Positions 1 to 64,000 of a stretch of 64,000 nucleotides of DNA are shown here, one piece after another. Position numbers and translations under genes: made by a program. The number at the start of each line of letters is the position of its first letter. The first letter of the stretch is position 1. The notes beneath the pieces were generated by a model. That model worked only from the letters and a program-made list of their open reading frames with translations. It was not told where the DNA came from and made no database searches. This DNA comes from Fibrobacteria bacterium (GTDB taxonomy: Bacteria; Fibrobacterota; Chitinivibrionia; Chitinivibrionales; FEN-1185): the NCBI GenBank assembly GCA_037447435.1, contig JBBIGR010000024.1:1-64000 (forward strand), read 5' to 3'.

Positions 1-712
1 GGAGCGAACGGACCGAATCCTTGTCGTGTTTAAATACATTCCGGCATGTTACGGTACGACGATAATGATCGAGTAACATCCGCAGCTTTGACTGTTTCAA
101 TACCATGCCGTAAACTTGAAGAAATCGTTCGGATGCGGCATCAACAGTTGCCGGAGTCAACGCAATGACTAAGCCTTCGGGTTCGATCGAGCGTTCCGGA
201 TCAGCTGCAACGGTTTTGTTTTGCAAGGTCCTAAAAAAATTCCAGGAAAATACGATACCGGTCAAAACGGCAATTCCTAAAAGAAAAAAACTTCCCAATC
301 CATGAAGATAAACGAAAAATGCGCAAATGAATTTTGGCAGTATGCTTGCAAAAATAAGGCCGGTTCCTGAAAAAAGTAATACGATGGTGCAAAGAATCGC
401 TAGTTGAGCATAGCGTCTTCCAAAACGCGATTTTATTATAAATCCGAATAGGTCATTTTCCCAAAAAAACTGTATGGAAACCGATCGTTTTACCCAATAG
501 GCGTACACTGCCGATATAAGCAATAATAATCCTATGCCCATATGCAAATGCAAAATTTCCAAAGATCGCGGTGCTATGATCCGATAAAATTCAGGAACCC
601 CAAAAGTCATTCCGGTTACAAAGAGAATCGCGATTGCAGCACATATCGGAATGGGCCCGGATAATGTATCTGCAAACTTTCGCGATGTTTTTGCGGACAC
701 GGATTCAATCAT
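1..712 (-). CDS. Cytochrome b-like 4-TM membrane protein with soluble C-terminal extension (partial, runs off window start)
   Basis: Not in the ORF track. Manual translation from ATG 712 is open to base 2: MIESVSAKTSRKFADTLSGPIPICAAIAILFVTGMTFG...ILHLHMGIGLLLLISAVYAYW...LAILCTIVLLFSGTGLIF...FFVYLHGLGSFFLLGIAVLTGIVFSW. It has four hydrophobic helices with His at the start of helices 2 and 4. RBS GAGGA overlaps the upstream TGA. Confidence 0.7.
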   Translation of the reverse strand, partial: MIESVSAKTSRKFADTLSGPIPICAAIAILFVTGMTFGVPEFYRIIAPRSLEILHLHMGIGLLLLISAVYAYWVKRSVSIQFFWENDLFGFIIKSRFGRRYAQLAILCTIVLLFSGTGLIFASILPKFICAFFVYLHGLGSFFLLGIAVLTGIVFSWNFFRTLQNKTVAADPERSIEPEGLVIALTPATVDAASERFLQVYGMVLKQSKLRMLLDHYRRTVTCRNVFKHDKDSVRSL

Positions 713-723
713 TTGACCGTTCC

Positions 724-1377
724 TCAAAACGAATACTGGTTTGGGTGGCATTCGGTGCAACGGCTTTTGTCCGTAATATCGGATATTTTTTTCATTGACG
801 GACATTTATTTGAAGAACTGTGGCAATTCGCGCAGGTTTTTTCCAGCGGAAACGGAGTATCATACTTTTCCGGCTTTACGTGCACGACCCCCTGATGACA
901 TGCGACGCACCCCATCGGATCGTCGAAGGACACCTTTTTCAAAATCGCGTTGTTTTTGAATTTACCTGCGGTGTGGCATATTCTGCAGCTGTCTCGCAGT
1001 GCGGAATGTTTGCTATGCGCAACAACGAGGCCGATCGATTTCAATTTTTCGGGTAATGCGGCTTCCGCGAGGTTATTGAATTTGTCCATTGCGTTATGGC
1101 ACGATGTGCAGGTCCTGGTTGTGGGCCGGCCGGCTCGATGCGCGTTTTTATAGGAAAATGTCAGAGAATAAAGGAGTTCTTTCCATAAAGCCTCGAAACC
1201 ATTGGCATATTTATCAAAATGACAATCTTCGCAACCGACGTTTTTCCTGCCGTGCGAACTGTTGTCGTACATTGTTGTCACTGAAGAATCGGTGTGGCAG
1301 TACAAACAGGCTTCTTTGCCGAACGATGGAAGACACACTGCGAGAATTAAGAACCATTCCAATCGGATTTTTAGCAT
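724..1377 (-). CDS. 7-heme c-type cytochrome, NapC/NirT/NrfH-like
   Basis: 7 CxxCH (CLYCH, CEDCH, CTSCH, CRICH, CVACH, CANCH, CTECH); hydrophobic N-terminus; SSH..VGCEDCH and CHQGVVH patterns typical of NapC/NrfH. Confidence 0.85.
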   Translation of the reverse strand: MLKIRLEWFLILAVCLPSFGKEACLYCHTDSSVTTMYDNSSHGRKNVGCEDCHFDKYANGFEALWKELLYSLTFSYKNAHRAGRPTTRTCTSCHNAMDKFNNLAEAALPEKLKSIGLVVAHSKHSALRDSCRICHTAGKFKNNAILKKVSFDDPMGCVACHQGVVHVKPEKYDTPFPLEKTCANCHSSSNKCPSMKKISDITDKSRCTECHPNQYSF

Positions 1378-1428
1378 TGTTTATCCAGACTGCTTTTTGT
1401 TTAATAAAGAAAAACAGTACTTAAAAGG

Positions 1429-2685
1429 TTATGGGTTTACTTGCACTGAAACAGAGTCCGTCAATCCGGAGTACCGCACGTAAACAGTGGCGTTTCCTGG
1501 GGAAATGCCGTTCAAATTGCCCAACGCATTGACCGTAACGATCATCGGATTGCCGCTTGACCACACAGGACGCGACGTAAAATCAATAGCCCCGTTCAAA
1601 TTGGTGAGCGCCTGTGCGGTGAGCTGAAGGCTCGAAGCCACTTTCATTTCAACCGGATTGGGATCGATAACTATGTTGCTTAAAAAGCCGATTGTGTCGA
1701 AGCCTGCCGAATGGAAATGACAATCCCAGCATGCGCGTCCGAAACGATGATTTCCCGGTTCACCCGTATTTGCATGCGCATCTTTTCCCGGCGCATGGCA
1801 GGCATCGCAGGCGCCGTTTTTTACAGAGTCGACCGAAAACATGGAGGAATCGGTGAAGTTCACGGTTTCGGGTCCTGCGCCTAATCCTCCGTCAATCGAC
1901 TCGCGGATCATGGCAAGATTCTTAGTCCCGTGCGGATCATGACAGGTTTTGCATTCAAAATTATAATTGAAACGTTTTGATATTCTTGAAGAGTGTATCG
2001 CGGCTTTTGAAAAAGCAACATATCCGAGTTTGCCTTTGGATTGTTGAGTGGGGGCATGGCAATCAAGACATAAGGCGCTTGAGCCGTTATTGATACGTAA
2101 TAAACTGTCTCCGGCCGATGGGGCGAAATGTCCCGGGCCGTTGGGATCGTGACACACGTCGCACCGGTAACCCGGTCCGTTTTTTCCGTGTAACGTTTGC
2201 GCGTATCCTTTCGTATTGCCGTGTCCGCTCGGCGCATAATACGCCATAATGTTTTTGGCCTGCTTGGATTTTACAATAGACGATCCGTCGTGGCAGCTTT
2301 CGCAGAAATTTCCATCATGAAGCCAGGTGCCTGCGGGTTTTTTCCAATATGTTTTGGCTTTTTCGGCACCGCTGCCGTGACACCCGCTGCAAACGGTCGT
2401 TGTTGTCAGTGGTTTTTCATCTTTCATCAAGACGATACTGTCTATTACGGAATGTGACGATCGATCGTCGTGATGGCAATCTTCACACGTCGAACCGCCG
2501 AAGGTGGCGTTTGACACGTGCAGATCGTGAAACCCGGTCGTCATAACGTATCGGTTGTTTGTTCCATGGCAAACCGCACAGTCGGTGCCGTTGACGTCGA
2601 GAGTCACTTGCGGCTTTGGAGCCTCCTGCACGCAACGCGTGAGAAACAAAGCGACAACTATGAAAAGCAAACGCATAGGTTTCAC
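1429..2685 (-). CDS. 9-heme c-type cytochrome, probable lipoprotein with C-terminal Ig-like (Big_2-type) domain
   Basis: 9 CxxCH; signal MKPMRLLFIVVALFLTRC ending in Cys; C-terminal ~85 aa with LQLTA..VWSSGNP.IVTVN..G....PGNATVYVRY pattern. Confidence 0.85.
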   Translation of the reverse strand: MKPMRLLFIVVALFLTRCVQEAPKPQVTLDVNGTDCAVCHGTNNRYVMTTGFHDLHVSNATFGGSTCEDCHHDDRSSHSVIDSIVLMKDEKPLTTTTVCSGCHGSGAEKAKTYWKKPAGTWLHDGNFCESCHDGSSIVKSKQAKNIMAYYAPSGHGNTKGYAQTLHGKNGPGYRCDVCHDPNGPGHFAPSAGDSLLRINNGSSALCLDCHAPTQQSKGKLGYVAFSKAAIHSSRISKRFNYNFECKTCHDPHGTKNLAMIRESIDGGLGAGPETVNFTDSSMFSVDSVKNGACDACHAPGKDAHANTGEPGNHRFGRACWDCHFHSAGFDTIGFLSNIVIDPNPVEMKVASSLQLTAQALTNLNGAIDFTSRPVWSSGNPMIVTVNALGNLNGISPGNATVYVRYSGLTDSVSVQVNP

Positions 2686-2690
2686 GGCGA

Positions 2691-3485
2691 TTATTTACCT
2701 TTGTGACAGGTCGTACATGATTGTGTTCCGTTAATCAGATTCTGGTGATTAAGAATTCTCCCCCAAGACCGCTGATGACAGGCATCGCACGATTGATGGG
2801 AATCATGGCAAACAAAACATTGGTTTGCGGGGCCGAGGGCATCGAATTGATGAATGTAAAGATAGTTGTGCGGGTGCACGTCCTCGGTGATTTTCCCCTG
2901 ATGACATTTATCGCAAAAATTATTGACATGGCATGTTTCGCACGACCGGGGCGCTTGTTTATATAAATCTCCATGTCCTTCTCGGTCGTCCATTCCATGG
3001 CTCATCACGATTGCCGGATCCGAATGGCAGAATTCACAATCGTTGCGCACATTGTCTTTTTCATGACAATCAACGCATGCGCTCATAATGGGCATATCTT
3101 TCCGGTCAAAATAATAAGTTTTATCGATATATCCGTGACAGGTTTTGCATTCAATCGAATCGTTGATATGGACTTTATGGTTAAACTTGATTTCCCGCTT
3201 GGGTTTTAACGGTGTTTTGCCGTTTGGGTTAGTATGGCAAACAGAACAACTATCCTGATTTTTAATGTCGTGACAACCGGTTTTATTGCACAGTTGTTGG
3301 TCGGTATAATTGTCGTCCCTCGCTTTAGTACTTTTCATGATATTCGTGTGACATGCGTCGCATTTACCGGCATTATAAATCAATTCATGCCGAGAATGCG
3401 TGAAAATCAATGTGTCATAGGATGATGTTCCAAAGCTCGGCACCGTAAGCAGCAACGTCATGAATGAAAACAACAGTTTTTTCAT
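2691..3485 (-). CDS. Periplasmic 10-11-heme cytochrome c (c3/c7-like repeats)
   Basis: 10 CxxCH plus one CxxxxCH (CNKTGCH); FTHSRH and FNHKVH distal-His motifs; Sec signal ending SFG; ATG overlaps upstream TGA. Confidence 0.9.
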   Translation of the reverse strand: MKKLLFSFMTLLLTVPSFGTSSYDTLIFTHSRHELIYNAGKCDACHTNIMKSTKARDDNYTDQQLCNKTGCHDIKNQDSCSVCHTNPNGKTPLKPKREIKFNHKVHINDSIECKTCHGYIDKTYYFDRKDMPIMSACVDCHEKDNVRNDCEFCHSDPAIVMSHGMDDREGHGDLYKQAPRSCETCHVNNFCDKCHQGKITEDVHPHNYLYIHQFDALGPANQCFVCHDSHQSCDACHQRSWGRILNHQNLINGTQSCTTCHKGK

Positions 3486-4876
3486 TGGTTGCCCCTCAGT
3501 GATGTGCGGGCATGCCGGTTTGAATAACCTATGTTAAAATCAATAGAGAAACGTACGTCGTGTTGCACAAAAATGTCGGTTCTATCCTGGACACATACTC
3601 GCAGGAGGGGGAGTGCCGATTGGAACGGCTTGAAGTTTGCAAATGCGTAATATCCGAAAAAATCGCTTGCTCCGTATTGACCGTAATAAACGTCAAGTTT
3701 TGCGTAATCGGCACCGGCTCCAACCGACATTATTTTAAAAATCGGGTAATTTCCCGATAGGCTGACAAGGCTTGCGGCTGTTACGGAACCGAATCGAAAC
3801 GATACGGACGCATCCACGTATGTTGACGACAAGGCAATTTTAGCCGTATGGACGGTATTATTCGAGAGAAGCATAAAATCATACTCACCCGTCACATACA
3901 GATGTTCCTTCGGTAACGGCTTAAGCCGCCATCCCGCATACGCACGTTGATAATTGAAAACATCGAAATAGTACATGGTCATGGAATCTGCAAACAAAGG
4001 ATTATGGTAATCGTATCCGATATAGGGCATATTCTGGTTCGAAAGGTAATATTCGCCTTTGAGCTTTGTCTCACTCAATTGTACCGTAGAGCCAAAGCTC
4101 GCTAGTCCTTGACCTTTAAGCACAAGGTTGCCCGGCATCCAGAATTTAATGTCGAGGCCGATGTCGTTTGCCGTTATGGAATTATTGACCATCGACCGTT
4201 CAAAACTCAGGTCAGCATACGACCGGTACCCGATAATCTGTTGCAGCTGGATAAAACCGGTAGAATTCTGAATGCCTACCAAGGTGCCATTGGAGTCGAC
4301 TCTCGCTCCGCTAAAACCGGATAGGGTGGTGTTATCCCCGAGCGCAATAGAGCCGCTCAAACCATCCATTTTAAAAAAATGAAATCCGGTGAAAACATTT
4401 TGTCGGCCCAACCGCGCATCCCGTATGATTCCTGCATCTCTCACCGTCGCGTTCAAGGTTTGCGTTCTCCAGAGAATGCTTGAGGAAGAAGTATCAAAAA
4501 TCCGAACATCCATATTACGCGTAATGCTAAATCGATCCAGGAAATCAATATTCGAGGAAAAAGAGAATTTGTTGTCCGGGCCTTGAAACAGATCCAGGGA
4601 TATGGATTGGACCTGTTGACCGTACTTGTCGTATACGACATTCGAATCGAGCGGGTTGGTTGTGGGATGGTCTTCACCGGAAACGGCAAATCGCGTGGTT
4701 GAATTTACGGAAAGCCCGAGATACTTTTCGGTTTCCACACGATCTGGCATCACGATTGCAAACGAGGATGAGGGACACAGGACTGTGCACCAAAGGAAGA
4801 ACAGCCCCGTGCCTATTGACAGACCGCAACGCGGAAGCGTTTCCGCAACGCGGTTAATTTTATTACCGGTTTTCAG
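3482..4876 (-). CDS. Outer-membrane beta-barrel (porin of putative porin-cytochrome complex); start extended to CTG 4876 (track start 4753)
   Basis: Alternating aromatic/hydrophobic strands and terminal strand FSIDFNIGY; sits between multiheme genes. The frame is open 41 codons upstream of 4753 and encodes a signal-peptide-like stretch ending SSFA. Confidence 0.7.
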   Translation of the reverse strand: MKTGNKINRVAETLPRCGLSIGTGLFFLWCTVLCPSSSFAIVMPDRVETEKYLGLSVNSTTRFAVSGEDHPTTNPLDSNVVYDKYGQQVQSISLDLFQGPDNKFSFSSNIDFLDRFSITRNMDVRIFDTSSSSILWRTQTLNATVRDAGIIRDARLGRQNVFTGFHFFKMDGLSGSIALGDNTTLSGFSGARVDSNGTLVGIQNSTGFIQLQQIIGYRSYADLSFERSMVNNSITANDIGLDIKFWMPGNLVLKGQGLASFGSTVQLSETKLKGEYYLSNQNMPYIGYDYHNPLFADSMTMYYFDVFNYQRAYAGWRLKPLPKEHLYVTGEYDFMLLSNNTVHTAKIALSSTYVDASVSFRFGSVTAASLVSLSGNYPIFKIMSVGAGADYAKLDVYYGQYGASDFFGYYAFANFKPFQSALPLLRVCVQDRTDIFVQHDVRFSIDFNIGYSNRHARTSLRGNQ

Positions 4877-5820
4877 AAGTTTGCTTTCTTTTCAGTGACT
4901 TCGATCGCGTCTTTGTCTTTGATGATCGGCATGGACTTATATAGTACCTTGACGACGATTTCACCGCTGCCAATTTTTGCGTCGTAGGTAAGGTCCAACT
5001 TCTTATCAACCGGAATGGAAGTGTCTTTTTTGTCTTTGTTATCGCCTTTTTCAAATACTTCCCGATGCATGTCGACGGTTTTTTCATTTTCGTCTTTTAC
5101 CGCAGTCATAATAAGAAGTTGCCTGCCGACAGTTCCGGAAGGAAGCGTGTGGCCGGCGCAATCGTTAGTGATCGTTACGTGAATTTTACCTTTATCAACC
5201 GTTACCGTTAGGTCGCGCACCGATTCTTGCAATGCCTTCAGATCGTATCCGCCGTAGGTTACATGTTGGAATACTTCTTTTGCAATTCCGCCCTTGGCTG
5301 CAGGACGTTTTACCGGTTTCATATGGCATTTTGCGCATGTGGAATAATTTTTCGAGCCTTCATGGGAGAACGAACTGGTCTTCCATTCTTCAGATGTATT
5401 CTTGTGGCACATCTGGCATGTCGAATTGTCTTTAAATTCGGACGTCGGTGCGGGATTGCATTCGCCTTTCGTATCTTTGAATGGGCCGAGCACTTTCTGG
5501 TTCTGGCGATGGCAGCTGATGCAGTTTACGCCGCTTTCCCTGTTTTCATCACGCAAGATATTTTCTTTCCCAATGCCGGTTTCGAAAATCGGTTTCGGCG
5601 CATGGCAAGGGAGGCATTCGGCTTTTGTCCGGTTTTGGGATTGCTCGGTAAACTGTTTTGATTTCCAAGCCTGGGCGTGCCGCGTCGTTTCCCATTCCTT
5701 ATAAATATCGGCATGGCATTCCTTGCACGATTCGGCATTGTTCCAATCTACTTTTGCAATTGCTCCCTGATACGAGCCGACGGCCAAGCCGCACAGCAAG
5801 GAAAATGTTACCAATCGCAT
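4873..5820 (-). CDS. Pentaheme cytochrome c (c554/c552-like N-terminus) with heme-free C-terminal domain
   Basis: 5 CxxCH (CKECH, CLPCH, CISCH, CQMCH, CAKCH); CHxxIYxEWxxxxH motif; AGHTLPSG; signal peptide; RBS GGAGG. Confidence 0.85.
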   Translation of the reverse strand: MRLVTFSLLCGLAVGSYQGAIAKVDWNNAESCKECHADIYKEWETTRHAQAWKSKQFTEQSQNRTKAECLPCHAPKPIFETGIGKENILRDENRESGVNCISCHRQNQKVLGPFKDTKGECNPAPTSEFKDNSTCQMCHKNTSEEWKTSSFSHEGSKNYSTCAKCHMKPVKRPAAKGGIAKEVFQHVTYGGYDLKALQESVRDLTVTVDKGKIHVTITNDCAGHTLPSGTVGRQLLIMTAVKDENEKTVDMHREVFEKGDNKDKKDTSIPVDKKLDLTYDAKIGSGEIVVKVLYKSMPIIKDKDAIEVTEKKANF

Positions 5821-5885
5821 TGTCGTACCTCCCGGTTAAATAAAAAACGATATCCCATTCGGTGAATACTTTCGATACTAAAGCG

Positions 5886-7739
5886 TCATTTTCCCACAAT
5901 GATTTTATAGGCGCTATTGGACGTTTGCGTCCGGATAGTCAATAAATACATTCCAGATTTTAGCCCTGCAAGCGAAAATTCATTTGCAGTTTCAGGACGT
6001 ATGAATCTGCTCCAAACCTTAACGCCGTTACAGGTAAACAAGGATACTGTCAACGATTTTCCCGCATTTGGCGGGACAGGGAAAGTCATTGCACCAATTG
6101 AAATTTTATTCCCTTTTTGTATATCGATTTGATTGATTACTTTAGCGCCCGGAACGACATTGATCCGTAAGAACAACGTGTCGGCCGCACCTTTACTGTC
6201 GGACGCTATAACGATAGTGGTGCACGATACGGATGTCGGGTCCGGAATAATTATGAGCGTATCAAGAGAAAAGGAGTACCAGGCCGTCGGCGTTAGAGGT
6301 AATTTCTTGAAAGAAAATAATATGGAGTCGCCGTTGGGGTCCGTGGCCGCGGCAATCCATTTCGTAATTGACCCGACGGGAGCATTGACCGACGACGCGC
6401 TTGTGATGACTGGAGGCGCATTGATTGCCGAGGGATTGAACACCGAAATTTTTAGGGCCAACGTATCGAGTCCGCCTTTACCGTCCGATGCATATACGTT
6501 CACCGTCGTGTTTTTTGATGATGCGGACGGGCCCATCGTGATCGTTGCATTGGAAGCTGTGATCCATGAAGGAAGGCCGGTAAATGAATAGGAAACAGCA
6601 TCCCCATTCGCATCGGTTGCATGCGCGGTCCAGGTTACTATAGAACCAATTCTCGCGGTAACCGTGTCCGGATTTGTAAAGACCGGGGGAACGTTCGTTA
6701 ATGGCGGACTGAAAACCGTTATCTTCAGTTTCAAAGTATCGAATCCAGTCTTACCGTCCGCTGCGATCACCGTTACCGTATCGTTTTTAGAGGTCGTCGT
6801 AGGGTTCATGATCAATGTTGCATTGGATACGGTTATCCAGGATGCTTGACCGCTAAATGAAAAGGTGATTCCATCGCCGTTGGCGTCGGTCGCCAAAGCG
6901 GTCCATGTGGTAGTGGCACCGATCTTCGCACTGACCGTGTCCGGGTTGGAAATGACCGGTGGAACATTTACCGCAGGCGGGTTGTAAACTTTAATTTTAA
7001 GTTTCAATGTATCCAAACCGCCTTTACCGTCGGACGCGATTGCGGTAACAGTATCATTTTGTGAAGATTCCGTGGGGTTCATGGTCAAAGTTGCATTGGA
7101 TACGGTTATCCAGGATGCTTGACCGCTGAAGGTAAAAGTTACGGGATCGTTATTTGGATCCGTTGCAAGTGCGGTCCAAATGGTTGTTGTGCCTATTCTT
7201 GCACCAACGGTATCCGGGTTCGTTATAACCGGCGGGGAATTCGTAGTGACAGCCGGCGCGGTGTATACGGCATTTATGTTTGTCAGGGCTGTAGCGGAGT
7301 TGCTTGAATCGGTACCGGCCTTTGTTTTTGAAGTTCCGTCTATTACTATGGAACCCACTGCGTGATAGGGTGTAGGGCCATCTTGACAAATTTCGATCCA
7401 ATATTTATACGTGCCGTTCGGAACGATATTTCCATCCGCACCTTTAAGGTTCCACGTCCCGGAGAAGGTTGCTTTTGAAGAAAGAGTCGCACTTGAAACC
7501 GCATCGACGCTCACGACATTCCCCGAAGCCGCCCGCCAGACTTTGAGGTGGTCATCATTTCTCTTGCTCCAAATTGCAAACGTTTGTTGTAAAATATTCG
7601 CTGAATTGGTGATCCACATCACCGCAGCGGTCGGACTCGAAATTCCGCTGGTAGCGGTCACTGTAAGGCCTGCGGCAAACACTGCTAAAAGCCAGCCCGA
7701 CAAACAGAGTATAGACACTATAGTACGCAACTGTTTCAT
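5886..7739 (-). CDS. Secreted DUF2271-domain protein with four cadherin/Ig-like repeats and a C-terminal sorting-like domain
   Basis: AVMWI..LKVW..VDAVSSAT..WNLKGADG.IVPNGTY..WIE pattern of DUF2271; four ~91-aa PPVxT...A.D.NGD...ASDGKGG.DTL repeats; tail LFTCNG...LKSGMYLL...KII. Confidence 0.75.
   Translation of the reverse strand: MKQLRTIVSILCLSGWLLAVFAAGLTVTATSGISSPTAAVMWITNSANILQQTFAIWSKRNDDHLKVWRAASGNVVSVDAVSSATLSSKATFSGTWNLKGADGNIVPNGTYKYWIEICQDGPTPYHAVGSIVIDGTSKTKAGTDSSNSATALTNINAVYTAPAVTTNSPPVITNPDTVGARIGTTTIWTALATDPNNDPVTFTFSGQASWITVSNATLTMNPTESSQNDTVTAIASDGKGGLDTLKLKIKVYNPPAVNVPPVISNPDTVSAKIGATTTWTALATDANGDGITFSFSGQASWITVSNATLIMNPTTTSKNDTVTVIAADGKTGFDTLKLKITVFSPPLTNVPPVFTNPDTVTARIGSIVTWTAHATDANGDAVSYSFTGLPSWITASNATITMGPSASSKNTTVNVYASDGKGGLDTLALKISVFNPSAINAPPVITSASSVNAPVGSITKWIAAATDPNGDSILFSFKKLPLTPTAWYSFSLDTLIIIPDPTSVSCTTIVIASDSKGAADTLFLRINVVPGAKVINQIDIQKGNKISIGAMTFPVPPNAGKSLTVSLFTCNGVKVWSRFIRPETANEFSLAGLKSGMYLLTIRTQTSNSAYKIIVGK
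6150..7243 (-). repeat. Four tandem ~273-bp intragenic repeats (cadherin/Ig-like modules)
   Basis: A 38-bp identical block at 6817-6854 and 7090-7127 (273 bp apart); protein repeats start PPVIT, PPVIS, PPVFT, PPVIT. Confidence 0.9.
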
Positions 7740-7851
7740 GCCGAAACTCCTTTACCAAATAGCATTTCCGATTGTGTTTTCATAGTGGGTGCCTCTATAC
7801 TACGACTGCATTGGCCTTTAACTGCTTCGTTAAGAATCCCGTAAAAATGAA

Positions 7852-8616
7852 TTAATTTCCTACAATGATTTTTTTCGAAATATTGTAATTTTTAGATGCA
7901 AAATTCAATAAATATGTGCCGGGACCGATTCCATCGATCGATATAGCGCTGGAATTATTGTTGTTTATCAAACCTTCCCAGATCTTTATGCCGTTACACA
8001 AATACAAAGAAACAACAAGAGACTTTTCGTGGGGAATTGTCACCACAGAGGATGTTTTTCCGATTGCAACATTGACTTTCATCAGATTCCCGGTTGAAAG
8101 AGGAAAAATCGGTTCCACTGAACCTGTTGCCGGTGCGGAGTAATCTGCCGATACATTAGAGATATTCGCTGCAGACGTAGTCGAATCGACACCGGCCTTT
8201 GTTTTTGAAGTTCCGTCAATGACGATAGAACCGACGGCGTGATAGGGCGTCGGACCATCTTGACAAATTTCGATCCAATATTTATACGTGCCGTTCGGAA
8301 CGATAGTACCGTCTGCACCTTTTAAATTCCAAGTTCCAGACATTGTTGCTTTTGATGCGAGTGTTGCACTTGAAACCGCATCGACGCTTAATTTATTGCC
8401 GGATACAGCCCTCCAAATTTTCAAATGGTCGCTGTCTCCTTTATCCCAAATTTTGAAAGTTTGTTGCAGAACATTTGCAGAATTGGTTATCCACATAACC
8501 GCCGTGCATTTGCTCGCTATTCCGCTCGTGGCCGTCACGGTTAATCCGGCGGCGGAAGTAAGCATCAATATTCCGGTGGATGCAATTAATAAAATCACCT
8601 TAATCAAACGATTCAT
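7852..8616 (-). CDS. Secreted DUF2271-domain protein (short paralogue) with C-terminal sorting-like domain
   Basis: N-terminal ~140 aa nearly identical to the 5886-7739 protein, including VDAVSSAT; tail LYLCNG...GPGTYLL...SKKII. Confidence 0.75.
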   Translation of the reverse strand: MNRLIKVILLIASTGILMLTSAAGLTVTATSGIASKCTAVMWITNSANVLQQTFKIWDKGDSDHLKIWRAVSGNKLSVDAVSSATLASKATMSGTWNLKGADGTIVPNGTYKYWIEICQDGPTPYHAVGSIVIDGTSKTKAGVDSTTSAANISNVSADYSAPATGSVEPIFPLSTGNLMKVNVAIGKTSSVVTIPHEKSLVVSLYLCNGIKIWEGLINNNNSSAISIDGIGPGTYLLNFASKNYNISKKIIVGN

Positions 8617-8673
8617 AGGGAAATCCTCTTTTTTTGAATTAGTAGTATTTCGTACAACCTTAACTGGAAAGGG

Positions 8674-9381
8674 TTAATGGTTCTCCAATTCAATTCTTGC
8701 TATCGTCGTATCGGAACCGGAGTTGATTTCCAATTCGTAATCAAGCGATTTCACTGAGCCGTTGGGCTGCGGTGAAAGTATCCTGAGTTTATATTCGCAT
8801 TCATTCTGTTCGCATTCGCCTTCGGGCAGGTCTTTGATTTCAAAAGCACCCGTCGAGTCGGTACGGGAAAGTTTTTCCAACCCATACACTTGAACGTATG
8901 CATTAGCAGGCAACCCGGTAAGGGTGATTTTGCCGTAAACTTTTACCGCCGGTTTTACGATGCGCGTTGCTAAAACAAGTGAATCCTGTTTGAATGAAAA
9001 TTTATAGAGTGTGGCCTGTGTTTTTACCTTATTATCATTTACTTCCAAACAATATGAATATCCCGTGTCAATTGATGCGATCGCAAAATGTCCGCAGGTA
9101 TCGGTGGTCATAGTTGCCAGGGTGTTTCCATTAGACAACGGTTTTGCCCCGGAAGTGTCGGAAAGATATCCTTGCGTTCGTAGCCTGACAATAGCCCCTT
9201 TGACCGGCGTACTGTCCGCATAGATAACGTGCCCGGAAATAATACCGTTTCCAACGCCTGTTCCCGAACCGTTGCCCGAAGCAACAGGGGAAGTGGTGCA
9301 CGAAGCGACCAATAGTATTACGGCAAAAGCCATGAAGCATATTGTTTTCAATACGGCGGATGTCGGTGTCCGATCATTCAT
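8674..9381 (-). CDS. Lipoprotein with carboxypeptidase-regulatory-like beta-sandwich domains (start 9381 or 9390)
   Basis: Lipobox LVASC; Gly-rich linker; ISGHV...PVKGAIVRL and TDSTGAFEIKDLPEG motifs; overlaps the stop of the TIGR02147 gene. Confidence 0.7.
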   Translation of the reverse strand: MNDRTPTSAVLKTICFMAFAVILLVASCTTSPVASGNGSGTGVGNGIISGHVIYADSTPVKGAIVRLRTQGYLSDTSGAKPLSNGNTLATMTTDTCGHFAIASIDTGYSYCLEVNDNKVKTQATLYKFSFKQDSLVLATRIVKPAVKVYGKITLTGLPANAYVQVYGLEKLSRTDSTGAFEIKDLPEGECEQNECEYKLRILSPQPNGSVKSLDYELEINSGSDTTIARIELENH

Positions 9382-10225
9382 GATTTTCATCAATGCAATC
9401 CTTTGCAATTGGATAAAGCTGGAAGTTTACATGGTAAACCCTTCCGACATCGCTGTCATTGGAAACCATTTGCAAAATTTCGTCCCTGAATTCCTGGATT
9501 CGTTTCTTGATTTGTTCAAAACCCGTTTGGGAAATATTTACCGTGACATGCGAAAACTCGCGTTGCTCCAATGGAATGTCGTCGAGTGCGTTTTGCGCAA
9601 TGGACAACACTTGTTTATGGTACCGGCGAATGGCAAATGATTGATTCTCGTTTTTGGTATTGAGTAAGGGTGACGATTGGACAAAGCAATGGTCCGAGTT
9701 CAATTGGATCAATCCAAGACGTTTCAGGAGCGCAATGGATTTCCTGATTTTTGCCGGGGTGACTTTTTTCTCCAAGATCCGGGATAGTGATTCGAAATCA
9801 AGCGGTTCTTTTTTGTCTTTGATCAATTCGCGAATTGCGGGATGATACCATTCTCTGAAAAATTCGAGTTTGTCTTGTTCGAGAAATACGACATTTTTAT
9901 TCGACCGTTGCGAAGCAATGAGGCCGAAATAATAGTTTTTGTCGACACTGGTTTTTGCTTGTGCAAAAAAAACGAGATATGAAAAATATTCCGTTTCGTT
10001 TTTAGTAAAGCCAAGTCCGGTGGCGATTTTCGCAAGAGCATCTTTGCTGAGATTGCGTTTCCCATCCATGACAAGCTTCAGAAAATTCGGAGATGTAAAT
10101 CCTAAAGAACCGGCCATCAACCGGTGAGAATAACCGCGAACATTTTCTTTTTGCCACGTATAGTATGCCAAAAGAAAAGCCCGGTAATCGATAAATTCAT
10201 ATAGTGACGGTGGATGCATATTCAA
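9374..10225 (-). CDS. TIGR02147 family protein (Fibrobacter paralogous family, HTH-like N-terminus/DUF4423); start may be ATG 10219
   Basis: DYRAFL..YY, SHRLMA..LGFTSPNFL..VMDGKRNLS, WYHPAIREL, REFS, VYHVNFQLYP motifs. Confidence 0.9.
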   Translation of the reverse strand: MNMHPPSLYEFIDYRAFLLAYYTWQKENVRGYSHRLMAGSLGFTSPNFLKLVMDGKRNLSKDALAKIATGLGFTKNETEYFSYLVFFAQAKTSVDKNYYFGLIASQRSNKNVVFLEQDKLEFFREWYHPAIRELIKDKKEPLDFESLSRILEKKVTPAKIRKSIALLKRLGLIQLNSDHCFVQSSPLLNTKNENQSFAIRRYHKQVLSIAQNALDDIPLEQREFSHVTVNISQTGFEQIKKRIQEFRDEILQMVSNDSDVGRVYHVNFQLYPIAKDCIDENHE

Positions 10226-10529
10226 ATTTGATAGGTTTGTTAAACGTTAAAACTGCCTTGCAAAATTATTCCTTAAAGCTAAACTTTATTGATAGATATA
10301 ATATACTTATAATTATGAATTAAATTTCTAAAACATGTGAACAATTTATCATAATATATCACATAAATCAGAAAGTGTCAAATTAAATTTTTCACCTAGT
10401 ATACAAAAAAGTATGTAATGTATTGAAAAATAATTAGATAAAATAAAGATAAAAAAAATATAATAAAAGCTAGTATACAATAAATTTGTTGGTGCAAAGA
10501 ATAATTTATTGAAAAAAGTGGGGTAGCCA

Positions 10530-10574
10530 TAATGAAAAGGTTCCTTGATTTTTTTTCAAGGAACCTTTTCATTA
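10530..10574 (-). terminator. Perfect 19-bp inverted repeat, probable terminator of the 10608 gene
   Basis: TAATGAAAAGGTTCCTTGA-N7-TCAAGGAACCTTTTCATTA, ~35 bp past the stop codon. Confidence 0.7.
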
Positions 10575-10607
10575 ACCTAAAAACGAGCAAATTTTAACAC
10601 CCTTACA

Positions 10608-12059
10608 TCAGAACGAACCTTCGAAAATAAGCTCGGGGCGTGATGTCAGCTTTGAATCGTAAACCGTTTTTGGATTCGTAATAAAGAATCGAATCCGTGG
10701 CTTGATAACGAAATTTTTATTCACTGCCCATCCGTATTTTAAATCGAAAAATGGATACGAATCGTCTACCGTAGAATCTTTTGCGTCTTTATCGGTACTG
10801 TAATTGAAATCGAAATCAAGTTTTCCAGGGCCGAGTTTGACCGTTGTACCAACATTGAGGTTCATGCCCGAACGTTCGGATGGCTTCACGGCAATGGTTG
10901 ACGTATCCGAAGGGTTTAACGGGTTTTTTAGAGTCCTTGCTCCTGCAGCATAGGAATAGGTGTTGGCATTTTGAGCGTAACCGAATCCCGCTCTGAAATT
11001 TGCCATTTCGCAACATTTATAGGTGAAGTCGGCACCTGCGCCGATTTCCATATCTCCTTGGTTTGTTGCTTTATTAAAGCTGCGATCGACGACGGCATAA
11101 ACCTGCGGGGTTGCCGTAAGCGCATTGTACCCAAAAGGCAATTCACCGAGAAATTCGAGAGCGTCGGCATTGGTATTCCACGTGTTTGCGCCCGCGGCAA
11201 CTGCACGTTGTTCGATGATTGCGCCCATCAAATCGACACCGAGCTTAATGTCATCTTTCAGGATCGGCGCGCCGATTCTGAGGCCGGTTTGGCTAAGGTT
11301 TGTAACCGTTCCCCAAGGAGTATGAGCGGCGCCTATATATTTTTTGTTGTTAAGGATCGAAACGCCAAGCAAATCCATTAGCGGCGTACCTCTTACTGGA
11401 ATTATACCTGCCTGAATGTGCAAATAACCCGGGTCCCATTGTGCAAAAGCAAGACTGAACCAGGGTGTCATCGGATCTCTGTTTTTATAATAATTTCCCG
11501 GTATCCCTGTTGCGATATCGGTTCCATACCAATCGTTACCGATTTCAAACTGTAACAACGCCTGATCGTTCGGTCTGACTTTTACACCGAGTTTATAGCC
11601 AAGAGGATATTGGAAAGTGGCGCTCAGTGAATCGATCCCGTTTTTCGCTTTGTTGCTGCATATTTCTTCGCGAAGACGAAGCTGTGCCATTCCGTACCAG
11701 GTTAACAATGGCGATGCGGCAGCTGGCGAAGCCGGACATGCCGGACAGGTTGAATGAGATTTACAAGCTGTTTTGCCTTCCATAGGGCAAGCGGGCTTTT
11801 TATCGTTTTTTTGCGCTTCCGTTGCGACTATCGGAGCCGGGGAGGGGGAAGTTGTTTGCGTTTCGGTTGTTTTTTCGGTCGATGTTGCTGGCTGAGAATT
11901 TTCAACCGGAGCCGGTGCGACAGCTGGTTGTGCCGCGGCAGGTGCAGGAGCAACAGCCGGTTTTCCGGTTGTTGCAGGGGCTGTTGTCGATGTTGAGTCG
12001 CTAGCCAAAACAAATCCGCTAAAAACAAGTACTGTTAAAAAAGCACAAATCCTACGCAT
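10608..12059 (-). CDS. Outer-membrane beta-barrel protein with Pro/Ala/Thr-rich N-terminal linker
   Basis: Start re-assigned to ATG 12059 (RBS GGAGG, signal MRRICAFLTVLVFSGFVLA); amphipathic strands; C-terminal ELIFEGSF. Confidence 0.7.
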   Translation of the reverse strand: MRRICAFLTVLVFSGFVLASDSTSTTAPATTGKPAVAPAPAAAQPAVAPAPVENSQPATSTEKTTETQTTSPSPAPIVATEAQKNDKKPACPMEGKTACKSHSTCPACPASPAAASPLLTWYGMAQLRLREEICSNKAKNGIDSLSATFQYPLGYKLGVKVRPNDQALLQFEIGNDWYGTDIATGIPGNYYKNRDPMTPWFSLAFAQWDPGYLHIQAGIIPVRGTPLMDLLGVSILNNKKYIGAAHTPWGTVTNLSQTGLRIGAPILKDDIKLGVDLMGAIIEQRAVAAGANTWNTNADALEFLGELPFGYNALTATPQVYAVVDRSFNKATNQGDMEIGAGADFTYKCCEMANFRAGFGYAQNANTYSYAAGARTLKNPLNPSDTSTIAVKPSERSGMNLNVGTTVKLGPGKLDFDFNYSTDKDAKDSTVDDSYPFFDLKYGWAVNKNFVIKPRIRFFITNPKTVYDSKLTSRPELIFEGSF

Positions 12060-12317
12060 CCAGCCTCCTCGAATAAATGTGGGAAAATCATATTTGACAA
12101 TATTTAACGGCAAAATACCTTATAATTCTTTTGGAAAATAATTTCATGATATAATAAGTCGCAACGATTACGTGAAAAAAATCGCAATTTAAAGCGGTTA
12201 CGGGCAACGTGTCCGGCATATGGGGCAAGATACGCAATTTCAAAAGACGGTTTCCCTGATTCCGTTCTTTAAAAAGGAAATGCGAAAGTCTCGTTATACG
12301 AAACTTCCGCACTATAA

Positions 12318-12402
12318 TGCCCAAGACCGGAATCGAACCGGTACGGACGGTTAATCCGAAGGATTTTAAGTCCTTTGTGTCTACCTGTTCCACCACCTGG
12401 GC
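12318..12402 (-). tRNA. tRNA-Leu (anticodon TAA)
   Basis: GCCCAGG...TGGAACAGGTAGAC...GGACTTAAAATCC, long variable arm, GGTTCGATTCC, CTTGGGCA; CCA not encoded. Confidence 0.95.
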
Positions 12403-12458
12403 AAAAATTACCGAATTTGAATAGCCTAAAAATGACTCCGGCTTCGCGAAAAAGCAAG

Positions 12459-12492
12459 AAAAAACCCCTGAGATTGCTTATCTCAAGGGTTT
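12459..12492 (-). terminator. Rho-independent terminator after flgM
   Basis: Minus strand AAACCCTTGAGAT-AAGCA-ATCTCAGGGGTTTTTT. Confidence 0.75.
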
Positions 12493-12514
12493 ATTTTTTC
12501 AAAATTAAGGTGAT

Positions 12515-12805
12515 TTACAAAATTTTTTGCTTGAGCATCCGTTCCAAAACCGTATCGAGGGTTCTGTCTATGGGGTAGTTGTTATTTTTTATTTTTTCCT
12601 GAATCTTTTCCACAATAGGGATTCTAATTTCCGGCGCTTGATTAACAACGTCTTTAAGTTTTTGCATGCTCATTGACGTATCTGAGAAATCGACGACTTC
12701 CTTAGGCGTGCTTTGGCTTTTAGACGCTTCCGGCTTTTTGTTTAGTTTAGAGCTTGGATCGTATAACGGTGATCCGTAAGCTGCTGCAATTGTGTTTATA
12801 TTCAT
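12515..12805 (-). CDS. flgM: Anti-sigma-28 factor FlgM (96 aa; start re-assigned to ATG 12805)
   Basis: VVDFS...APEIR...VEKIQEKIKNNNYPID...LERML pattern; RBS GAGG; upstream sigma-28 promoter. Confidence 0.8.
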   Translation of the reverse strand: MNINTIAAAYGSPLYDPSSKLNKKPEASKSQSTPKEVVDFSDTSMSMQKLKDVVNQAPEIRIPIVEKIQEKIKNNNYPIDRTLDTVLERMLKQKIL

Positions 12806-12829
12806 AAAAACCTCTATAATTCTTACTGG

Positions 12830-12915
12830 GGTATTCTTCCATCCCTGGAAGTCTGTCCGTCCCTGGTCTCCCCATTTTATTTCCATCCGTGGTGAGGGGT
12901 GAGTCCCTAACTCAT
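12830..12915 (-). promoter_or_regulatory. 5' leader with clustered ANGGA hairpins (CsrA/RsmA-site-like)
   Basis: TGAGTTAGGGACTCA, CCACGGATGG, CCAGGGACGG, TTCCAGGGATGGAA within ~85 nt. Confidence 0.65.
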
Positions 12916-12920
12916 TATAG

Positions 12921-12948
12921 TTATCGGTATTGGTGCATTCCGGCTTTA
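12921..12948 (-). promoter_or_regulatory. Sigma-28 (FliA/SigD)-type promoter
   Basis: TAAA-N16-ACCGATAA against consensus TAAA-N15/16-GCCGATAA, upstream of flgM. Confidence 0.75.
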
Positions 12949-13013
12949 ATGATATGGGCAATAATTTATTTCCCTCACTAAGCATCGATGGCCGGGAGGC
13001 TGGCTATTGCTCT

Positions 13014-13901
13014 TTATTTAGTAACCAGAGGGATTTCTTTATCCAAATACCGGATATAGCCTTTAGACCGTGGAGTATTCAAGGCCGATAATGCGAGTTT
13101 GGCGTTATTGTATACCATTTCATTGTCCGAAAGAATATAAAAACCGGAAAGGTCTTCAAGTTCAACCGAAGTTATTTTAATTTTCGAGATGACCCATAAC
13201 CCCGATGCCCTCATAAAATTATCACTATTCTTAAGCATTTCCAGCAAATCCGGCTCAATATCCGAATAACCTAAGGTGAAAAGCGCTTTAAGCACATTTC
13301 CGCGGATTCGATTGTTCGGATCTTTACGGTATCGAAGGAGGATCGGGATGATCTTTTTATTACCCACTGCTTCGAGGGCTTCCACGGTATTTGCTTTTAC
13401 CCGTTTATCCTTATCGTTGAGCAGCGAAAGAATGAGCTCCTGATTTTCCGGGCCAATGATCCGCCCCAAAAGGTTTACCGCGGTTGCGCGTATTTTTTCG
13501 TTTCTATCCTGCACAAGGGTAGCCATGAGTTCCCTGATTTTCGGATTCTTTTTAAGCAATCCCAAAATCTGAATGGCCCGTATTCTCCTGTCGTTATCGT
13601 CGCTGTACAAATCCTTGACGATTTCATCGATAACCAACGGGTCCAGCGTTTCCATGATCGTGCCAAGTTTTTGCCGAACTTGGGGCTCTAATTCCTGGAA
13701 ATGGGTAATAAGATTTCCGCGGATCAGGTCGCTTGCTGATGACACCGCCTGGTTTTTTATTTGCGCGTTGGCGTTCTTCGTGTAATTGAGTATTATTTGT
13801 AAGTCGGGCAGTTTTCCGAACTTTCCGATTAATTGCAGCCCTTTTGCAACTGTTTCGGGGGATGGGGAATTGAGACTTTTTTTTGCATTTTCAAGGTTCA
13901 T
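13014..13901 (-). CDS. HEAT-repeat protein
   Basis: Repeated LxDxxxRVR/IRAxAVxxLG units; ATGA overlap with the uvrB stop. Confidence 0.85.
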   Translation of the reverse strand: MNLENAKKSLNSPSPETVAKGLQLIGKFGKLPDLQIILNYTKNANAQIKNQAVSSASDLIRGNLITHFQELEPQVRQKLGTIMETLDPLVIDEIVKDLYSDDNDRRIRAIQILGLLKKNPKIRELMATLVQDRNEKIRATAVNLLGRIIGPENQELILSLLNDKDKRVKANTVEALEAVGNKKIIPILLRYRKDPNNRIRGNVLKALFTLGYSDIEPDLLEMLKNSDNFMRASGLWVISKIKITSVELEDLSGFYILSDNEMVYNNAKLALSALNTPRSKGYIRYLDKEIPLVTK

Positions 13902-15895
13902 TTCGTTCTCCGCAATTCCTGTATTTTGTCTCGCAACTTTGCCGCTTTTTCGAAATCGAGTTTGGCTGCGGCTTCCTGCATTTCTTTTTCCAATTTTTTT
14001 AGAACTTGTTTCGAATTGAGCGTTTGTGAGGGGCCTGTTTCATAGTGGCCGGATTTTTCCCGGACAAGATCGGTGACAACCGGTTCTTTACTTTCGCCAT
14101 CGATAAAGGCTGAAAATTTGTCCTGTATCCTTCTTTCGATGGTTTTAGGCGTAATGCCGTGTTTCGTGTTATATTCGATTTGCTTTGTCCGGCGTCGGAG
14201 GCTTTCCGCAACGGTCTTTTTTATCGAATCGGTCATCACATCCGCATAAAAAATGATTCGGCCTTCCGAATGACGAGCCGCCCGGCCGGAAATTTGTATA
14301 AGCGAACGGGCGGATCGTAAAAATCCTTCTTTGTCCGCGTCCAAAATAGCCACAAGACTTACTTCCGGTAAGTCAAGGCCTTCCCGCAGCAAATTTATCC
14401 CGATGAGAATATCGAACTCGCCGAGCCTCAGATCGCGCACGATATCGGAACGTTCGAGCGTTTCTATTTCAGAATGAAGATATCGGACCTTGAAATCGAG
14501 CGAGACGAGATATTCCGTCAGGTCTTCGGCGGTTTTTTTTGTCAGCGTCGTCACCAACGCCCGTTGTTTCTTTTCGACAATACCGCGAAGTTGCTCTATC
14601 AAATCGTCTATTTGGTTGGTTGCGGGTTTTATATCGATGACCGGGTCGACCAGACCGGTAGGGCGAATGACCTGTTCCACAAATACGCCCCCGCTCTTTT
14701 TTAATTCGTAATCGGCGGGGGTGGCGGATACGTATACGACGTTGTCGGTCATGGTTTCAAATTCGTTAAAACGCAACGGTCGATTGTCCAACGCGCAAGG
14801 AATCCTAAACCCATGCTCGACCAAGGTCTCTTTTCGCGCACGGTCGCCGTTGAACATTCCGTTGATTTGAGGAATTGACGCGTGCGATTCATCGATTATG
14901 AGCAAATACGGCTTTTTGAAAAAATCGATCAACGTATACGGTCGGCTTCCCGGTTCCCTGCCGTCGAGTATGCGCGAATAATTTTCGATGCCCGAAACGA
15001 ATCCGACTTCCCGAAGCATTTCGATATCGTAAAGGGTCCTTTGTTCAAGGCGCTGGGCTTCCAAAAGTTTTCCCTTTGCCCTGAATGCGGCAAGCTGCTC
15101 CTGCAATTCCCGATGGATTTCCAACACCGCTTCTTCGAGGTCGACGCGCGATGTCGTAAAATGTTTTGCCGGGAAAATAGGGATTTCGTCAAAACTCGTG
15201 ATGATTTTTCCCGTAAGCGGATGGATTTGACGAATATATTCTATCGTATCGCCGAACATTTCGATTCGCAAAGCCATTTCGTCGTATGCCGGCTGCAATT
15301 CAATGGAGTCGCCCCGTACTCTGAATGTTCCACGCTCCAAGATAAGATCATTTCGGATATATTGCATCCGAGAAAGCTTGCGGAAAAAGTCGTTTCTGTC
15401 CAATTCCATATTTTTTGCAATTTTAATACTGGCTGCCAAATATGAATCAGGCGATCCGATATTGTAAATGCAGGAAACACTTGCAACGATAATGACATCT
15501 TTTCGAGACATGAGAGAAGTGGTTGCCTTTAAACGCAGTCTGTCGATTTCGTCATTTATTTCCGATGTTTTTTCGATATAGGTATCGGTGGACGGTATAT
15601 ATGCTTCCGGTTGATAATAATCATAAAAGCTGACAAAATATTCCACGGCATTTTCCGGGAAATAGCCTTTAAATTCCTGGAAAAGCTGTGCAGCAAGTGT
15701 CTTATTATGCGATATGATCAACGTCGGTAACTTTATTTGCTGGATGACATTTGCCATGGTAAACGTCTTACCTGAGCCGGTAACTCCAAGTAAGGTTTGA
15801 TGCTTGACGCCCTTGTTCAAACCGTCGACAAGTTGTTTTATTGCGTCAGGCTGATCACCTGCGGGCTGAAAATCAGAAATGAGTTTAAATTCCAT
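13898..15895 (-). CDS. uvrB: Excinuclease ABC subunit B
   Basis: PAGDQP, GVTGSGKT, YYQPEAY, DESH, C-terminal UVR motif FEKAAKLRD. Confidence 0.99.
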   Translation of the reverse strand: MEFKLISDFQPAGDQPDAIKQLVDGLNKGVKHQTLLGVTGSGKTFTMANVIQQIKLPTLIISHNKTLAAQLFQEFKGYFPENAVEYFVSFYDYYQPEAYIPSTDTYIEKTSEINDEIDRLRLKATTSLMSRKDVIIVASVSCIYNIGSPDSYLAASIKIAKNMELDRNDFFRKLSRMQYIRNDLILERGTFRVRGDSIELQPAYDEMALRIEMFGDTIEYIRQIHPLTGKIITSFDEIPIFPAKHFTTSRVDLEEAVLEIHRELQEQLAAFRAKGKLLEAQRLEQRTLYDIEMLREVGFVSGIENYSRILDGREPGSRPYTLIDFFKKPYLLIIDESHASIPQINGMFNGDRARKETLVEHGFRIPCALDNRPLRFNEFETMTDNVVYVSATPADYELKKSGGVFVEQVIRPTGLVDPVIDIKPATNQIDDLIEQLRGIVEKKQRALVTTLTKKTAEDLTEYLVSLDFKVRYLHSEIETLERSDIVRDLRLGEFDILIGINLLREGLDLPEVSLVAILDADKEGFLRSARSLIQISGRAARHSEGRIIFYADVMTDSIKKTVAESLRRRTKQIEYNTKHGITPKTIERRIQDKFSAFIDGESKEPVVTDLVREKSGHYETGPSQTLNSKQVLKKLEKEMQEAAAKLDFEKAAKLRDKIQELRRTK

Positions 15896-15952
15896 GCCCT
15901 AAAGATAAATAAGGCGCAAAAGACCATATCATTCGAAATACTATTAATATTC

Positions 15953-15997
15953 TTGAAAAAAATGGATATATACGGTATATTGTTAGATGGGTCTAAC
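15953..15997 (+). promoter_or_regulatory. Sigma-70 promoter with DtxR/MntR-type operator
   Basis: TTGAAA(15953)-N17-TATATT(15976), followed immediately by palindrome GTTAGA-TGGG-TCTAAC (15982-15997). Confidence 0.75.
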
Positions 15998-16053
15998 TAG
16001 ATTAGTACCTGTGTATAAAAGTATAGGTATCTACGAGCGGAGGATAGTATATA

Positions 16054-16779
16054 ATGCAAAAGATAGTATTATCGCCGACCCTGGAAGATTATCTCGAGGC
16101 AATTCTTCAGATAACGGCTAAGCATCAAGTCGCCCGATCGATGGAAATTGCGGAAAAGCTACATGTCAAGCGATCGTCGGTCACTGTTGCGCTTCGATCG
16201 TTGGCCGATAAAGGACTCATCAATTATCAGGTACGATCGTTTGTCACATTGACCGAAAGCGGCCTGAAAGCCGCGAAATGCGTTGATAAACGGCATCATA
16301 TCCTGCATGACGTTTTTACCGATATTTTGAATCTTCCCGAAGACGATGCAGATGCGGCGGCTTGCGCAATGGAGCACGGCATGACGGAAAATGTTTGCAG
16401 GAAAATGACCGCACTTTTAATGGCCTTTAAAAACAATAATCAAGATACAAAAAAAGTTTCCGACTCTCTTGAGGCGAATTCGCAAAAAATCGACTGCAAT
16501 AAAAATTGCAATTACATCCCTTCGCCCGTTTTTACCAAGAGCGAAGCTCAATTATTCGACTTGAATTCTATAAATCCGGGCGAATCGGCAATTATAGATC
16601 GAATTATCGGCACAGGGGTTTTAAAAAAACGCCTTCGCGAAATGGGGATCACCAGAGGGCAAAAAATTCTGGTTGTCCGGTCCGCGCCGCTCGACGACCC
16701 GATCCAAGTGCGGGTCAGAAATTTTAATCTTTCGTTGCGACGGGAAGAAGCTGCGACCGTATTGGTTGAAAAATGTTGA
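16054..16779 (+). CDS. DtxR/MntR-family metal-dependent repressor fused to FeoA domain
   Basis: EDYLEAI, HTH, RH, ACAMEH; C-terminal RLREMGI..G......APLDDPI.VRV...LSLRREEA. Confidence 0.92.
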   Translation: MQKIVLSPTLEDYLEAILQITAKHQVARSMEIAEKLHVKRSSVTVALRSLADKGLINYQVRSFVTLTESGLKAAKCVDKRHHILHDVFTDILNLPEDDADAAACAMEHGMTENVCRKMTALLMAFKNNNQDTKKVSDSLEANSQKIDCNKNCNYIPSPVFTKSEAQLFDLNSINPGESAIIDRIIGTGVLKKRLREMGITRGQKILVVRSAPLDDPIQVRVRNFNLSLRREEAATVLVEKC

Positions 16780-16807
16780 TTGTAATATTTGTAAATAGGA
16801 TGTCGTT

Positions 16808-18943
16808 ATGGGTTTGAAAATAGCGTTGGCTGGGAATCCGAATGCCGGTAAAACGTCGTTGTTTAACCGGATGACCGGAGCATCTCAGAAAGTAGGGAAT
16901 TGGGGAGGCGTGACCGTTGAGATTAAAGAAGGAAACGCCAAAGTAAACGATGAACCGGTCACGATAATCGATTTGCCGGGGACGTATTCGATGAGCACGT
17001 GTTCTTTGGATGAGGCTGCTGCGAGATCGTACTTGTTGGAAGAAAAACCCGACGTGGTCATCGACGTGATCGACGCGACAAATTTGGAACGGCATTTGTA
17101 TTTGACCGTGCAATTGCTTGAACTCGGAATACGGCCCGTACTCGCGCTCAATATGTGGGACGAAGTAAAAACCAAAGGTATTGAAATTGACATACCGCTA
17201 CTCGGAAAATTATTGGGTGTTCCAATAATGGCGACGGACGGCAGAAAAGGGGACGGCGTGGAACGTCTGCTGGCGACCGCGGTCGATTTCGGGCATCAAA
17301 AACAAACGGTATTTGAAAATAAAGTGCAATTAAAACTGCCAAAAGAAATTGAAAAAGCCATTGATACTCTTTCGGATCACGTCGGAACATTCTACAATGG
17401 GAACAATCCCCGTTGGATAGCAATGCAACTTTTAGAGCACGATAAAGCCGTCGAGATCATGTTTTCCCAAATAAAAAACGACCGTTCCGTTCTTGATTTG
17501 CGCGATACAATCGATAAACAAATTGCCTCCCTATTCGGAGAAACGCCGGAAGGTTTTATTGCAGAAGCCCGCTACGGTTTTATTGCCGGCGCGGTCAAAG
17601 AATCGGTAAAGGTCGAAGTTAAAATAAACCGGATAGAATTTTCGGAAAAAATCGATTCGGTTTTGACTCATCGGTTTTGGGCATATCCGATTTTCCTTTT
17701 GTTCTTGTGGTTGCTTTTTCAAGCGACTTTTAAACTCGGTCAATTTCCCATGCATTTGATCGAGCTGGTTTTTTCCTGGCTAAACTCGATCGCAAGCCAT
17801 AGCTTACCTGCGGGAGTAATAAGGGACCTTTTGACAGACGGCATTATTGCGGGAATAGGGGGAGTGATTGTTTTCTTGCCGAACATTCTCATTTTATTCT
17901 TCGGCATTTCGATCATGGAAGATACGGGCTATATGGCTCGTACCGCGTTTATAATGGATAAACTCATGCATCGTATCGGATTGCACGGCAAAAGTTTCAT
18001 TCCGATGATCATGGGACTCGGCTGTTCGGTTCCCGCAATAATGGCCGCACGTACTCTGGAATCAAAACCGGACAGAATAAAAACTATTTTATTAACCCCG
18101 CTTATTTCCTGTTCGGCCCGGCTCCCGGTATTTGTTTTATTCGCCGGTACGTTCTTTCCTAATCATGCGGGAAATATCGTTTTTTTATTTCAGGTCGTTT
18201 TGGGGTTTTCGGCCTTTATTTGCATGGCTATTTTGTTCAAGCATACGCTGTTTACAAACAGTGAGGATTATCCTTTCGTCATGGAGTTGCCCCCGTACCG
18301 GCTCCCGACTTTTCGCAGCATACTCATCCATATGTGGCATAAAACCGAACATTATTTAAAAAAAATGGGCGGAGTTGTATTGTTGTTTTCCGTGGCGTTA
18401 TGGTGGCTTGGGGCGTATCCAAAGTCAAGAGGTATCGAAGAAAAATATTCAATTGAAATCGAGAGTATTAAAAACGACAAAACAATGAGTGATGATGGAA
18501 AAAAGACGGCCCTTGTAAAATGCGAAAATGAAAAGCACGCTTCGGTTATGGAGCATACCTATATCGGCACTATTGGGAAAATGTTGGAACCCCTTGTTAA
18601 ACCGTTCGGCACCGATTGGCGCGGCGCGGTATCGTTGGCAACCGGGTTTGTGGCCAAAGAAATCGTCGTAGGATCAATGGGTGTTTTGTATGCCGCAGGC
18701 AACGACCATTCCGATAATAAACAAGGACTGCGTCAGAAACTTCAAAAAGTGTATACGCCTCTTTCTGCATTCGCTTTCATGCTTTTTGTTCTTTTATATA
18801 CGCCGTGCATGGTTGCTTTGGTCACTGCAATGCGAGAACTCAAGGATTGGAAATGGTCTGTTTTTTCTGTTTCCTATCAACTGGCACTTGCATGGATTTG
18901 CGCGACAGCTGTTTTCCAAATCGGGACGTTGCTACGGTTATAA
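16808..18943 (+). CDS. feoB: Ferrous iron transporter FeoB
   Basis: GNPNAGKT, VGNWGGVTVE, DLPGTYS, NMWD; gate motifs GCSVPA and LYTPC. Confidence 0.98.
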   Translation: MGLKIALAGNPNAGKTSLFNRMTGASQKVGNWGGVTVEIKEGNAKVNDEPVTIIDLPGTYSMSTCSLDEAAARSYLLEEKPDVVIDVIDATNLERHLYLTVQLLELGIRPVLALNMWDEVKTKGIEIDIPLLGKLLGVPIMATDGRKGDGVERLLATAVDFGHQKQTVFENKVQLKLPKEIEKAIDTLSDHVGTFYNGNNPRWIAMQLLEHDKAVEIMFSQIKNDRSVLDLRDTIDKQIASLFGETPEGFIAEARYGFIAGAVKESVKVEVKINRIEFSEKIDSVLTHRFWAYPIFLLFLWLLFQATFKLGQFPMHLIELVFSWLNSIASHSLPAGVIRDLLTDGIIAGIGGVIVFLPNILILFFGISIMEDTGYMARTAFIMDKLMHRIGLHGKSFIPMIMGLGCSVPAIMAARTLESKPDRIKTILLTPLISCSARLPVFVLFAGTFFPNHAGNIVFLFQVVLGFSAFICMAILFKHTLFTNSEDYPFVMELPPYRLPTFRSILIHMWHKTEHYLKKMGGVVLLFSVALWWLGAYPKSRGIEEKYSIEIESIKNDKTMSDDGKKTALVKCENEKHASVMEHTYIGTIGKMLEPLVKPFGTDWRGAVSLATGFVAKEIVVGSMGVLYAAGNDHSDNKQGLRQKLQKVYTPLSAFAFMLFVLLYTPCMVALVTAMRELKDWKWSVFSVSYQLALAWICATAVFQIGTLLRL

Positions 18944-18980
18944 AAACACCGATCTCATAATCAGAATAATGAGACCGGTG
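18942..18980 (-). terminator. Hairpin terminator between convergent feoB and PRC-barrel gene
   Basis: Minus strand CACCGGTCTCAT-N10-ATGAGATCGGTG-TTTTT. Confidence 0.65.
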
Positions 18981-18989
18981 CTTACATGA

Positions 18990-19682
18990 TCAAATATCGC
19001 GATAATCAAAACTCGGTGCGTTTTTAATTTGATCCTTTGAAGCGGAAGTTGTAACGATCATTTCTTCGTCTTTGAACCCCGTAATCCATTCGCAGGGGAT
19101 AATAACCCGCTTCGATTCGAAAATCGTTCCGATGTCTACAATGAGGTTCCTAATTGTCCATTCTTCATCGTCAATAATGAAGTCCTTTATTTTGCCGAGG
19201 ATGCCGTCTTTCGTTTCCAATTCGCAACCCCTCATGAAATTCGCACCCCGTAAATGCGAATCGAATTGCTTGCCGCCGAAGTTTTCATGGAGCCTGGTAT
19301 CGTTGAAATTCGGCATGTCGAAGTTATGGCTGCCGATAAATCCTTCGCCCCACGAAAAGTAAACGCCGTATTCCATATGGCTCCGTATGTCAGCTTCATG
19401 TTGACCTTCTATCGGCAGATCCGTTTCTTTATCAGGGCTTTGGGTTATTTGATCTTTTGTGAGCGCAACGGTCATTATGGAATGTGAAAGATCCGCTTTG
19501 CCTAATTCGGAGGATTTAATTAATACTTCGTGTCCATTAAGCCATGAACCAACTTGGACAACTGCATATTTGATTTTCCAATTTGAATCGTCAAAATAAA
19601 AATTTTTAACTTTCCCAATGTTGCCGTCCCTTGCTTGTAAAGAAAACCCCTCAATAACATCTAAACTCATTGGTGCTTTCAT
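18990..19682 (-). CDS. Double PRC-barrel domain protein
   Basis: Two DGxIGKVxxFxxDDxxWxIxxxVV repeats, each ending KDQIxxxP. Confidence 0.9.
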   Translation of the reverse strand: MKAPMSLDVIEGFSLQARDGNIGKVKNFYFDDSNWKIKYAVVQVGSWLNGHEVLIKSSELGKADLSHSIMTVALTKDQITQSPDKETDLPIEGQHEADIRSHMEYGVYFSWGEGFIGSHNFDMPNFNDTRLHENFGGKQFDSHLRGANFMRGCELETKDGILGKIKDFIIDDEEWTIRNLIVDIGTIFESKRVIIPCEWITGFKDEEMIVTTSASKDQIKNAPSFDYRDI

Positions 19683-19814
19683 AAAACACCTCCTTTTGTC
19701 TTTACCGTTATAATACGGCTATTGCGGGGAAAAAGTTGCACTGTAAAAAGACTGAAGCGGTTAAAGGCGTACTTTTTTGAGGTTTTTTAAACCAGATAAA
19801 AAACTGATTAACAA

Positions 19815-20996
19815 TTAATCGATTGGCAGTATCGAAAAACCCTTATGTTTTGAAAAATCGAGAACGACCGGTTTCATACGATCATGGGATTTGGTTTCGA
19901 AAACAAGGATTTGAGGCTCAAAGGGATGGTCAGTCTGTACCTTTGATATAACTGCGATGCAGTCGATCAAGTTTGGAATAGGGCTTCCGCTTATTTTGAC
20001 CCGAGTGCCAACCGGATAGGCGGGCGTCATGGCTATGAGAGTTTTGACAATATCCGAATTGAGCTTTTTCCCTTGCATTTCGATAAGCAATTTAATTGCA
20101 TTAGAAGGGCCCTGCGGTTTGCAATAATGCGGTCTTCCGTGAACCAACATATCGTAAGTGTCCGCAACCGCAACAATTTCCGCAAAGCGGTGAATACCTT
20201 CGCGAGTAATGTTTTTTAACGGCGGCTTATTTTCGCCCTTTAGGCCCCTCGGAATTCCGGTGCCGTCTTGATATTCGTGATGCGACAAAGCGACAATGGA
20301 ACTCGTTGGAGGAATGACGCTGTTATCGGAAAGCATCATGTGTCCGTAAATCGTATGTTGGTCCAAAACCTTTTTTTCGTCCGCCGAAAGCTCTTCTGTT
20401 TTGTTAATTATTTCCTGCGGCACGGCAAGCATACCGATATCGAAATTCAAAGCGCCGAGCCCTAATTGCCGCATTTCGTCGGGTGACAAGTGGTATTTGT
20501 GGCCAATACAGAGAGCGATGACCGTTACGCTGATTACATAGCCGAAAAAACCTTCATCTCGCTCCCTGATTTTTGTTATGTTAAGCATTGTCCAGGGCTC
20601 GGTGATAATGTCGTCTATGACGCGGGTTATGACTTTGAACATCGAACTGGATGCCAGTAAATGGTTTAAGGTTTTTTTATCTTTGGTGATTATATCCGTA
20701 ATCCGTTCATTGTTATTTTTATTTTGTTGAAAAACGGTTTGAATGGATTGTTTGGAATGTGCAACGGTTCCGGCCAATTCGGTTTTGACCGAATGGGTTA
20801 TTACATGTTCGGGAATAACGCTTTCGGTACCCTCCACATGGATCATAACGGACCTGATCCCCATTTTTTTTAACAGTTCGATTTGCGATTGCTTTAAAAC
20901 AAAACCTTGAGCGACCAATAAATTGCCGTTTGCAGCCAATATCGGTTCACCAAGGACCATGCCTTCGGCTATCTCGTCAATATCATATTTTACCAT
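19815..20996 (-). CDS. HD-GYP-like domain protein, degenerate motifs
   Basis: FDIG in place of HDIG, HHEYQDGTGIPRGL, IVAVADTYD, YPVGT. Confidence 0.85.
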   Translation of the reverse strand: MVKYDIDEIAEGMVLGEPILAANGNLLVAQGFVLKQSQIELLKKMGIRSVMIHVEGTESVIPEHVITHSVKTELAGTVAHSKQSIQTVFQQNKNNNERITDIITKDKKTLNHLLASSSMFKVITRVIDDIITEPWTMLNITKIRERDEGFFGYVISVTVIALCIGHKYHLSPDEMRQLGLGALNFDIGMLAVPQEIINKTEELSADEKKVLDQHTIYGHMMLSDNSVIPPTSSIVALSHHEYQDGTGIPRGLKGENKPPLKNITREGIHRFAEIVAVADTYDMLVHGRPHYCKPQGPSNAIKLLIEMQGKKLNSDIVKTLIAMTPAYPVGTRVKISGSPIPNLIDCIAVISKVQTDHPFEPQILVFETKSHDRMKPVVLDFSKHKGFSILPID

Positions 20997-21019
20997 ACTG
21001 GTTACCCGGATCTACTAGC

Positions 21020-21787
21020 CTACACTGTGGAATTGATAATGCGGGAATTAATGACAATGCAGCCGGCGGCGGGATCGTTTAAAAAATTCCTACCGACCGC
21101 TTCAACCTCAAGCCAGTCACCCGATTTGCTCATGAATTTAGTGGCAACGGAAATAGGAGTTCGGTCGTTTTGCAGGGATTCGCTGATTTTTTCCGCTATA
21201 AATTGTTTGTCGTCCGGATGCACGATGTCAAGCAGGTTGACGCCTATGAGATCTTCGGGCGCATATCCGGCCAAACGCTGAATGTTGGGGCTTTCATAAA
21301 TTATCGTTCCGTCCTCCGAAATCAACGTGATAATATCCTGCCCGAATTCAAGCATGATTCCAAAAAGTCTGTCACTATCGTCTTTGAACCGGTTTGCCAA
21401 CATCCGTTCTATCGAAAAACGGATCGTTCGCCGTACCATGACGGATGTTAATTCGGGTTTCACGAGAATATCCTGAACGCCTTTGCCTATTGCCATTGCA
21501 CCGCAATCGTCATGGCCTTCGTTGATAATTGCGATAATGGGGACAAATGGTAACGAAGTTCTCAAAACGTCGAACTTGTTCTCGATAAGCGAACAATCGT
21601 CGGGAATAGCCAAAATAATGATTTGCGTTTCGTCAAAATCGGAGATCGTTTCGGATAAGGTTTCCAATGTACAGGATGAAATGGGATAAAGGTCCTGTGG
21701 AAGCAATTGGTTTAAATTTGCCAGAAGTTCGGCATCGTCACCGCAAAACAAAACTTCTGTGACGTCAAAAGATTCGGTTTGGGGCAT
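21020..21787 (-). CDS. Receiver-like domain plus PAS domain protein, no output domain
   Basis: VPIIAI, AIGKGVQDILVK, IRFSIER; PAS GYAPEDLIG..LLDIVHPDD...INSR. Confidence 0.8.
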   Translation of the reverse strand: MPQTESFDVTEVLFCGDDAELLANLNQLLPQDLYPISSCTLETLSETISDFDETQIIILAIPDDCSLIENKFDVLRTSLPFVPIIAIINEGHDDCGAMAIGKGVQDILVKPELTSVMVRRTIRFSIERMLANRFKDDSDRLFGIMLEFGQDIITLISEDGTIIYESPNIQRLAGYAPEDLIGVNLLDIVHPDDKQFIAEKISESLQNDRTPISVATKFMSKSGDWLEVEAVGRNFLNDPAAGCIVINSRIINSTV

Positions 21788-21952
21788 GGAACCTCCTCAG
21801 GAACATAGAAATGGATGAAACGCAATGCTATTTTACCGCTAAAGTTGGGCGAGGTCAATAGAAAATCAAATATTACCCATTTTCATTCGAAATCACTACG
21901 TACCGTTGAAAATTGATATAGGGAGAGCGGTAATTTTTTGAGGAGGTGTCGT

Positions 21953-22273
21953 ATGATCAAAACAATTGTTTTCATTTTGGTTTTAATCGCATTGAGCACC
22001 GTTGTTGTCGGACAACCCGCTGCGACCAATGAAAGATCGGAATACAAAGCGTATGTCAACATAGGACAAAACACTTTGGTATTGCCCGAATTCATTAAAT
22101 TCGGGGATAAAATAATTATCAGTAATTTGGATGGTGACAACGTATTCGAAACCACAGTTCCGAAAGGGGTTTTTTACATTAATACCAATAATATCCGATC
22201 GGGTCTTTATGTCCTAAGCGTGATAAGGAACAAAGAAATGATCGTTTCAATAAATGTTCCGTTGACAGAATAA
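21953..22273 (+). CDS. Small secreted protein resembling a stand-alone C-terminal sorting domain
   Basis: RBS GAGGAGG before ATG 21953; signal peptide; ISNLDG...INTNNIRSGLYVLSV. Confidence 0.65.
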   Translation: MIKTIVFILVLIALSTVVVGQPAATNERSEYKAYVNIGQNTLVLPEFIKFGDKIIISNLDGDNVFETTVPKGVFYINTNNIRSGLYVLSVIRNKEMIVSINVPLTE

Positions 22274-22291
22274 ATTGAACTATGCAATTTG

Positions 22292-24769
22292 CTATTGATT
22301 GTCGATGGAAGAAATTATTGCCGATGTGAGGTCGGCAATGGAGGAGGGGCTTTCGATTTTATTCCCATCTTTATTTGTGATATAAAATGAATCAAGTGCT
22401 CTGTCGATCCGGGTGGATAACCGGGCCGAAACGATATTGACGTTATGATTGCTGAGACTCCGCGCAATCGTATAAAGCAATCCGAATCGGTCTTGTGCTT
22501 CAATTTCCAATACCGAATATAATTTTGAGATTTCGTTGTTAATCTGAACGGAAGGCGACCGTTGAATCGTCCGTGCTTTCTTTTGCGGGTACATTTTCAA
22601 ACGTTCTTCAATCAATTTGTCGGTTGATGATTCTCCAGTGGAAACAAGTTTCCATTTTTTTCTGATGTTTTCGGCACGCGCTTCGGAAGAAATACCCGTA
22701 ACGCCGTCGGATTCCACGTGAAAAATATCGAGAACCCCTCCGGTGGACATGGAGTATGCTTTTGCAGAAAGAATACTATACCCTTCGGAAGAAATGCAAC
22801 CGGTAATATCCGCAAACAAACCGATTCGGTCGAATGATAAAATGCTCAAGCGGTCGAAACCGATGAATTTTTCAAGCTCCAGCTTGAATTCTCCGGGTTT
22901 TAATTCAGCGAGCCAGGCATTTTGTTTTTCCCTGTCTTCGGCAAGACTCTCTATTGATATAAAAGAATCGTCGGGCGTTACCGGGGTAAGCGAAGGGGCG
23001 TCGTGTGAAAGGAACGCTAAAATCCGATCGTAGGCAGTTTCCAATAAACGAGCACGCCATGCGGTCCACGTTTTATACCCGACATTTCTGATGTCAAGGA
23101 CGGTCAGCAGGTATAGAATATCAAGAGTTTCCTTGCTGCCAATCGATTGTGCAAATTCCTTAACCAAGTGGTCTTCCAGCTCTCTGCCGAATGCGAGGCT
23201 GGAAAGTGCCAAATGATTATAAATGAGGAAGGTGACCCGCTGTTTCTCTTCTTTTTCAAGACCAAGACGATCACAAATTTCCTCGGCAATGATCGTTCCG
23301 TTTAAAACATGGTCGCCGTCCATTGCCTTACCTATATCGTGCAGTAAAACGGCAAGTCTGAGCAGACGCTTTTGAGTGAGCTGGAGAAATAGGGTACGGA
23401 TGACCTGGTCTTGGTCCGAATCAAGTTCGTCAAGCGCCCGGAGGGAAAGAAGAATATGTTGGTCGACCGTATATTCATGATTGGTGTCGTATTCGACTTT
23501 GCATGTTAACGGTCCGAATGCGGGAATAAGGGCGGAAAGTACGCCGGTATCATGCATAAAGGAAAGGACGCGACCGGCCCCTTTCTCCAGAGAAAGAATA
23601 TCGAGGAATAAGGCATCTATTTCTTGGGACCGGAAATCCTGCGACGTTTTTTCCTGAATTACCGAGCGAATCCAGTTTGAAAGTTCCACGCTCAGCGTTG
23701 CTTTGTAAATGGCGGCTTGCTTGAAAATATCCAAAATCCAAACCGGGGTTGATACGGGTTCCGGGTATTGCTTTTGCGATAAGAAAAATATTCCGTCAAG
23801 CAGATAGAGCCCGGTTTTAATTTTTATCGCGCCGACGCTCGACCGCAATGATGTCCAAAGCCCCCTGCCGGGAAGACGTTTCTCAAGGAAGGTCATGGCA
23901 AAATCCCTCACATTGCGTACGGTACGGAAATACGCCTCCATGAGGGGGGCGGGATTGTTTTTGCCGAATCCGAGAGCTTCCGCAACATCGGCCTGCAGCG
24001 CGGTTTCGAGAATGTCGAGTCTTTTATTGCAAATCATATGCAGCTCTATCCGCAAAGAAATGAGAAATTCATATGCGGCGGTAAAGGAATCGATTTCCGA
24101 CTGCTTATAATGGGAAATATGGTATAAATCGCTTATGGTTTTTGCGCCGGCAATAACGCGTTCAGCCCAAACGATTCGTTGACAATCGCGCAGCGCGCAA
24201 ATGCCGTCCTTGACATTCGGTTCCGTTCTGAAGAGTGTGTTGTCTTGCGAAAATATGCCGTTGTGAACGGTTAAACGCATCGTGTTGGCGAATTGCTTTT
24301 TGTTTTTTGAAAAATAGGGTTTTATGACTGCGTTTTCAAGATGGTGGAACAGTCGTTTATTGCCGGCTAAAAATCGTACTTGCAAAAGGGCAGTGTCCGA
24401 GGCGATATCTTCGCCTAAAATCTTATCGCATTCATGGAGGCTTCGCACGACCAGGCCGAGCGAAAGACCTAAATCCCAGAAAAACCTGACCGCAGCGGCG
24501 ATTTTGTCTTTATTTGCGCTACCGGAATGTAAAATTAAAAGGTCGATGTCGGAAAACGGACATAATTCACCGCGGCCGTAACCGCCGAGGGCGATGAGAC
24601 AAACATGCTTATCGATTTCCGATTCTTCGAGTCGTGCCGAATATGCCGAAGCGAGAATTTTATCGATTTCTGCGCTGAACAAAGCGGTTTTTGTCATGCC
24701 GGGCAAAGATTTTTGCCCGGCAAAAATTTCGATACGTTTTTCGTTGATGAAATTTTTATGCGTATTCAA
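22292..24769 (-). CDS. glnD: PII uridylyltransferase/uridylyl-removing enzyme
   Basis: GGYGRGELCPFSDIDL, PNVKDG..ALRD, HEYTVDQH, LHDIGK, two ACT domains (DRIGLF, DRFGLL). Confidence 0.95.
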   Translation of the reverse strand: MNTHKNFINEKRIEIFAGQKSLPGMTKTALFSAEIDKILASAYSARLEESEIDKHVCLIALGGYGRGELCPFSDIDLLILHSGSANKDKIAAAVRFFWDLGLSLGLVVRSLHECDKILGEDIASDTALLQVRFLAGNKRLFHHLENAVIKPYFSKNKKQFANTMRLTVHNGIFSQDNTLFRTEPNVKDGICALRDCQRIVWAERVIAGAKTISDLYHISHYKQSEIDSFTAAYEFLISLRIELHMICNKRLDILETALQADVAEALGFGKNNPAPLMEAYFRTVRNVRDFAMTFLEKRLPGRGLWTSLRSSVGAIKIKTGLYLLDGIFFLSQKQYPEPVSTPVWILDIFKQAAIYKATLSVELSNWIRSVIQEKTSQDFRSQEIDALFLDILSLEKGAGRVLSFMHDTGVLSALIPAFGPLTCKVEYDTNHEYTVDQHILLSLRALDELDSDQDQVIRTLFLQLTQKRLLRLAVLLHDIGKAMDGDHVLNGTIIAEEICDRLGLEKEEKQRVTFLIYNHLALSSLAFGRELEDHLVKEFAQSIGSKETLDILYLLTVLDIRNVGYKTWTAWRARLLETAYDRILAFLSHDAPSLTPVTPDDSFISIESLAEDREKQNAWLAELKPGEFKLELEKFIGFDRLSILSFDRIGLFADITGCISSEGYSILSAKAYSMSTGGVLDIFHVESDGVTGISSEARAENIRKKWKLVSTGESSTDKLIEERLKMYPQKKARTIQRSPSVQINNEISKLYSVLEIEAQDRFGLLYTIARSLSNHNVNIVSARLSTRIDRALDSFYITNKDGNKIESPSSIADLTSAIISSIDNQ

Positions 24770-24771
24770 GT

Positions 24772-25119
24772 TTATAAAGCATCTGAACCGTGTTCGCGAG
24801 TTCGTATTCTGACGACGTCTTCGAGCGGAAGGACAAAAATTTTGCCGTCTCCGATTTTGCCTTCGGCACCTGTCCGGGCTGCATTAGATATCGCTTCGAT
24901 GGTTTGGTCGACAAAGGAATCGTCAACAGCAATTTCCAATTTCACTTTTCGGACGAAATTTATCTGATATTCATGTCCGCGATATACTTCCGTATGGCCG
25001 CGTTGACGACCGATACCTTGCGCCTCGGTAACCGTAAGCCGGAACATTTCTATGGAACTTAAGGCTTCTTTGACAGCCTCTAAACGGGTAGGCTGAATGA
25101 TTGCGATGATATATTTCAT
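24772..25119 (-). CDS. glnK: P-II nitrogen regulatory protein
   Basis: GRQRGHTEVYRGHEY, GKIGDGKIFV; directly downstream of amt. Confidence 0.93.
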   Translation of the reverse strand: MKYIIAIIQPTRLEAVKEALSSIEMFRLTVTEAQGIGRQRGHTEVYRGHEYQINFVRKVKLEIAVDDSFVDQTIEAISNAARTGAEGKIGDGKIFVLPLEDVVRIRTREHGSDAL

Positions 25120-25220
25120 TTACTCTCCTTTAGGTATTTGCTTTTCAGGCATTATCCGAGCTTACTCAAAATAACAATTATTACTCGAATACCGCATTTG
25201 ATTTTAATACTACTTCCAAG

Positions 25221-26456
25221 TTATTGCATCAAACTATCTTCCGGGTATGCGCTAATATTATGGATACTTAAATCGGAACCTTGGCGTTCTTGCTGTTCAT
25301 CCAGCCGAATTCCGACTGTCTTTTTTAATGCGGCATACACGAGAGTGCCAACGCTTATTGAAAATATAATTGCGCAAACAGTACCGATACATTGCGAGAA
25401 AAAACTGACCCCGCCGACACCGCCAAGAAATTTTTGACCGAATATTCCAGCAGCGATTCCTCCCCAAGATCCGGTAATTCCATGGAGTGGCCAAACGCCG
25501 AGAACATCATCGATACGCAGTTTTTCGGTTTCAAATTTATAACCGACAATAAAAATCAAGGCGCCGATACCGCCGATAAAAAATGCGCCAAAAGGATGAA
25601 CTATATCGGAGCCGGCGCAAATAGCAATAAGGCCTGCCAAGGCACCGTTATGGACAAATCCGGGATCGGCTTTCGTAAAAATCAGGCCGAAGATGATGCC
25701 GCCCACCATAGCGAATAACGAATTGACCGCAACAAGTCCGCTGATTCCTTCAAACTTTTGAGCGCTCATGACATTGAATCCAAACCATCCTATTGCAAGA
25801 ATCCAGGAACCCAAGGATAAAAATGGGATGTTGGATATCGGTATGCCATAGCTTTTGCCGTCAACCCAACGTCCGATCCTTTGACCAAGTAAAACAATCG
25901 CCGGCAAAGCAATCCAACCGCCGACGGAATGTACAACTACCGATCCGGCATAATCGTGAAACGATGCGCCGAATTTTACAAGTAAAAAATTTTGTAAAAA
26001 CGGAAATCTTCCCCAAATAACGGATTCGAATAGCGGGTATGCTAATCCTGTAAAAATTGCACCGGCAAATACCTGGGGCCAAAATTTCATTCTTTCAGCA
26101 ATACCGCCGGAAATGATGGCAGGAACACAAGCGGCAAAGGTCAATAGAAAAAAGCAATGCAGTAAATCGAAGCCCTTAATTCCTTCGATAACTTTTCCAT
26201 TGAAGAGCTGAGACAGGTCTCCGGCGTTCATCCAAAAATTTATTCCATATGCAAGTGGAAAGCCGATTAAAAAGTACATAATTGTTGAAACACCCCAATC
26301 GGACATGATTTTTACCAATGCATTTACCTGATTTTTCTTGCGAACAGTACCGACCTCAAGAAATGCAAAACCCGCATGCATTGAAAAAATTAACACTGCG
26401 CCGAGCATTAGGAACAAAGCATCGCCGGCATATTGAAGACTTTGACAGGTAGCCAT
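25221..26456 (-). CDS. amt: Ammonium transporter
   Basis: GFAFLEVG, IISGGIAER, DYAGSVVVH, GWFGFN, DDVLGVWPLHG. Confidence 0.97.
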   Translation of the reverse strand: MATCQSLQYAGDALFLMLGAVLIFSMHAGFAFLEVGTVRKKNQVNALVKIMSDWGVSTIMYFLIGFPLAYGINFWMNAGDLSQLFNGKVIEGIKGFDLLHCFFLLTFAACVPAIISGGIAERMKFWPQVFAGAIFTGLAYPLFESVIWGRFPFLQNFLLVKFGASFHDYAGSVVVHSVGGWIALPAIVLLGQRIGRWVDGKSYGIPISNIPFLSLGSWILAIGWFGFNVMSAQKFEGISGLVAVNSLFAMVGGIIFGLIFTKADPGFVHNGALAGLIAICAGSDIVHPFGAFFIGGIGALIFIVGYKFETEKLRIDDVLGVWPLHGITGSWGGIAAGIFGQKFLGGVGGVSFFSQCIGTVCAIIFSISVGTLVYAALKKTVGIRLDEQQERQGSDLSIHNISAYPEDSLMQ

Positions 26457-26498
26457 AAAAATTCATACCCCTTAATGGTTAAAGTTTTCGGTTATTAG

Positions 26499-26514
26499 TG
26501 CAACTGGCGTGCCA
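26499..26514 (-). promoter_or_regulatory. Sigma-54 promoter for amt-glnK-glnD
   Basis: TGGCACGCCAGTTGCA (GG-N10-GC) ~45 bp upstream of amt. Confidence 0.85.
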
Positions 26515-26678
26515 TTCAAAGGGTACGGGGCAAATTAAAAAATAATTTTATATAACGATACGTTTTTGTTTAAAAAAAGAATTGATTGGTACAAAATGGT
26601 ATCAAAAATCTTAGGAAAGGCTTTTTATCAAGTATCCGGGAGAATATTGTTAAGAATTTCAACGTAGTACTGTTGCGG

Positions 26679-26694
26679 TGGCATGATTGTTGCG
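26679..26694 (+). promoter_or_regulatory. Sigma-54 promoter for gltBD
   Basis: TGGCATGATTGTTGCG (GG-N10-GC). Confidence 0.7.
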
Positions 26695-26866
26695 TTCAAT
26701 GGCAGATTACTATCAAGAAATCAAAAAAAATGCAATAAAAAGAAATATAAGAATAGTATGAATGATTGCATTAAAGAGGTTTTATTGTATATTTAAAAAC
26801 TTTGCTTTAATTGCAGTGAACGAGTTTTGTTCCGATTCAAAAGGATAAGAGGTAACACAAAATTTT

Positions 26867-29800
26867 ATGAAAACTAAAAATTTATACGATCCGTTTTTCG
26901 AGCATGACAGTTGCGGTGTCGGTTTTGTTGCAAATGTTAACGGCACACAAACGCATAAAATTGTTACGGATGGTATCACCATACTTATGAATCTCGTCCA
27001 TCGCGGCGCTATCGGCGGCGATCAGAAAACCGGCGACGGTGCCGGGATGCTCACGCAAATTCCGCATGAGTTTTTTAATCGTGAAGGAAAAAAGAACGGG
27101 ATTAAGCTGCCGAATGCCGGGACATACGGAATCGGAATGCTTTTTTTACCGACCAACGTTAAGAAAAGAAAAGACGCCGTTCAAATCGTTCAAACTGTTG
27201 TCAAAAGAGAAGGCGGGGAGGTACTCGGTTTTCGTGACGTCCCTATAAAGCCCGATTGCCTCGGCGAACTCGCAAAAGCAGGCATGCCGTTTTTTTCCCA
27301 GGTGTTCATTGAGTTCAAGGGAATTGTCGGCGATGAGCTCGAACGCCGGTTATTTATCTTACGTAAATGCATAGAACGGGAAGCCGCATCTGCCGGATTT
27401 TGGGATGAGGATTTTTATATTCCATCAATGTCGGCTCGGACAATCAATTATAAGGGAATGTTCGTCGCACCGCAATTCTCCGAATTTTTTCCCGATCTTC
27501 ACGACGACCTGTTCGTGAGCGCCATCGCTCTTGTTCATCAACGATACAGTACGAATACGTTTCCCTCTTGGCATCTTGCACAACCGTTCCGTTATTGTGC
27601 GCATAACGGCGAAATCAATACGCTGAAGGGCAATATCAATAAAATGAATGCCAGGGAAGCGACGCTCGAATCGGAATTGTTCGGAAAAGACATAAAAAAA
27701 CTTTTTCCCGTAATTGCCAAGGGCGGAAGCGATTCGGCAATGTTCGATAATGTTTTGGAGCTTTTGTCGCTCGGCGGACGGTCCATTCAACATTCCATGA
27801 TGATGATGGTCCCCGAAGCATTTGGATCAAAATATCATATCAGTGAAGACAAACGTGCTTTTTTTGAATATCACGCATCGATTATGGAACCATGGGACGG
27901 CCCTGCCGCGCTTGCTTTTACAGACGGTATCCGTGTCGGCGCCGCACTTGATAGAAACGGACTTCGCCCTGCGCGGTACGTGGTGACCCGCAGTGGGATG
28001 ATCGTATTGGCTTCGGAAATAGGCGTACTGGACATACCTACTCAGGATGTGCTTGAAAAAGGGAGGCTTGCTCCGGGAAAAATGCTTTTGGTTGATACTT
28101 CGATTAATCGAATTCATACGGACAATGAAATTAAGGCCTCTGTGTCGCGACGAAAACCGTATCGCCGGTGGTTGGAAAAAAATAAAATTGAACTCAAGGG
28201 TTTGTTTGGGGTTCCCGGACCTGTTCGAATCCAACATGAAACGTTGTTGGCCAATGAGAAAACGTTCGGCTATACCCGCGAAGACTTATCTATGATTATT
28301 GGGCCCATGGCCGAAAATGCCCAAGAACCTGTCGGATCGATGGGCAACGACGAATCCTTGGCGGTATTGTCCGACAAGCCGCAACTTCTATATAATTATT
28401 TCAAGCAATTGTTTGCGCAAGTTACAAACCCGCCGATTGATCCGTACCGGGAAAACCTGGTCATGTCGCTTATGAGTTTTGTCGGCCGTGAAAGTAACTT
28501 GCTTAGTGAAAGCGAAAATCACTGCCATCAGCTCAAACTTTCACATCCTATATTATCCAACGACGATATGGACAAACTTCGGACAATGAATGTCGGCGGT
28601 TTTTGGTCCAGCGTCATACCGATATTGTTCGATCCCCAGGCCGGTGGGCTTGAAAAAGCAATGGGTGAACTAAATACGGCCGTCGAAGTCGCGGTCGACA
28701 AAGGGTGCTCGTTGATAATTTTGAGCGATAGGGGAATCGACGCGAACCATGCGCCCATTCCGTCGCTATTGGCCGTATCGAGCGTCCATCATCATTTGGT
28801 GCGAACCGGGAAGCGGCAATTGACTGGTATCGTTATTGAAACGGGCGAGGCTCGCGAAGTGATGCATTTTGCTTGCTTAATGGGATTCGGTGCAAGCGCA
28901 ATCAATCCGTATATGGCTTTTGAAATTATCGCGGACATGCATGAAAAAGATAACCTTAAAAAGGGCATTTTACTTGAAGAGGCCATAGAAAATTACATAA
29001 CTGCAGCAAAAAAAGGCCTGCTCAAGGTAATGTCTAAAATGGGAGTATCGACGATACGCTCGTATAAGGGTGCCCAGATTTTCGAAGCAGTCGGATTGCA
29101 TGAAGATTTTATTTCAAAATATTTTCCCGGTACTCCTTCACGTATCAACGGCGTCGGCATCGATGTCATTACGAAAGAATCGTTGGCCAGGCATACGGCG
29201 GCTTTCCCAAAACCGGGATTTGAAATCGTCGGACCGCAGGGTCTCGTTTCCGGAGGGCGGTATCAGTTCCGCAGGGATTCCGAAAAGCATTTGCTCAGCC
29301 CTGAAGCCGTAGCACTGCTTCAGCAGGCCGTCAGGTCCGAAAATTACGGCGTTTTTAAAAAGTATTCCGCACATGTCAATGATATCAGCGAGGGAATGTG
29401 CACCTTACGCGGCTTATTCTCCTTCAAACAATCGACGCCCATTCCGATCGACAATGTCGAACCGGTGGAATCCATCGTCAAACGATTCGTGACATCGGCC
29501 ATGTCGTTTGGTAGTATAAGTAAAGAAGCACATGAGACCATGGCCATAGCCATGAACCGTTTGGGTGCGGCAAGCAATTCGGGTGAAGGCGGCGAGGATG
29601 AGGAACGATACGTTACGCTGGCAAACGGTGATTCGAAAAAAAGCGCCATAAAGCAAGTGGCCTCGGCACGATTCGGGGTCAATATCAACTATCTTGTCAA
29701 TTCCCGCGAATTGCAAATTAAAATGGCACAGGGAGCCAAACCGGGTGAAGGCGGTCAGTTGCCCGGCGACAAAGTCGATGCGACAATCGCCAAAGTCAGG

Positions 29801-31402
29801 CACAGTACTCCCGGCGTTATGTTGATTTCTCCGCCGCCGCATCACGATATATACTCGATTGAAGATCTGGCGCAATTGATTTTCGATTTGAAAAACGCCA
29901 ACAGGGAAGCGAGAATTTCGGTCAAGCTCGTGGCGGAAGTCGGCGTCGGTACCGTTGCTGCCGGGGTCGCGAAAGGCCGGGCGGACATGGTCCTGATCAG
30001 CGGGCATGACGGCGGGACCGGCGCATCGCCTCTTTCTTCGATCAAGTATGCGGGAATTCCTTGGGAAATAGGATTGGCGGAAGCGCAACAGGTTCTTGTC
30101 ATGAATAGATTGCGCGATAAAATACGGGTGCAATGCGACGGGCAAATGAAAACAGGGAGAGACGTCGTGATTGCCGCATTGCTCGGTGCAGAGGAATTCG
30201 GGTTCGGAACCGCCGCACTCGTGACTCTCGGCTGCATTATGATGCGCAAATGCCACCTCAATACGTGTCCGGTCGGCGTCGCGACGCAGGATGGACAACT
30301 AAGAAAACGCTTTTCGGGAAAACCCGAATATATCATGAATTTTATGAAATACATTGCGCAGGAAGTCCGGGAATATATGGCAATGCTTGGTTTTGCAACC
30401 ATGGATGAAATGGTCGGTCATGTTGAATTACTCGATGTCAACAAAGCGGTCGAACATTATAAGGCGAGCGGACTTGATTTTTCGAGAATACTATCGGTAC
30501 CGCAACGGTCGAAAGACCAATCCTTGTATTGTGTTTCAAAACAAGAACACGATTTCAGCAAATCGCTTGATTTGGAATTGGTTCAAAAGACTATGGAATC
30601 GATAGAGTCGAAAAAAACAGTTGCGTTTGAAATGCCTATCAGAAATTGCAACCGTACCGTCGGAGCTATTTTATCTTCCGAAATCGCAAAACGCCATGGT
30701 TCTGCCGGGTTGCCCACCGATACGATAAAAGTAAAATTTTCGGGTGCGGCCGGACAGAGTTTCGGTGCGTTCCTTTCACATGGGGTAACCTTTGAATTGG
30801 AAGGCGACGCGAACGATTATGTGGGAAAAGGCTTATCGGGCGGCAAAATCATAATCTGCCCACCTGCGAATTCGCCTTTTAGGCCGCATCGAAACATCAT
30901 TACCGGAAACGTGAATTTGTTCGGAGCCACCAAAGGGGAAATGTACGTCCATGGAATGGCCGGTGAACGGTTTGCGGTACGCAATAGTGGGGCCATAGCC
31001 GTTGTAGAAGGCGTCGGTGACCACGGCTGCGAATATATGACGGGCGGTTGTGTGGTAGTGCTCGGATCGACGGGCGTTAATTTTGCCGCAGGAATGAGCG
31101 GCGGAACAGCGTATGTCCTCGATGAAAAACAGTTTTTCGACACGAAATGTAACCTCGAGATGGTCGATTTGGAACCGGTTATTGACGAAGAAGATAAAAA
31201 AAATCTGCACACGCTCATTTCCAACCATGCACGGTATACGAACAGCGATTATTCACAGAAGATACTATCGGATTGGACCGAAATGCTCCCGCGATTTGTC
31301 AAAGTAATGCCCACCGATTATCGCAAAGCACTTGAACGAATAAAGAAAGAAGCGTCACGCGAGACGGACGTCGTCTCGATGACCGAGGAGGTTTATAGAT
31401 AA
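26867..31402 (+). CDS. gltB: Glutamate synthase large subunit
   Basis: CGVGF, HQRYSTNT, QVTNPPID, AQGAKPGEGGQLPG, CIMMRKCHLNTCPVG. Confidence 0.99.
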   Translation: MKTKNLYDPFFEHDSCGVGFVANVNGTQTHKIVTDGITILMNLVHRGAIGGDQKTGDGAGMLTQIPHEFFNREGKKNGIKLPNAGTYGIGMLFLPTNVKKRKDAVQIVQTVVKREGGEVLGFRDVPIKPDCLGELAKAGMPFFSQVFIEFKGIVGDELERRLFILRKCIEREAASAGFWDEDFYIPSMSARTINYKGMFVAPQFSEFFPDLHDDLFVSAIALVHQRYSTNTFPSWHLAQPFRYCAHNGEINTLKGNINKMNAREATLESELFGKDIKKLFPVIAKGGSDSAMFDNVLELLSLGGRSIQHSMMMMVPEAFGSKYHISEDKRAFFEYHASIMEPWDGPAALAFTDGIRVGAALDRNGLRPARYVVTRSGMIVLASEIGVLDIPTQDVLEKGRLAPGKMLLVDTSINRIHTDNEIKASVSRRKPYRRWLEKNKIELKGLFGVPGPVRIQHETLLANEKTFGYTREDLSMIIGPMAENAQEPVGSMGNDESLAVLSDKPQLLYNYFKQLFAQVTNPPIDPYRENLVMSLMSFVGRESNLLSESENHCHQLKLSHPILSNDDMDKLRTMNVGGFWSSVIPILFDPQAGGLEKAMGELNTAVEVAVDKGCSLIILSDRGIDANHAPIPSLLAVSSVHHHLVRTGKRQLTGIVIETGEAREVMHFACLMGFGASAINPYMAFEIIADMHEKDNLKKGILLEEAIENYITAAKKGLLKVMSKMGVSTIRSYKGAQIFEAVGLHEDFISKYFPGTPSRINGVGIDVITKESLARHTAAFPKPGFEIVGPQGLVSGGRYQFRRDSEKHLLSPEAVALLQQAVRSENYGVFKKYSAHVNDISEGMCTLRGLFSFKQSTPIPIDNVEPVESIVKRFVTSAMSFGSISKEAHETMAIAMNRLGAASNSGEGGEDEERYVTLANGDSKKSAIKQVASARFGVNINYLVNSRELQIKMAQGAKPGEGGQLPGDKVDATIAKVRHSTPGVMLISPPPHHDIYSIEDLAQLIFDLKNANREARISVKLVAEVGVGTVAAGVAKGRADMVLISGHDGGTGASPLSSIKYAGIPWEIGLAEAQQVLVMNRLRDKIRVQCDGQMKTGRDVVIAALLGAEEFGFGTAALVTLGCIMMRKCHLNTCPVGVATQDGQLRKRFSGKPEYIMNFMKYIAQEVREYMAMLGFATMDEMVGHVELLDVNKAVEHYKASGLDFSRILSVPQRSKDQSLYCVSKQEHDFSKSLDLELVQKTMESIESKKTVAFEMPIRNCNRTVGAILSSEIAKRHGSAGLPTDTIKVKFSGAAGQSFGAFLSHGVTFELEGDANDYVGKGLSGGKIIICPPANSPFRPHRNIITGNVNLFGATKGEMYVHGMAGERFAVRNSGAIAVVEGVGDHGCEYMTGGCVVVLGSTGVNFAAGMSGGTAYVLDEKQFFDTKCNLEMVDLEPVIDEEDKKNLHTLISNHARYTNSDYSQKILSDWTEMLPRFVKVMPTDYRKALERIKKEASRETDVVSMTEEVYR

Positions 31403-32826
31403 TGGGAAAAGCGACAGGATTTTTAGAAATACCGCGCGTCACCTATACCAATAGGCCTGTCGACCAGCGGAAAAAAGACTATAAAGAAATCGTTCAACCG
31501 CTTTCGCTTGACGAAATATCGAAACAGGGAAGCAGGTGTATGGATTGCGGTATCCCTTTCTGCCATTCGATGGGATGCCCGGTTTTCAACCTCATTCCGG
31601 AATGGAACGATTTGGTATACAAAGGCAAGTGGCGTGAAGCGTATGAACGGTTGGAAATGACGAACAATCTTCCGGAAATCACAGGGCGAATTTGTCCCGC
31701 TCCCTGCGAAACGGCCTGCACTCTTTCCATAAACAGCAGTCCGATAACTATAAAGCAAATCGAACTTGCTATTATAGAAAACGCGTGGGAAAAAGGATGG
31801 GTAACTCCGCTTCCTCCGAAAAATGAGACTGGTAAACGCGTCGCGATTATCGGCTCCGGCCCTTCAGGAATTGCTGCTGCACAACAATTGAGAAGAATGG
31901 GTCATACAGTGACCCTTTTTGAAAAAGATGAGAGGATCGGCGGGATTTTGCGATTCGGAATCCCTGATTTTAAACTTGACAAAAAGATAATAGACCGGCG
32001 TTTGGCTCAAATGAGCGCCGAAGGGGTGATGTTTGAAACTGGAGTAAGAATCGGCGACGATTTGTCGGCACGGTATCTCAAACGGACATTTGATGCGGTT
32101 CTGGTGACCATGGGGGCTGGTGAACCGAGGGATATTCCGGTTCCAGGCCGCGATTTGGAAGGCATACATTTTGCAATGGACTATTTAACCCAATCCAATA
32201 AGTTTGTCGCGGGAATTCTTGGAGATGTAAAGCAGATTACCGCAAAAAATAAAAATGTTGTGGTTATCGGCGGAGGCGATACTGGCTCCGATTGCGTTGG
32301 CACGGCCAATCGTCAGGGGGCTAAAAAGGTTTATCAATTTGAAATTATGCCGAAACCGAGAGAATGGAATGAAGCCTATAATCCTCAGTGGCCATATTGG
32401 CCGCAGATATTGCGAACATCGTCGTCGCATGAGGAAGGTTGCGAACGCGATTGGAGCATATTGACCAAGCAATTCAGCGGAAACAACGGTGTTGTGGAAA
32501 AAATGCATTGCACGCACGTCGAATGGAAACAAGCAGATGCCGGCAAACCGCCGAGTATGGTGGAAATTCCCCAAAGTGAATTTTCAATTGAAGCGGATTT
32601 GGTATTGCTTGCAATGGGTTTTCTCCATGTGCCGCATAATAAGTTACTCGAGGATTTCAATGTGACCTTTGATCCTCGCGGCAATATTCAAACCAAAAAT
32701 TACCAGACTACGGTGCCTGGTGTATTTGCCGCAGGCGATGCGGATATCGGCGCTTCACTCGTCGTGCGTGCCATATTTCATGGCCGAGAAGCCGCACAGT
32801 ATATCAATGAATATTTAAGGAAATAA
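31402..32826 (+). CDS. gltD: Glutamate synthase small subunit
   Basis: RCMDCGIPFC, GRICPAPCETAC, GSGPSG, GGGDTGSDC. Confidence 0.99.
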   Translation: MGKATGFLEIPRVTYTNRPVDQRKKDYKEIVQPLSLDEISKQGSRCMDCGIPFCHSMGCPVFNLIPEWNDLVYKGKWREAYERLEMTNNLPEITGRICPAPCETACTLSINSSPITIKQIELAIIENAWEKGWVTPLPPKNETGKRVAIIGSGPSGIAAAQQLRRMGHTVTLFEKDERIGGILRFGIPDFKLDKKIIDRRLAQMSAEGVMFETGVRIGDDLSARYLKRTFDAVLVTMGAGEPRDIPVPGRDLEGIHFAMDYLTQSNKFVAGILGDVKQITAKNKNVVVIGGGDTGSDCVGTANRQGAKKVYQFEIMPKPREWNEAYNPQWPYWPQILRTSSSHEEGCERDWSILTKQFSGNNGVVEKMHCTHVEWKQADAGKPPSMVEIPQSEFSIEADLVLLAMGFLHVPHNKLLEDFNVTFDPRGNIQTKNYQTTVPGVFAAGDADIGASLVVRAIFHGREAAQYINEYLRK

Positions 32827-32848
32827 AAGCGAATGAAATGTAAGGGAT

Positions 32849-32875
32849 CAGGCCTGTTTTTGTAAAACAGGCCTG
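32849..32875. terminator. Inverted repeat between convergent gltD and metF
   Basis: CAGGCCTGTTTT-TGT-AAAACAGGCCTG. Confidence 0.75.
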
Positions 32876-32880
32876 GATTT

Positions 32881-33768
32881 TTATTGCAGTTGGGTTGAGT
32901 TCGTCACACCGAGCGCATCGTAAATTCGTAATGTGGCATTGGACTTGTTGAGCGTATAAAAGTGTATGCCTTTTGTCTTATTGTCAATGAGGTCCCGCAC
33001 TTGCTCCGATGCCCAATGAATCCCTACGTTTTCCACATGCTTATCATCTTTGGCGCGGGACAATGCTTTAAGCAGGGGGGCCGGGAAATTGGTTCCTGGC
33101 GATAAATCGGCCATTCGTTGCATTCCCTTGATGGACGTAATCGGCATAATTCCTGCGAGAATCGGCACGTTTATCCCCGCCAATTGGCAGCGTTCGCAAA
33201 AATCGTAAAACGAATGGTTGTCGAAAAACAATTGCGAACAAATATAATCGGCACCCGCATCAACTTTGATTTTTAGGTATTCTATTTCTTTTAACCTGTT
33301 CGGTGCATCGGGCCGGCCTTCAGGGTAACCGGCGACGCCGATACCCATAGAGGGGAAATGCTTTTTTATAAAAGCAACGAGATCGGACGCATGATCAAAG
33401 CCATTTGTCGCCGGGATATACGATGATTGTCCCTTCGGCGGATCTCCGCGCAATGCCATGATGTTTTCTATGCCGCTTTCCGCATAGATATTCAGAATGT
33501 TTTTAATTTCATCCTGAGAAGAACCTATGCAAGTAAGGTGCGATACAACGGTTATGTTGGTTTCCTTTTGTATACGAACGACCAAGTCATGCGTAAGGGC
33601 ACGCGTGGTGCCGCCTGCGCCATACGTAACGCTTACGTATGATGGCGAAAGCGGTATTATGTCGGCTATTGATTTGAATAACACCTCCGAAGCTTCCGCA
33701 TTTTTGGGAGGGAAAAATTCAAAACTAAAACACATCGTGTCGCGATTTAAAATTTCTTTTATATGCAT
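32881..33768 (-). CDS. metF: 5,10-methylenetetrahydrofolate reductase
   Basis: SFEFFPPK, SVTYGAGG, HLTC, ALRGDPP, HFYTLN. Confidence 0.97.
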   Translation of the reverse strand: MHIKEILNRDTMCFSFEFFPPKNAEASEVLFKSIADIIPLSPSYVSVTYGAGGTTRALTHDLVVRIQKETNITVVSHLTCIGSSQDEIKNILNIYAESGIENIMALRGDPPKGQSSYIPATNGFDHASDLVAFIKKHFPSMGIGVAGYPEGRPDAPNRLKEIEYLKIKVDAGADYICSQLFFDNHSFYDFCERCQLAGINVPILAGIMPITSIKGMQRMADLSPGTNFPAPLLKALSRAKDDKHVENVGIHWASEQVRDLIDNKTKGIHFYTLNKSNATLRIYDALGVTNSTQLQ

Positions 33769-33830
33769 AAGATAAAAATAACGTTTGGCATAGCAAGAGT
33801 GAATGGCAAAACGCCTTTTACCGGCAATTG

Positions 33831-35576
33831 CTAATTCGTTAAAATTATTCGTTGGGAAATTCCGGACTCCATATTTTGAATCACAAAAAATCCTCCCGAA
33901 AGGCAGCTCGCCAGATTTATTGATTTTCCGCTCGCAGTGAATAGCCGTATTTTCAAATTTGCCATTGTAAAAGCCAATTCGGTCCGTGAGAGCATCCTTG
34001 GAAATTCTTTCAATCGATTATTTTTATTCACTTGACTTTCAGGAAGCAATACTGCGGTTGGTTTAAACTCATATGCTCCAATGTCCCAAGCGTTTTGTTC
34101 CGGCCTTATTGTCTGATCTTTATCATTGGAAAATCCCGATATTGTTGTTCCCGAATTAATCGTCGGACTGGCGGACAAATAATGGAGGTCCATGGTTTGA
34201 CAAGCCAGAGGATATCCGCTGGTCTGAATGAATTGCAGATTTGCAGTTGCATCGACTTTTATGGAATGCGAATCGTAGCCCATGTTTTTCCATCCGGCAA
34301 ATGTTTTTGCGGTATATGGACTTATAAGAACAAAAGACTGCGCATCGTTGGCGACGGAATAGATGTTGAAATCACAAATCAAATTGTTCAAATCGACAGA
34401 TCCTGCATAGGCAATGTTTTCGCTGGCTGTCACAAAAACATTATTACGAATATCGTTATTACCGTTGGATTCCAGCCGAATCGCGCCGGTACGAGGGGCA
34501 TAAACAGTGTTATTATAAATTTTGGTGCCTGCGGAGGTCCATCCTGCATAAATGGCATAATATTCGTGCGGGTTGATAAAAACATTGTTTCGTATTATGC
34601 AACTATCGGCATAGGACAAAAATACCATCGCCGTCCCGCCGAATTCCGTAAAGCTGCGGTTATTGTAAAACAAATTTCGTTCGACGATGTTTTTGACCGG
34701 ATGTTGCCCGTCTCCCATTCTGATGAAAATATAGTCGGTGTGAGGCGGATCGCCGGCCGCGCCCCAAAAACCAGCATCGTATTGCCATAAATCGTGTATG
34801 GTATTGTCTGCGACCGTGTTGTTGTAACAAAGTTGATACCCGCCGCCCAAATCAACGCCCCATGTTATGTAATCATGAATATTGTTTTTAGAAACCGTGC
34901 AATTTTGTGCGCCATTGAGGGAGACTGCCGATAATCCGATTTTTGTAATTTCGCATCCTGTAATAAGACAATTTACCGGCTTGGTCATGCTTACGCCGCA
35001 TCCGGCCGGCACAATTGAGCCGTCGTTATTCCAATACCCATTGTCGTGAATGAAGCAATCGGATATGATTATATTGGTCGCGTTGTCAATTCGCAAACCC
35101 GCACCGCTGATCCATGAAGCGGCAGAATTGTATTTCATGTTTTTAATTTCGAAATTTTGAATGGTCACATACGAGAGTGTGGGTGCAATGTTTATAAAAC
35201 CCTGATATCGTATGTTTTCGCCGTCGATTATAGCTTTTCCGGTTCCAAAATTTCCGGACGAATTTCCATCAAATACTATTGGCGAATTCGGCTTTCCCGA
35301 ATACCGAAGACTTATTGCACCTTTATAGACAACACCGCCTTTAAAAAAAATCGTATCGCCCGAATTAAGAACGGCCGATAAAGAAAGCTGAGTGCAGGCA
35401 CTGTCTCCCGGGCAATTTTTCCACGCAGTTTGCTGGGAAGTGCCGGTGTTCGTATTGGATCCTGAATTATAATCAACGAAATACGTTGCCGCATGTGCAA
35501 AAGAAAAAAGAAACGGAACAATCAAGAATAAAAGTAAACTTACATTAAACGAAAAGCGAATTAGAAATTTATCCAC
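33831..35576 (-). CDS. Secreted right-handed parallel beta-helix protein (pectin lyase-like fold); start re-assigned to GTG 35576
   Basis: RBS GGAG; signal ending AHA; TYFVD..GSN.N.G; Asn-ladder repeats (IIRNNVF, IYNNT); DIGAYEF; sorting-like tail. Confidence 0.75.
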   Translation of the reverse strand: MDKFLIRFSFNVSLLLFLIVPFLFSFAHAATYFVDYNSGSNTNTGTSQQTAWKNCPGDSACTQLSLSAVLNSGDTIFFKGGVVYKGAISLRYSGKPNSPIVFDGNSSGNFGTGKAIIDGENIRYQGFINIAPTLSYVTIQNFEIKNMKYNSAASWISGAGLRIDNATNIIISDCFIHDNGYWNNDGSIVPAGCGVSMTKPVNCLITGCEITKIGLSAVSLNGAQNCTVSKNNIHDYITWGVDLGGGYQLCYNNTVADNTIHDLWQYDAGFWGAAGDPPHTDYIFIRMGDGQHPVKNIVERNLFYNNRSFTEFGGTAMVFLSYADSCIIRNNVFINPHEYYAIYAGWTSAGTKIYNNTVYAPRTGAIRLESNGNNDIRNNVFVTASENIAYAGSVDLNNLICDFNIYSVANDAQSFVLISPYTAKTFAGWKNMGYDSHSIKVDATANLQFIQTSGYPLACQTMDLHYLSASPTINSGTTISGFSNDKDQTIRPEQNAWDIGAYEFKPTAVLLPESQVNKNNRLKEFPRMLSRTELAFTMANLKIRLFTASGKSINLASCLSGGFFVIQNMESGISQRIILTN

Positions 35577-35655
35577 GGTTCTCCCATTTTGGAAAAAATG
35601 CAACAAATTAGATTTCGTATATAATTGCTCCAATATTTTGCGAAAAATTGCACAA

Positions 35656-36828
35656 TTAAATATTCCAGGTTTTTTTTGCAATTTCCAGCATTTCGGTAAC
35701 CCGATTATCATACGTATGGTTAGCGAGAACTTTTTCCCGGCCGTTGGCAGCTATTTTATTTCTTTCCTGGTCGTGAACGAGGTAAAAATCTATGAGCTTT
35801 TTGCAATGGGAAAGCGAATCGAACTCCACAAGTTCTTGCTCGGCTCCCGATGTGTTGAAATATTTTGAATTTAACATTCGTTTATCGGTAAGAAGAAATG
35901 CTCCGCTTGCTTTACAATCGAATATACGTTGTGTAAATGATGTCTGGATCTGAATCCGGTTGATGTTGATATTGATTTTGGTGGCTCTATAATATTCGCA
36001 TAAATTTTTATAGTACATTGCATCGGTGGATACTAACGATTTGTCAATGAAGTTGCTCCAATAAATATCGCCGAAGCACTTAAACCGGTCTTTATACGAT
36101 TGGGCTAAATCGACTATAAAATCCTTTCTATACATATACCCGATCATCCACACCATTGCAAAAACAAATACCTCTTGATCTACCGTAATCGAGTTTTCCC
36201 ATTCACGGCGATGCGCAAGGAGATAGCGGCGAATATCGGTTTGTGTATTCGCGTAATACATTTTTTTTAGATGATAAAGCAGGGCCTTAAATCCTTCCAA
36301 TTCTTTTTGCATCGCCTCGGTTATGATAGAATCCATAAATTGCATGCTGGAATTTCCGACAAATGACATTTCATATTTAAAAGGGACTGGTCCGGCGTTG
36401 GTGTTGAAATATTCGGGGTCTGTTGCCAAAGGAAGAAAATGGGAATTGAATCCGTTTTGCGCAAGCAGAGGAACGAAAGTTTCCTCCGATACGAAATCTA
36501 TCCGACTCGTTTTATCCGAAATTTTTCTTTTGTAAAAGATGGCTTCATATAAAGGATCGTCGTAATACCAATTGAGCAAAAATGAACCCGAGGATGCCAA
36601 TAAAGAACCTAAAACACCCGCCTGATCGAAACCTGCATCATTCAGCGAAACCACAATTGCGGGTAAAAAAGGTTTCAATTGTTCGAAAATTGCTTCTGCG
36701 GTATTTACAGGAGGTAAAACAGGAATGTCGACGCACAAGAGGCGTATATCGCTGCAACGTTTCAAAGCTGCAGTAAGTTCTTTGTTCAAAAAAGTTTTCG
36801 AACTGAAAAAAATGACCTGTAACTGCAT
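35656..36828 (-). CDS. CgeB-like glycosyltransferase (Glyco_trans_1_2)
   Basis: LPLATDP, SFVG, KININ, QRIFD..ASGAFLLTD, HTYDNR. Confidence 0.85.
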   Translation of the reverse strand: MQLQVIFFSSKTFLNKELTAALKRCSDIRLLCVDIPVLPPVNTAEAIFEQLKPFLPAIVVSLNDAGFDQAGVLGSLLASSGSFLLNWYYDDPLYEAIFYKRKISDKTSRIDFVSEETFVPLLAQNGFNSHFLPLATDPEYFNTNAGPVPFKYEMSFVGNSSMQFMDSIITEAMQKELEGFKALLYHLKKMYYANTQTDIRRYLLAHRREWENSITVDQEVFVFAMVWMIGYMYRKDFIVDLAQSYKDRFKCFGDIYWSNFIDKSLVSTDAMYYKNLCEYYRATKINININRIQIQTSFTQRIFDCKASGAFLLTDKRMLNSKYFNTSGAEQELVEFDSLSHCKKLIDFYLVHDQERNKIAANGREKVLANHTYDNRVTEMLEIAKKTWNI

Positions 36829-36908
36829 AATAAATAAATTATATCTTCGCACCGCTACAAACAGCACTGAAGCGATTTAAATTATTCGCATGTAGGTTAT
36901 GTTATTTT

Positions 36909-39900
36909 TTATCGAGAGATACCCACTGTTCCTATAAGTTTTTGTTTACTTGAATTTGATTCCAACAGTAATATTACTCTATAAATTCCGGGAGCTACGG
37001 TCATTCCTTTGTGATTGGTTCCGTTCCAATAAAAATCCACATCATGGACCGTTGTCGGACCTGTGCGCCATTCCGATGGAATGATATCATTATTTTCCGA
37101 TGCCGAATTGACAATATTTCCGATTGCGTCAAAAATTTTTAATTGTGCCTTGATTTTCTCCCCCGAACTGAACGGCATAAGTTTGAAATTGAGCAATACG
37201 CCGGCTTTGTCTTCGTTGATCCAATAGCGTGCAAGCGGATTGTTTTGGCATTTAATAGTTCCTGCCGGTTCACGACGCGTGGTCGGTACCGCAGGATTCG
37301 GTGCGACTTTAATGACAACAGGAAAATCCGATTTGATAATTACCGCAACCCGTTGGTTTGTATCGGCCGGCATATTATTTCCAGGGGCCATATCTGCGAG
37401 GCTCCCGGACTCCGCAGCAGTTTTCAAATTCATAAAATACCGGTCGGTCAAATCATTCCCGTTCGACAGGTAAAATTGTAATGTCGTCGGACTTAAAATT
37501 TTATAGATGGACGGTATATCTTTCAAATAATCCGGTTTTACTTTTATTTGTTGGTCGAGGGAATCTCTCGACCACACGGTAAATGTCTTGGACGGGACCA
37601 ACGACAACGCAAGAGCGTCTCCATTTGCAAATGCAACAGGTTCGGAAAAGACAACAGTCACCAGGTCCTGTTTCCGGTCGCCACCTACCGTAACGAGTTT
37701 CTGGATCGACCAAATTACAGGGCCGGCGCCATCTTGACATAAAATAGAATCTGCCGCGTCGATATCTTGAATTCCAGAAAATGAGACCGACGGTTTCCAT
37801 GCCGTCTGAGGTTCGCCGGTAACCTGTTCGGACAAATAGGCGATGAATACCGAACTGCTTTCCGCTGGGGTTTTATCGAGATTGTCGATCGAAAATTCTG
37901 TCGAACCGTTCCAAATCTTAAATAGGGAGGCAGCCGGTAACGTGACCTTTTTATTAAAAGTTAAAATGATTCCGTCCAAATATCCGTTGCCGTTTCTATC
38001 AAGTGTCTTTGCGGAAACCAGTTTGGCTTTGGGCCCGATAATCCGGACAAATACCGAATCCGTTTTAATAGGCTTGGCAGTATCGGTTGCCACGGCGGTA
38101 ATATGCCCTGTTTCGTTTCCCGTCACATTAACCGATTCATAGTAGATTCGTTGTTGATTAAGATTCCGGCTTATCGTATGTAATGTTCCGTTCGTTGACC
38201 AATTGCAATATTCCGCAGTGTTACGCCTGTTTCCATACCCGTCGTAGCCTTGCGCGATAATGGTTTTGGTCTCAGTCGGATAATGCAAAACCATCGTATC
38301 CCCAAGATCGTTGCCGCGGACATCTTCGAGCCGAATCGTTGCAAGCTTTCCCGGTAATAAGGTGAATGATTCCGACGAGGTTTTTAAGGTGCCGAGTGAA
38401 ACAAACAGCTGCTGTACACTGTCTTTGGTAAACGGTGCATTGTAAAGGACAAATCGGACAGTATCGATTCCGTTTAAGAAACATTGATCCAATTTAATGG
38501 AATCTTTTGGGAATTTATTCAGTATTGCCTGTTGACCATCGACCGTCGTTGTGGCAGGTGGCCGTGTTGTGCCGCTGGTCAAAAGGGTTTGATATACCGC
38601 AGCCCCGGTGGCGGAATCGGACGTGAAGCAATAGATTCCGTTGATTGCCCCGTTCCTGTTTTCTATTCTTATGATGGCAAGGATCGTATCGCCGGCGATG
38701 CGGTTTTCGGCAGGGGTTATGATGTCGAATCGCACTTTATTGGGCGGCCCTGCTCGAAAAACGGCCAGAATCGTATCCGGGCTCGTTATCGAATCCACTC
38801 CCGTGCTCACACGTATTTTAACCGTACCCGTATCAATTGGATTAAAATGCCAGGAATGTGCCATGTCCGGCGATGCCGGATTCGTTACGACATTTCCTAT
38901 AATTTTCCAATTCGCGGAAGTGTTTTCCCATTCTTTCGAATCGGAACGGCGCCCCATGACAGATAGGGTCGTATCATCGTTGGTTGTCATAGTTAACGAG
39001 GTAATTCTTATACTGTCTTTGACAACGATCCTGAGTGCCTCATAATAATAATTTACAACGATCGCTTTTACAGAAGCGGTCAACGACGGCTCGTTTACAT
39101 CCGAAACACGGACAATGGTTCTTCCGGCCGAAGCTATCCGTTTTATCGTTCCTTCTCCAATAGTGGTAATGCCGTCTTCGACGGTTACTATAGTTGAATC
39201 GTCGGATTTCCACAACGAATGTTGAGAATAAGAAATGAAATTACCGAAGGTGTCCCGTATAGCGGCATACACGGTTGTATAGGTGGATTTGCTTGTTATG
39301 GTAACACTGTCAACCGGATTATCGGCATTCGGGCTTATTTGCCAGTTGGCATTTGGTTCAATGACAAGGTGATGCGGAATTCCGGCATTGACATATAAAG
39401 TCACGGTGTCGGAATATTCCTTTTTATCCAATTGAAAGGACGCAATGACGTAAAAACGATTATACGCCCGTTTCGAGGTGATCGAATTTTTAAAGCCCAC
39501 AATTGTTTCCAAACTGTCGATCGGTGTTTTGCCGTTTCGTTGTTCAATTTTCCAAAAAATCGGAGCGGTTATCGACGCGTATTCCTGTAACCAGACGTTC
39601 GTGTTGTCCAAAACCCGCGCGGTCATCGAAAATTTATTTCCTGCAATAATTCCGATATCGGTAAGCGGACTCGGCAATGGCACTGTCGAATCGGAACTGT
39701 TTACGCCGGAGAAAATGACGAGTTTTACCGGCAAGCCGTGGGTAAAAGTAACGCGAATCGTATCGGGTATCGTATTTCCTTTTGTCACAATGATCGTGCC
39801 GTTTCCCGTATCGGTAGGTGATACGACATAGGTTGATGATTTCTTCGGCGGCACTGGATCTGTTTTTAAAGAGCCGGTTACCGACCAGTCGGCCACGACA

Positions 39901-42900
39901 TATTCCCATTGTTGGTTGTCCGAACGTTTTCCCTGCACCAAAATCGTCGTATCCTGATCTGAACGCATTGATAATTGACTAATCGGGTTGTCGCCGGCTA
40001 TGATACGAAGAGAATCGTAGGTAATGTTATTCAAGGTTATCTGGACAGTGTCCAATAACGTTCCAGCAGAATTGCATACAATAACCAATGTCTGGCCTTC
40101 TCTGCCGCTTCGTGTAATTTTCCCTTCTCCGGAAGAAACCGTGCCGGACTGGGCAACAACTATGGAAGAATCAAGACTTTTCCAAATTGCGGATGTAAAC
40201 GGACCTATATAGTTGCCGAATTGATCGCGTAAAATCGCATAACCGTAATTTATCGTGTCCTTGGGGCCGAAGGTTATTTCCCCGATGGGATTGTCGGCAT
40301 TTGGCGACAGACCTGGATCGGGTTTAGGTTCTATGACAACATGAGTGGCTGTCGATGGTTTTACGTAAACCTTGACCATATCGGAAATAACCGTTCCGTT
40401 TATGGCGAGTTCGGCGACAACATAAACCGTATTATACGCTCGTTGGGGTGTGAAAACCGTGTTGTACGAGTTCGCGGCACTCAGCGTTCCAGTCGGAGGA
40501 TTACCCGACAATTCCTGAATTCTCCACGTAATAGAACTTGGATTAATTTCATAATCCTTTAGCCAAACCGAATTATTATCGAAGATTTTTGCATCGAGAG
40601 TCAATAGAGTTCCGGCCGATATAGTATCAGTTATCGTCGGGTCGGGATATTTATCCGAAACGACCGGTACGCCGGGTTTTGAATATATTTCAAGATGCTT
40701 AGGGAGTCCGGGTAAAAATATGACGACAATCGAATCTTGAACCATTACGCCTCCGGTACCGGATTTACTTATAATGATTTTGCCTTGATTCATGTTTCCC
40801 GGAGCAAATGAAAAACTATTCGCGAGAGCGGGCGCCGACGGATTTGTAACGATTCCACCGGTCCACCAACCAACCGACACACTTGTCCAATTTTTAGTGT
40901 CGGACCGTTTTCCCAATGCAAACAATGTGGTGTCCTGATCGATTCGCATGGACAACGTATCGATGTTTTTCAAACCGTTATTATTGACCATTATCATAAT
41001 ATCGTCATAAGTAACCGACGTAACACGGACATCAATAGAATCGCTCATGGTACCGAGTGTGGCTTTTACATATGTTTGCGAATTACCCGTTGCGACCCGG
41101 GTAATCGTTGCTTGCCCTAACGAACTGTTGGGACCGGGTGCAACGGAAACGCAACCGGTATCATTGCTTATCCACAAAGAAGAGTCCGCATGTCCGACAT
41201 AATTTCCGAATTGATCCCTGATAATTGCATAAACCGATTGATTGGTTTGCGTTGATTGCAATTCTAATTTGGAAATAGGATTATCGGCGTTCGGGCTGGC
41301 AGTACTGTCGGGACTTGCTTCTATGACGATATGCGAGGGAGTTCCGGCTGTTGCGCGAATATGCATGGTGTAGGAAAGTCGAATGGCGCCCTGGTTTAAT
41401 GTTGCGGTAACCAAATAGGTTTTGAACGCCATTTTGGGGGTAAAATTAATTTTAAAACCACTTGCTGATGACACGGTTCCCATATCGGGAGTAAAGGAAA
41501 GGGTAGCGGAGTCCAAAACGGTCCAGGAAATGAGCTGCGATAAATTTTGATCGGTTTCATAGGAGCTAAGCCACACCGAAATCGGGTCGAAAATTTTCGC
41601 GACAATTGGAATGCTTGTCCCTGCTTGATAGCGATACGTGATACTTGACAAATATGGGATATTCCCGTTTTGACTACCTACCGGACCTTCCTTGGGATAT
41701 AATCCAAGGCTTGACGGGTCGCCCGGTTTAACCCATACGGCAATGTTCGAGGATAACGACGAGTAATTTGCAGTGATTGTGCCGTGCGCCGTGTCCTTTG
41801 GCGAAAAAATCCATTCACTATCGGATGATGGAGCCGGTGTTTGTGATTTAATGTTTATCGACGCCTGCCAATTTCCATTAATGGAAACCCAACCGTGGTC
41901 TCCTAAACCGTCAATACGATGACCTTCAACCTTAAGGGTGGTATCCTGCCCTATAGTAATAGTTAAAGAGGTGATTTTTGTTTTCAACCCGCCTTCGCCG
42001 GTTACGATGCGAAGCGAATCATATGCAATGTCGGAAACCACAACTTTGAGGGTGTCGGTAAATGCGGATCCGGTAAAATCGGTACTTCGCGCCACTATGA
42101 CCGCATTTCCGCTGGGGCCAAGTTTTGAAATTATTCCTGCACCGAGCGCGTTATTTCCGTTAGCCACCGAAACCACGGACCCGCCGGAAATAACCTTCCA
42201 TTCGGTATGTTGGGACGGAGAAACAAAATTGCCGTACGGATCACGCAATATAGCAAAAACCGTATCTTTAGTTATCGTTGCGGGGATTGTAAGGTTCCTC
42301 AGTGGATTGTCGAATCTGGGGCTTGTTGCCGCATTGGGGCTACTCTCAATAAGTAAGTGGTGGGCGGGACCTTGCTGAACGCAAAGCTGAATGGAATCCC
42401 GAATCACATTTGTAGCATCTTCAGGATCTCGAAAGGTAAGTCGAATTTTTATACATCCATATGCCTTGGTCACACATATTCTGTTTTGGTCGGCTACGGT
42501 GTCAAACGAAATTGCATTGCCGAGAGTATCGAAGATTTCCCATTGGATTAGGGAATCGTATTCAGGCCGAAGCCCGAGCGTATCGTCGAGAACGTGAAGC
42601 CGGAATTTAACACATTGCCCTGCCGTTATGGTAGTATCTTTGATGTCGAGTGTGGTATCATGCGGATTGATCGGGAGCGTATCGGGACGGACAATTATTT
42701 GCGTCGGACGCGGTTTAAATAAATCCGTCGTGATTCGAATCGTCGATGCCGTCGTATGGCGTTCGGCATAAAAGAAATCAAACGAATAGGTTTTTCCTTT
42801 GATCAAGTTCAATTTGGAAGCGACATTATCCAAAATTATCGAATCGCTTCGAGCTGCGTGAACACCGCCTATATCCATGGCAAGTTGACCATTGATAAAT

Positions 42901-43562
42901 GCCCATACATCGTCATCGCCAGTAAATCTGAAAACCTCTCCTCCGTTATACGTGAATGAATTATGAATTTCCATGGAGAAACTGAAATTATGCAAATTTC
43001 CGGCTCCGTCTTTTTTCCCTTCGTCGCCGTACCCTTTTCCGTCGAGTTTGAAAAATGATTGGTTGTTATATTGATACATGCCGATTGTCGAATCGATCAA
43101 ACGAAAGGGAAGGGAATCGTAAATAATAATATTTGTCATATTGTAATTATCGCTATGATGGGGCGCGACCCATTCACCGGGCCTTCCGGCATAATTTACA
43201 AGGCCATACCATTTCCACTCTTTACTTATAGGGTCGTAGGCAAAACGAGTGGACGGTGTATCCGGTCCGGTAATACCGCTTGCTCTATACCATTCGCTGA
43301 CGCGGTCATTACAAGCCTTATTTGCTTTAAAAACCGGTTTCCGCCAAGCGTCAAGATAGTTTTGTATCATTCCTGCTTGATATCCTGGGCTGCATGCTTC
43401 AAAATTCGGATTGCTTCCATTGGCTTTATAGTCGTAAAATGTGACTTTCATCCAAATAGTATCGGGAAATTTTGAAGCGAATGATTGATGGGACAGAAAC
43501 GCCGTTACAATCAACGCCACGGAAAATTGGCATTTTATAAAGTAAATAATTTTGTTTTTCAT
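36909..43562 (-). CDS. Fibro-slime domain giant surface protein
   Basis: HNFSFSME, FRFTGDDDVWAFINGQLAMDIGGVH, FFYAER; four ~330-aa repeats; FlgD-Ig-like tail IFDAIGNIV...WNGTN..G..VAPGIY. Confidence 0.9.
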   Translation of the reverse strand: MKNKIIYFIKCQFSVALIVTAFLSHQSFASKFPDTIWMKVTFYDYKANGSNPNFEACSPGYQAGMIQNYLDAWRKPVFKANKACNDRVSEWYRASGITGPDTPSTRFAYDPISKEWKWYGLVNYAGRPGEWVAPHHSDNYNMTNIIIYDSLPFRLIDSTIGMYQYNNQSFFKLDGKGYGDEGKKDGAGNLHNFSFSMEIHNSFTYNGGEVFRFTGDDDVWAFINGQLAMDIGGVHAARSDSIILDNVASKLNLIKGKTYSFDFFYAERHTTASTIRITTDLFKPRPTQIIVRPDTLPINPHDTTLDIKDTTITAGQCVKFRLHVLDDTLGLRPEYDSLIQWEIFDTLGNAISFDTVADQNRICVTKAYGCIKIRLTFRDPEDATNVIRDSIQLCVQQGPAHHLLIESSPNAATSPRFDNPLRNLTIPATITKDTVFAILRDPYGNFVSPSQHTEWKVISGGSVVSVANGNNALGAGIISKLGPSGNAVIVARSTDFTGSAFTDTLKVVVSDIAYDSLRIVTGEGGLKTKITSLTITIGQDTTLKVEGHRIDGLGDHGWVSINGNWQASINIKSQTPAPSSDSEWIFSPKDTAHGTITANYSSLSSNIAVWVKPGDPSSLGLYPKEGPVGSQNGNIPYLSSITYRYQAGTSIPIVAKIFDPISVWLSSYETDQNLSQLISWTVLDSATLSFTPDMGTVSSASGFKINFTPKMAFKTYLVTATLNQGAIRLSYTMHIRATAGTPSHIVIEASPDSTASPNADNPISKLELQSTQTNQSVYAIIRDQFGNYVGHADSSLWISNDTGCVSVAPGPNSSLGQATITRVATGNSQTYVKATLGTMSDSIDVRVTSVTYDDIMIMVNNNGLKNIDTLSMRIDQDTTLFALGKRSDTKNWTSVSVGWWTGGIVTNPSAPALANSFSFAPGNMNQGKIIISKSGTGGVMVQDSIVVIFLPGLPKHLEIYSKPGVPVVSDKYPDPTITDTISAGTLLTLDAKIFDNNSVWLKDYEINPSSITWRIQELSGNPPTGTLSAANSYNTVFTPQRAYNTVYVVAELAINGTVISDMVKVYVKPSTATHVVIEPKPDPGLSPNADNPIGEITFGPKDTINYGYAILRDQFGNYIGPFTSAIWKSLDSSIVVAQSGTVSSGEGKITRSGREGQTLVIVCNSAGTLLDTVQITLNNITYDSLRIIAGDNPISQLSMRSDQDTTILVQGKRSDNQQWEYVVADWSVTGSLKTDPVPPKKSSTYVVSPTDTGNGTIIVTKGNTIPDTIRVTFTHGLPVKLVIFSGVNSSDSTVPLPSPLTDIGIIAGNKFSMTARVLDNTNVWLQEYASITAPIFWKIEQRNGKTPIDSLETIVGFKNSITSKRAYNRFYVIASFQLDKKEYSDTVTLYVNAGIPHHLVIEPNANWQISPNADNPVDSVTITSKSTYTTVYAAIRDTFGNFISYSQHSLWKSDDSTIVTVEDGITTIGEGTIKRIASAGRTIVRVSDVNEPSLTASVKAIVVNYYYEALRIVVKDSIRITSLTMTTNDDTTLSVMGRRSDSKEWENTSANWKIIGNVVTNPASPDMAHSWHFNPIDTGTVKIRVSTGVDSITSPDTILAVFRAGPPNKVRFDIITPAENRIAGDTILAIIRIENRNGAINGIYCFTSDSATGAAVYQTLLTSGTTRPPATTTVDGQQAILNKFPKDSIKLDQCFLNGIDTVRFVLYNAPFTKDSVQQLFVSLGTLKTSSESFTLLPGKLATIRLEDVRGNDLGDTMVLHYPTETKTIIAQGYDGYGNRRNTAEYCNWSTNGTLHTISRNLNQQRIYYESVNVTGNETGHITAVATDTAKPIKTDSVFVRIIGPKAKLVSAKTLDRNGNGYLDGIILTFNKKVTLPAASLFKIWNGSTEFSIDNLDKTPAESSSVFIAYLSEQVTGEPQTAWKPSVSFSGIQDIDAADSILCQDGAGPVIWSIQKLVTVGGDRKQDLVTVVFSEPVAFANGDALALSLVPSKTFTVWSRDSLDQQIKVKPDYLKDIPSIYKILSPTTLQFYLSNGNDLTDRYFMNLKTAAESGSLADMAPGNNMPADTNQRVAVIIKSDFPVVIKVAPNPAVPTTRREPAGTIKCQNNPLARYWINEDKAGVLLNFKLMPFSSGEKIKAQLKIFDAIGNIVNSASENNDIIPSEWRTGPTTVHDVDFYWNGTNHKGMTVAPGIYRVILLLESNSSKQKLIGTVGISR
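38750..42370 (-). repeat. Four diverged ~1-kb intragenic modules
   Basis: H.VIE......SPNADNP...YAI.RD.FGN...YDSLRI...GKRSD..W recurring near 42360, 41335, 40345 and 39372. Confidence 0.85.
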
Positions 43563-43902
43563 AAATTTTTACTCCTGCGAAGTATTATCATGTGTATAAC
43601 AAGTGCTACATAAAAGTTAATCGATTAAATAATCGAATATAGCAATCCCTTCGCTCCTATTATACCACGATGGAGAAAAAATGCCAATGTTTTTGTAAAA
43701 ATAAAAAAAATAAAAAAAATAAAATTTTTGAAAACCGTACCATTCATTATTACTATATTAGTACAACTTGGTTATAAAAAAATATTTAGATGTAACATCC
43801 TGATTTTATTGTTTTAAATAAAAGAATGTATACGGCAACCAATTACAGATTATCCTTTTTGAATAGGCCTATAACAACAATAAAGATTTTGTAGAGGTTC
43901 CT

Positions 43903-46245
43903 ATGCAAACAGAAAAAGAGGAAATGGCAAAACAGCTTGAAAACGATAATTTCAGGCTTTTGGAACAAAACGCCTATTTGTCGAACGTGTACAATGCATT
44001 GCTTGAAATGTCTCAAGATATAGTATTTATGGTCGACAAGGATGAAAAATGCCTTTTTGTAAATAATACGGCGGCGTCTCTTTTTTCAAAAAAGCCTCAG
44101 GAAATGATAGGGGAGAAAATAAACGAATTTTTCCCGCCGCATATTGCAAAATATCAAACACAGGCATTGCAAAAGGTTTTTGATACAGGCGAATTCGTCA
44201 TTAATGAAATGCCTTTTCTGATTCCCTCCAACAGGACGTGGGCACTGGGGACCTTTTACCCGGTAAAAAATTCCGAAGGCATTGTCACCTCGGTTGTAGG
44301 AATAACCCGGGACATAACCGAACAAAAGCTCGCGGAAAATGCATTGAAGGAAAGTGAAGAACGGTTTCGGCAGACAATCGAACAAATGCCGTATCCCGTA
44401 GTGATGTGTGCTGCAGATGGAACGACCCTTTTAGTTAATTCCTCCTTTTGCGAAATCTTCAAAATTCCAACCCCGGATTTGCTTATTGGAAAACTGAATT
44501 TGTTTAATCATCCTTGTGTCAACCGGATCGGAATTCAAAATGTTATTAACGATGTTCTTGCGGGCAAGACGGTATTCATACCCGAAATAAAAATTGCGGT
44601 TCGAGAAAATGAGCGTTTGTACACCGGTGGTGCCGACGTAGACCTCCTTATTGAAGCATCTATTTTCCCGGTTTACTTACTCGGCGGGGAATTAATGCAG
44701 ATCGTGATAATTTTTAAAGACATTGCAGAAAGAAAAAAGTCAGAATTAGCGGTAAGCGAGAGCGAAAGAAAAATGCGGACCCAATACAAATGTTTTCCCA
44801 TTCCCACTTATACATGGCAGGCGCAAGGAGATGATTTTATCTGTGTGGATTTCAACGATGCCGCCTTTCAATTTACAAATGGCCATATAAGGGATATTTT
44901 AGGGCAACGGGTAAGTGAAATTTTCATTCAGGAACCCCAGATAATTTTAGATATGAAACGTTGTTTGCAGGAAAGGACTGTCGTGAAGCGGGACACGCCG
45001 CTTCAACTACCAACATTGAGCCGCGATAAGTTCCTTAATTTAACTTATGTCAATGTCGATCACGATCTTATCATGGTGCATGCGGAGGACATATCCGACA
45101 AGCAGCGACTTGAAAAGGAAATCCGGAAAGCCGAGCATTTGGAATCTTTGGGACTACTTGCCGGTGGCATTGCGCATGATTTCAATAACCTTTTGGCCGG
45201 TGTTTTCGGCTATATCGGGCTGGCACGGGAATACGGAAAAAACAATGAAAATGTACGAGATTGCCTTGATAAGGCGATGTTGGTTTTCGGGCAAGCCAAA
45301 GCATTAACCCAACAATTGCGTACCTTCTCTAAAGGCGGTACTCCTATACGTAAACTGGCTTCGATCGGCGAATTGCTGAGAGACATGTCTTCATTTGTTT
45401 TAACCGGCTCAAATTGCAAGGCCCGGTTCGATCTCGCATCGGATTTATGGGTGTGTGAAGTGGATGCCGGACAATTAGGCGAGGTGATAAGTAATCTTTT
45501 GATTAATTGTCAACAAGCGATGCCTCATGGAGGAGTAATTACCATTTCTGCGGAGAACCTTATCGTCGATGAGCATAGGACTTTGCCCTTGAAAAACGGC
45601 AATTATGTGAAAATTCGAATTAAAGATCAGGGAATCGGAATACCGCAACATCTCTTGGAAAATGTTTTTGATCCGTTCTTTACTACAAAGCAACGCGGCA
45701 GCGGGTTAGGACTTTCGATTGCTTATTCGATAATTAAAAAACACGAAGGGTATATCGAACTTATGTCCGAAGTGGGGATCGGAACGGAGGTATCGATTTA
45801 TTTGCCGGCTTCACAAAAAGGAAGTTCACTTCCGCCCGATGCGGGCGGTAAACGGAATGGGGGCCAGGGTAAGATTTTATTGATGGACGATGAAAAGTTT
45901 CTGAGGGATGCCATTGGAAAAGTAATTAAATCATTAGGATATACCGTAGAAACAGCCCAGGATGGGGCAGAAGCTGTCGAAATGTATGGAAAAGCATTAA
46001 AAGAAAAGGTACCCTTTGATATTGCCATATTGGACTTGACCATTCCTGGGGGAATGGGCGGTAAGGAAACTTTGGAAGAGATTAAGCGAATTGATCCAAA
46101 GGCAAAGACAATCGCGACAAGCGGATATTCGGAAGACCCGATTATTGCTGATCCAAAGGCTTTTGGTTTTATAGCGGCGATCAGAAAACCGTATGCAATT
46201 GAAGAATTACAGGAACTATTGTTGAAAGTCATATCTGTATCATGA
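43903..46245 (+). CDS. Multi-PAS hybrid sensor histidine kinase
   Basis: Three PAS-like domains; LAGGIAHDFNN; DQGIG, FDPFFTTK, GSGLGL; receiver LDLTIP. Confidence 0.95.
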   Translation: MQTEKEEMAKQLENDNFRLLEQNAYLSNVYNALLEMSQDIVFMVDKDEKCLFVNNTAASLFSKKPQEMIGEKINEFFPPHIAKYQTQALQKVFDTGEFVINEMPFLIPSNRTWALGTFYPVKNSEGIVTSVVGITRDITEQKLAENALKESEERFRQTIEQMPYPVVMCAADGTTLLVNSSFCEIFKIPTPDLLIGKLNLFNHPCVNRIGIQNVINDVLAGKTVFIPEIKIAVRENERLYTGGADVDLLIEASIFPVYLLGGELMQIVIIFKDIAERKKSELAVSESERKMRTQYKCFPIPTYTWQAQGDDFICVDFNDAAFQFTNGHIRDILGQRVSEIFIQEPQIILDMKRCLQERTVVKRDTPLQLPTLSRDKFLNLTYVNVDHDLIMVHAEDISDKQRLEKEIRKAEHLESLGLLAGGIAHDFNNLLAGVFGYIGLAREYGKNNENVRDCLDKAMLVFGQAKALTQQLRTFSKGGTPIRKLASIGELLRDMSSFVLTGSNCKARFDLASDLWVCEVDAGQLGEVISNLLINCQQAMPHGGVITISAENLIVDEHRTLPLKNGNYVKIRIKDQGIGIPQHLLENVFDPFFTTKQRGSGLGLSIAYSIIKKHEGYIELMSEVGIGTEVSIYLPASQKGSSLPPDAGGKRNGGQGKILLMDDEKFLRDAIGKVIKSLGYTVETAQDGAEAVEMYGKALKEKVPFDIAILDLTIPGGMGGKETLEEIKRIDPKAKTIATSGYSEDPIIADPKAFGFIAAIRKPYAIEELQELLLKVISVS

Positions 46246-48356
46246 TTAAGCATATTTTTAAAGTCGCGGCATTTTTGTTCATGGTAAATATTTCGACTTC
46301 GTTTGGGTTGACAAAGGTAGTTGTTTTTCCATTACAGAACAAGTCCGACGATGAGAACACGCAATGGATTTCCGGTTGCGTTGCCGAATCCTTTCAGCGA
46401 ACCCTGCCGCTCAGTAACGAATTCCAATTGATTGATCCTACTTTTTTGTTTTCAACCGATTCTTGCGGATGGTCAATGAATTCGGATAGCCTGCTCAAGG
46501 CACATTGGCTCCGATGGGGATGGAATGTTGCTTGTGGAGGAAATTACTCGGTTTCCAAAGGAATTGTTTCCTGTGAAATCAGATTGATTTACCTGAAAAA
46601 TGGCCGACCCCAGAAAAAAAACGCCCATATTTCCGTTGCAGTGGATTCAATTGACAAATTATGTTTGCAAGCATTTGATTTTTGTTTGGAAAATATTGGC
46701 TACACGGTATCGAAAAATGATAGGCAATTAGTGGGCAATCGTCTCTCTACCTTTTCCGCAAAAGCGACGTATTGCTCAGGTTATGTTTTTGAAATGAAGA
46801 ATAATCTTCCAGGGGCTTTGACTGCCTATAATAGGTGCATTGAAATTGACCCCGGCTTTTCACAGGCCTATTTTCGTATGGCGCGTCTGTATCGCATTGT
46901 CGGATCCATGGATGCGGCGAGAAAATCCTTTTCAAAAGCACTCAGTTTAGCTCCAGGTGACCCTATTATTCTTGCCGAAGCTGCTGATTTTATGGTAAGC
47001 AACGATCCTGCCGAAAAGGCGCTTGATTTTATTAAAAAGAACCGTGGTCCCTTAGAACTGACCGCAGCGGGGATGACTGCCATTGGAAAATCCCTCCTCA
47101 TTTCAGGAGAATTACAGCGAGCGATAGCTGAATTGGCACGTGCAGTTGCGAAAGGTCCTTCGACCCTTGAAACCGATTTCATGCTTGGCCGAGCATACCT
47201 TCAGAGCGGTGAAATCTCTAAAGCGACAGATGTTTTTAATCGCTTAATTAAATATCAGCCCGATTGTGCTCGATTTTATGCGCTTTTAGGGGCCGCGTAC
47301 CGGTTAAACGGAAGGATCATGGAATCGTTGAAAATATTGGAATATGGCAATTCGTCCATGCCCCAAGACCTTTCCGTTCAGGTTAATCTGGCGCAAACAT
47401 ATTTCGATCTTTCCTGGTTCGATAAATCGGAGATTATTCTTGAGAAGGCTTTGAGGCAAAACCCCGAAATTGTTGATCTGTACGTTGATCTTGGCGTAGT
47501 TTATTGGTTTACAGGAAAGAAGGAAACGGCGCAGAATTATTTTAATAAAGCATCGAAAATGGGGAAAAACATACAATCGGCAATTAATAATACGGCGAAT
47601 ATTTTTATGATCAACGGGCAAACCGACAAAGCGATAGACCTCTATAAAAAGGCCGACAAAATCGGTGGAAAAAACGAGGCTGTTTTGTCAAATTTGGCAA
47701 AAGCATATTTCAAAAATAAACGGCTTACCGATGCCGCGTTGTGCTACGATATTGTTTTATCAATATCGCCGGACAGGCTGGACGTTCTCCAGTCAAGTGC
47801 CCAAATAGCGGAGATACGCAAAAAAGAAACGGATGCCATAAACTATTATAGAAAAATTCTCGAGGTTGCGCCGCATCATAAAACAGCCTTGTTCAGGATG
47901 ATCGACCTTATGAAAAAACAAGGCCAAATTAAACAGGCTATCGAGCCCCTTGAAGCATATTTGAATGATTTTCCGGTTGATAAACAAGCCTTATTAATTC
48001 AAGCCGGTCTTTATCGTGCGGAAGGCTGGTACGAAGTCGCTATTATGAAATATCAATCATTTACTAAGGATTTTCCTGACAATGCCGAAGGGTTCTTAGG
48101 CCTCGGAAACAGCATATATGATATGGTTCAATTTAAAAACGGTCATGACTACGATAAGGCGATTTATTTTCTCAAAACCGCCGCCGATCTCGACAAATCG
48201 AACCCGGAACCCGAATTTGTTATAGGCAAGATTTACCTTGAATATAAAAATTATCGAGAACTTGCTCTGGAGAGTTTTAAAGCAGCGTTACCCAAGGCCA
48301 CAGATCCAGTGATGAAAAAAAATATTTCCGATTATATCGAAAAGGCGGGTAAATGA
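46242..48356 (+). CDS. Exported TPR protein with TolB-N/FlgO-like N-terminal domain
   Basis: Signal peptide; VVVFPLQN...WISG..AE; many TPR units; ATGA overlap with the kinase. Confidence 0.8.
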   Translation: MIKHIFKVAAFLFMVNISTSFGLTKVVVFPLQNKSDDENTQWISGCVAESFQRTLPLSNEFQLIDPTFLFSTDSCGWSMNSDSLLKAHWLRWGWNVACGGNYSVSKGIVSCEIRLIYLKNGRPQKKNAHISVAVDSIDKLCLQAFDFCLENIGYTVSKNDRQLVGNRLSTFSAKATYCSGYVFEMKNNLPGALTAYNRCIEIDPGFSQAYFRMARLYRIVGSMDAARKSFSKALSLAPGDPIILAEAADFMVSNDPAEKALDFIKKNRGPLELTAAGMTAIGKSLLISGELQRAIAELARAVAKGPSTLETDFMLGRAYLQSGEISKATDVFNRLIKYQPDCARFYALLGAAYRLNGRIMESLKILEYGNSSMPQDLSVQVNLAQTYFDLSWFDKSEIILEKALRQNPEIVDLYVDLGVVYWFTGKKETAQNYFNKASKMGKNIQSAINNTANIFMINGQTDKAIDLYKKADKIGGKNEAVLSNLAKAYFKNKRLTDAALCYDIVLSISPDRLDVLQSSAQIAEIRKKETDAINYYRKILEVAPHHKTALFRMIDLMKKQGQIKQAIEPLEAYLNDFPVDKQALLIQAGLYRAEGWYEVAIMKYQSFTKDFPDNAEGFLGLGNSIYDMVQFKNGHDYDKAIYFLKTAADLDKSNPEPEFVIGKIYLEYKNYRELALESFKAALPKATDPVMKKNISDYIEKAGK

Positions 48357-51300
48357 TTGTACGAATGCTTTTGACGGCTCTTATCTTTGCTTATGTAAAT
48401 GTGTTTGCATTAAATGCCCTTAAGTCCGATACCTTACCGAAATGGATCGATACGTCGCTTGCGGTCGTGTCGATCCAACCGAAACAAAGTTATCACAATT
48501 CCCTTTTCCACATTACGTTTGTTACGGGGAAACAATCAACTGTATGGTTTAGGGTTGTTTCTCCGGGGCAAACAAAAGCAAAATCCGAAATGGAAGTGTA
48601 TCGAACGCCGTTTACAGTCATGGAAGAAGGCATGACAAAAGTATATTTTCAAGGTGAAAACATTCTTGGAAATAAATCAAAAATCGATTCCATGGTGTAT
48701 TATTTTGACACTAAGCAACCAACGGTCGCTATAAAACCGGAAAGTGGCAGATATCGAACCCCGGTAACGGTGCGGATCTTTACCGATAAAGTATGCCGTT
48801 ATTCATTGTTACAATCGCTTATAGACACAATTGAAAAGCCGATTTCCGATTCGTTTTTAGTCAAAGATTCTCTTTCAGGATATGTTGTTTGCATAGACCA
48901 GGCCGGTAATAAAACTATTTCCAAGAAAATGGTTTGGGTTGTCGACTCTTCTTCGGTTCGGGTTGACGTCTCGCCAAAAGAAGGAATATATAATTCACAT
49001 AAGGAAATTGTATTCACGTCAACGCCAAAAGCGGATGTCTACTTTTCTTTTGATCCGTCTGCTCCATCCGCCCAATTTAACAAATACGATAAAAAGTTGC
49101 TCCTGCCGTACGGCAACACTCTTTTGCGGTATTTTGCCAAAACAGCCTCGGGCAAAGAATCCGATATACTGCGTGCGACATACGTGGTGGATACGGTTCC
49201 CCCGAAACTGGTTTTTTCGGAAAAAAATGGGAATGATTTTGATACTTTATCCTTATCGACAAAAAAAATCAGCGTAATTCATTATACGCTAGACGGTTCA
49301 TTTCCGACCGAAGCAAGTCCCGTGTATCAAAAACCGGTCGCAATTATAAAAAAAGGGAAATGCATTTTTAAAGCAATCGCAAAGGACCTTGCTGACAACA
49401 AGTCCGCGCTATTTGAGTGGACATTCAAATATGATAAAAATCCCCCTCAAATTATTGTAAGTAAACAATCGGGGGTTTATGCGGGGCCGTTTAGTTTGAC
49501 TGTTTCGACCTCAAAGCCAGCCTCAATTTATTATACGTTCGATGGTTCCGCGGCAACGGAAAAAGCGACTTTATATAAAGATAGAATTCAAATATCAAAA
49601 GAAGGCCAAACTATCATCCGCTTTATCGCCGTAGACGATGCGGGGAATGAAAGCCCGGAATTGGAATGTGATTATACCATTGATTCCAAACCGCCGTTCG
49701 TCCGGGCCCGCATCGAAGAGGATGTTCGCCAAAACGCCTTTTTAATTTCCTTACTCGCCGATGAGCCTTCTACGATCTATTATGAACTCGGCGGAGCGAC
49801 GCCGACCACCAAATCGCCGGTTTTTGACGGGAAAATAGTGATGCGTATTGGTCAAGTCATGCAGTATATGGCTATTGATAAGGCGGGGAATAAAAGCGAA
49901 ATTAAGCTGATGGATGAGCTTAAAAAACCGATCGTAACGGTTTCTCCCGAAGGAGGATTGTACAATAAACCAGTCAAAATTCAATTCCGAGCGAATGACC
50001 TAACGCAAGTATACTACTGGTTTGCTCCGGATACGCTCTATGCGCCTTACAAGGACTCTCTCGTCTTGAATAAGGAAGGTACATATACGCTTGAATATTA
50101 TTCCGAAAGCCAAAACGGATTGTCGAGTCCGATTCGACGTAGTGAATATGTTTTAGACCTTTCGCCCCCCCAGACAGATGTCATTGTTAAAAAAGGGATT
50201 AAGGACTCGGTTTCCGTTTTTTTTGAATGTTCTAAAAACGCAACAATTTACTATACTCTAGACGGGACAAATCCGTATTATTCCAGAACTGCCAGAACTG
50301 CGGCAAACAAATTGCTAACGTCCAAAGATCGTATCAGCATAAAACGATCAGGGGATGTTAAACTCGCTTTTTATGCCGAGGATGCTGCAGGGAATCAAAG
50401 TCCCTTACGGGTGTTGGATGTTTTTAAACCAAGAGCGATTCCGGATATCCCGTTTGGAAAAGATAGAGTCTATGACAAAGTTCTTTCTGTCAATTTAAAC
50501 ACATTTGACAGTAAATCCGTTGTTTATTACGGCCGTCACGGACATGTCCCGACTACCGATTCATCCGCTTTTATTGCACCGATCACCTTGGTTTCTTCCG
50601 ACACAATTTTGGCATTTGTTGTTGATGCTGCGGGATATAAAGGACAGATTGATACGTTTGTATATCTCATAGACCTTCCACCAACTCCAGAATTTATCGT
50701 CGCCACCCCAAATATTCGTGTCGGACACGACATCACGTTTGACGCGTCGCAATCTATTGATTTGCAAACTGCAAAAAACGCGCTTTTGTTTCGATGGGAT
50801 TTTAACGGTGACGGAAAATGGGATAGTCAATGGAACAATAATCCTATTGCAATATTCAAATATCCCAACGCGGGGCTGTACAACGTAATTTTGGAAGTAA
50901 AGGATAATGGTAATCATGTTGCCCGCCTTGCTAAGGAAATATTGGTTCAGGAATTATGTCCGAGCGGGATGGTTGCAAGGGCGAGGTCTGATGGATCGCC
51001 GTTTTGCATTGATGAATTCGAATGGCCGAACATCGCCGGCGAATTAGCGTTGACATCGGTCTCATGGGTGCAGGCAAAAATGTATTGTCTCGATGCTGGA
51101 AAACGCCTTTGCACGCAGGAAGAATGGATCTTGGCGTGCAAAGGATCAAAGAAAATGGAATATCCCTATGGCGTAAAATATGAGAAAGGCAAATGTCCCA
51201 CAGAAGGTTCGGCAGTGGAAAAATCAGGGAAATTTATCCATTGCCAGGAAGCCGACGCACCGAAGGATATGATAGGAAATGTTTGGGAATGGGTTGAAAA

Positions 51301-51430
51301 CAAAAGAGGCGATTATCCCGTTATGATGGGCGGATCATTCCGGTTTGGTGAAGCTGCCGACTGTGATTTGGCATCACAGGGGGGCGTTGGCCTGAAATCG
51401 GGCGAGGTGGGGTTTCGATGCTGCAAATGA
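48353..51430 (+). CDS. Secreted CHB_HEX_C/Fn3-associated repeat + PKD + FGE-sulfatase domain protein
   Basis: Repeated IYYTxDG..P / AVD.AGN.S units; FDASQS..FRWDFNGDG; CIDEFE, GKRLCT.EEW, DMIGNVWEW, GFRCC. Confidence 0.85.
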   Translation: MIVRMLLTALIFAYVNVFALNALKSDTLPKWIDTSLAVVSIQPKQSYHNSLFHITFVTGKQSTVWFRVVSPGQTKAKSEMEVYRTPFTVMEEGMTKVYFQGENILGNKSKIDSMVYYFDTKQPTVAIKPESGRYRTPVTVRIFTDKVCRYSLLQSLIDTIEKPISDSFLVKDSLSGYVVCIDQAGNKTISKKMVWVVDSSSVRVDVSPKEGIYNSHKEIVFTSTPKADVYFSFDPSAPSAQFNKYDKKLLLPYGNTLLRYFAKTASGKESDILRATYVVDTVPPKLVFSEKNGNDFDTLSLSTKKISVIHYTLDGSFPTEASPVYQKPVAIIKKGKCIFKAIAKDLADNKSALFEWTFKYDKNPPQIIVSKQSGVYAGPFSLTVSTSKPASIYYTFDGSAATEKATLYKDRIQISKEGQTIIRFIAVDDAGNESPELECDYTIDSKPPFVRARIEEDVRQNAFLISLLADEPSTIYYELGGATPTTKSPVFDGKIVMRIGQVMQYMAIDKAGNKSEIKLMDELKKPIVTVSPEGGLYNKPVKIQFRANDLTQVYYWFAPDTLYAPYKDSLVLNKEGTYTLEYYSESQNGLSSPIRRSEYVLDLSPPQTDVIVKKGIKDSVSVFFECSKNATIYYTLDGTNPYYSRTARTAANKLLTSKDRISIKRSGDVKLAFYAEDAAGNQSPLRVLDVFKPRAIPDIPFGKDRVYDKVLSVNLNTFDSKSVVYYGRHGHVPTTDSSAFIAPITLVSSDTILAFVVDAAGYKGQIDTFVYLIDLPPTPEFIVATPNIRVGHDITFDASQSIDLQTAKNALLFRWDFNGDGKWDSQWNNNPIAIFKYPNAGLYNVILEVKDNGNHVARLAKEILVQELCPSGMVARARSDGSPFCIDEFEWPNIAGELALTSVSWVQAKMYCLDAGKRLCTQEEWILACKGSKKMEYPYGVKYEKGKCPTEGSAVEKSGKFIHCQEADAPKDMIGNVWEWVENKRGDYPVMMGGSFRFGEAADCDLASQGGVGLKSGEVGFRCCK

Positions 51431-54400
51431 TTACACGCATAATCATCTTTATTGGATTGATTTTTTGCACGATACGCGCACAAAATGTGGATTGGCTTTT
51501 GGATGACGCTCTTAAGGAAGATTATCAACCTCTTTTGAAAACGGCAGTAATTTTGCCGAGCGATTTCCAAATTGCTTTGAATGCCTATAAAGCCGGAAAT
51601 TACCAAATAGCAATTCGAACTCTCGAGAATCTTCGCGACCTGCATTTGCCCGATGGAAGGCAGGATTTTGTGTGTTTTGCACTTGGAGAAAGCTATCGGA
51701 TGTTGAAATTGAAGGATTTAGCCTTGGCCAGCTACAAAAGTATTGTAAAATTTTTCCCGGAAAGTGACAAGGCCGCTCCAAGTTATTACCGGATTTTGCA
51801 GTATGCGTACGACGATAAGGATACGCTTGTTACCGACTCCATATGCGATTTATTCGAACGTTCATTTAAGGCGAGTCCGCTTTATTATGCGGTCAGATAC
51901 ATTGCCGCAAAAAATTGTTTCATGCAAGAACGATATGATGATGCGATTGCTATTTTGTCCAAGACCCCGCCGAAATCGGCACAATATCAAGCTTCCCAGT
52001 TCCTTTCTGCAGTTTGTCATATACAAAAAAAAGATTGGGAAAAGGCATTGTTGATTTTAGATTTTGTCCGGAAAAGCACTCCGATCACCGGTGTTTCGCA
52101 AGAGGCAACGGTTCTCATTGGGGATATTTATTTCAATAAAGGATCGTATGAGACGGCAATCCAATATTACAAGAGTATTCCTCGAAGCGCTAACCGGTAT
52201 CCCTATACCTTGGTAAAAATTGCTCGATCGTATATGGAAATGGGGCAAAGCGCTAAATCTCGAGATTTGGCAACCTCATTTATTCAAAAAAATAAAACAA
52301 GCGAATATTTTTTTGAGATGGTTTCTATTTTAGAGCAAGCATACACTCGTCTCAAGGACACGGTGAATGCCGATAAGATGAACGGGCTTATTTTTAAGCA
52401 ACTTAAAAACGCACGATTATCGTTTGATATTTATGAAGAATTAAATCGTGTTGCGGATATGTCCCGCGTGTGGCAGGTTATTCAATTTAAAGCAATTCAG
52501 CATCGAAATGATTCATTGCTCAAAACGGCAGTTTCAGAAGTTTCAAAACTAAACGCCTTATCGCATAAATACCAATCGTTGCTACTTGAAAGCGGCACTC
52601 TTGATCCGAAAATAACGGGCGCTGACATTCCCGGGCTTGCTGAGAGAAGGTATATTGATTTGCTTAAAACGCAATCTGAGCGCCTTGAAGACTCTGCAAA
52701 AGTACTTGGGAAAAAAGCGGATAGTTTAAAAGGCGCCGGAGTTTCAAAGAAAACCGATACGCTTTTACAGAAAAATATTGATTCATTATTACGAAATAAA
52801 AAATCCATTATCGCTCTTCGGGATTCTCTGGATCATGAGCAGCAATTAGTATTAAGGGAATGTTTGGTGGATGTACAGGGACGGAGGCAGGCCGATGAAA
52901 ATATGCAAGCAAAATTTGTTGATTGGGCATTTTTAAAATACCAGGAAAAGAAATCGGAGCTTTCTCTTAAAAATAAGGAATTGAGTGCGCAAGCGCAAAA
53001 AAAAGGAAAACCCGATACCCTTGCTCGGAAAAGCAAGGAAATTGTAAAGCTGTTTTCCGAAATCGACATCGGTAAACTTGAACGGTCGCTTCTCGATGAC
53101 AGGCGTCTGTTAATATCGCACATTTCGTCGATGCGGTATGTTTATCCGAAAAGTAAATTTCTACCGCAATTATTGTTTCGTTTGGCAGAATTGTATTTCG
53201 ATCAATCTGCCGATGATTTCGATGTCGCACTGCGGGCGTATGAAAAAAAAATGGCTGAAACAAAGGATGGTCAGAACCTTGCATTTCCAGAATATGACCT
53301 AAAAAAAGTCATAGAAACGTATGATGTCATTATAAAAGACTTTCCGAAAGATCCTATGACGGATGCGGCATATTTTTACAAGGCACTTTCGCAGCAAAAA
53401 ATCGGCAAATACGAGGATGCGAACAATACACTCGTTGAATTGACCAGCAAATATCCTGAAAGCGGGTTTTATGTAGAAGCCAATATGAACATTGCGCGAT
53501 TTTATTTTGAACATCCAAAATACGATGGTGGTAATGGATATAAACTCGCAGAAGAAACCTATCATAAAGTCCTATATTATCGAGATCACCCTCAATTCGT
53601 ATCCGCCTTATACAGTCTTGGTTGGTGCTATTATATGCAGGATAAATTTGATGAAGCTATAGCGGTCTTCAAATATTTGGTCGAAGAAGTTGCATTGGAT
53701 TTCGATGTGACAAAAATGGATGAAAATAAACAGGTAAGCAATCCGTTGCTACGCGATGAGGCAATCGACTATATCGCGATAAGTTTCGATGAAGAAAATA
53801 GACTTGACGACGCGGTGAAATTTTTACAACTCATAGGCAATGTAGACTATGCTTCCATGGTATTAAAAAGGATAGCCGAACTTCGTGTGGAAGATATGGA
53901 TTATCCGCTTGCAATTAAATCGTATAAAAGATTGTTGAGTGAATATCCACAAAGTGTCGTGGCGCCAGAAGCTGCTCTCAGTTTGATCAAGGTATATGAA
54001 ATTAAAAATATGCCCGACTCGGCACTCAAGGAGCGGCAACAATTTTTCACTATGTATTCCCGCGGCGGTCAATGGCAGGATTTGGTTTGGAAACGCGATT
54101 CGCTCCTTATTCCACGCGTCGATTCCTTGGCCATATCGATAGGTTTTTATCTTGCTGATGCCAGTTATAGAAACGCTGAGCTAAAAAAGGACAATGCCTC
54201 TTATGAAGCTGCAGCGGCTTTATATGAGGCACTTGTCAAAAAATATCCTCAAGACAAGCGCGCTGCGGACGCACAGTGGAATTTGGCTGTTATTCTAGAT
54301 TCGAAAACCGATAAAAACGAAGCAGCATATTCTCAGTTTTTAAAATTTTCTAGACTTAAAGAAGCCGATCCGCAGCGGAGGGAACAGGCAGCGCTTAATG

Positions 54401-57225
54401 CGATTGCGCTCGCACAACGTATGTTGCCCCCCGACACAATTGCCGAAGAGGGAAAGCTGGACGGATATGCTCTTAAGGTTATTGAATCGGTTAATAATTA
54501 CAAGGAACTGTATCCTAAAGGTAAAGCGGCTCAAACGGTCTTGTTGACCGTGGCAGCAATTTACTTTAATAGAAAAATGTTTGCGAATGCGGCTGAATAT
54601 TATCAACAAATCGTCAATCAAGGGGTGGTGAGCGAAGAATATTGGGAAGCAATGTTCTTGCTTGGACAATGTCATTTTGGGAAAGAAAATTGGGAATTGG
54701 CTGCCACATGGTTTGATAAAGTATGGAAAGGGTCTTCCGACGGTCAACGAAGGGCAAAAGCATACAAATTGTTATTGCAGGCTGAATTCTCCAATGCGAA
54801 ACAGGCATTTACTCTTGGTGCTTTTGACAAGGCTGCTGAAACATTTCTTGCCATCGATACCAAATATCCGGGAAGCGAATATGGTGACATCGTCATTTTC
54901 AAAGCGGCCGAATCGTATGAAAAGAAGGAAGAATATCTGAAAGCAAGCGACAGCTATTTTCGGCTTCAACGGTCCTATCCTATGTCGAAACTGGCTCCTA
55001 ATGCTCTTTTTAATGCCGCCGCAGATTATGAAAAGGCCAATAAGTTCGAAAAGGCGGCCGAGGCCTATGAAATGCTGGTTGCAAAATATCCGGAATCCGA
55101 CAAATCGAAAGATGCATTATTTAATGTCGGCTTGTGTTATGAAAAAATCGGCAAGCTCGACAAAATGGCAGATGCAAATGAGCGGTATACTCAATTGTAT
55201 CCTGCAGAAAAAGATGTCGAAGCAATGCTTCTAAGATCCGCACAGTATTATTACAAAGCAAATATGTTTGACAAAGCAATTAAAGCGTATCGTAGTTTTA
55301 TCAGGCGTTTTTCGCAAAGTCCTAAAATTATCGAGGCTTTGTTTATGATAGGGAAAATGTATTACGAAAAGTCGGACAAAGAAAACGCAATGTTGTCCTT
55401 TTCACAGGCAGAGCAGTTGAACATGAGGCTTGCATTGGCAAAACAAGATCGAAACGATTACTATGCTTCGGAAGCGGCATATTATTTGGCAAATATGAAA
55501 CATGACGACTTTGTTGCGGTAAAATTCGTGTTGCCGGATGCAAAATTCAAATCAGATCAAAAACTGAAAAGTTCCTTGATGGCAGAGGCTTCCAAAGCGT
55601 ATGAAAAAGTTCTGCAATACCAAAGTGAAAGAATGTTTGAAGCTGCATTTCGCATAGGGCAAATGTACGAAGATCTTGTCGACGCCTGGAAAACGCAGGA
55701 AAGGCCAAAGCTTCCGGCCATTAAACTTGCTGTGCTTGAGAAGGATATTGCCCAAACATCATCCGTTATCTTACAAAAATCGTTCGGGCCGTATAAAAAG
55801 GTTTTAGAGCTTGCTAAAAATTTTGACACATTGACGGCTGATCAGAAGCAATGGATACAAAATTCAAAAGTAAGCCTTGCAAAAAACTATTTGGCATCTG
55901 GGATATATCTTGTGGATGCCTATTCTGCAATGCAAAATGCCCCGGTTCCGCCGGAAATCAAGGAAAAGCCTTTGTATTATTATCAATATTTGAAACAACT
56001 GCTTGAAACGATCGATCCTATGAAAATTCAGGCGAGGAATTATTTTCTTGCTGCCAGCAAACAACTGGATTCATTGGGGCTAAAAGGGGAACATAGCGCC
56101 AAATGCAATGCTCTTTTTGGACAAATAAATTACTTGACAGGTGCTGATTATGCGAAACTCGCCGAAAAAATGTTGCGCGAACCGGAAATTCCGGCTTCTC
56201 TTTCTACGGCAGAAAAAGAGGAATTATCGTTTCAACTAGAAGATATAATTTACGAATTACAAGATAAGGCAATATTCAATTTGGAAGATGCAATGGCAAT
56301 CGCAAAAAAAGAGAATTTGGCATCTGGAGAATGGTTCGATAAAATCATGCTCGGATTGGCACGGCTTTCCCCCGAGAAATACGGAAAGGCCGTGTTTATC
56401 AAAGCTACTATTCCTACTTCGGGCCAATGGCTTTGCCGCAGCGACAGTGTTGGCAGCTGGAACGGTAAAGAAATACCGCAAAGTGGCTGGAACAATGCTG
56501 CCTTACTCCAGGGATCCGATGCCATGTTTCCACCGCAGCCTGCGCCGTATATTTGGAATGCGAATAATTCCGATTTGGTCATGTATTCGTGGCGGCATGT
56601 GTTTTTACCAGGATTTCCGAGGGATGCCATGGCATATATAAGGGTTAGCGGTAAATACTGGCTTTATGTCAATGGCACATTAACATCAAGCGATACTACA
56701 GGGACTCGTTCGGTGAACAAACTCGACAGCATCGTCGGCATTGCGAAATTGGTCAAAGGGGGCGATAACGATATTAATATTCGTATCGTCAATACCGATA
56801 CCACATTTAAAGGGTATGCATTGGTTTTTTCAACGTTATTGGATACATCACAGCATTTTACGCCATCGGGAAAATATCAGCAACAACAATCCGTGGTTCA
56901 AACTATCGGGCCGGTACCTTCTTCTCAGTCAGAAAATGCATCGAATAGTGCAAAAATGACGACTACGGTCCATAGTGCCAGCAAACAAGTATCGATTGCC
57001 GATAACTATGACAGACAATTCAAAAACAGAGGGGAATTGCTTAATGCAATTGTCGAGTATCAGAAAAAATCCGAACTTTCAAATGCCGAGATTAAAAAAG
57101 AACGTTTAGAAGTTCAAAAGATGCGTATTAAATCTGAGGATCTGGATGAACAAATCAGAAAAACTAAAGAGGAAACAGCATTACTTGCAAAACAATTGGA
57201 ATCAATGACAAGAACAAAAAAATAA
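51427..57225 (+). CDS. Giant exported TPR protein with C-terminal beta-sandwich and coiled coil
   Basis: Start at ATGA overlap 51427; signal peptide; many YPxS..A..A TPR units; LFRLAELY; tail YWLYVNG..KGGDNDINIRI followed by heptads. Confidence 0.85.
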   Translation: MITRIIIFIGLIFCTIRAQNVDWLLDDALKEDYQPLLKTAVILPSDFQIALNAYKAGNYQIAIRTLENLRDLHLPDGRQDFVCFALGESYRMLKLKDLALASYKSIVKFFPESDKAAPSYYRILQYAYDDKDTLVTDSICDLFERSFKASPLYYAVRYIAAKNCFMQERYDDAIAILSKTPPKSAQYQASQFLSAVCHIQKKDWEKALLILDFVRKSTPITGVSQEATVLIGDIYFNKGSYETAIQYYKSIPRSANRYPYTLVKIARSYMEMGQSAKSRDLATSFIQKNKTSEYFFEMVSILEQAYTRLKDTVNADKMNGLIFKQLKNARLSFDIYEELNRVADMSRVWQVIQFKAIQHRNDSLLKTAVSEVSKLNALSHKYQSLLLESGTLDPKITGADIPGLAERRYIDLLKTQSERLEDSAKVLGKKADSLKGAGVSKKTDTLLQKNIDSLLRNKKSIIALRDSLDHEQQLVLRECLVDVQGRRQADENMQAKFVDWAFLKYQEKKSELSLKNKELSAQAQKKGKPDTLARKSKEIVKLFSEIDIGKLERSLLDDRRLLISHISSMRYVYPKSKFLPQLLFRLAELYFDQSADDFDVALRAYEKKMAETKDGQNLAFPEYDLKKVIETYDVIIKDFPKDPMTDAAYFYKALSQQKIGKYEDANNTLVELTSKYPESGFYVEANMNIARFYFEHPKYDGGNGYKLAEETYHKVLYYRDHPQFVSALYSLGWCYYMQDKFDEAIAVFKYLVEEVALDFDVTKMDENKQVSNPLLRDEAIDYIAISFDEENRLDDAVKFLQLIGNVDYASMVLKRIAELRVEDMDYPLAIKSYKRLLSEYPQSVVAPEAALSLIKVYEIKNMPDSALKERQQFFTMYSRGGQWQDLVWKRDSLLIPRVDSLAISIGFYLADASYRNAELKKDNASYEAAAALYEALVKKYPQDKRAADAQWNLAVILDSKTDKNEAAYSQFLKFSRLKEADPQRREQAALNAIALAQRMLPPDTIAEEGKLDGYALKVIESVNNYKELYPKGKAAQTVLLTVAAIYFNRKMFANAAEYYQQIVNQGVVSEEYWEAMFLLGQCHFGKENWELAATWFDKVWKGSSDGQRRAKAYKLLLQAEFSNAKQAFTLGAFDKAAETFLAIDTKYPGSEYGDIVIFKAAESYEKKEEYLKASDSYFRLQRSYPMSKLAPNALFNAAADYEKANKFEKAAEAYEMLVAKYPESDKSKDALFNVGLCYEKIGKLDKMADANERYTQLYPAEKDVEAMLLRSAQYYYKANMFDKAIKAYRSFIRRFSQSPKIIEALFMIGKMYYEKSDKENAMLSFSQAEQLNMRLALAKQDRNDYYASEAAYYLANMKHDDFVAVKFVLPDAKFKSDQKLKSSLMAEASKAYEKVLQYQSERMFEAAFRIGQMYEDLVDAWKTQERPKLPAIKLAVLEKDIAQTSSVILQKSFGPYKKVLELAKNFDTLTADQKQWIQNSKVSLAKNYLASGIYLVDAYSAMQNAPVPPEIKEKPLYYYQYLKQLLETIDPMKIQARNYFLAASKQLDSLGLKGEHSAKCNALFGQINYLTGADYAKLAEKMLREPEIPASLSTAEKEELSFQLEDIIYELQDKAIFNLEDAMAIAKKENLASGEWFDKIMLGLARLSPEKYGKAVFIKATIPTSGQWLCRSDSVGSWNGKEIPQSGWNNAALLQGSDAMFPPQPAPYIWNANNSDLVMYSWRHVFLPGFPRDAMAYIRVSGKYWLYVNGTLTSSDTTGTRSVNKLDSIVGIAKLVKGGDNDINIRIVNTDTTFKGYALVFSTLLDTSQHFTPSGKYQQQQSVVQTIGPVPSSQSENASNSAKMTTTVHSASKQVSIADNYDRQFKNRGELLNAIVEYQKKSELSNAEIKKERLEVQKMRIKSEDLDEQIRKTKEETALLAKQLESMTRTKK

Positions 57226-57263
57226 AAGAATTGAGGAAATTCTAAAAGGAGTACAGAACTGTT

Positions 57264-58199
57264 TTAATTAAAGAAAATCAAGCCTATCTGCAATAAACCG
57301 TTTTTCGAAAAACGAGAATTTCCTAGGGCAAAAGAGGGAGGGGATTGTTCTATCGGTAAATCATCCCGGTAATACATTCCATATACGCTCATACCTCTTG
57401 CGCCTCGAATAAAAAAGGCTTCCATGCCAAATCCGGTTTTATAATACCAGTTGCTGCCATTTAAAACATGGTAACCACCCTGTTGACTAAAATTTCCCGC
57501 CGCTGCTTCCGAACGGATAGTGAAGATCCAACTAGTCCGTTTATGAAAAGCATACCGTGCTGTACCGGCAATTTCCCATATAAGAGGATTATTGCCGCTT
57601 AGTTTATTCGGGTCGGCGAGCCCAAAAAACTCCTGCAGGTAGTATCCTGCAGTGGTTTCCCAGGAGAGTCTGTTTTTAAAGGAAAAGGAAGAATCGGCTA
57701 ATAAAATATGGAAATAATCATTTAAGCGAGAGTTTTTTGGACTGAAGCTTAAGAACAGTTTGTTATACCAAACAAGCGGAAAATCGCTTCTGTCGATTTC
57801 GTGAAAACATCTATGAGCTATACCTCCTGTAATTTTATGATCTGCGAAACGTAATTCGATTTCAGGGCTTATTCCGAAGGCGACATTCAACACGGTAAAA
57901 ACGTTATTACCCGGGACATTGCCAAGCCCGAATTGAAAATCCGATTGCCAAACAGAGGCGATTGTGTTTTTATATGAAAGAAAGCAAAACTCCAATTCCG
58001 GATGAGGCTCTGCAAGGTATTGTCGTTTGAAAAAAGCATCTTTATGCAATGTAAAAGTAGAAAGTCCAAACCGGGTATAATAATCCGGCAGGAAATCAAA
58101 GGGCTTCATGATTGGCTCGAATAGAGAATCTAATTGTATTGCCTGGGATAGCGAATAACAAATAACAACCGTTAATATCATACGGCTGAAAAACTGCAT
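57264..58199 (-). CDS. Hypothetical exported protein, possible beta-barrel
   Basis: Signal ending SQA; aromatic-rich strands; ends LQIGLIFFN. Confidence 0.6.
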   Translation of the reverse strand: MQFFSRMILTVVICYSLSQAIQLDSLFEPIMKPFDFLPDYYTRFGLSTFTLHKDAFFKRQYLAEPHPELEFCFLSYKNTIASVWQSDFQFGLGNVPGNNVFTVLNVAFGISPEIELRFADHKITGGIAHRCFHEIDRSDFPLVWYNKLFLSFSPKNSRLNDYFHILLADSSFSFKNRLSWETTAGYYLQEFFGLADPNKLSGNNPLIWEIAGTARYAFHKRTSWIFTIRSEAAAGNFSQQGGYHVLNGSNWYYKTGFGMEAFFIRGARGMSVYGMYYRDDLPIEQSPPSFALGNSRFSKNGLLQIGLIFFN

Positions 58200-58227
58200 T
58201 GTATCCTCTTTATCGTAAACGAATCGC

Positions 58228-58446
58228 TTATCGGGCTTGTTGAATGATCCAGTTTAAAAATATGATTAACCGGTAGAAAAGTGCAATTCCGCCAATCACT
58301 AATGTATAAATTGCGGTAATGATGAAGTTTTGACTTTTTATAAATGAGGCTATCTTTTGACGGTTTTTATAAAAAAGCCAGCCTCCGCCAACAAACAGAA
58401 GGATTTTAAAAAATCTAAATGGTATTTTTAATAATTTACTATTCAT
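58228..58446 (-). CDS. Small 2-TM hypothetical protein
   Basis: ATG 58446 with AAGGA RBS; two hydrophobic segments. Confidence 0.5.
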   Translation of the reverse strand: MNSKLLKIPFRFFKILLFVGGGWLFYKNRQKIASFIKSQNFIITAIYTLVIGGIALFYRLIIFLNWIIQQAR

Positions 58447-58496
58447 TTGGGTATTTCCTTGGTTTTTGGAACAGCAATAAAATAACAAATGCTTTG

Positions 58497-58549
58497 AATA
58501 AAAATCTAATATGATATATATGAATTTTAAAAAAATAAAAATCTAATAT
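58497..58549. repeat. 16-bp direct repeat upstream of bioC
   Basis: AATAAAAATCTAATAT at 58497-58512 and 58534-58549. Confidence 0.6.
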
Positions 58550-58591
58550 TTTTGTCATTGCTTAACGAACGAAGCCTATTTTTATGGATAT

Positions 58592-59383
58592 ATGGATTCG
58601 CAAATTCCGTCCAAATTAAATATAGCCAAGTCTTTTTCAAGACGAGCAAAACGATATTGTTCCGCTGCATTCATTCAACGAAGCATGATTGAAAAATGTG
58701 TAGAATATATTAAACAAAATCAGGTTTTTGAGTCACAGTCCTGGTTGGATGCAGGTTGCGGTGCCGGTTTGCTTAAAAAGATTTTGATAGAAAAAAGCAT
58801 TTCAGGCAAATTATTTCAAACCGATATAGCATATGATTCTGTAAAATGTGCAGACCTCCATGGGCAATCGAACCATGTATCGGTTCAATCAGATATCGAA
58901 TCAATGCCTTTTAAAAGCTCCTCTTTTAATGGCGTTGTTTCAACGTCTGTCTTGCATTGGATGGAAAATCCCCAATTAAGCGTTAAGGAAATGATCCGTG
59001 TATTAAAACCAAAGGGAATACTCGTGTTTAGTGTTTTTTTAAACGGTTCATTCCACGAAGTAAACCTGTTGAGGGAAAAAAGGAATTTGCCTTTACCCGT
59101 CCGATATTTTGCCGACGACCAAATGAATAATTTAGCAAAAAACCTCCAAATGGATATTGTTGAATATTCAATCCGAAATGAAGTGTATTATTTTAAATCG
59201 GCCCAAGAAATTCTTCGTTACCTGAGTGATATCGGCAGTACGGTTTACATAGGAAATAGGCTTACCAGAAAAGATCTCCTACTTTTTTGCATCGAATATG
59301 AAAACCTGTTTGGAACAAAACAGGGAATTCCGTTATCATGCAGATACGCCTGGGGAAAAGCTGTTAAGAGGAGCGAGAAGTGA
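58592..59383 (+). CDS. bioC: Malonyl-ACP O-methyltransferase
   Basis: IAKSFSRRA..Y..AA.IQ, LDAGCGAG, LHW; bio operon context. Confidence 0.85.
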   Translation: MDSQIPSKLNIAKSFSRRAKRYCSAAFIQRSMIEKCVEYIKQNQVFESQSWLDAGCGAGLLKKILIEKSISGKLFQTDIAYDSVKCADLHGQSNHVSVQSDIESMPFKSSSFNGVVSTSVLHWMENPQLSVKEMIRVLKPKGILVFSVFLNGSFHEVNLLREKRNLPLPVRYFADDQMNNLAKNLQMDIVEYSIRNEVYYFKSAQEILRYLSDIGSTVYIGNRLTRKDLLLFCIEYENLFGTKQGIPLSCRYAWGKAVKRSEK

Positions 59384-60093
59384 AAAAGATAGTTTCTCAA
59401 GGTTTTTTTATTTCAGGCACAGGCACGGATGTCGGAAAAACATTTGTCTGTAGGATTTTGGCTCAATCATTTTTAAAAAAATACGCGGTTTCGTATATGA
59501 AACCGATTCAAACCGGCTGTGTAAGAACTCACAACGAACATCTTGAATCTCCTGATTTCGAGTATGTCAAACGTTGTGGGGGGTTACGTCTCGGTAGTTA
59601 TGAAATGCATGTGCCCTATCGCTTCGTGCCGGCTTGTTCCCCTCATCTTGCCGCTCAAATTACGAAAACTCCAATTTCCTTACGCAAGATTCAGGCCAAT
59701 TTTAATAAAATAAAATCCTTGTTGCAGAATGAAAAAGGGATTATTCTTGTTGAAGGTGCCGGCGGTGTTCTCGTTCCAATAAATAAATCGATTAACTCCA
59801 TGCATTTGATGGCGAGTATAAATTTGCCGGTAATATTGGTCACAACTCCAGCTCTTGGAACATTAAACCATACTTTTTTATCGGTGTGCGCCTTGCAAAG
59901 TTGCGGATTGCGAATTGCGGGAGTTGTATTTAATAGTATTAACAAGAAATATGAAAAATTCATTTATGACGATAATAGGAAAATGATTTCGTCGGCGCTA
60001 AAGGGCGTTCCGTTTTTAGAACTGAAATTTAATTATGTAAATACTACCAACGTCATGGAATTTTGCGATGAAGTTGCCAAGCGATATATATAA
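59380..60093 (+). CDS. bioD: Dethiobiotin synthase
   Basis: GTGTDVGKT, KPIQTG, SPHLAA, VEGAGG, LGTLNHT. Confidence 0.97.
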   Translation: MKKIVSQGFFISGTGTDVGKTFVCRILAQSFLKKYAVSYMKPIQTGCVRTHNEHLESPDFEYVKRCGGLRLGSYEMHVPYRFVPACSPHLAAQITKTPISLRKIQANFNKIKSLLQNEKGIILVEGAGGVLVPINKSINSMHLMASINLPVILVTTPALGTLNHTFLSVCALQSCGLRIAGVVFNSINKKYEKFIYDDNRKMISSALKGVPFLELKFNYVNTTNVMEFCDEVAKRYI

Positions 60094-61402
60094 AAATGTC
60101 TGGTTCCCTTTTACCTGTTCGGAAGATATTATATCGTATCCTCCTCGAGTCATCGAAAAGGGTGAGGGCATGTATGTTTTTGATTCCGATAACAAGAAAT
60201 ACTTGGATGCAATTGGGTCGTGGTGGGTATCGATTTTAGGACATCGTCACCCACGGATCAATGCAGCTTTAAAAAAGCAGTTGGATAACCTTGAGCATGT
60301 TATGATGGCCGGTTTCATATCTCCGGCTGCGTTAACTTTGTCGCAGGAGCTCGTTTCAATATTGCCGAATGGTCTTGACAGAATATTTTTTTCCGATGAT
60401 GGATCGACAGCTGTTGAAACAGCATTGAAAATGGCCCTTCAATATTGGAAGAATAAAGGTGAAAAAAAATCGAGATTCATTGCATTTAAAGGCGGATACC
60501 ATGGGGATACCCTTGGTGCAATGTCTGTAGGTAATATCCCTGCGTACCATGGATTGTTTCATGACTCATTCAAATCCAATTTATCGGCAGATTCTCCGTA
60601 TTGCTATCGTTGTCCAAAGGGAATGTCATCTAAAACATGTAATGCCGAATGTATGGAGTCTTTGGAGAAAATATTAGAAGATCAGGGAGAAAACGTCGCT
60701 GCTTGTATTTTTGAACCCATTGTTCAAGGTGCCGGCGGCATGCGTATTTATCCTTCCAAAGTACTTTCCAGGTTATTTTCAGCATGTTCAAAATATGGCG
60801 TTCTTACTATAGCGGATGAAGTTGCGGTTGGATTCGGAAGGACTGGTAAAATGTTCGCTTGCGAGCATGCATCCCTGACACCGGATATTTTATGTATGGC
60901 GAAAGGGTTAACAAGCGGGTATGTTCCTATGGCAGCAACTGCGGCAAAAGAAAAAGTGTATACTCAATTTTGCGGCGATTTTATGGATGGAAAAGAGTTG
61001 TCTCATGGTCATTCATTCACTGGAAATCCTCTTGCTGCTGCTATAGCGTGCGAAACAATTGCAGTACTCAAGGAACAAAATATTCCCCGATCGCTCGAAT
61101 CTAAAACAACCTTTTTCACTAATTATTTGAAAATGTTCGATTCGTTGGATTGTGTGGGCGATATTCGTTCAGTTGGAATGATAGGTGCAATAGAACTCGT
61201 AGAGGACAGGAAGACCAAAAAACCATTTGATCCCAAGCTGAGAATTCCTTTCCGGATTGCACAAAAAGCACTGGACAAAGGAGTAATTATCCGCCCCTTG
61301 GGAAATGTCCTGTATTTTGTACCTGCATATATAATATCCGATGAACAGATTAGTTTTATGGTGGATGTAACGAAGGAAAGTATAGTGGAGACCTTGGTAT
61401 GA
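60068..61402 (+). CDS. bioA: DAPA aminotransferase
   Basis: WFPFT, SWW, YHGDT, DEVAVGFGRTG, HGHSFTGNP. Confidence 0.96.
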   Translation: MKLPSDIYKNVWFPFTCSEDIISYPPRVIEKGEGMYVFDSDNKKYLDAIGSWWVSILGHRHPRINAALKKQLDNLEHVMMAGFISPAALTLSQELVSILPNGLDRIFFSDDGSTAVETALKMALQYWKNKGEKKSRFIAFKGGYHGDTLGAMSVGNIPAYHGLFHDSFKSNLSADSPYCYRCPKGMSSKTCNAECMESLEKILEDQGENVAACIFEPIVQGAGGMRIYPSKVLSRLFSACSKYGVLTIADEVAVGFGRTGKMFACEHASLTPDILCMAKGLTSGYVPMAATAAKEKVYTQFCGDFMDGKELSHGHSFTGNPLAAAIACETIAVLKEQNIPRSLESKTTFFTNYLKMFDSLDCVGDIRSVGMIGAIELVEDRKTKKPFDPKLRIPFRIAQKALDKGVIIRPLGNVLYFVPAYIISDEQISFMVDVTKESIVETLV

Positions 61403-62547
61403 ATACGTCCCCTATATACGACCGAATAGAAAAAGACCTTGAGAATAGGGTTAATAATCAACAATTCAGAACATGTGCCATTCCTTTGACAAGTAAATAT
61501 ATAGACTTATCTACCAACAGTTATCTCAATATACAATCGATTCGATCTGTTTCTGAGGAAACGGCATGTTTGGCCGATAATTGCTATTCGGGAAACCTTG
61601 CATCAAGGCTGATTGATACGCGGTCCGGTTTATATCCGATTTTGGAAACAGAACTGGCGGAATGGAAAAAAACCGAATCAGCTTTATTGTTTAATAGCGG
61701 CTATAGCGCTAATGTCGGGATTATTCAGGCTATTTGCAATAGGCATACCGTCGTGTTTTCCGATCGATTGAACCATGCTTCAATTATCGATGGAATATTG
61801 CTTAGCGGCGCGGTACTTGTTCGGTATAATCATTGCGATATGGATGATTTGAAGAATAAAATAGTGGCATGCGATAAAAGGGAAAAAATGATTGTGTCTG
61901 ATTCGGTTTTTAGTATGGACGGGAATGTGGCACCTTGTGCCGAGATTTGCTCCATTGCTAAACAGTATAAATGCATGGTACTGTTTGATGAAGCGCATGC
62001 AACCGGAATTTTCGGAAAAACATTATGCGGATTAGTTGAACAGTGTGGTGTTTCCTCGGAAGTGGATATTATAATGGGGACACTTTCAAAAGCGATTGCC
62101 GGAATGGGGGGCTTTTTTGCCGGGTCGACCATTTTAAGAGATTACTTTGTCAATAAAGCCAGAAGTCTCATTTATTCCACTGCTTTGCCACAATCCGTTT
62201 TAGCCCATAATATCGCCGCAATCAGGTTTATAAGGGCTCATCCGCAGAGCGGTCCACAACTCCTTGATAGAGCAGAGAATTTTCGAAAAAAATTAAAAAA
62301 AGCAGGGTTCAATACTTTGCGTTCTTCATCGCATATCATTCCTATTATAACAAAAAGTGAAGCTGAAGCAATTGCTCTTTCGCAATATCTTCGGGAAAAA
62401 GGCATCAAGGCTCCGGCCATACGGCCGCCTACGGTTCCAATCGGATTATCCCGGATCAGAATGTCGATACATGCCGGATGCTCGGACAGTGATTTGCATA
62501 CGGTACTCTCTTGTCTAGTCGATTGGAAAAAAGAACATGGACAATAA
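61399..62547 (+). CDS. bioF: 8-amino-7-oxononanoate synthase
   Basis: SGYSAN, DRLNHASI, SVFSMDG, DEAHA, GTLSKA, IRPPTVP. Confidence 0.96.
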   Translation: MNTSPIYDRIEKDLENRVNNQQFRTCAIPLTSKYIDLSTNSYLNIQSIRSVSEETACLADNCYSGNLASRLIDTRSGLYPILETELAEWKKTESALLFNSGYSANVGIIQAICNRHTVVFSDRLNHASIIDGILLSGAVLVRYNHCDMDDLKNKIVACDKREKMIVSDSVFSMDGNVAPCAEICSIAKQYKCMVLFDEAHATGIFGKTLCGLVEQCGVSSEVDIIMGTLSKAIAGMGGFFAGSTILRDYFVNKARSLIYSTALPQSVLAHNIAAIRFIRAHPQSGPQLLDRAENFRKKLKKAGFNTLRSSSHIIPIITKSEAEAIALSQYLREKGIKAPAIRPPTVPIGLSRIRMSIHAGCSDSDLHTVLSCLVDWKKEHGQ

Positions 62548-63217
62548 ATGGTTAGTACTTGGCGGATGGGCCATAAACCCAGATATCTTAAGACCGATTT
62601 TGGGCAATAAAAGTACATATCTCGATGTCAATGAATATATTCCGGATGTTATTGATAATGATTCCATTGCTAAAAATTGGGCCGATATCATTACCGAAAA
62701 AATATTTCCGTTTTTTGCAAAAGATTTTATTGGGGTCGTTGGGTGGTCTATGGGTGCAATAATTGCTTGCGCTATTTCGCAAAGGCTAAATGCAAAAAAA
62801 ATGGTTCTCGTATCCGCGACCCCTTCGTTTTGTCGGAGGGACGGATTTAAATTTGGACAAAGGTCGCAAGCCTTAAGGTCAATGCGCGATGAGTTGCTAA
62901 AATCTCCAGACATTGTCTTGAAGAATTTTTGCAAAAGGTGTGAATTCCCTTCTGATATGTCGGTTCCATTTACAAAATATTTGCAAAATCTATCTGCGGG
63001 TCTTTTTTTTTTAGAACATTGCAATCTGCTCGATGAGCTTAAATTTATTAAAATTCCCGCATTGGTAGTGCACGGCAAAGACGATGCTATTATTCCTCTA
63101 GCGGCTGGTAAATCGGTTGCTGATTTGATTAATGGGAGATTTTCTAGTTTTTCCGGGGGGCATGCCTTTTTTCTTCATCAGCAAACGGGATTTTTGTCTG
63201 AAATATCCTCATTTTAA
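62537..63217 (+). CDS. bioH: BioH-like pimeloyl-ACP methyl ester esterase
   Basis: GGWA, GWSMG, HGKDD, GH; follows bioF. Confidence 0.75.
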   Translation: MDNKWLVLGGWAINPDILRPILGNKSTYLDVNEYIPDVIDNDSIAKNWADIITEKIFPFFAKDFIGVVGWSMGAIIACAISQRLNAKKMVLVSATPSFCRRDGFKFGQRSQALRSMRDELLKSPDIVLKNFCKRCEFPSDMSVPFTKYLQNLSAGLFFLEHCNLLDELKFIKIPALVVHGKDDAIIPLAAGKSVADLINGRFSSFSGGHAFFLHQQTGFLSEISSF

Positions 63218-63256
63218 TGCAGTAGCAATACTGGTTTATTATATATTCTTTCTCCT

Positions 63257-64000
63257 ATGGAAAAACCGACTTCTCCAATCCGTTTAAGCGTTGCCTATTC
63301 TTTTGAGCCAGGTCTCATTGAGCAGCTTTCAAATATTCCTGCTGTGAAAGAGGTTTATGGAAAATTACCTAATGATAGAATCGGCGGCGGCAGATCGTCA
63401 TATAGCATGCGGCCGTTACTGCCGGGGGCGTTAAAAAAGGCGGTTAAGCTTTCGCATGATCGTGGAATCGAATTTAATTATTTGTTAAACGCTGCTGCGC
63501 TATATGGCCTTGAGCAAACCAAATCCGGGCAGAAGATATTAAGAAAAGCCATTGATGCGGTTGTTGAATGCGGAGTGGACGCGGTTACAGTTTCATTGCC
63601 GTTGCTATTGAAAATTGTTAAGAAACAATATCCTAAACTCAGGGTTAGGGTTGGTGTTTTCGCGCAGGTGGATACAGCAGAAAAAGCTAAGCAATGGGAA
63701 AACCTTGGTGCCGACACTATTTGCTTGAGTGCGATTGCTTGTAATCGCGATTTTGACCGGTTATCTATGATTCGCAACTCAGTCAAATGCGGTCTTCAAT
63801 TAATTGTCAATGCTTCTTGCACGCCGCAATGCGCGTGGGAAAACACCCATATGCATTTATTAACTCAAAGTTCCGCTAAGGGTACTAAAAATGGAAGGTT
63901 TTTGATTGACTATTGTTTCGTTGCATGTTCATTAAGAAAATTAACTGAACCCGCAGCTTATATAAAGTCGATTTGGATACGACCGGAAGATTTGTCCTTA
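63257..64000 (+). CDS. U32 peptidase-family protein (partial, runs off window end)
   Basis: Not in the ORF track. MEKPTSP...IGGGR...FNYLLNA...GVDAVTV...NRDF...VNASCTPQC...DYCFVAC...WIRPEDL. Confidence 0.85.
   Translation, partial: MEKPTSPIRLSVAYSFEPGLIEQLSNIPAVKEVYGKLPNDRIGGGRSSYSMRPLLPGALKKAVKLSHDRGIEFNYLLNAAALYGLEQTKSGQKILRKAIDAVVECGVDAVTVSLPLLLKIVKKQYPKLRVRVGVFAQVDTAEKAKQWENLGADTICLSAIACNRDFDRLSMIRNSVKCGLQLIVNASCTPQCAWENTHMHLLTQSSAKGTKNGRFLIDYCFVACSLRKLTEPAAYIKSIWIRPEDLSL

Follow-up and report, generated by a model that had tools for sequence, protein, structure and literature searches.

A candidate porin-cytochrome conduit with a barrel of unnamed family in an uncultured member of the Fibrobacterota

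The window, a stretch of 64,000 nucleotides, begins at base 1 of contig C24, and the genes at its start, all on the minus strand, form a cluster built around multihaem cytochromes c and a predicted outer-membrane beta-barrel:

9374..10225, minus strand: TIGR02147/DUF4423 family protein (TIGR02147 247 bits, cut-off 50; PF14394 125 bits)
8674..9408, minus strand: small secreted protein with a CarboxypepD_reg-like domain (PF13620 34.4 bits, cut-off 32.3)
7852..8616, minus strand: DUF2271-domain protein of 254 aa with a T9SS-type C-terminal sorting domain
5886..7739, minus strand: DUF2271-domain protein of 617 aa: four repeats of ~100 aa, T9SS C-terminal sorting domain
4873..5820, minus strand: pentahaem cytochrome c, 315 aa, 5 CxxCH
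3482..4876 (or ..4753), minus strand: predicted outer-membrane beta-barrel of an unnamed family, without haem motif
2691..3485, minus strand: predicted periplasmic 11-haem cytochrome c, 264 aa, 10 CxxCH plus CX4CH
1429..2685, minus strand: nine-haem cytochrome c, 418 aa, 9 CxxCH, C-terminal Big_2 domain
724..1377, minus strand: heptahaem cytochrome c, 217 aa, 7 CxxCH
1..805, minus strand: four-helix membrane protein, N-terminal 268 aa, cut by the contig end

An earlier note on this DNA had described six tightly spaced minus-strand reading frames between 5820 and 1, all of which were recovered, and a count of their translations gave the same haem motif total of 31 CxxCH and one CX4CH. From 5820 to 1, the intergenic spacings of the six genes were 119 (or -4 with a CTG start at 4876), -4, 5, 51, and -82 nt. 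Only 15 stop-to-stop frames of at least 60 aa with at least two CxxCH occur in the 5.05-Mb genome; because four of them lie at the 1-5820 locus and seven on the adjoining contig C5, the clustering of multihaem frames is far from chance.

Since the window starts at base 1 of C24, the contig end cuts the last gene short, and the operon continues on another contig. The remainder of the fusion protein whose N-terminal 268 aa are encoded at 1..805 was found on C5 (1-957), and in its 584-aa orthologue from locus L007 residues 1-269 match C24 and residues 287-584 match C5:1-954. The fusion joins a four-helix, cytochrome b561-family-like membrane domain to the beginning of a DsrK-like cytoplasmic domain (DsrK E = 2.6e-14 for the C-terminal part, with a score far under the cut-off). 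A syntenic short orthologue in L023 matches PF01292 at 55 bits (cut-off 30), and the short orthologues carry four transmembrane His in a dihaem pattern, including an Hx13H pair, as would suit an inner-membrane feed to a conduit. However, the domain of this locus has only three His in or beside its membrane helices, which counts against such a role, and the gene is the fastest-evolving of the locus (aa identity 48–53%, dN/dS 0.34). The cytochrome b-like protein of the earlier note is this truncated protein, with fewer His than its short orthologues.

The operon crosses the contig gap onto C5 with four further redox-membrane genes that form an Hmc/Tmc/Dsr-like module. It includes an HmcB-like four-cluster Fe-S protein (237 bits) and an HmcC-like NrfD protein (258 bits), both of which favour a conduit, the latter fused to a c3-type hexahaem domain, and also a TmcC/NarI-like membrane protein. 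About 30 kb further on, C5 holds a second, paralogous conduit cluster that adjoins ccsBA; in one of its products a 19-haem part is fused with a PF01292-like domain (E = 2e-4). The genes that separate the two cytochrome clusters include acs, sdhCAB, citrate synthase, sucCD, korABG, and nqr-like genes, again in keeping with a conduit. Against it, the matches of the locus and its C5 continuation to named redox families all fall below curated cut-offs, and profile and motif searches placed no part of the locus in the Mtr, NapC, or PCC3 families.

Conserved partners also extend upstream as far as 10225, so that positions 1-5820 do not encode the whole path from quinone pool to cell surface that the earlier note had proposed. 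In L007, L008, and L025 the TIGR02147/DUF4423 gene holds the same upstream place and, judged only from its position, likely encodes the cluster regulator; the CarboxypepD_reg-like gene is syntenic in the same three loci, and its secreted product is probably a lipoprotein. The 254-aa DUF2271 protein scores 29.1 bits with PF10029 (cut-off 27.3) and 20.7 bits with TIGR04183, just below the cut-off of 23, while the 617-aa protein shows the reverse (PF10029 24.5 bits, below cut-off; TIGR04183 30.8 bits). Both carry the invariant DAVSSAT, with SSAT unchanged in 4/4, and in both L007 and L008 an orthologue of the 617-aa protein immediately precedes the pentahaem gene. For ferrous-iron uptake, a DtxR-FeoA/FeoB pair is found 10 kb away from the cluster.

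A synteny survey, as the earlier note had suggested, recovered the gene order of the cluster from two metagenome contigs and from three further genomes of the Fibrobacterota. Synteny was complete in L007 (barrel 77% identical) and L008 (barrel 50%), which supports a conduit, and the core module was also present in genomes G243, G291, and G006. The pentahaem gene was directly upstream of the barrel in 5/6 loci. Compared with L007, dN/dS was 0.035–0.07 for the cytochromes and the barrel (pentahaem 0.04, barrel 0.07), with saturated dS.

The AlphaFold2 model of the 3482-4876 product had a mean pLDDT of 71 and 22 strand elements, in favour of a conduit, although only 18 strands were confident, about four were uncertain, and the first ~100 residues were of low confidence. 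At E ≤ 0.001, Foldseek matched the model to outer-membrane barrels only. VIA-align gave the largest residue coverage with 22- to 26-strand barrels, aligning 361 residues with the PapC usher and 358 residues with MtrB (6r2q_B, Z 12.8), and 320–340 residues with TonB-dependent transporters at an rmsd of ~5. The earlier call of a beta-barrel agrees with this modelled fold of roughly 22 strands, and we regard the protein as a predicted cytochrome sheath. No Pfam or NCBIfam profile matched it. Relatives at E ≤ 0.001 numbered 10 among 1.84 billion representatives, and strong matches occurred in 4/296 genomes of the phylum including this one, a rare and patchy distribution that speaks against a conduit; a single-sequence search of same-genus genomes matched 0/5.

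The CX4CH of the 264-aa protein was kept in 5/5 orthologues and aligned with a canonical CxxCH in 2/2 paralogues. By this alignment it is a real haem site, and with it conserved as such the protein is predicted to hold 11 haems, so the count of ten plus one in the earlier note can be read as 11. Its 22 His are exactly two per haem, and at ~24 aa per haem the protein would be wire-like, as a conduit needs. The structural model was poor (pLDDT 44), a profile search at E ≤ 0.01 gave no match to the DmsE/MtrA family, and the best solved relatives by sequence were ACIII ActA and c7-type stretches. As PF11854 (MtrB_PioB) likewise had no match in the whole genome, the earlier impression that these parts are not MtrA/MtrB orthologues was correct.

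The barrel gene runs 4 nt into the start of the 11-haem gene at this locus, and in 7/7 pairs examined the overlap is 4–13 nt. It holds for two types of barrel with no more than ~23 bits in common, which argues for a stoichiometric pair rather than chance neighbours. This bears on a purely periplasmic alternative, in which an Hmc/Tmc-type complex and a periplasmic cytochrome pool would serve a soluble acceptor or donor, and the barrel would be a solute porin or an unrelated co-transcribed protein. The downstream genes do resemble HmcB, HmcC, TmcC, and DsrK of sulfate reducers, which are partnered by periplasmic cytochromes, and an NrfH above its cut-off, adjoining an NrfA-like gene in the genome, indicates that periplasmic multihaem chemistry exists in this organism. 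However, apart from the conserved overlap, the barrel exceeds general 16–18-strand porins by aligned coverage, and profile searches of the cluster found no catalytic subunit for a soluble acceptor. The nine-haem protein has evidence on both sides. It matches PF22113 (34 bits, cut-off 30), and at its C-terminus PF02368 (Big_2; 28.8 bits, cut-off 22.8), a type of domain typical of cell-surface proteins. A Cys straight after the signal h-region is kept in 3/3 orthologues, but it is preceded by R, or by Q in L008, an atypical lipobox that fits the periplasmic alternative better than a conduit, and no surface-export signal was identified. The nine CxxCH and the Cys of the previously described lipoprotein were confirmed, whereas its lipidation is weakly supported. 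We consider the periplasmic alternative unlikely, and the nine-haem protein is predicted from its sequence to be an outer-face cytochrome.

The heptahaem protein would work with the membrane cytochrome b-like protein from the periplasmic side. Its gene overlaps the next one by 82 nt, as it does by the L007 coordinates, and its family alignment (5 sequences) has 72% mean column identity. It had been called NapC/NrfH-like; its seven CxxCH were confirmed, but the likeness is weak, with 34 bits against a cut-off of 134 for NrfH (TIGR03153). In named records the family is titled Fibrobacterota or Chitinivibrionales, in line with the lineage proposed earlier from the sequence, that of Fibrobacterota-like polysaccharide fermenters. 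The pentahaem protein (PF13435 44 bits, PF14522 37 bits) begins with a signal peptide and ends in a domain without haem.

The genome can mature c-type haem, a point on which the earlier note had made its proposal depend, through System II (ResB 223 bits, CcsA 149 bits); Ccm genes were absent from the genome. MenA (253 bits) points to a menaquinone pool, and both capacities favour a conduit.

The start of the barrel gene is unusual. The earlier note had placed it at 4876, where the codon is CTG and not canonical, and no ATG, GTG, or TTG occurs in the barrel frame between the stop at 4892-4894 and 4753. Where the orthologue reads ATG, this gene has ACG (4838-4840), and the same codon stands in a second assembly of run X1. 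A start at GTG 4751-4753 would leave the barrel without a signal peptide, and the candidates upstream are CTG 4874-4876 and ATT 4856-4858. This organism may therefore produce little of the barrel or none at all, which weakens the case for a conduit. In a stronger form, the locus would be decaying, with the barrel start and ligand residues of the membrane fusion lost, and the conduit would be dead here and working in relatives. Consistent with this, the DsrK-like domain lacks three Cys common to L007, L008, and L022, which also counts against a conduit here; the contigs of run X1 fragment and their depth falls from ~9.5 to 2.5–5.5 over 4235-5474, hinting at strain variation; and the paralogous C5 cluster could make the locus dispensable. 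However, at least ten reading frames of the cluster are free of internal stops and frameshifts, and the dN of the barrel is far below its dS. The upstream CTG and ATT are in frame, and CTG 4874-4876 overlaps the pentahaem stop (CTGA), an arrangement that could allow coupled re-initiation of barrel translation. The ACG is a single base at a depth of ~5 in a metagenome bin and could reflect an error or a minor variant. Decay therefore seems to us very unlikely.

On the combined evidence, the locus is probably a porin-cytochrome conduit by which electrons of respiration would leave the inner membrane, cross the outer membrane, and reach the cell surface. The architecture, barrel fold, and haem maturation uphold this reading of the earlier note, apart from the incomplete path in 1-5820 and the missing canonical barrel start. 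In the proposed mechanism, an inner-membrane module comprising the heptahaem cytochrome, the cytochrome b-like/DsrK-like fusion, and the TmcC-like, HmcB-like, and HmcC-like/hexahaem proteins would oxidise menaquinol, or a cytoplasmic donor via the DsrK-like domain. Electrons would then cross the periplasm, with the pentahaem protein probably acting as a shuttle, and reach the all-bis-His wire of the 11-haem protein, which is predicted to occupy the barrel in the way that MtrA occupies MtrB. From there, the Cys-anchored nine-haem/Big_2 cytochrome of the outer face would hand them to a final acceptor: humic matter, Fe(III)/Mn(IV) minerals, or a partner cell.

Direction is not fixed by sequence. 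Electrons could instead run inward: a syntrophic partner, Fe(II), or a mineral acting like a cathode would supply them, and they would end in the quinone pool or, via the DsrK-like domain, on a cytoplasmic acceptor. The Mto/Pio and PCC3/PCC4 porin-cytochrome systems were proposed for Fe(II) oxidation in the portion of the source available (PMC5566968), and the DtxR-FeoA/FeoB pair would fit. A same-genus genome, read by eye, has a paralogous barrel module after [NiFe] hydrogenase-like genes, which suggests that the modules couple to varied partners. However, the family is not PCC3/PCC4, and the acetate activation, TCA-cycle, and Nqr-like genes on C5 suit organic-acid oxidation with an external acceptor; genes for carbon fixation or a high-potential oxidase were not noticed in this region. 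We therefore favour outward flow during organic-acid oxidation, as these neighbours suggest, and hold inward flow to be quite unlikely.

The Fibrobacterota are known for fermentation of plant fibre and chitin. If the conduit reading is true, an uncultured member of a fermentative phylum would have an electrical link between its respiratory membrane and the cell surface. A 2016 phylogenomic study described, in the portion available, Chitinivibrionia and Fibrobacteraceae genomes with major electron transport chain parts missing (PMC4704652). Our searches found no Fibrobacterota porin-cytochrome locus in the published literature; the Pcc-like kind itself is already known.

Among known systems, Geobacter ombB-omaB-omcB shares the gene order of barrel, periplasmic multihaem, and anchored or outer multihaem protein, with a regulator gene upstream. 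The Geobacter regulators OrfR/OrfS are TetR-type, whereas the regulator here is TIGR02147/DUF4423. By the parts of the Pcc description available (PMC4282303), a porin of 45 kDa with 18–22 predicted strands and a 27-kDa periplasmic cytochrome compare with ~47 kDa, ~22 strands, and ~29 kDa here. About 20 haems would span the membrane in both, although individual counts differ (11 + 9 here, 8 + 12 in Geobacter). The likeness comes from order and sizes, with no sequence family link, as the barrel has no Pfam/NCBIfam match; moreover, the locus has a Big_2 domain on its outer cytochrome, a pentahaem gene ahead of the barrel, and its inner-membrane module in the same operon. Shewanella MtrCAB (6R2Q) shares the principle, predicted here, of a slim all-bis-His multihaem wire in a large barrel that contacts a surface cytochrome, but MtrB has 26 strands.

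At the inner membrane, the pairing of a heptahaem c-type with a four-helix b-type, quinone-oxidoreductase-like protein resembles Geobacter CbcBA, made up of heptahaem and dihaem-b proteins as far as the source seen describes it (10.1101/2021.04.15.440034), and the 19-haem/PF01292-like fusion of the second C5 cluster has a CbcL-like build. These are likenesses of build and not of sequence family; here the order is c then b, and the b-like protein has fewer His ligands and is fused to a DsrK-like domain. The part set of the C5 continuation (CCG/DsrK-like, TmcC/NarI-like, HmcB-like, HmcC-like) matches Hmc/Tmc/DsrMKJOP of sulfate reducers. However, its scores are far below equivalog cut-offs, its Fe-S protein has no visible Tat signal, its domains are fused otherwise, the region showed no genes for sulfite or sulfate reduction, and the complex is joined to an outer-membrane module.

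PCC3/PCC4 (PMC5566968) and the peat EET1-4 clusters (10.64898/2026.05.27.727921) are, in the portions available, likewise sequence-divergent porin and multihaem clusters with an inner-membrane protein, found by genomics in uncultured or non-model bacteria. PCC3 is described there with median haem counts of 34 and 21 and a five-helix inner-membrane protein with two WX3HX13H motifs, a motif present in 0/8 proteins here. EET1-4 were reported for Acidobacteriota and Verrucomicrobiota, with no mention of Fibrobacterota in the text of that paper. Finally, DUF2271 is a published flavinylation substrate (PMC8238504), and, as in ApbE-flavinylated DUF2271 systems, the cluster has two DUF2271-domain proteins and the genome an ApbE (219 bits). 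The published motif is [S/T]GA[S/T], compared with SSAT here, and the locus has no adjacent apbE or PepSY-like gene; its DUF2271 proteins instead carry T9SS sorting domains and adjoin a porin-cytochrome module.

The cluster lies at a contig end, base 1 of the window being the end of contig C24 of the Fibrobacteria bacterium genome (G000), and comprises six open reading frames there:

4873-5820, minus strand, pentahaem cytochrome
3482-4753 (to 4876 with an upstream start), minus strand, barrel
2691-3485, minus strand, 264-aa multihaem cytochrome
1429-2685, minus strand, 9-haem cytochrome
724-1377, minus strand, heptahaem cytochrome
2-805, minus strand, cytochrome b-like part of a fusion protein

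The first five products contain 5, 0, 10, 9 and 7 CxxCH motifs, and the 264-aa protein has one further CX4CH, so the motif count reproduced the 31 CxxCH plus one CX4CH claimed in the earlier note. The intergenic spacing is 119, -4, 5, 51 and -82 nt in order from the pentahaem gene to the fusion gene. The CxxCH density in the cluster is beyond chance, because just 15 stop-to-stop frames of at least 60 aa with at least two CxxCH occur in the whole 5.05-Mb, 96-contig genome (four in the cluster, seven on contig C5, two on C12 and two on C45).

The locus is real and conserved. The proposed synteny survey recovered the full gene order in two metagenome contigs (L007 and L008), where it was kept from the upstream regulator to an NrfD-hexahaem gene, and a barrel with multihaem cytochromes in three other Fibrobacterota genomes (G243, G291 and G006). 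The order in G291 and G006 is heptahaem, short cytochrome b, pentahaem, barrel and 11-haem, followed in G291 by a 13-haem, Cys-anchored cytochrome. In G243, the barrel and decahaem genes are transcribed divergently from the Hmc-like genes and no outer cytochrome is adjacent. A pentahaem gene lies directly 5' of the barrel in five of six loci, and the barrel stop overlaps the decahaem start in all seven pairs, the second barrel type counted in. The pentahaem gene of G291 is split into a 195-aa ORF with five haems and a 101-aa ORF (L023:7358-8315), and the split could be genuine or the result of a frameshift or an assembly error.

The distribution of the barrel is narrow. At E <= 0.001, its profile found matches in 11 of the 296 phylum genomes, counting G000, with strong matches only in G000, G243, G291 and G006; as a single sequence, it matched two of 41 relatives (again counting G000) and none of the five same-genus genomes. 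The decahaem profile matched 11 of the 41 relatives, namely G000, all five same-genus genomes, G006 and four genomes of family f4. Decahaem-profile matches in genomes G002, G003, G004, G024 and G029 contain one in-frame TGA or TAG, which could be selenocysteine or mere gene boundaries; some Geobacter multihaem proteins are selenoproteins. In the same-genus genome G005, a second-type barrel, an 11-haem protein and a 7-haem lipoprotein (L035, G005:C52:279000-298500, at 5546-11763) come after hydrogenase-like genes, read by eye as encoding a maturation protease, a small [NiFe] subunit with a Tat signal and a large subunit.

The barrel had no Pfam family (E <= 0.01) and no NCBIfam family, and the MtrB/PioB family PF11854 had zero matches anywhere in G000. 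A single-sequence search found eight relatives, itself included, in a collection of 5.8 billion proteins, and 10 were found at E <= 0.001 among 1.84 billion representatives. Searching the larger collection with the barrel alignment profile (A2) returned eight proteins, all already known, one of them called 'hypothetical protein' and the rest unnamed; the single-sequence search likewise gave no name other than 'hypothetical protein'. A scan of genome contigs with the barrel alignment gave 92 pattern matches, none confirmed.

Structural comparison placed this family among outer-membrane barrels. The AF2 model, built from a 15-row alignment, had a mean pLDDT of 71, with 251 of 423 residues at or above 70, and contained 22 DSSP strand elements, about four of which fall in the low-confidence first ~100 residues. 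All 29 Foldseek matches at E <= 0.001 were outer-membrane barrels. In VIA-align, residue coverage was greatest with 22- to 26-strand barrels: 320-340 residues with TonB-dependent transporters (rmsd ~5), 361 with the PapC usher and 358 with MtrB (6r2q_B, Z 12.8), compared with 260-280 (rmsd ~7) with 18-strand Occ porins. By model and fold matches, the 3482-4876 product folds as a barrel, as the earlier note had supposed. By the usual barrel geometry, ~22 strands would give a Calpha-to-Calpha diameter near 40 Å. OmbB, with 20 predicted strands, and MtrB, with 26, lie on either side of this strand number. The barrel may be able to hold a cytochrome.

The start of the barrel gene is unusual. Going upstream from GTG 4753, the frame stays open as far as 4891; a good signal peptide is encoded there (...GLSIGTGLFFLWCTVLCPSSSFA/IVMPD), and ATG, GTG and TTG are absent from the open frame between these two points. 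The L007 orthologue starts with ATG, where the window has ACG at 4838-4840 (start-region alignment A5). Two other starts are candidates:

4874-4876, minus strand, candidate CTG start overlapping the TGA of the pentahaem gene
4856-4858, minus strand, candidate ATT start

A look-up of sequencing runs covering the stretch returned two DNA runs from a single study and no RNA. Logan contigs assembled from one of the two, X1, were identical to the window in this region (record 5, 4798-5474) and probably come from the same sample; they covered 9-4634 and 4798-6000 without differences, leaving 4635-4797 uncovered. These contigs fragment over 4235-5474, where depth goes from ~9.5 to 2.5-5.5, and the fragmentation may reflect strain-level variation around the barrel 5' end and the lost start codon. 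The barrel had a dN/dS of 0.07 against L007, with dS saturated. Because dN is far below dS, the loss of the ATG would be recent, tolerated or a minor variant; because the start codon is non-canonical, the function of the conduit is in doubt for G000.

The 264-aa protein binds 11 haems, since its CX4CH (CNKTGCH) is kept in all five orthologues and aligns with a plain CxxCH in two paralogues (alignment A3). It has 22 His, exactly two per haem, and ~24 residues per haem, which is the signature of an electron wire and not of an enzyme. It had no match at E <= 0.01 to TIGR03508 (MtrA/DmsE; cut-off 192 bits), for which the 9-haem and 7-haem proteins scored 35.7 and 37.4 bits, both far under the cut-off. 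Together with the PF11854 result, this HMM check upheld the earlier view that the parts are not MtrA/MtrB orthologues. An AF2 model of the 11-haem protein (7-row alignment, mean pLDDT 44) was unusable.

The 9-haem protein had been called a lipoprotein. A Cys does come right after the hydrophobic signal segment in all three orthologues, but the preceding residue is R, R or Q, a non-classical lipobox. The C-terminus of this protein is a Big_2 domain (28.8 bits), and the protein is over the cut-off for the MtrC/MtrF domain II/IV model (34 vs 30 bits); G000 encodes three secretins and the T9SS protein SprA. The predicted surface exposure of the 9-haem protein is the weak link in reading the locus as a conduit.

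The operon does not end at base 1. Residues 1-269 of the 584-aa fusion orthologue in L007 match C24 and residues 287-584 match C5:1-954; because one protein spans both, contigs C24 and C5 abut, with ~17 codons missing. The C-terminal part of the fusion protein is DsrK-like (E = 1.5e-9 in G000, 2.6e-14 in L007), though far under cut-off. A lead had come from a protein atlas, where a poor model (pLDDT 0.52) had CCG/DsrK-type structural neighbours at TM ~0.43-0.45 and a search by features gave no usable match; the NCBIfam DsrK match later backed it. Three genes come next on C5:

235-aa membrane protein, TmcC-like (E = 1.2e-7)
253-aa Fe-S protein, HmcB-like (237.4 bits against an equivalog cut-off of 420), with Fer4_11
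627-aa NrfD protein fused to a hexahaem c3-type domain, HmcC-like (257.8 bits against an equivalog cut-off of 550)

By these scores, the HmcB- and HmcC-like proteins are relatives of the Hmc proteins, not equivalogs. In view of the C5 genes, the inner-membrane feed appears to be an Hmc/Tmc/Dsr-like composite plus the heptahaem/cytochrome b-like pair, and not a CymA-type NapC. The proposal that 1-5820 encodes the whole path from quinone pool to cell surface was not supported as worded: the operon runs on to C5 and conserved genes also lie upstream.

The description of the heptahaem protein as NapC/NrfH-like is weakly supported. The NapC/NirT/NrfH quinol dehydrogenases have a tetrahaem core on an N-terminal helix. 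The heptahaem protein scored under cut-off for both PF03264 (17.9 vs 24.1 bits) and TIGR03153 (NrfH; 34.4 vs 134.2 bits), and its NrfH resemblance is confined to the N-terminal ~75 residues. The three closest named records of its family are Fibrobacterota, Chitinivibrionales and uncultured Fibrobacterota, and the sole other matches, at 27% identity, are Nitrospirota-type records.

Its membrane partner in the window has four hydrophobic helices, and Pfam at E <= 10 gave nothing meaningful for it or for the 235-aa membrane protein. A short syntenic orthologue in L023 (229 aa) matches PF01292 (55.2 vs 30.1 bits) with four transmembrane His; in it and in the L025 orthologue, the His residues fall in helices 1 and 2 and, as an Hx13H pair, in helix 4. 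PF01292 is the prokaryotic cytochrome b561/Ni_hydr_CYTB family, in which four His within the membrane ligate two b haems. The window protein is 28% identical to the L023 protein (E = 1e-10). The label 'cytochrome b-like' therefore holds by descent, but the window protein itself has no PF01292 match and its long fused form has His only at H86, H88 and H166, leaving the haem content uncertain. The fusion gene is the fastest-evolving of the set (48-53% identity to L007, dN/dS 0.34), and three Cys common to L007, L008 and L022 are absent from the G000 protein. The pair resembles the make-up of Geobacter CbcBA, described in passages of 10.1101/2021.04.15.440034 as a heptahaem protein plus a four-helix dihaem-b protein, where the c-type partner is thought to supply one b-haem ligand.

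About 30 kb past the junction with window base 1 lies a second porin-cytochrome-like cluster, a paralogue of the first:

G000:C5:30619-40870 (locus L010, extending to 44130), in the order 11-haem NapC/NrfH-like protein, 5-haem lipoprotein, 421-aa barrel-like protein, 10-haem protein, 7-haem lipoprotein, 19-haem protein fused to a PF01292-like domain, 3-haem protein

Its 10-haem protein is 32% identical to the 11-haem protein of the window. Close paralogy of the two barrels was rejected, as BLASTP gave no match and the A2 profile scored ~23 bits; they may be remote relatives. Directly after the second cluster come ResB (ccsB), two CcsA-like genes and haem-synthesis genes, the last read by eye. 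PF05140 (222.8 bits) and PF01578 (149.3 and 54.9 bits) exceeded their cut-offs on C5:41038-44112, so the search for haem-c maturation, whose lack would have spoken against the conduit, found System II (CcsB/ResB plus CcsA) in this genome. ResB was matched in 18 of the 41 relatives. The stretch of C5 separating the two clusters encodes acs, sdhCAB, citrate synthase, sucCD and korABG, together with a sigma-54 regulator and nqr-like genes. MenA is present in G000, and the MqnA/futalosine family PF02621 had no match there. A DtxR-type, iron-dependent repressor fused to FeoA, followed by FeoB for the uptake of ferrous iron, lies ~10 kb from the cytochrome cluster (window 16054-18943, plus strand). 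At G000:C12:97577-99570 (L038), the two C12 frames counted above are an NrfH (156.6 vs 134.2 bits) and, adjoining it, a pentahaem NrfA-like protein of 519 aa that scores 255 bits, below its cut-off; the organism can probably also reduce nitrite to ammonium.

Genes for a TIGR02147/DUF4423 protein, a small CarboxypepD_reg protein and two T9SS-tagged DUF2271 proteins are syntenic upstream in L007 and L008, and the first two also in L025; TIGR02147 ('Fsuc_second') is a Fibrobacter succinogenes paralogous family. The 254-aa protein is over the DUF2271 cut-off (29.1 vs 27.3 bits) and the 617-aa protein just under (24.5); for the T9SS type A sorting domain TIGR04183, the 617-aa protein is over (30.8 vs 23 bits) and the 254-aa protein under (20.7). 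SprA, on C8, scored 513 bits summed over the frame. The DUF2271 arrangement occurs in all three long-form loci and in none of the three other loci. The window, L007 and L008 together have four DUF2271 proteins, and DAVSSAT is invariant among them (alignment A7). Experiments described in excerpts of PMC8238504 showed that ApbE flavinylates DUF2271 at the conserved motif [S/T]GA[S/T], and the SSAT here differs from this motif at one position, S for G. ApbE is present in G000 on another contig, C47. Upstream of the regulator, L008:3-2517 encodes a DUF3570 protein (PF12094, E = 7.8e-29), together with two ORFs read by eye, one small and thioredoxin-like, the other a membrane ORF resembling CcdA/DsbD; DUF3570 is the other published ApbE substrate.

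The conduit may have a flavoprotein partner at the cell surface. In the fullest form of this idea, a conduit around a barrel family found nowhere else would, in this Fibrobacterota lineage, pass electrons to T9SS-displayed, ApbE-flavinylated DUF2271 proteins, fed by an Hmc-like complex drawing cytoplasmic and quinone electrons; we regard such a hybrid respiration as unlikely. If true, supposed obligate fermenters of chitin and plant polymers would respire minerals or humic matter via a cytochrome-to-flavoprotein relay undescribed in any organism. Through the conserved DUF2271 neighbours with their T9SS tags, a connection between extracellular electron transfer by cytochromes and by flavins becomes testable.

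Fibrobacterota are regarded as bacteria that break down cellulose and chitin by fermentation. Given a conserved conduit beside genes for the TCA cycle, an Nqr-like complex, menaquinone and haem synthesis, some subsurface members would respire extracellular acceptors, and models of their part in carbon and iron cycling would change. Excerpts of a 2016 phylogenomic study describe major electron transport chain components as missing from the Fibrobacteraceae and Chitinivibrionia genomes examined (PMC4704652). Our literature search, covering main texts, turned up no paper that ties Fibrobacterota to porin-cytochrome systems, and a 2026 preprint reports divergent porin-cytochrome clusters in Acidobacteriota and Verrucomicrobiota only (10.64898/2026.05.27.727921). 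The barrel, whose 10 relatives were found among 1.84 billion representatives, would add an independent family to the few cytochrome sheaths known (MtrB, OmbB, Ext and PCC3 porins) and be useful for asking what a barrel requires to hold a haem wire.

Judged by its sequences, the locus is outside the Mtr, NapC/NrfH and PCC3 families. For PCC3, the sections of He et al. (2017) on its components give median haem numbers of 34 and 21 for the cytochromes and an inner-membrane protein with five helices and two WX3HX13H motifs (PMC5566968). Membership in PCC3/PCC4 was rejected, as the haem counts here are 9 and 11 and WX3HX13H occurs in none of eight membrane proteins of the cluster type. In Geobacter Pcc, as characterized in part of PMC4282303, a porin-like barrel of 18-22 strands is encoded adjacent to a periplasmic and an outer-membrane multihaem cytochrome. 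The three-gene order of OmbB-OmaB-OmcB is identical in the window cluster, a likeness of order and described features, and the window model has 22 strands, about four of them of low confidence. On balance, we favor reading the locus as a Pcc-like conduit with an Hmc-like feed.
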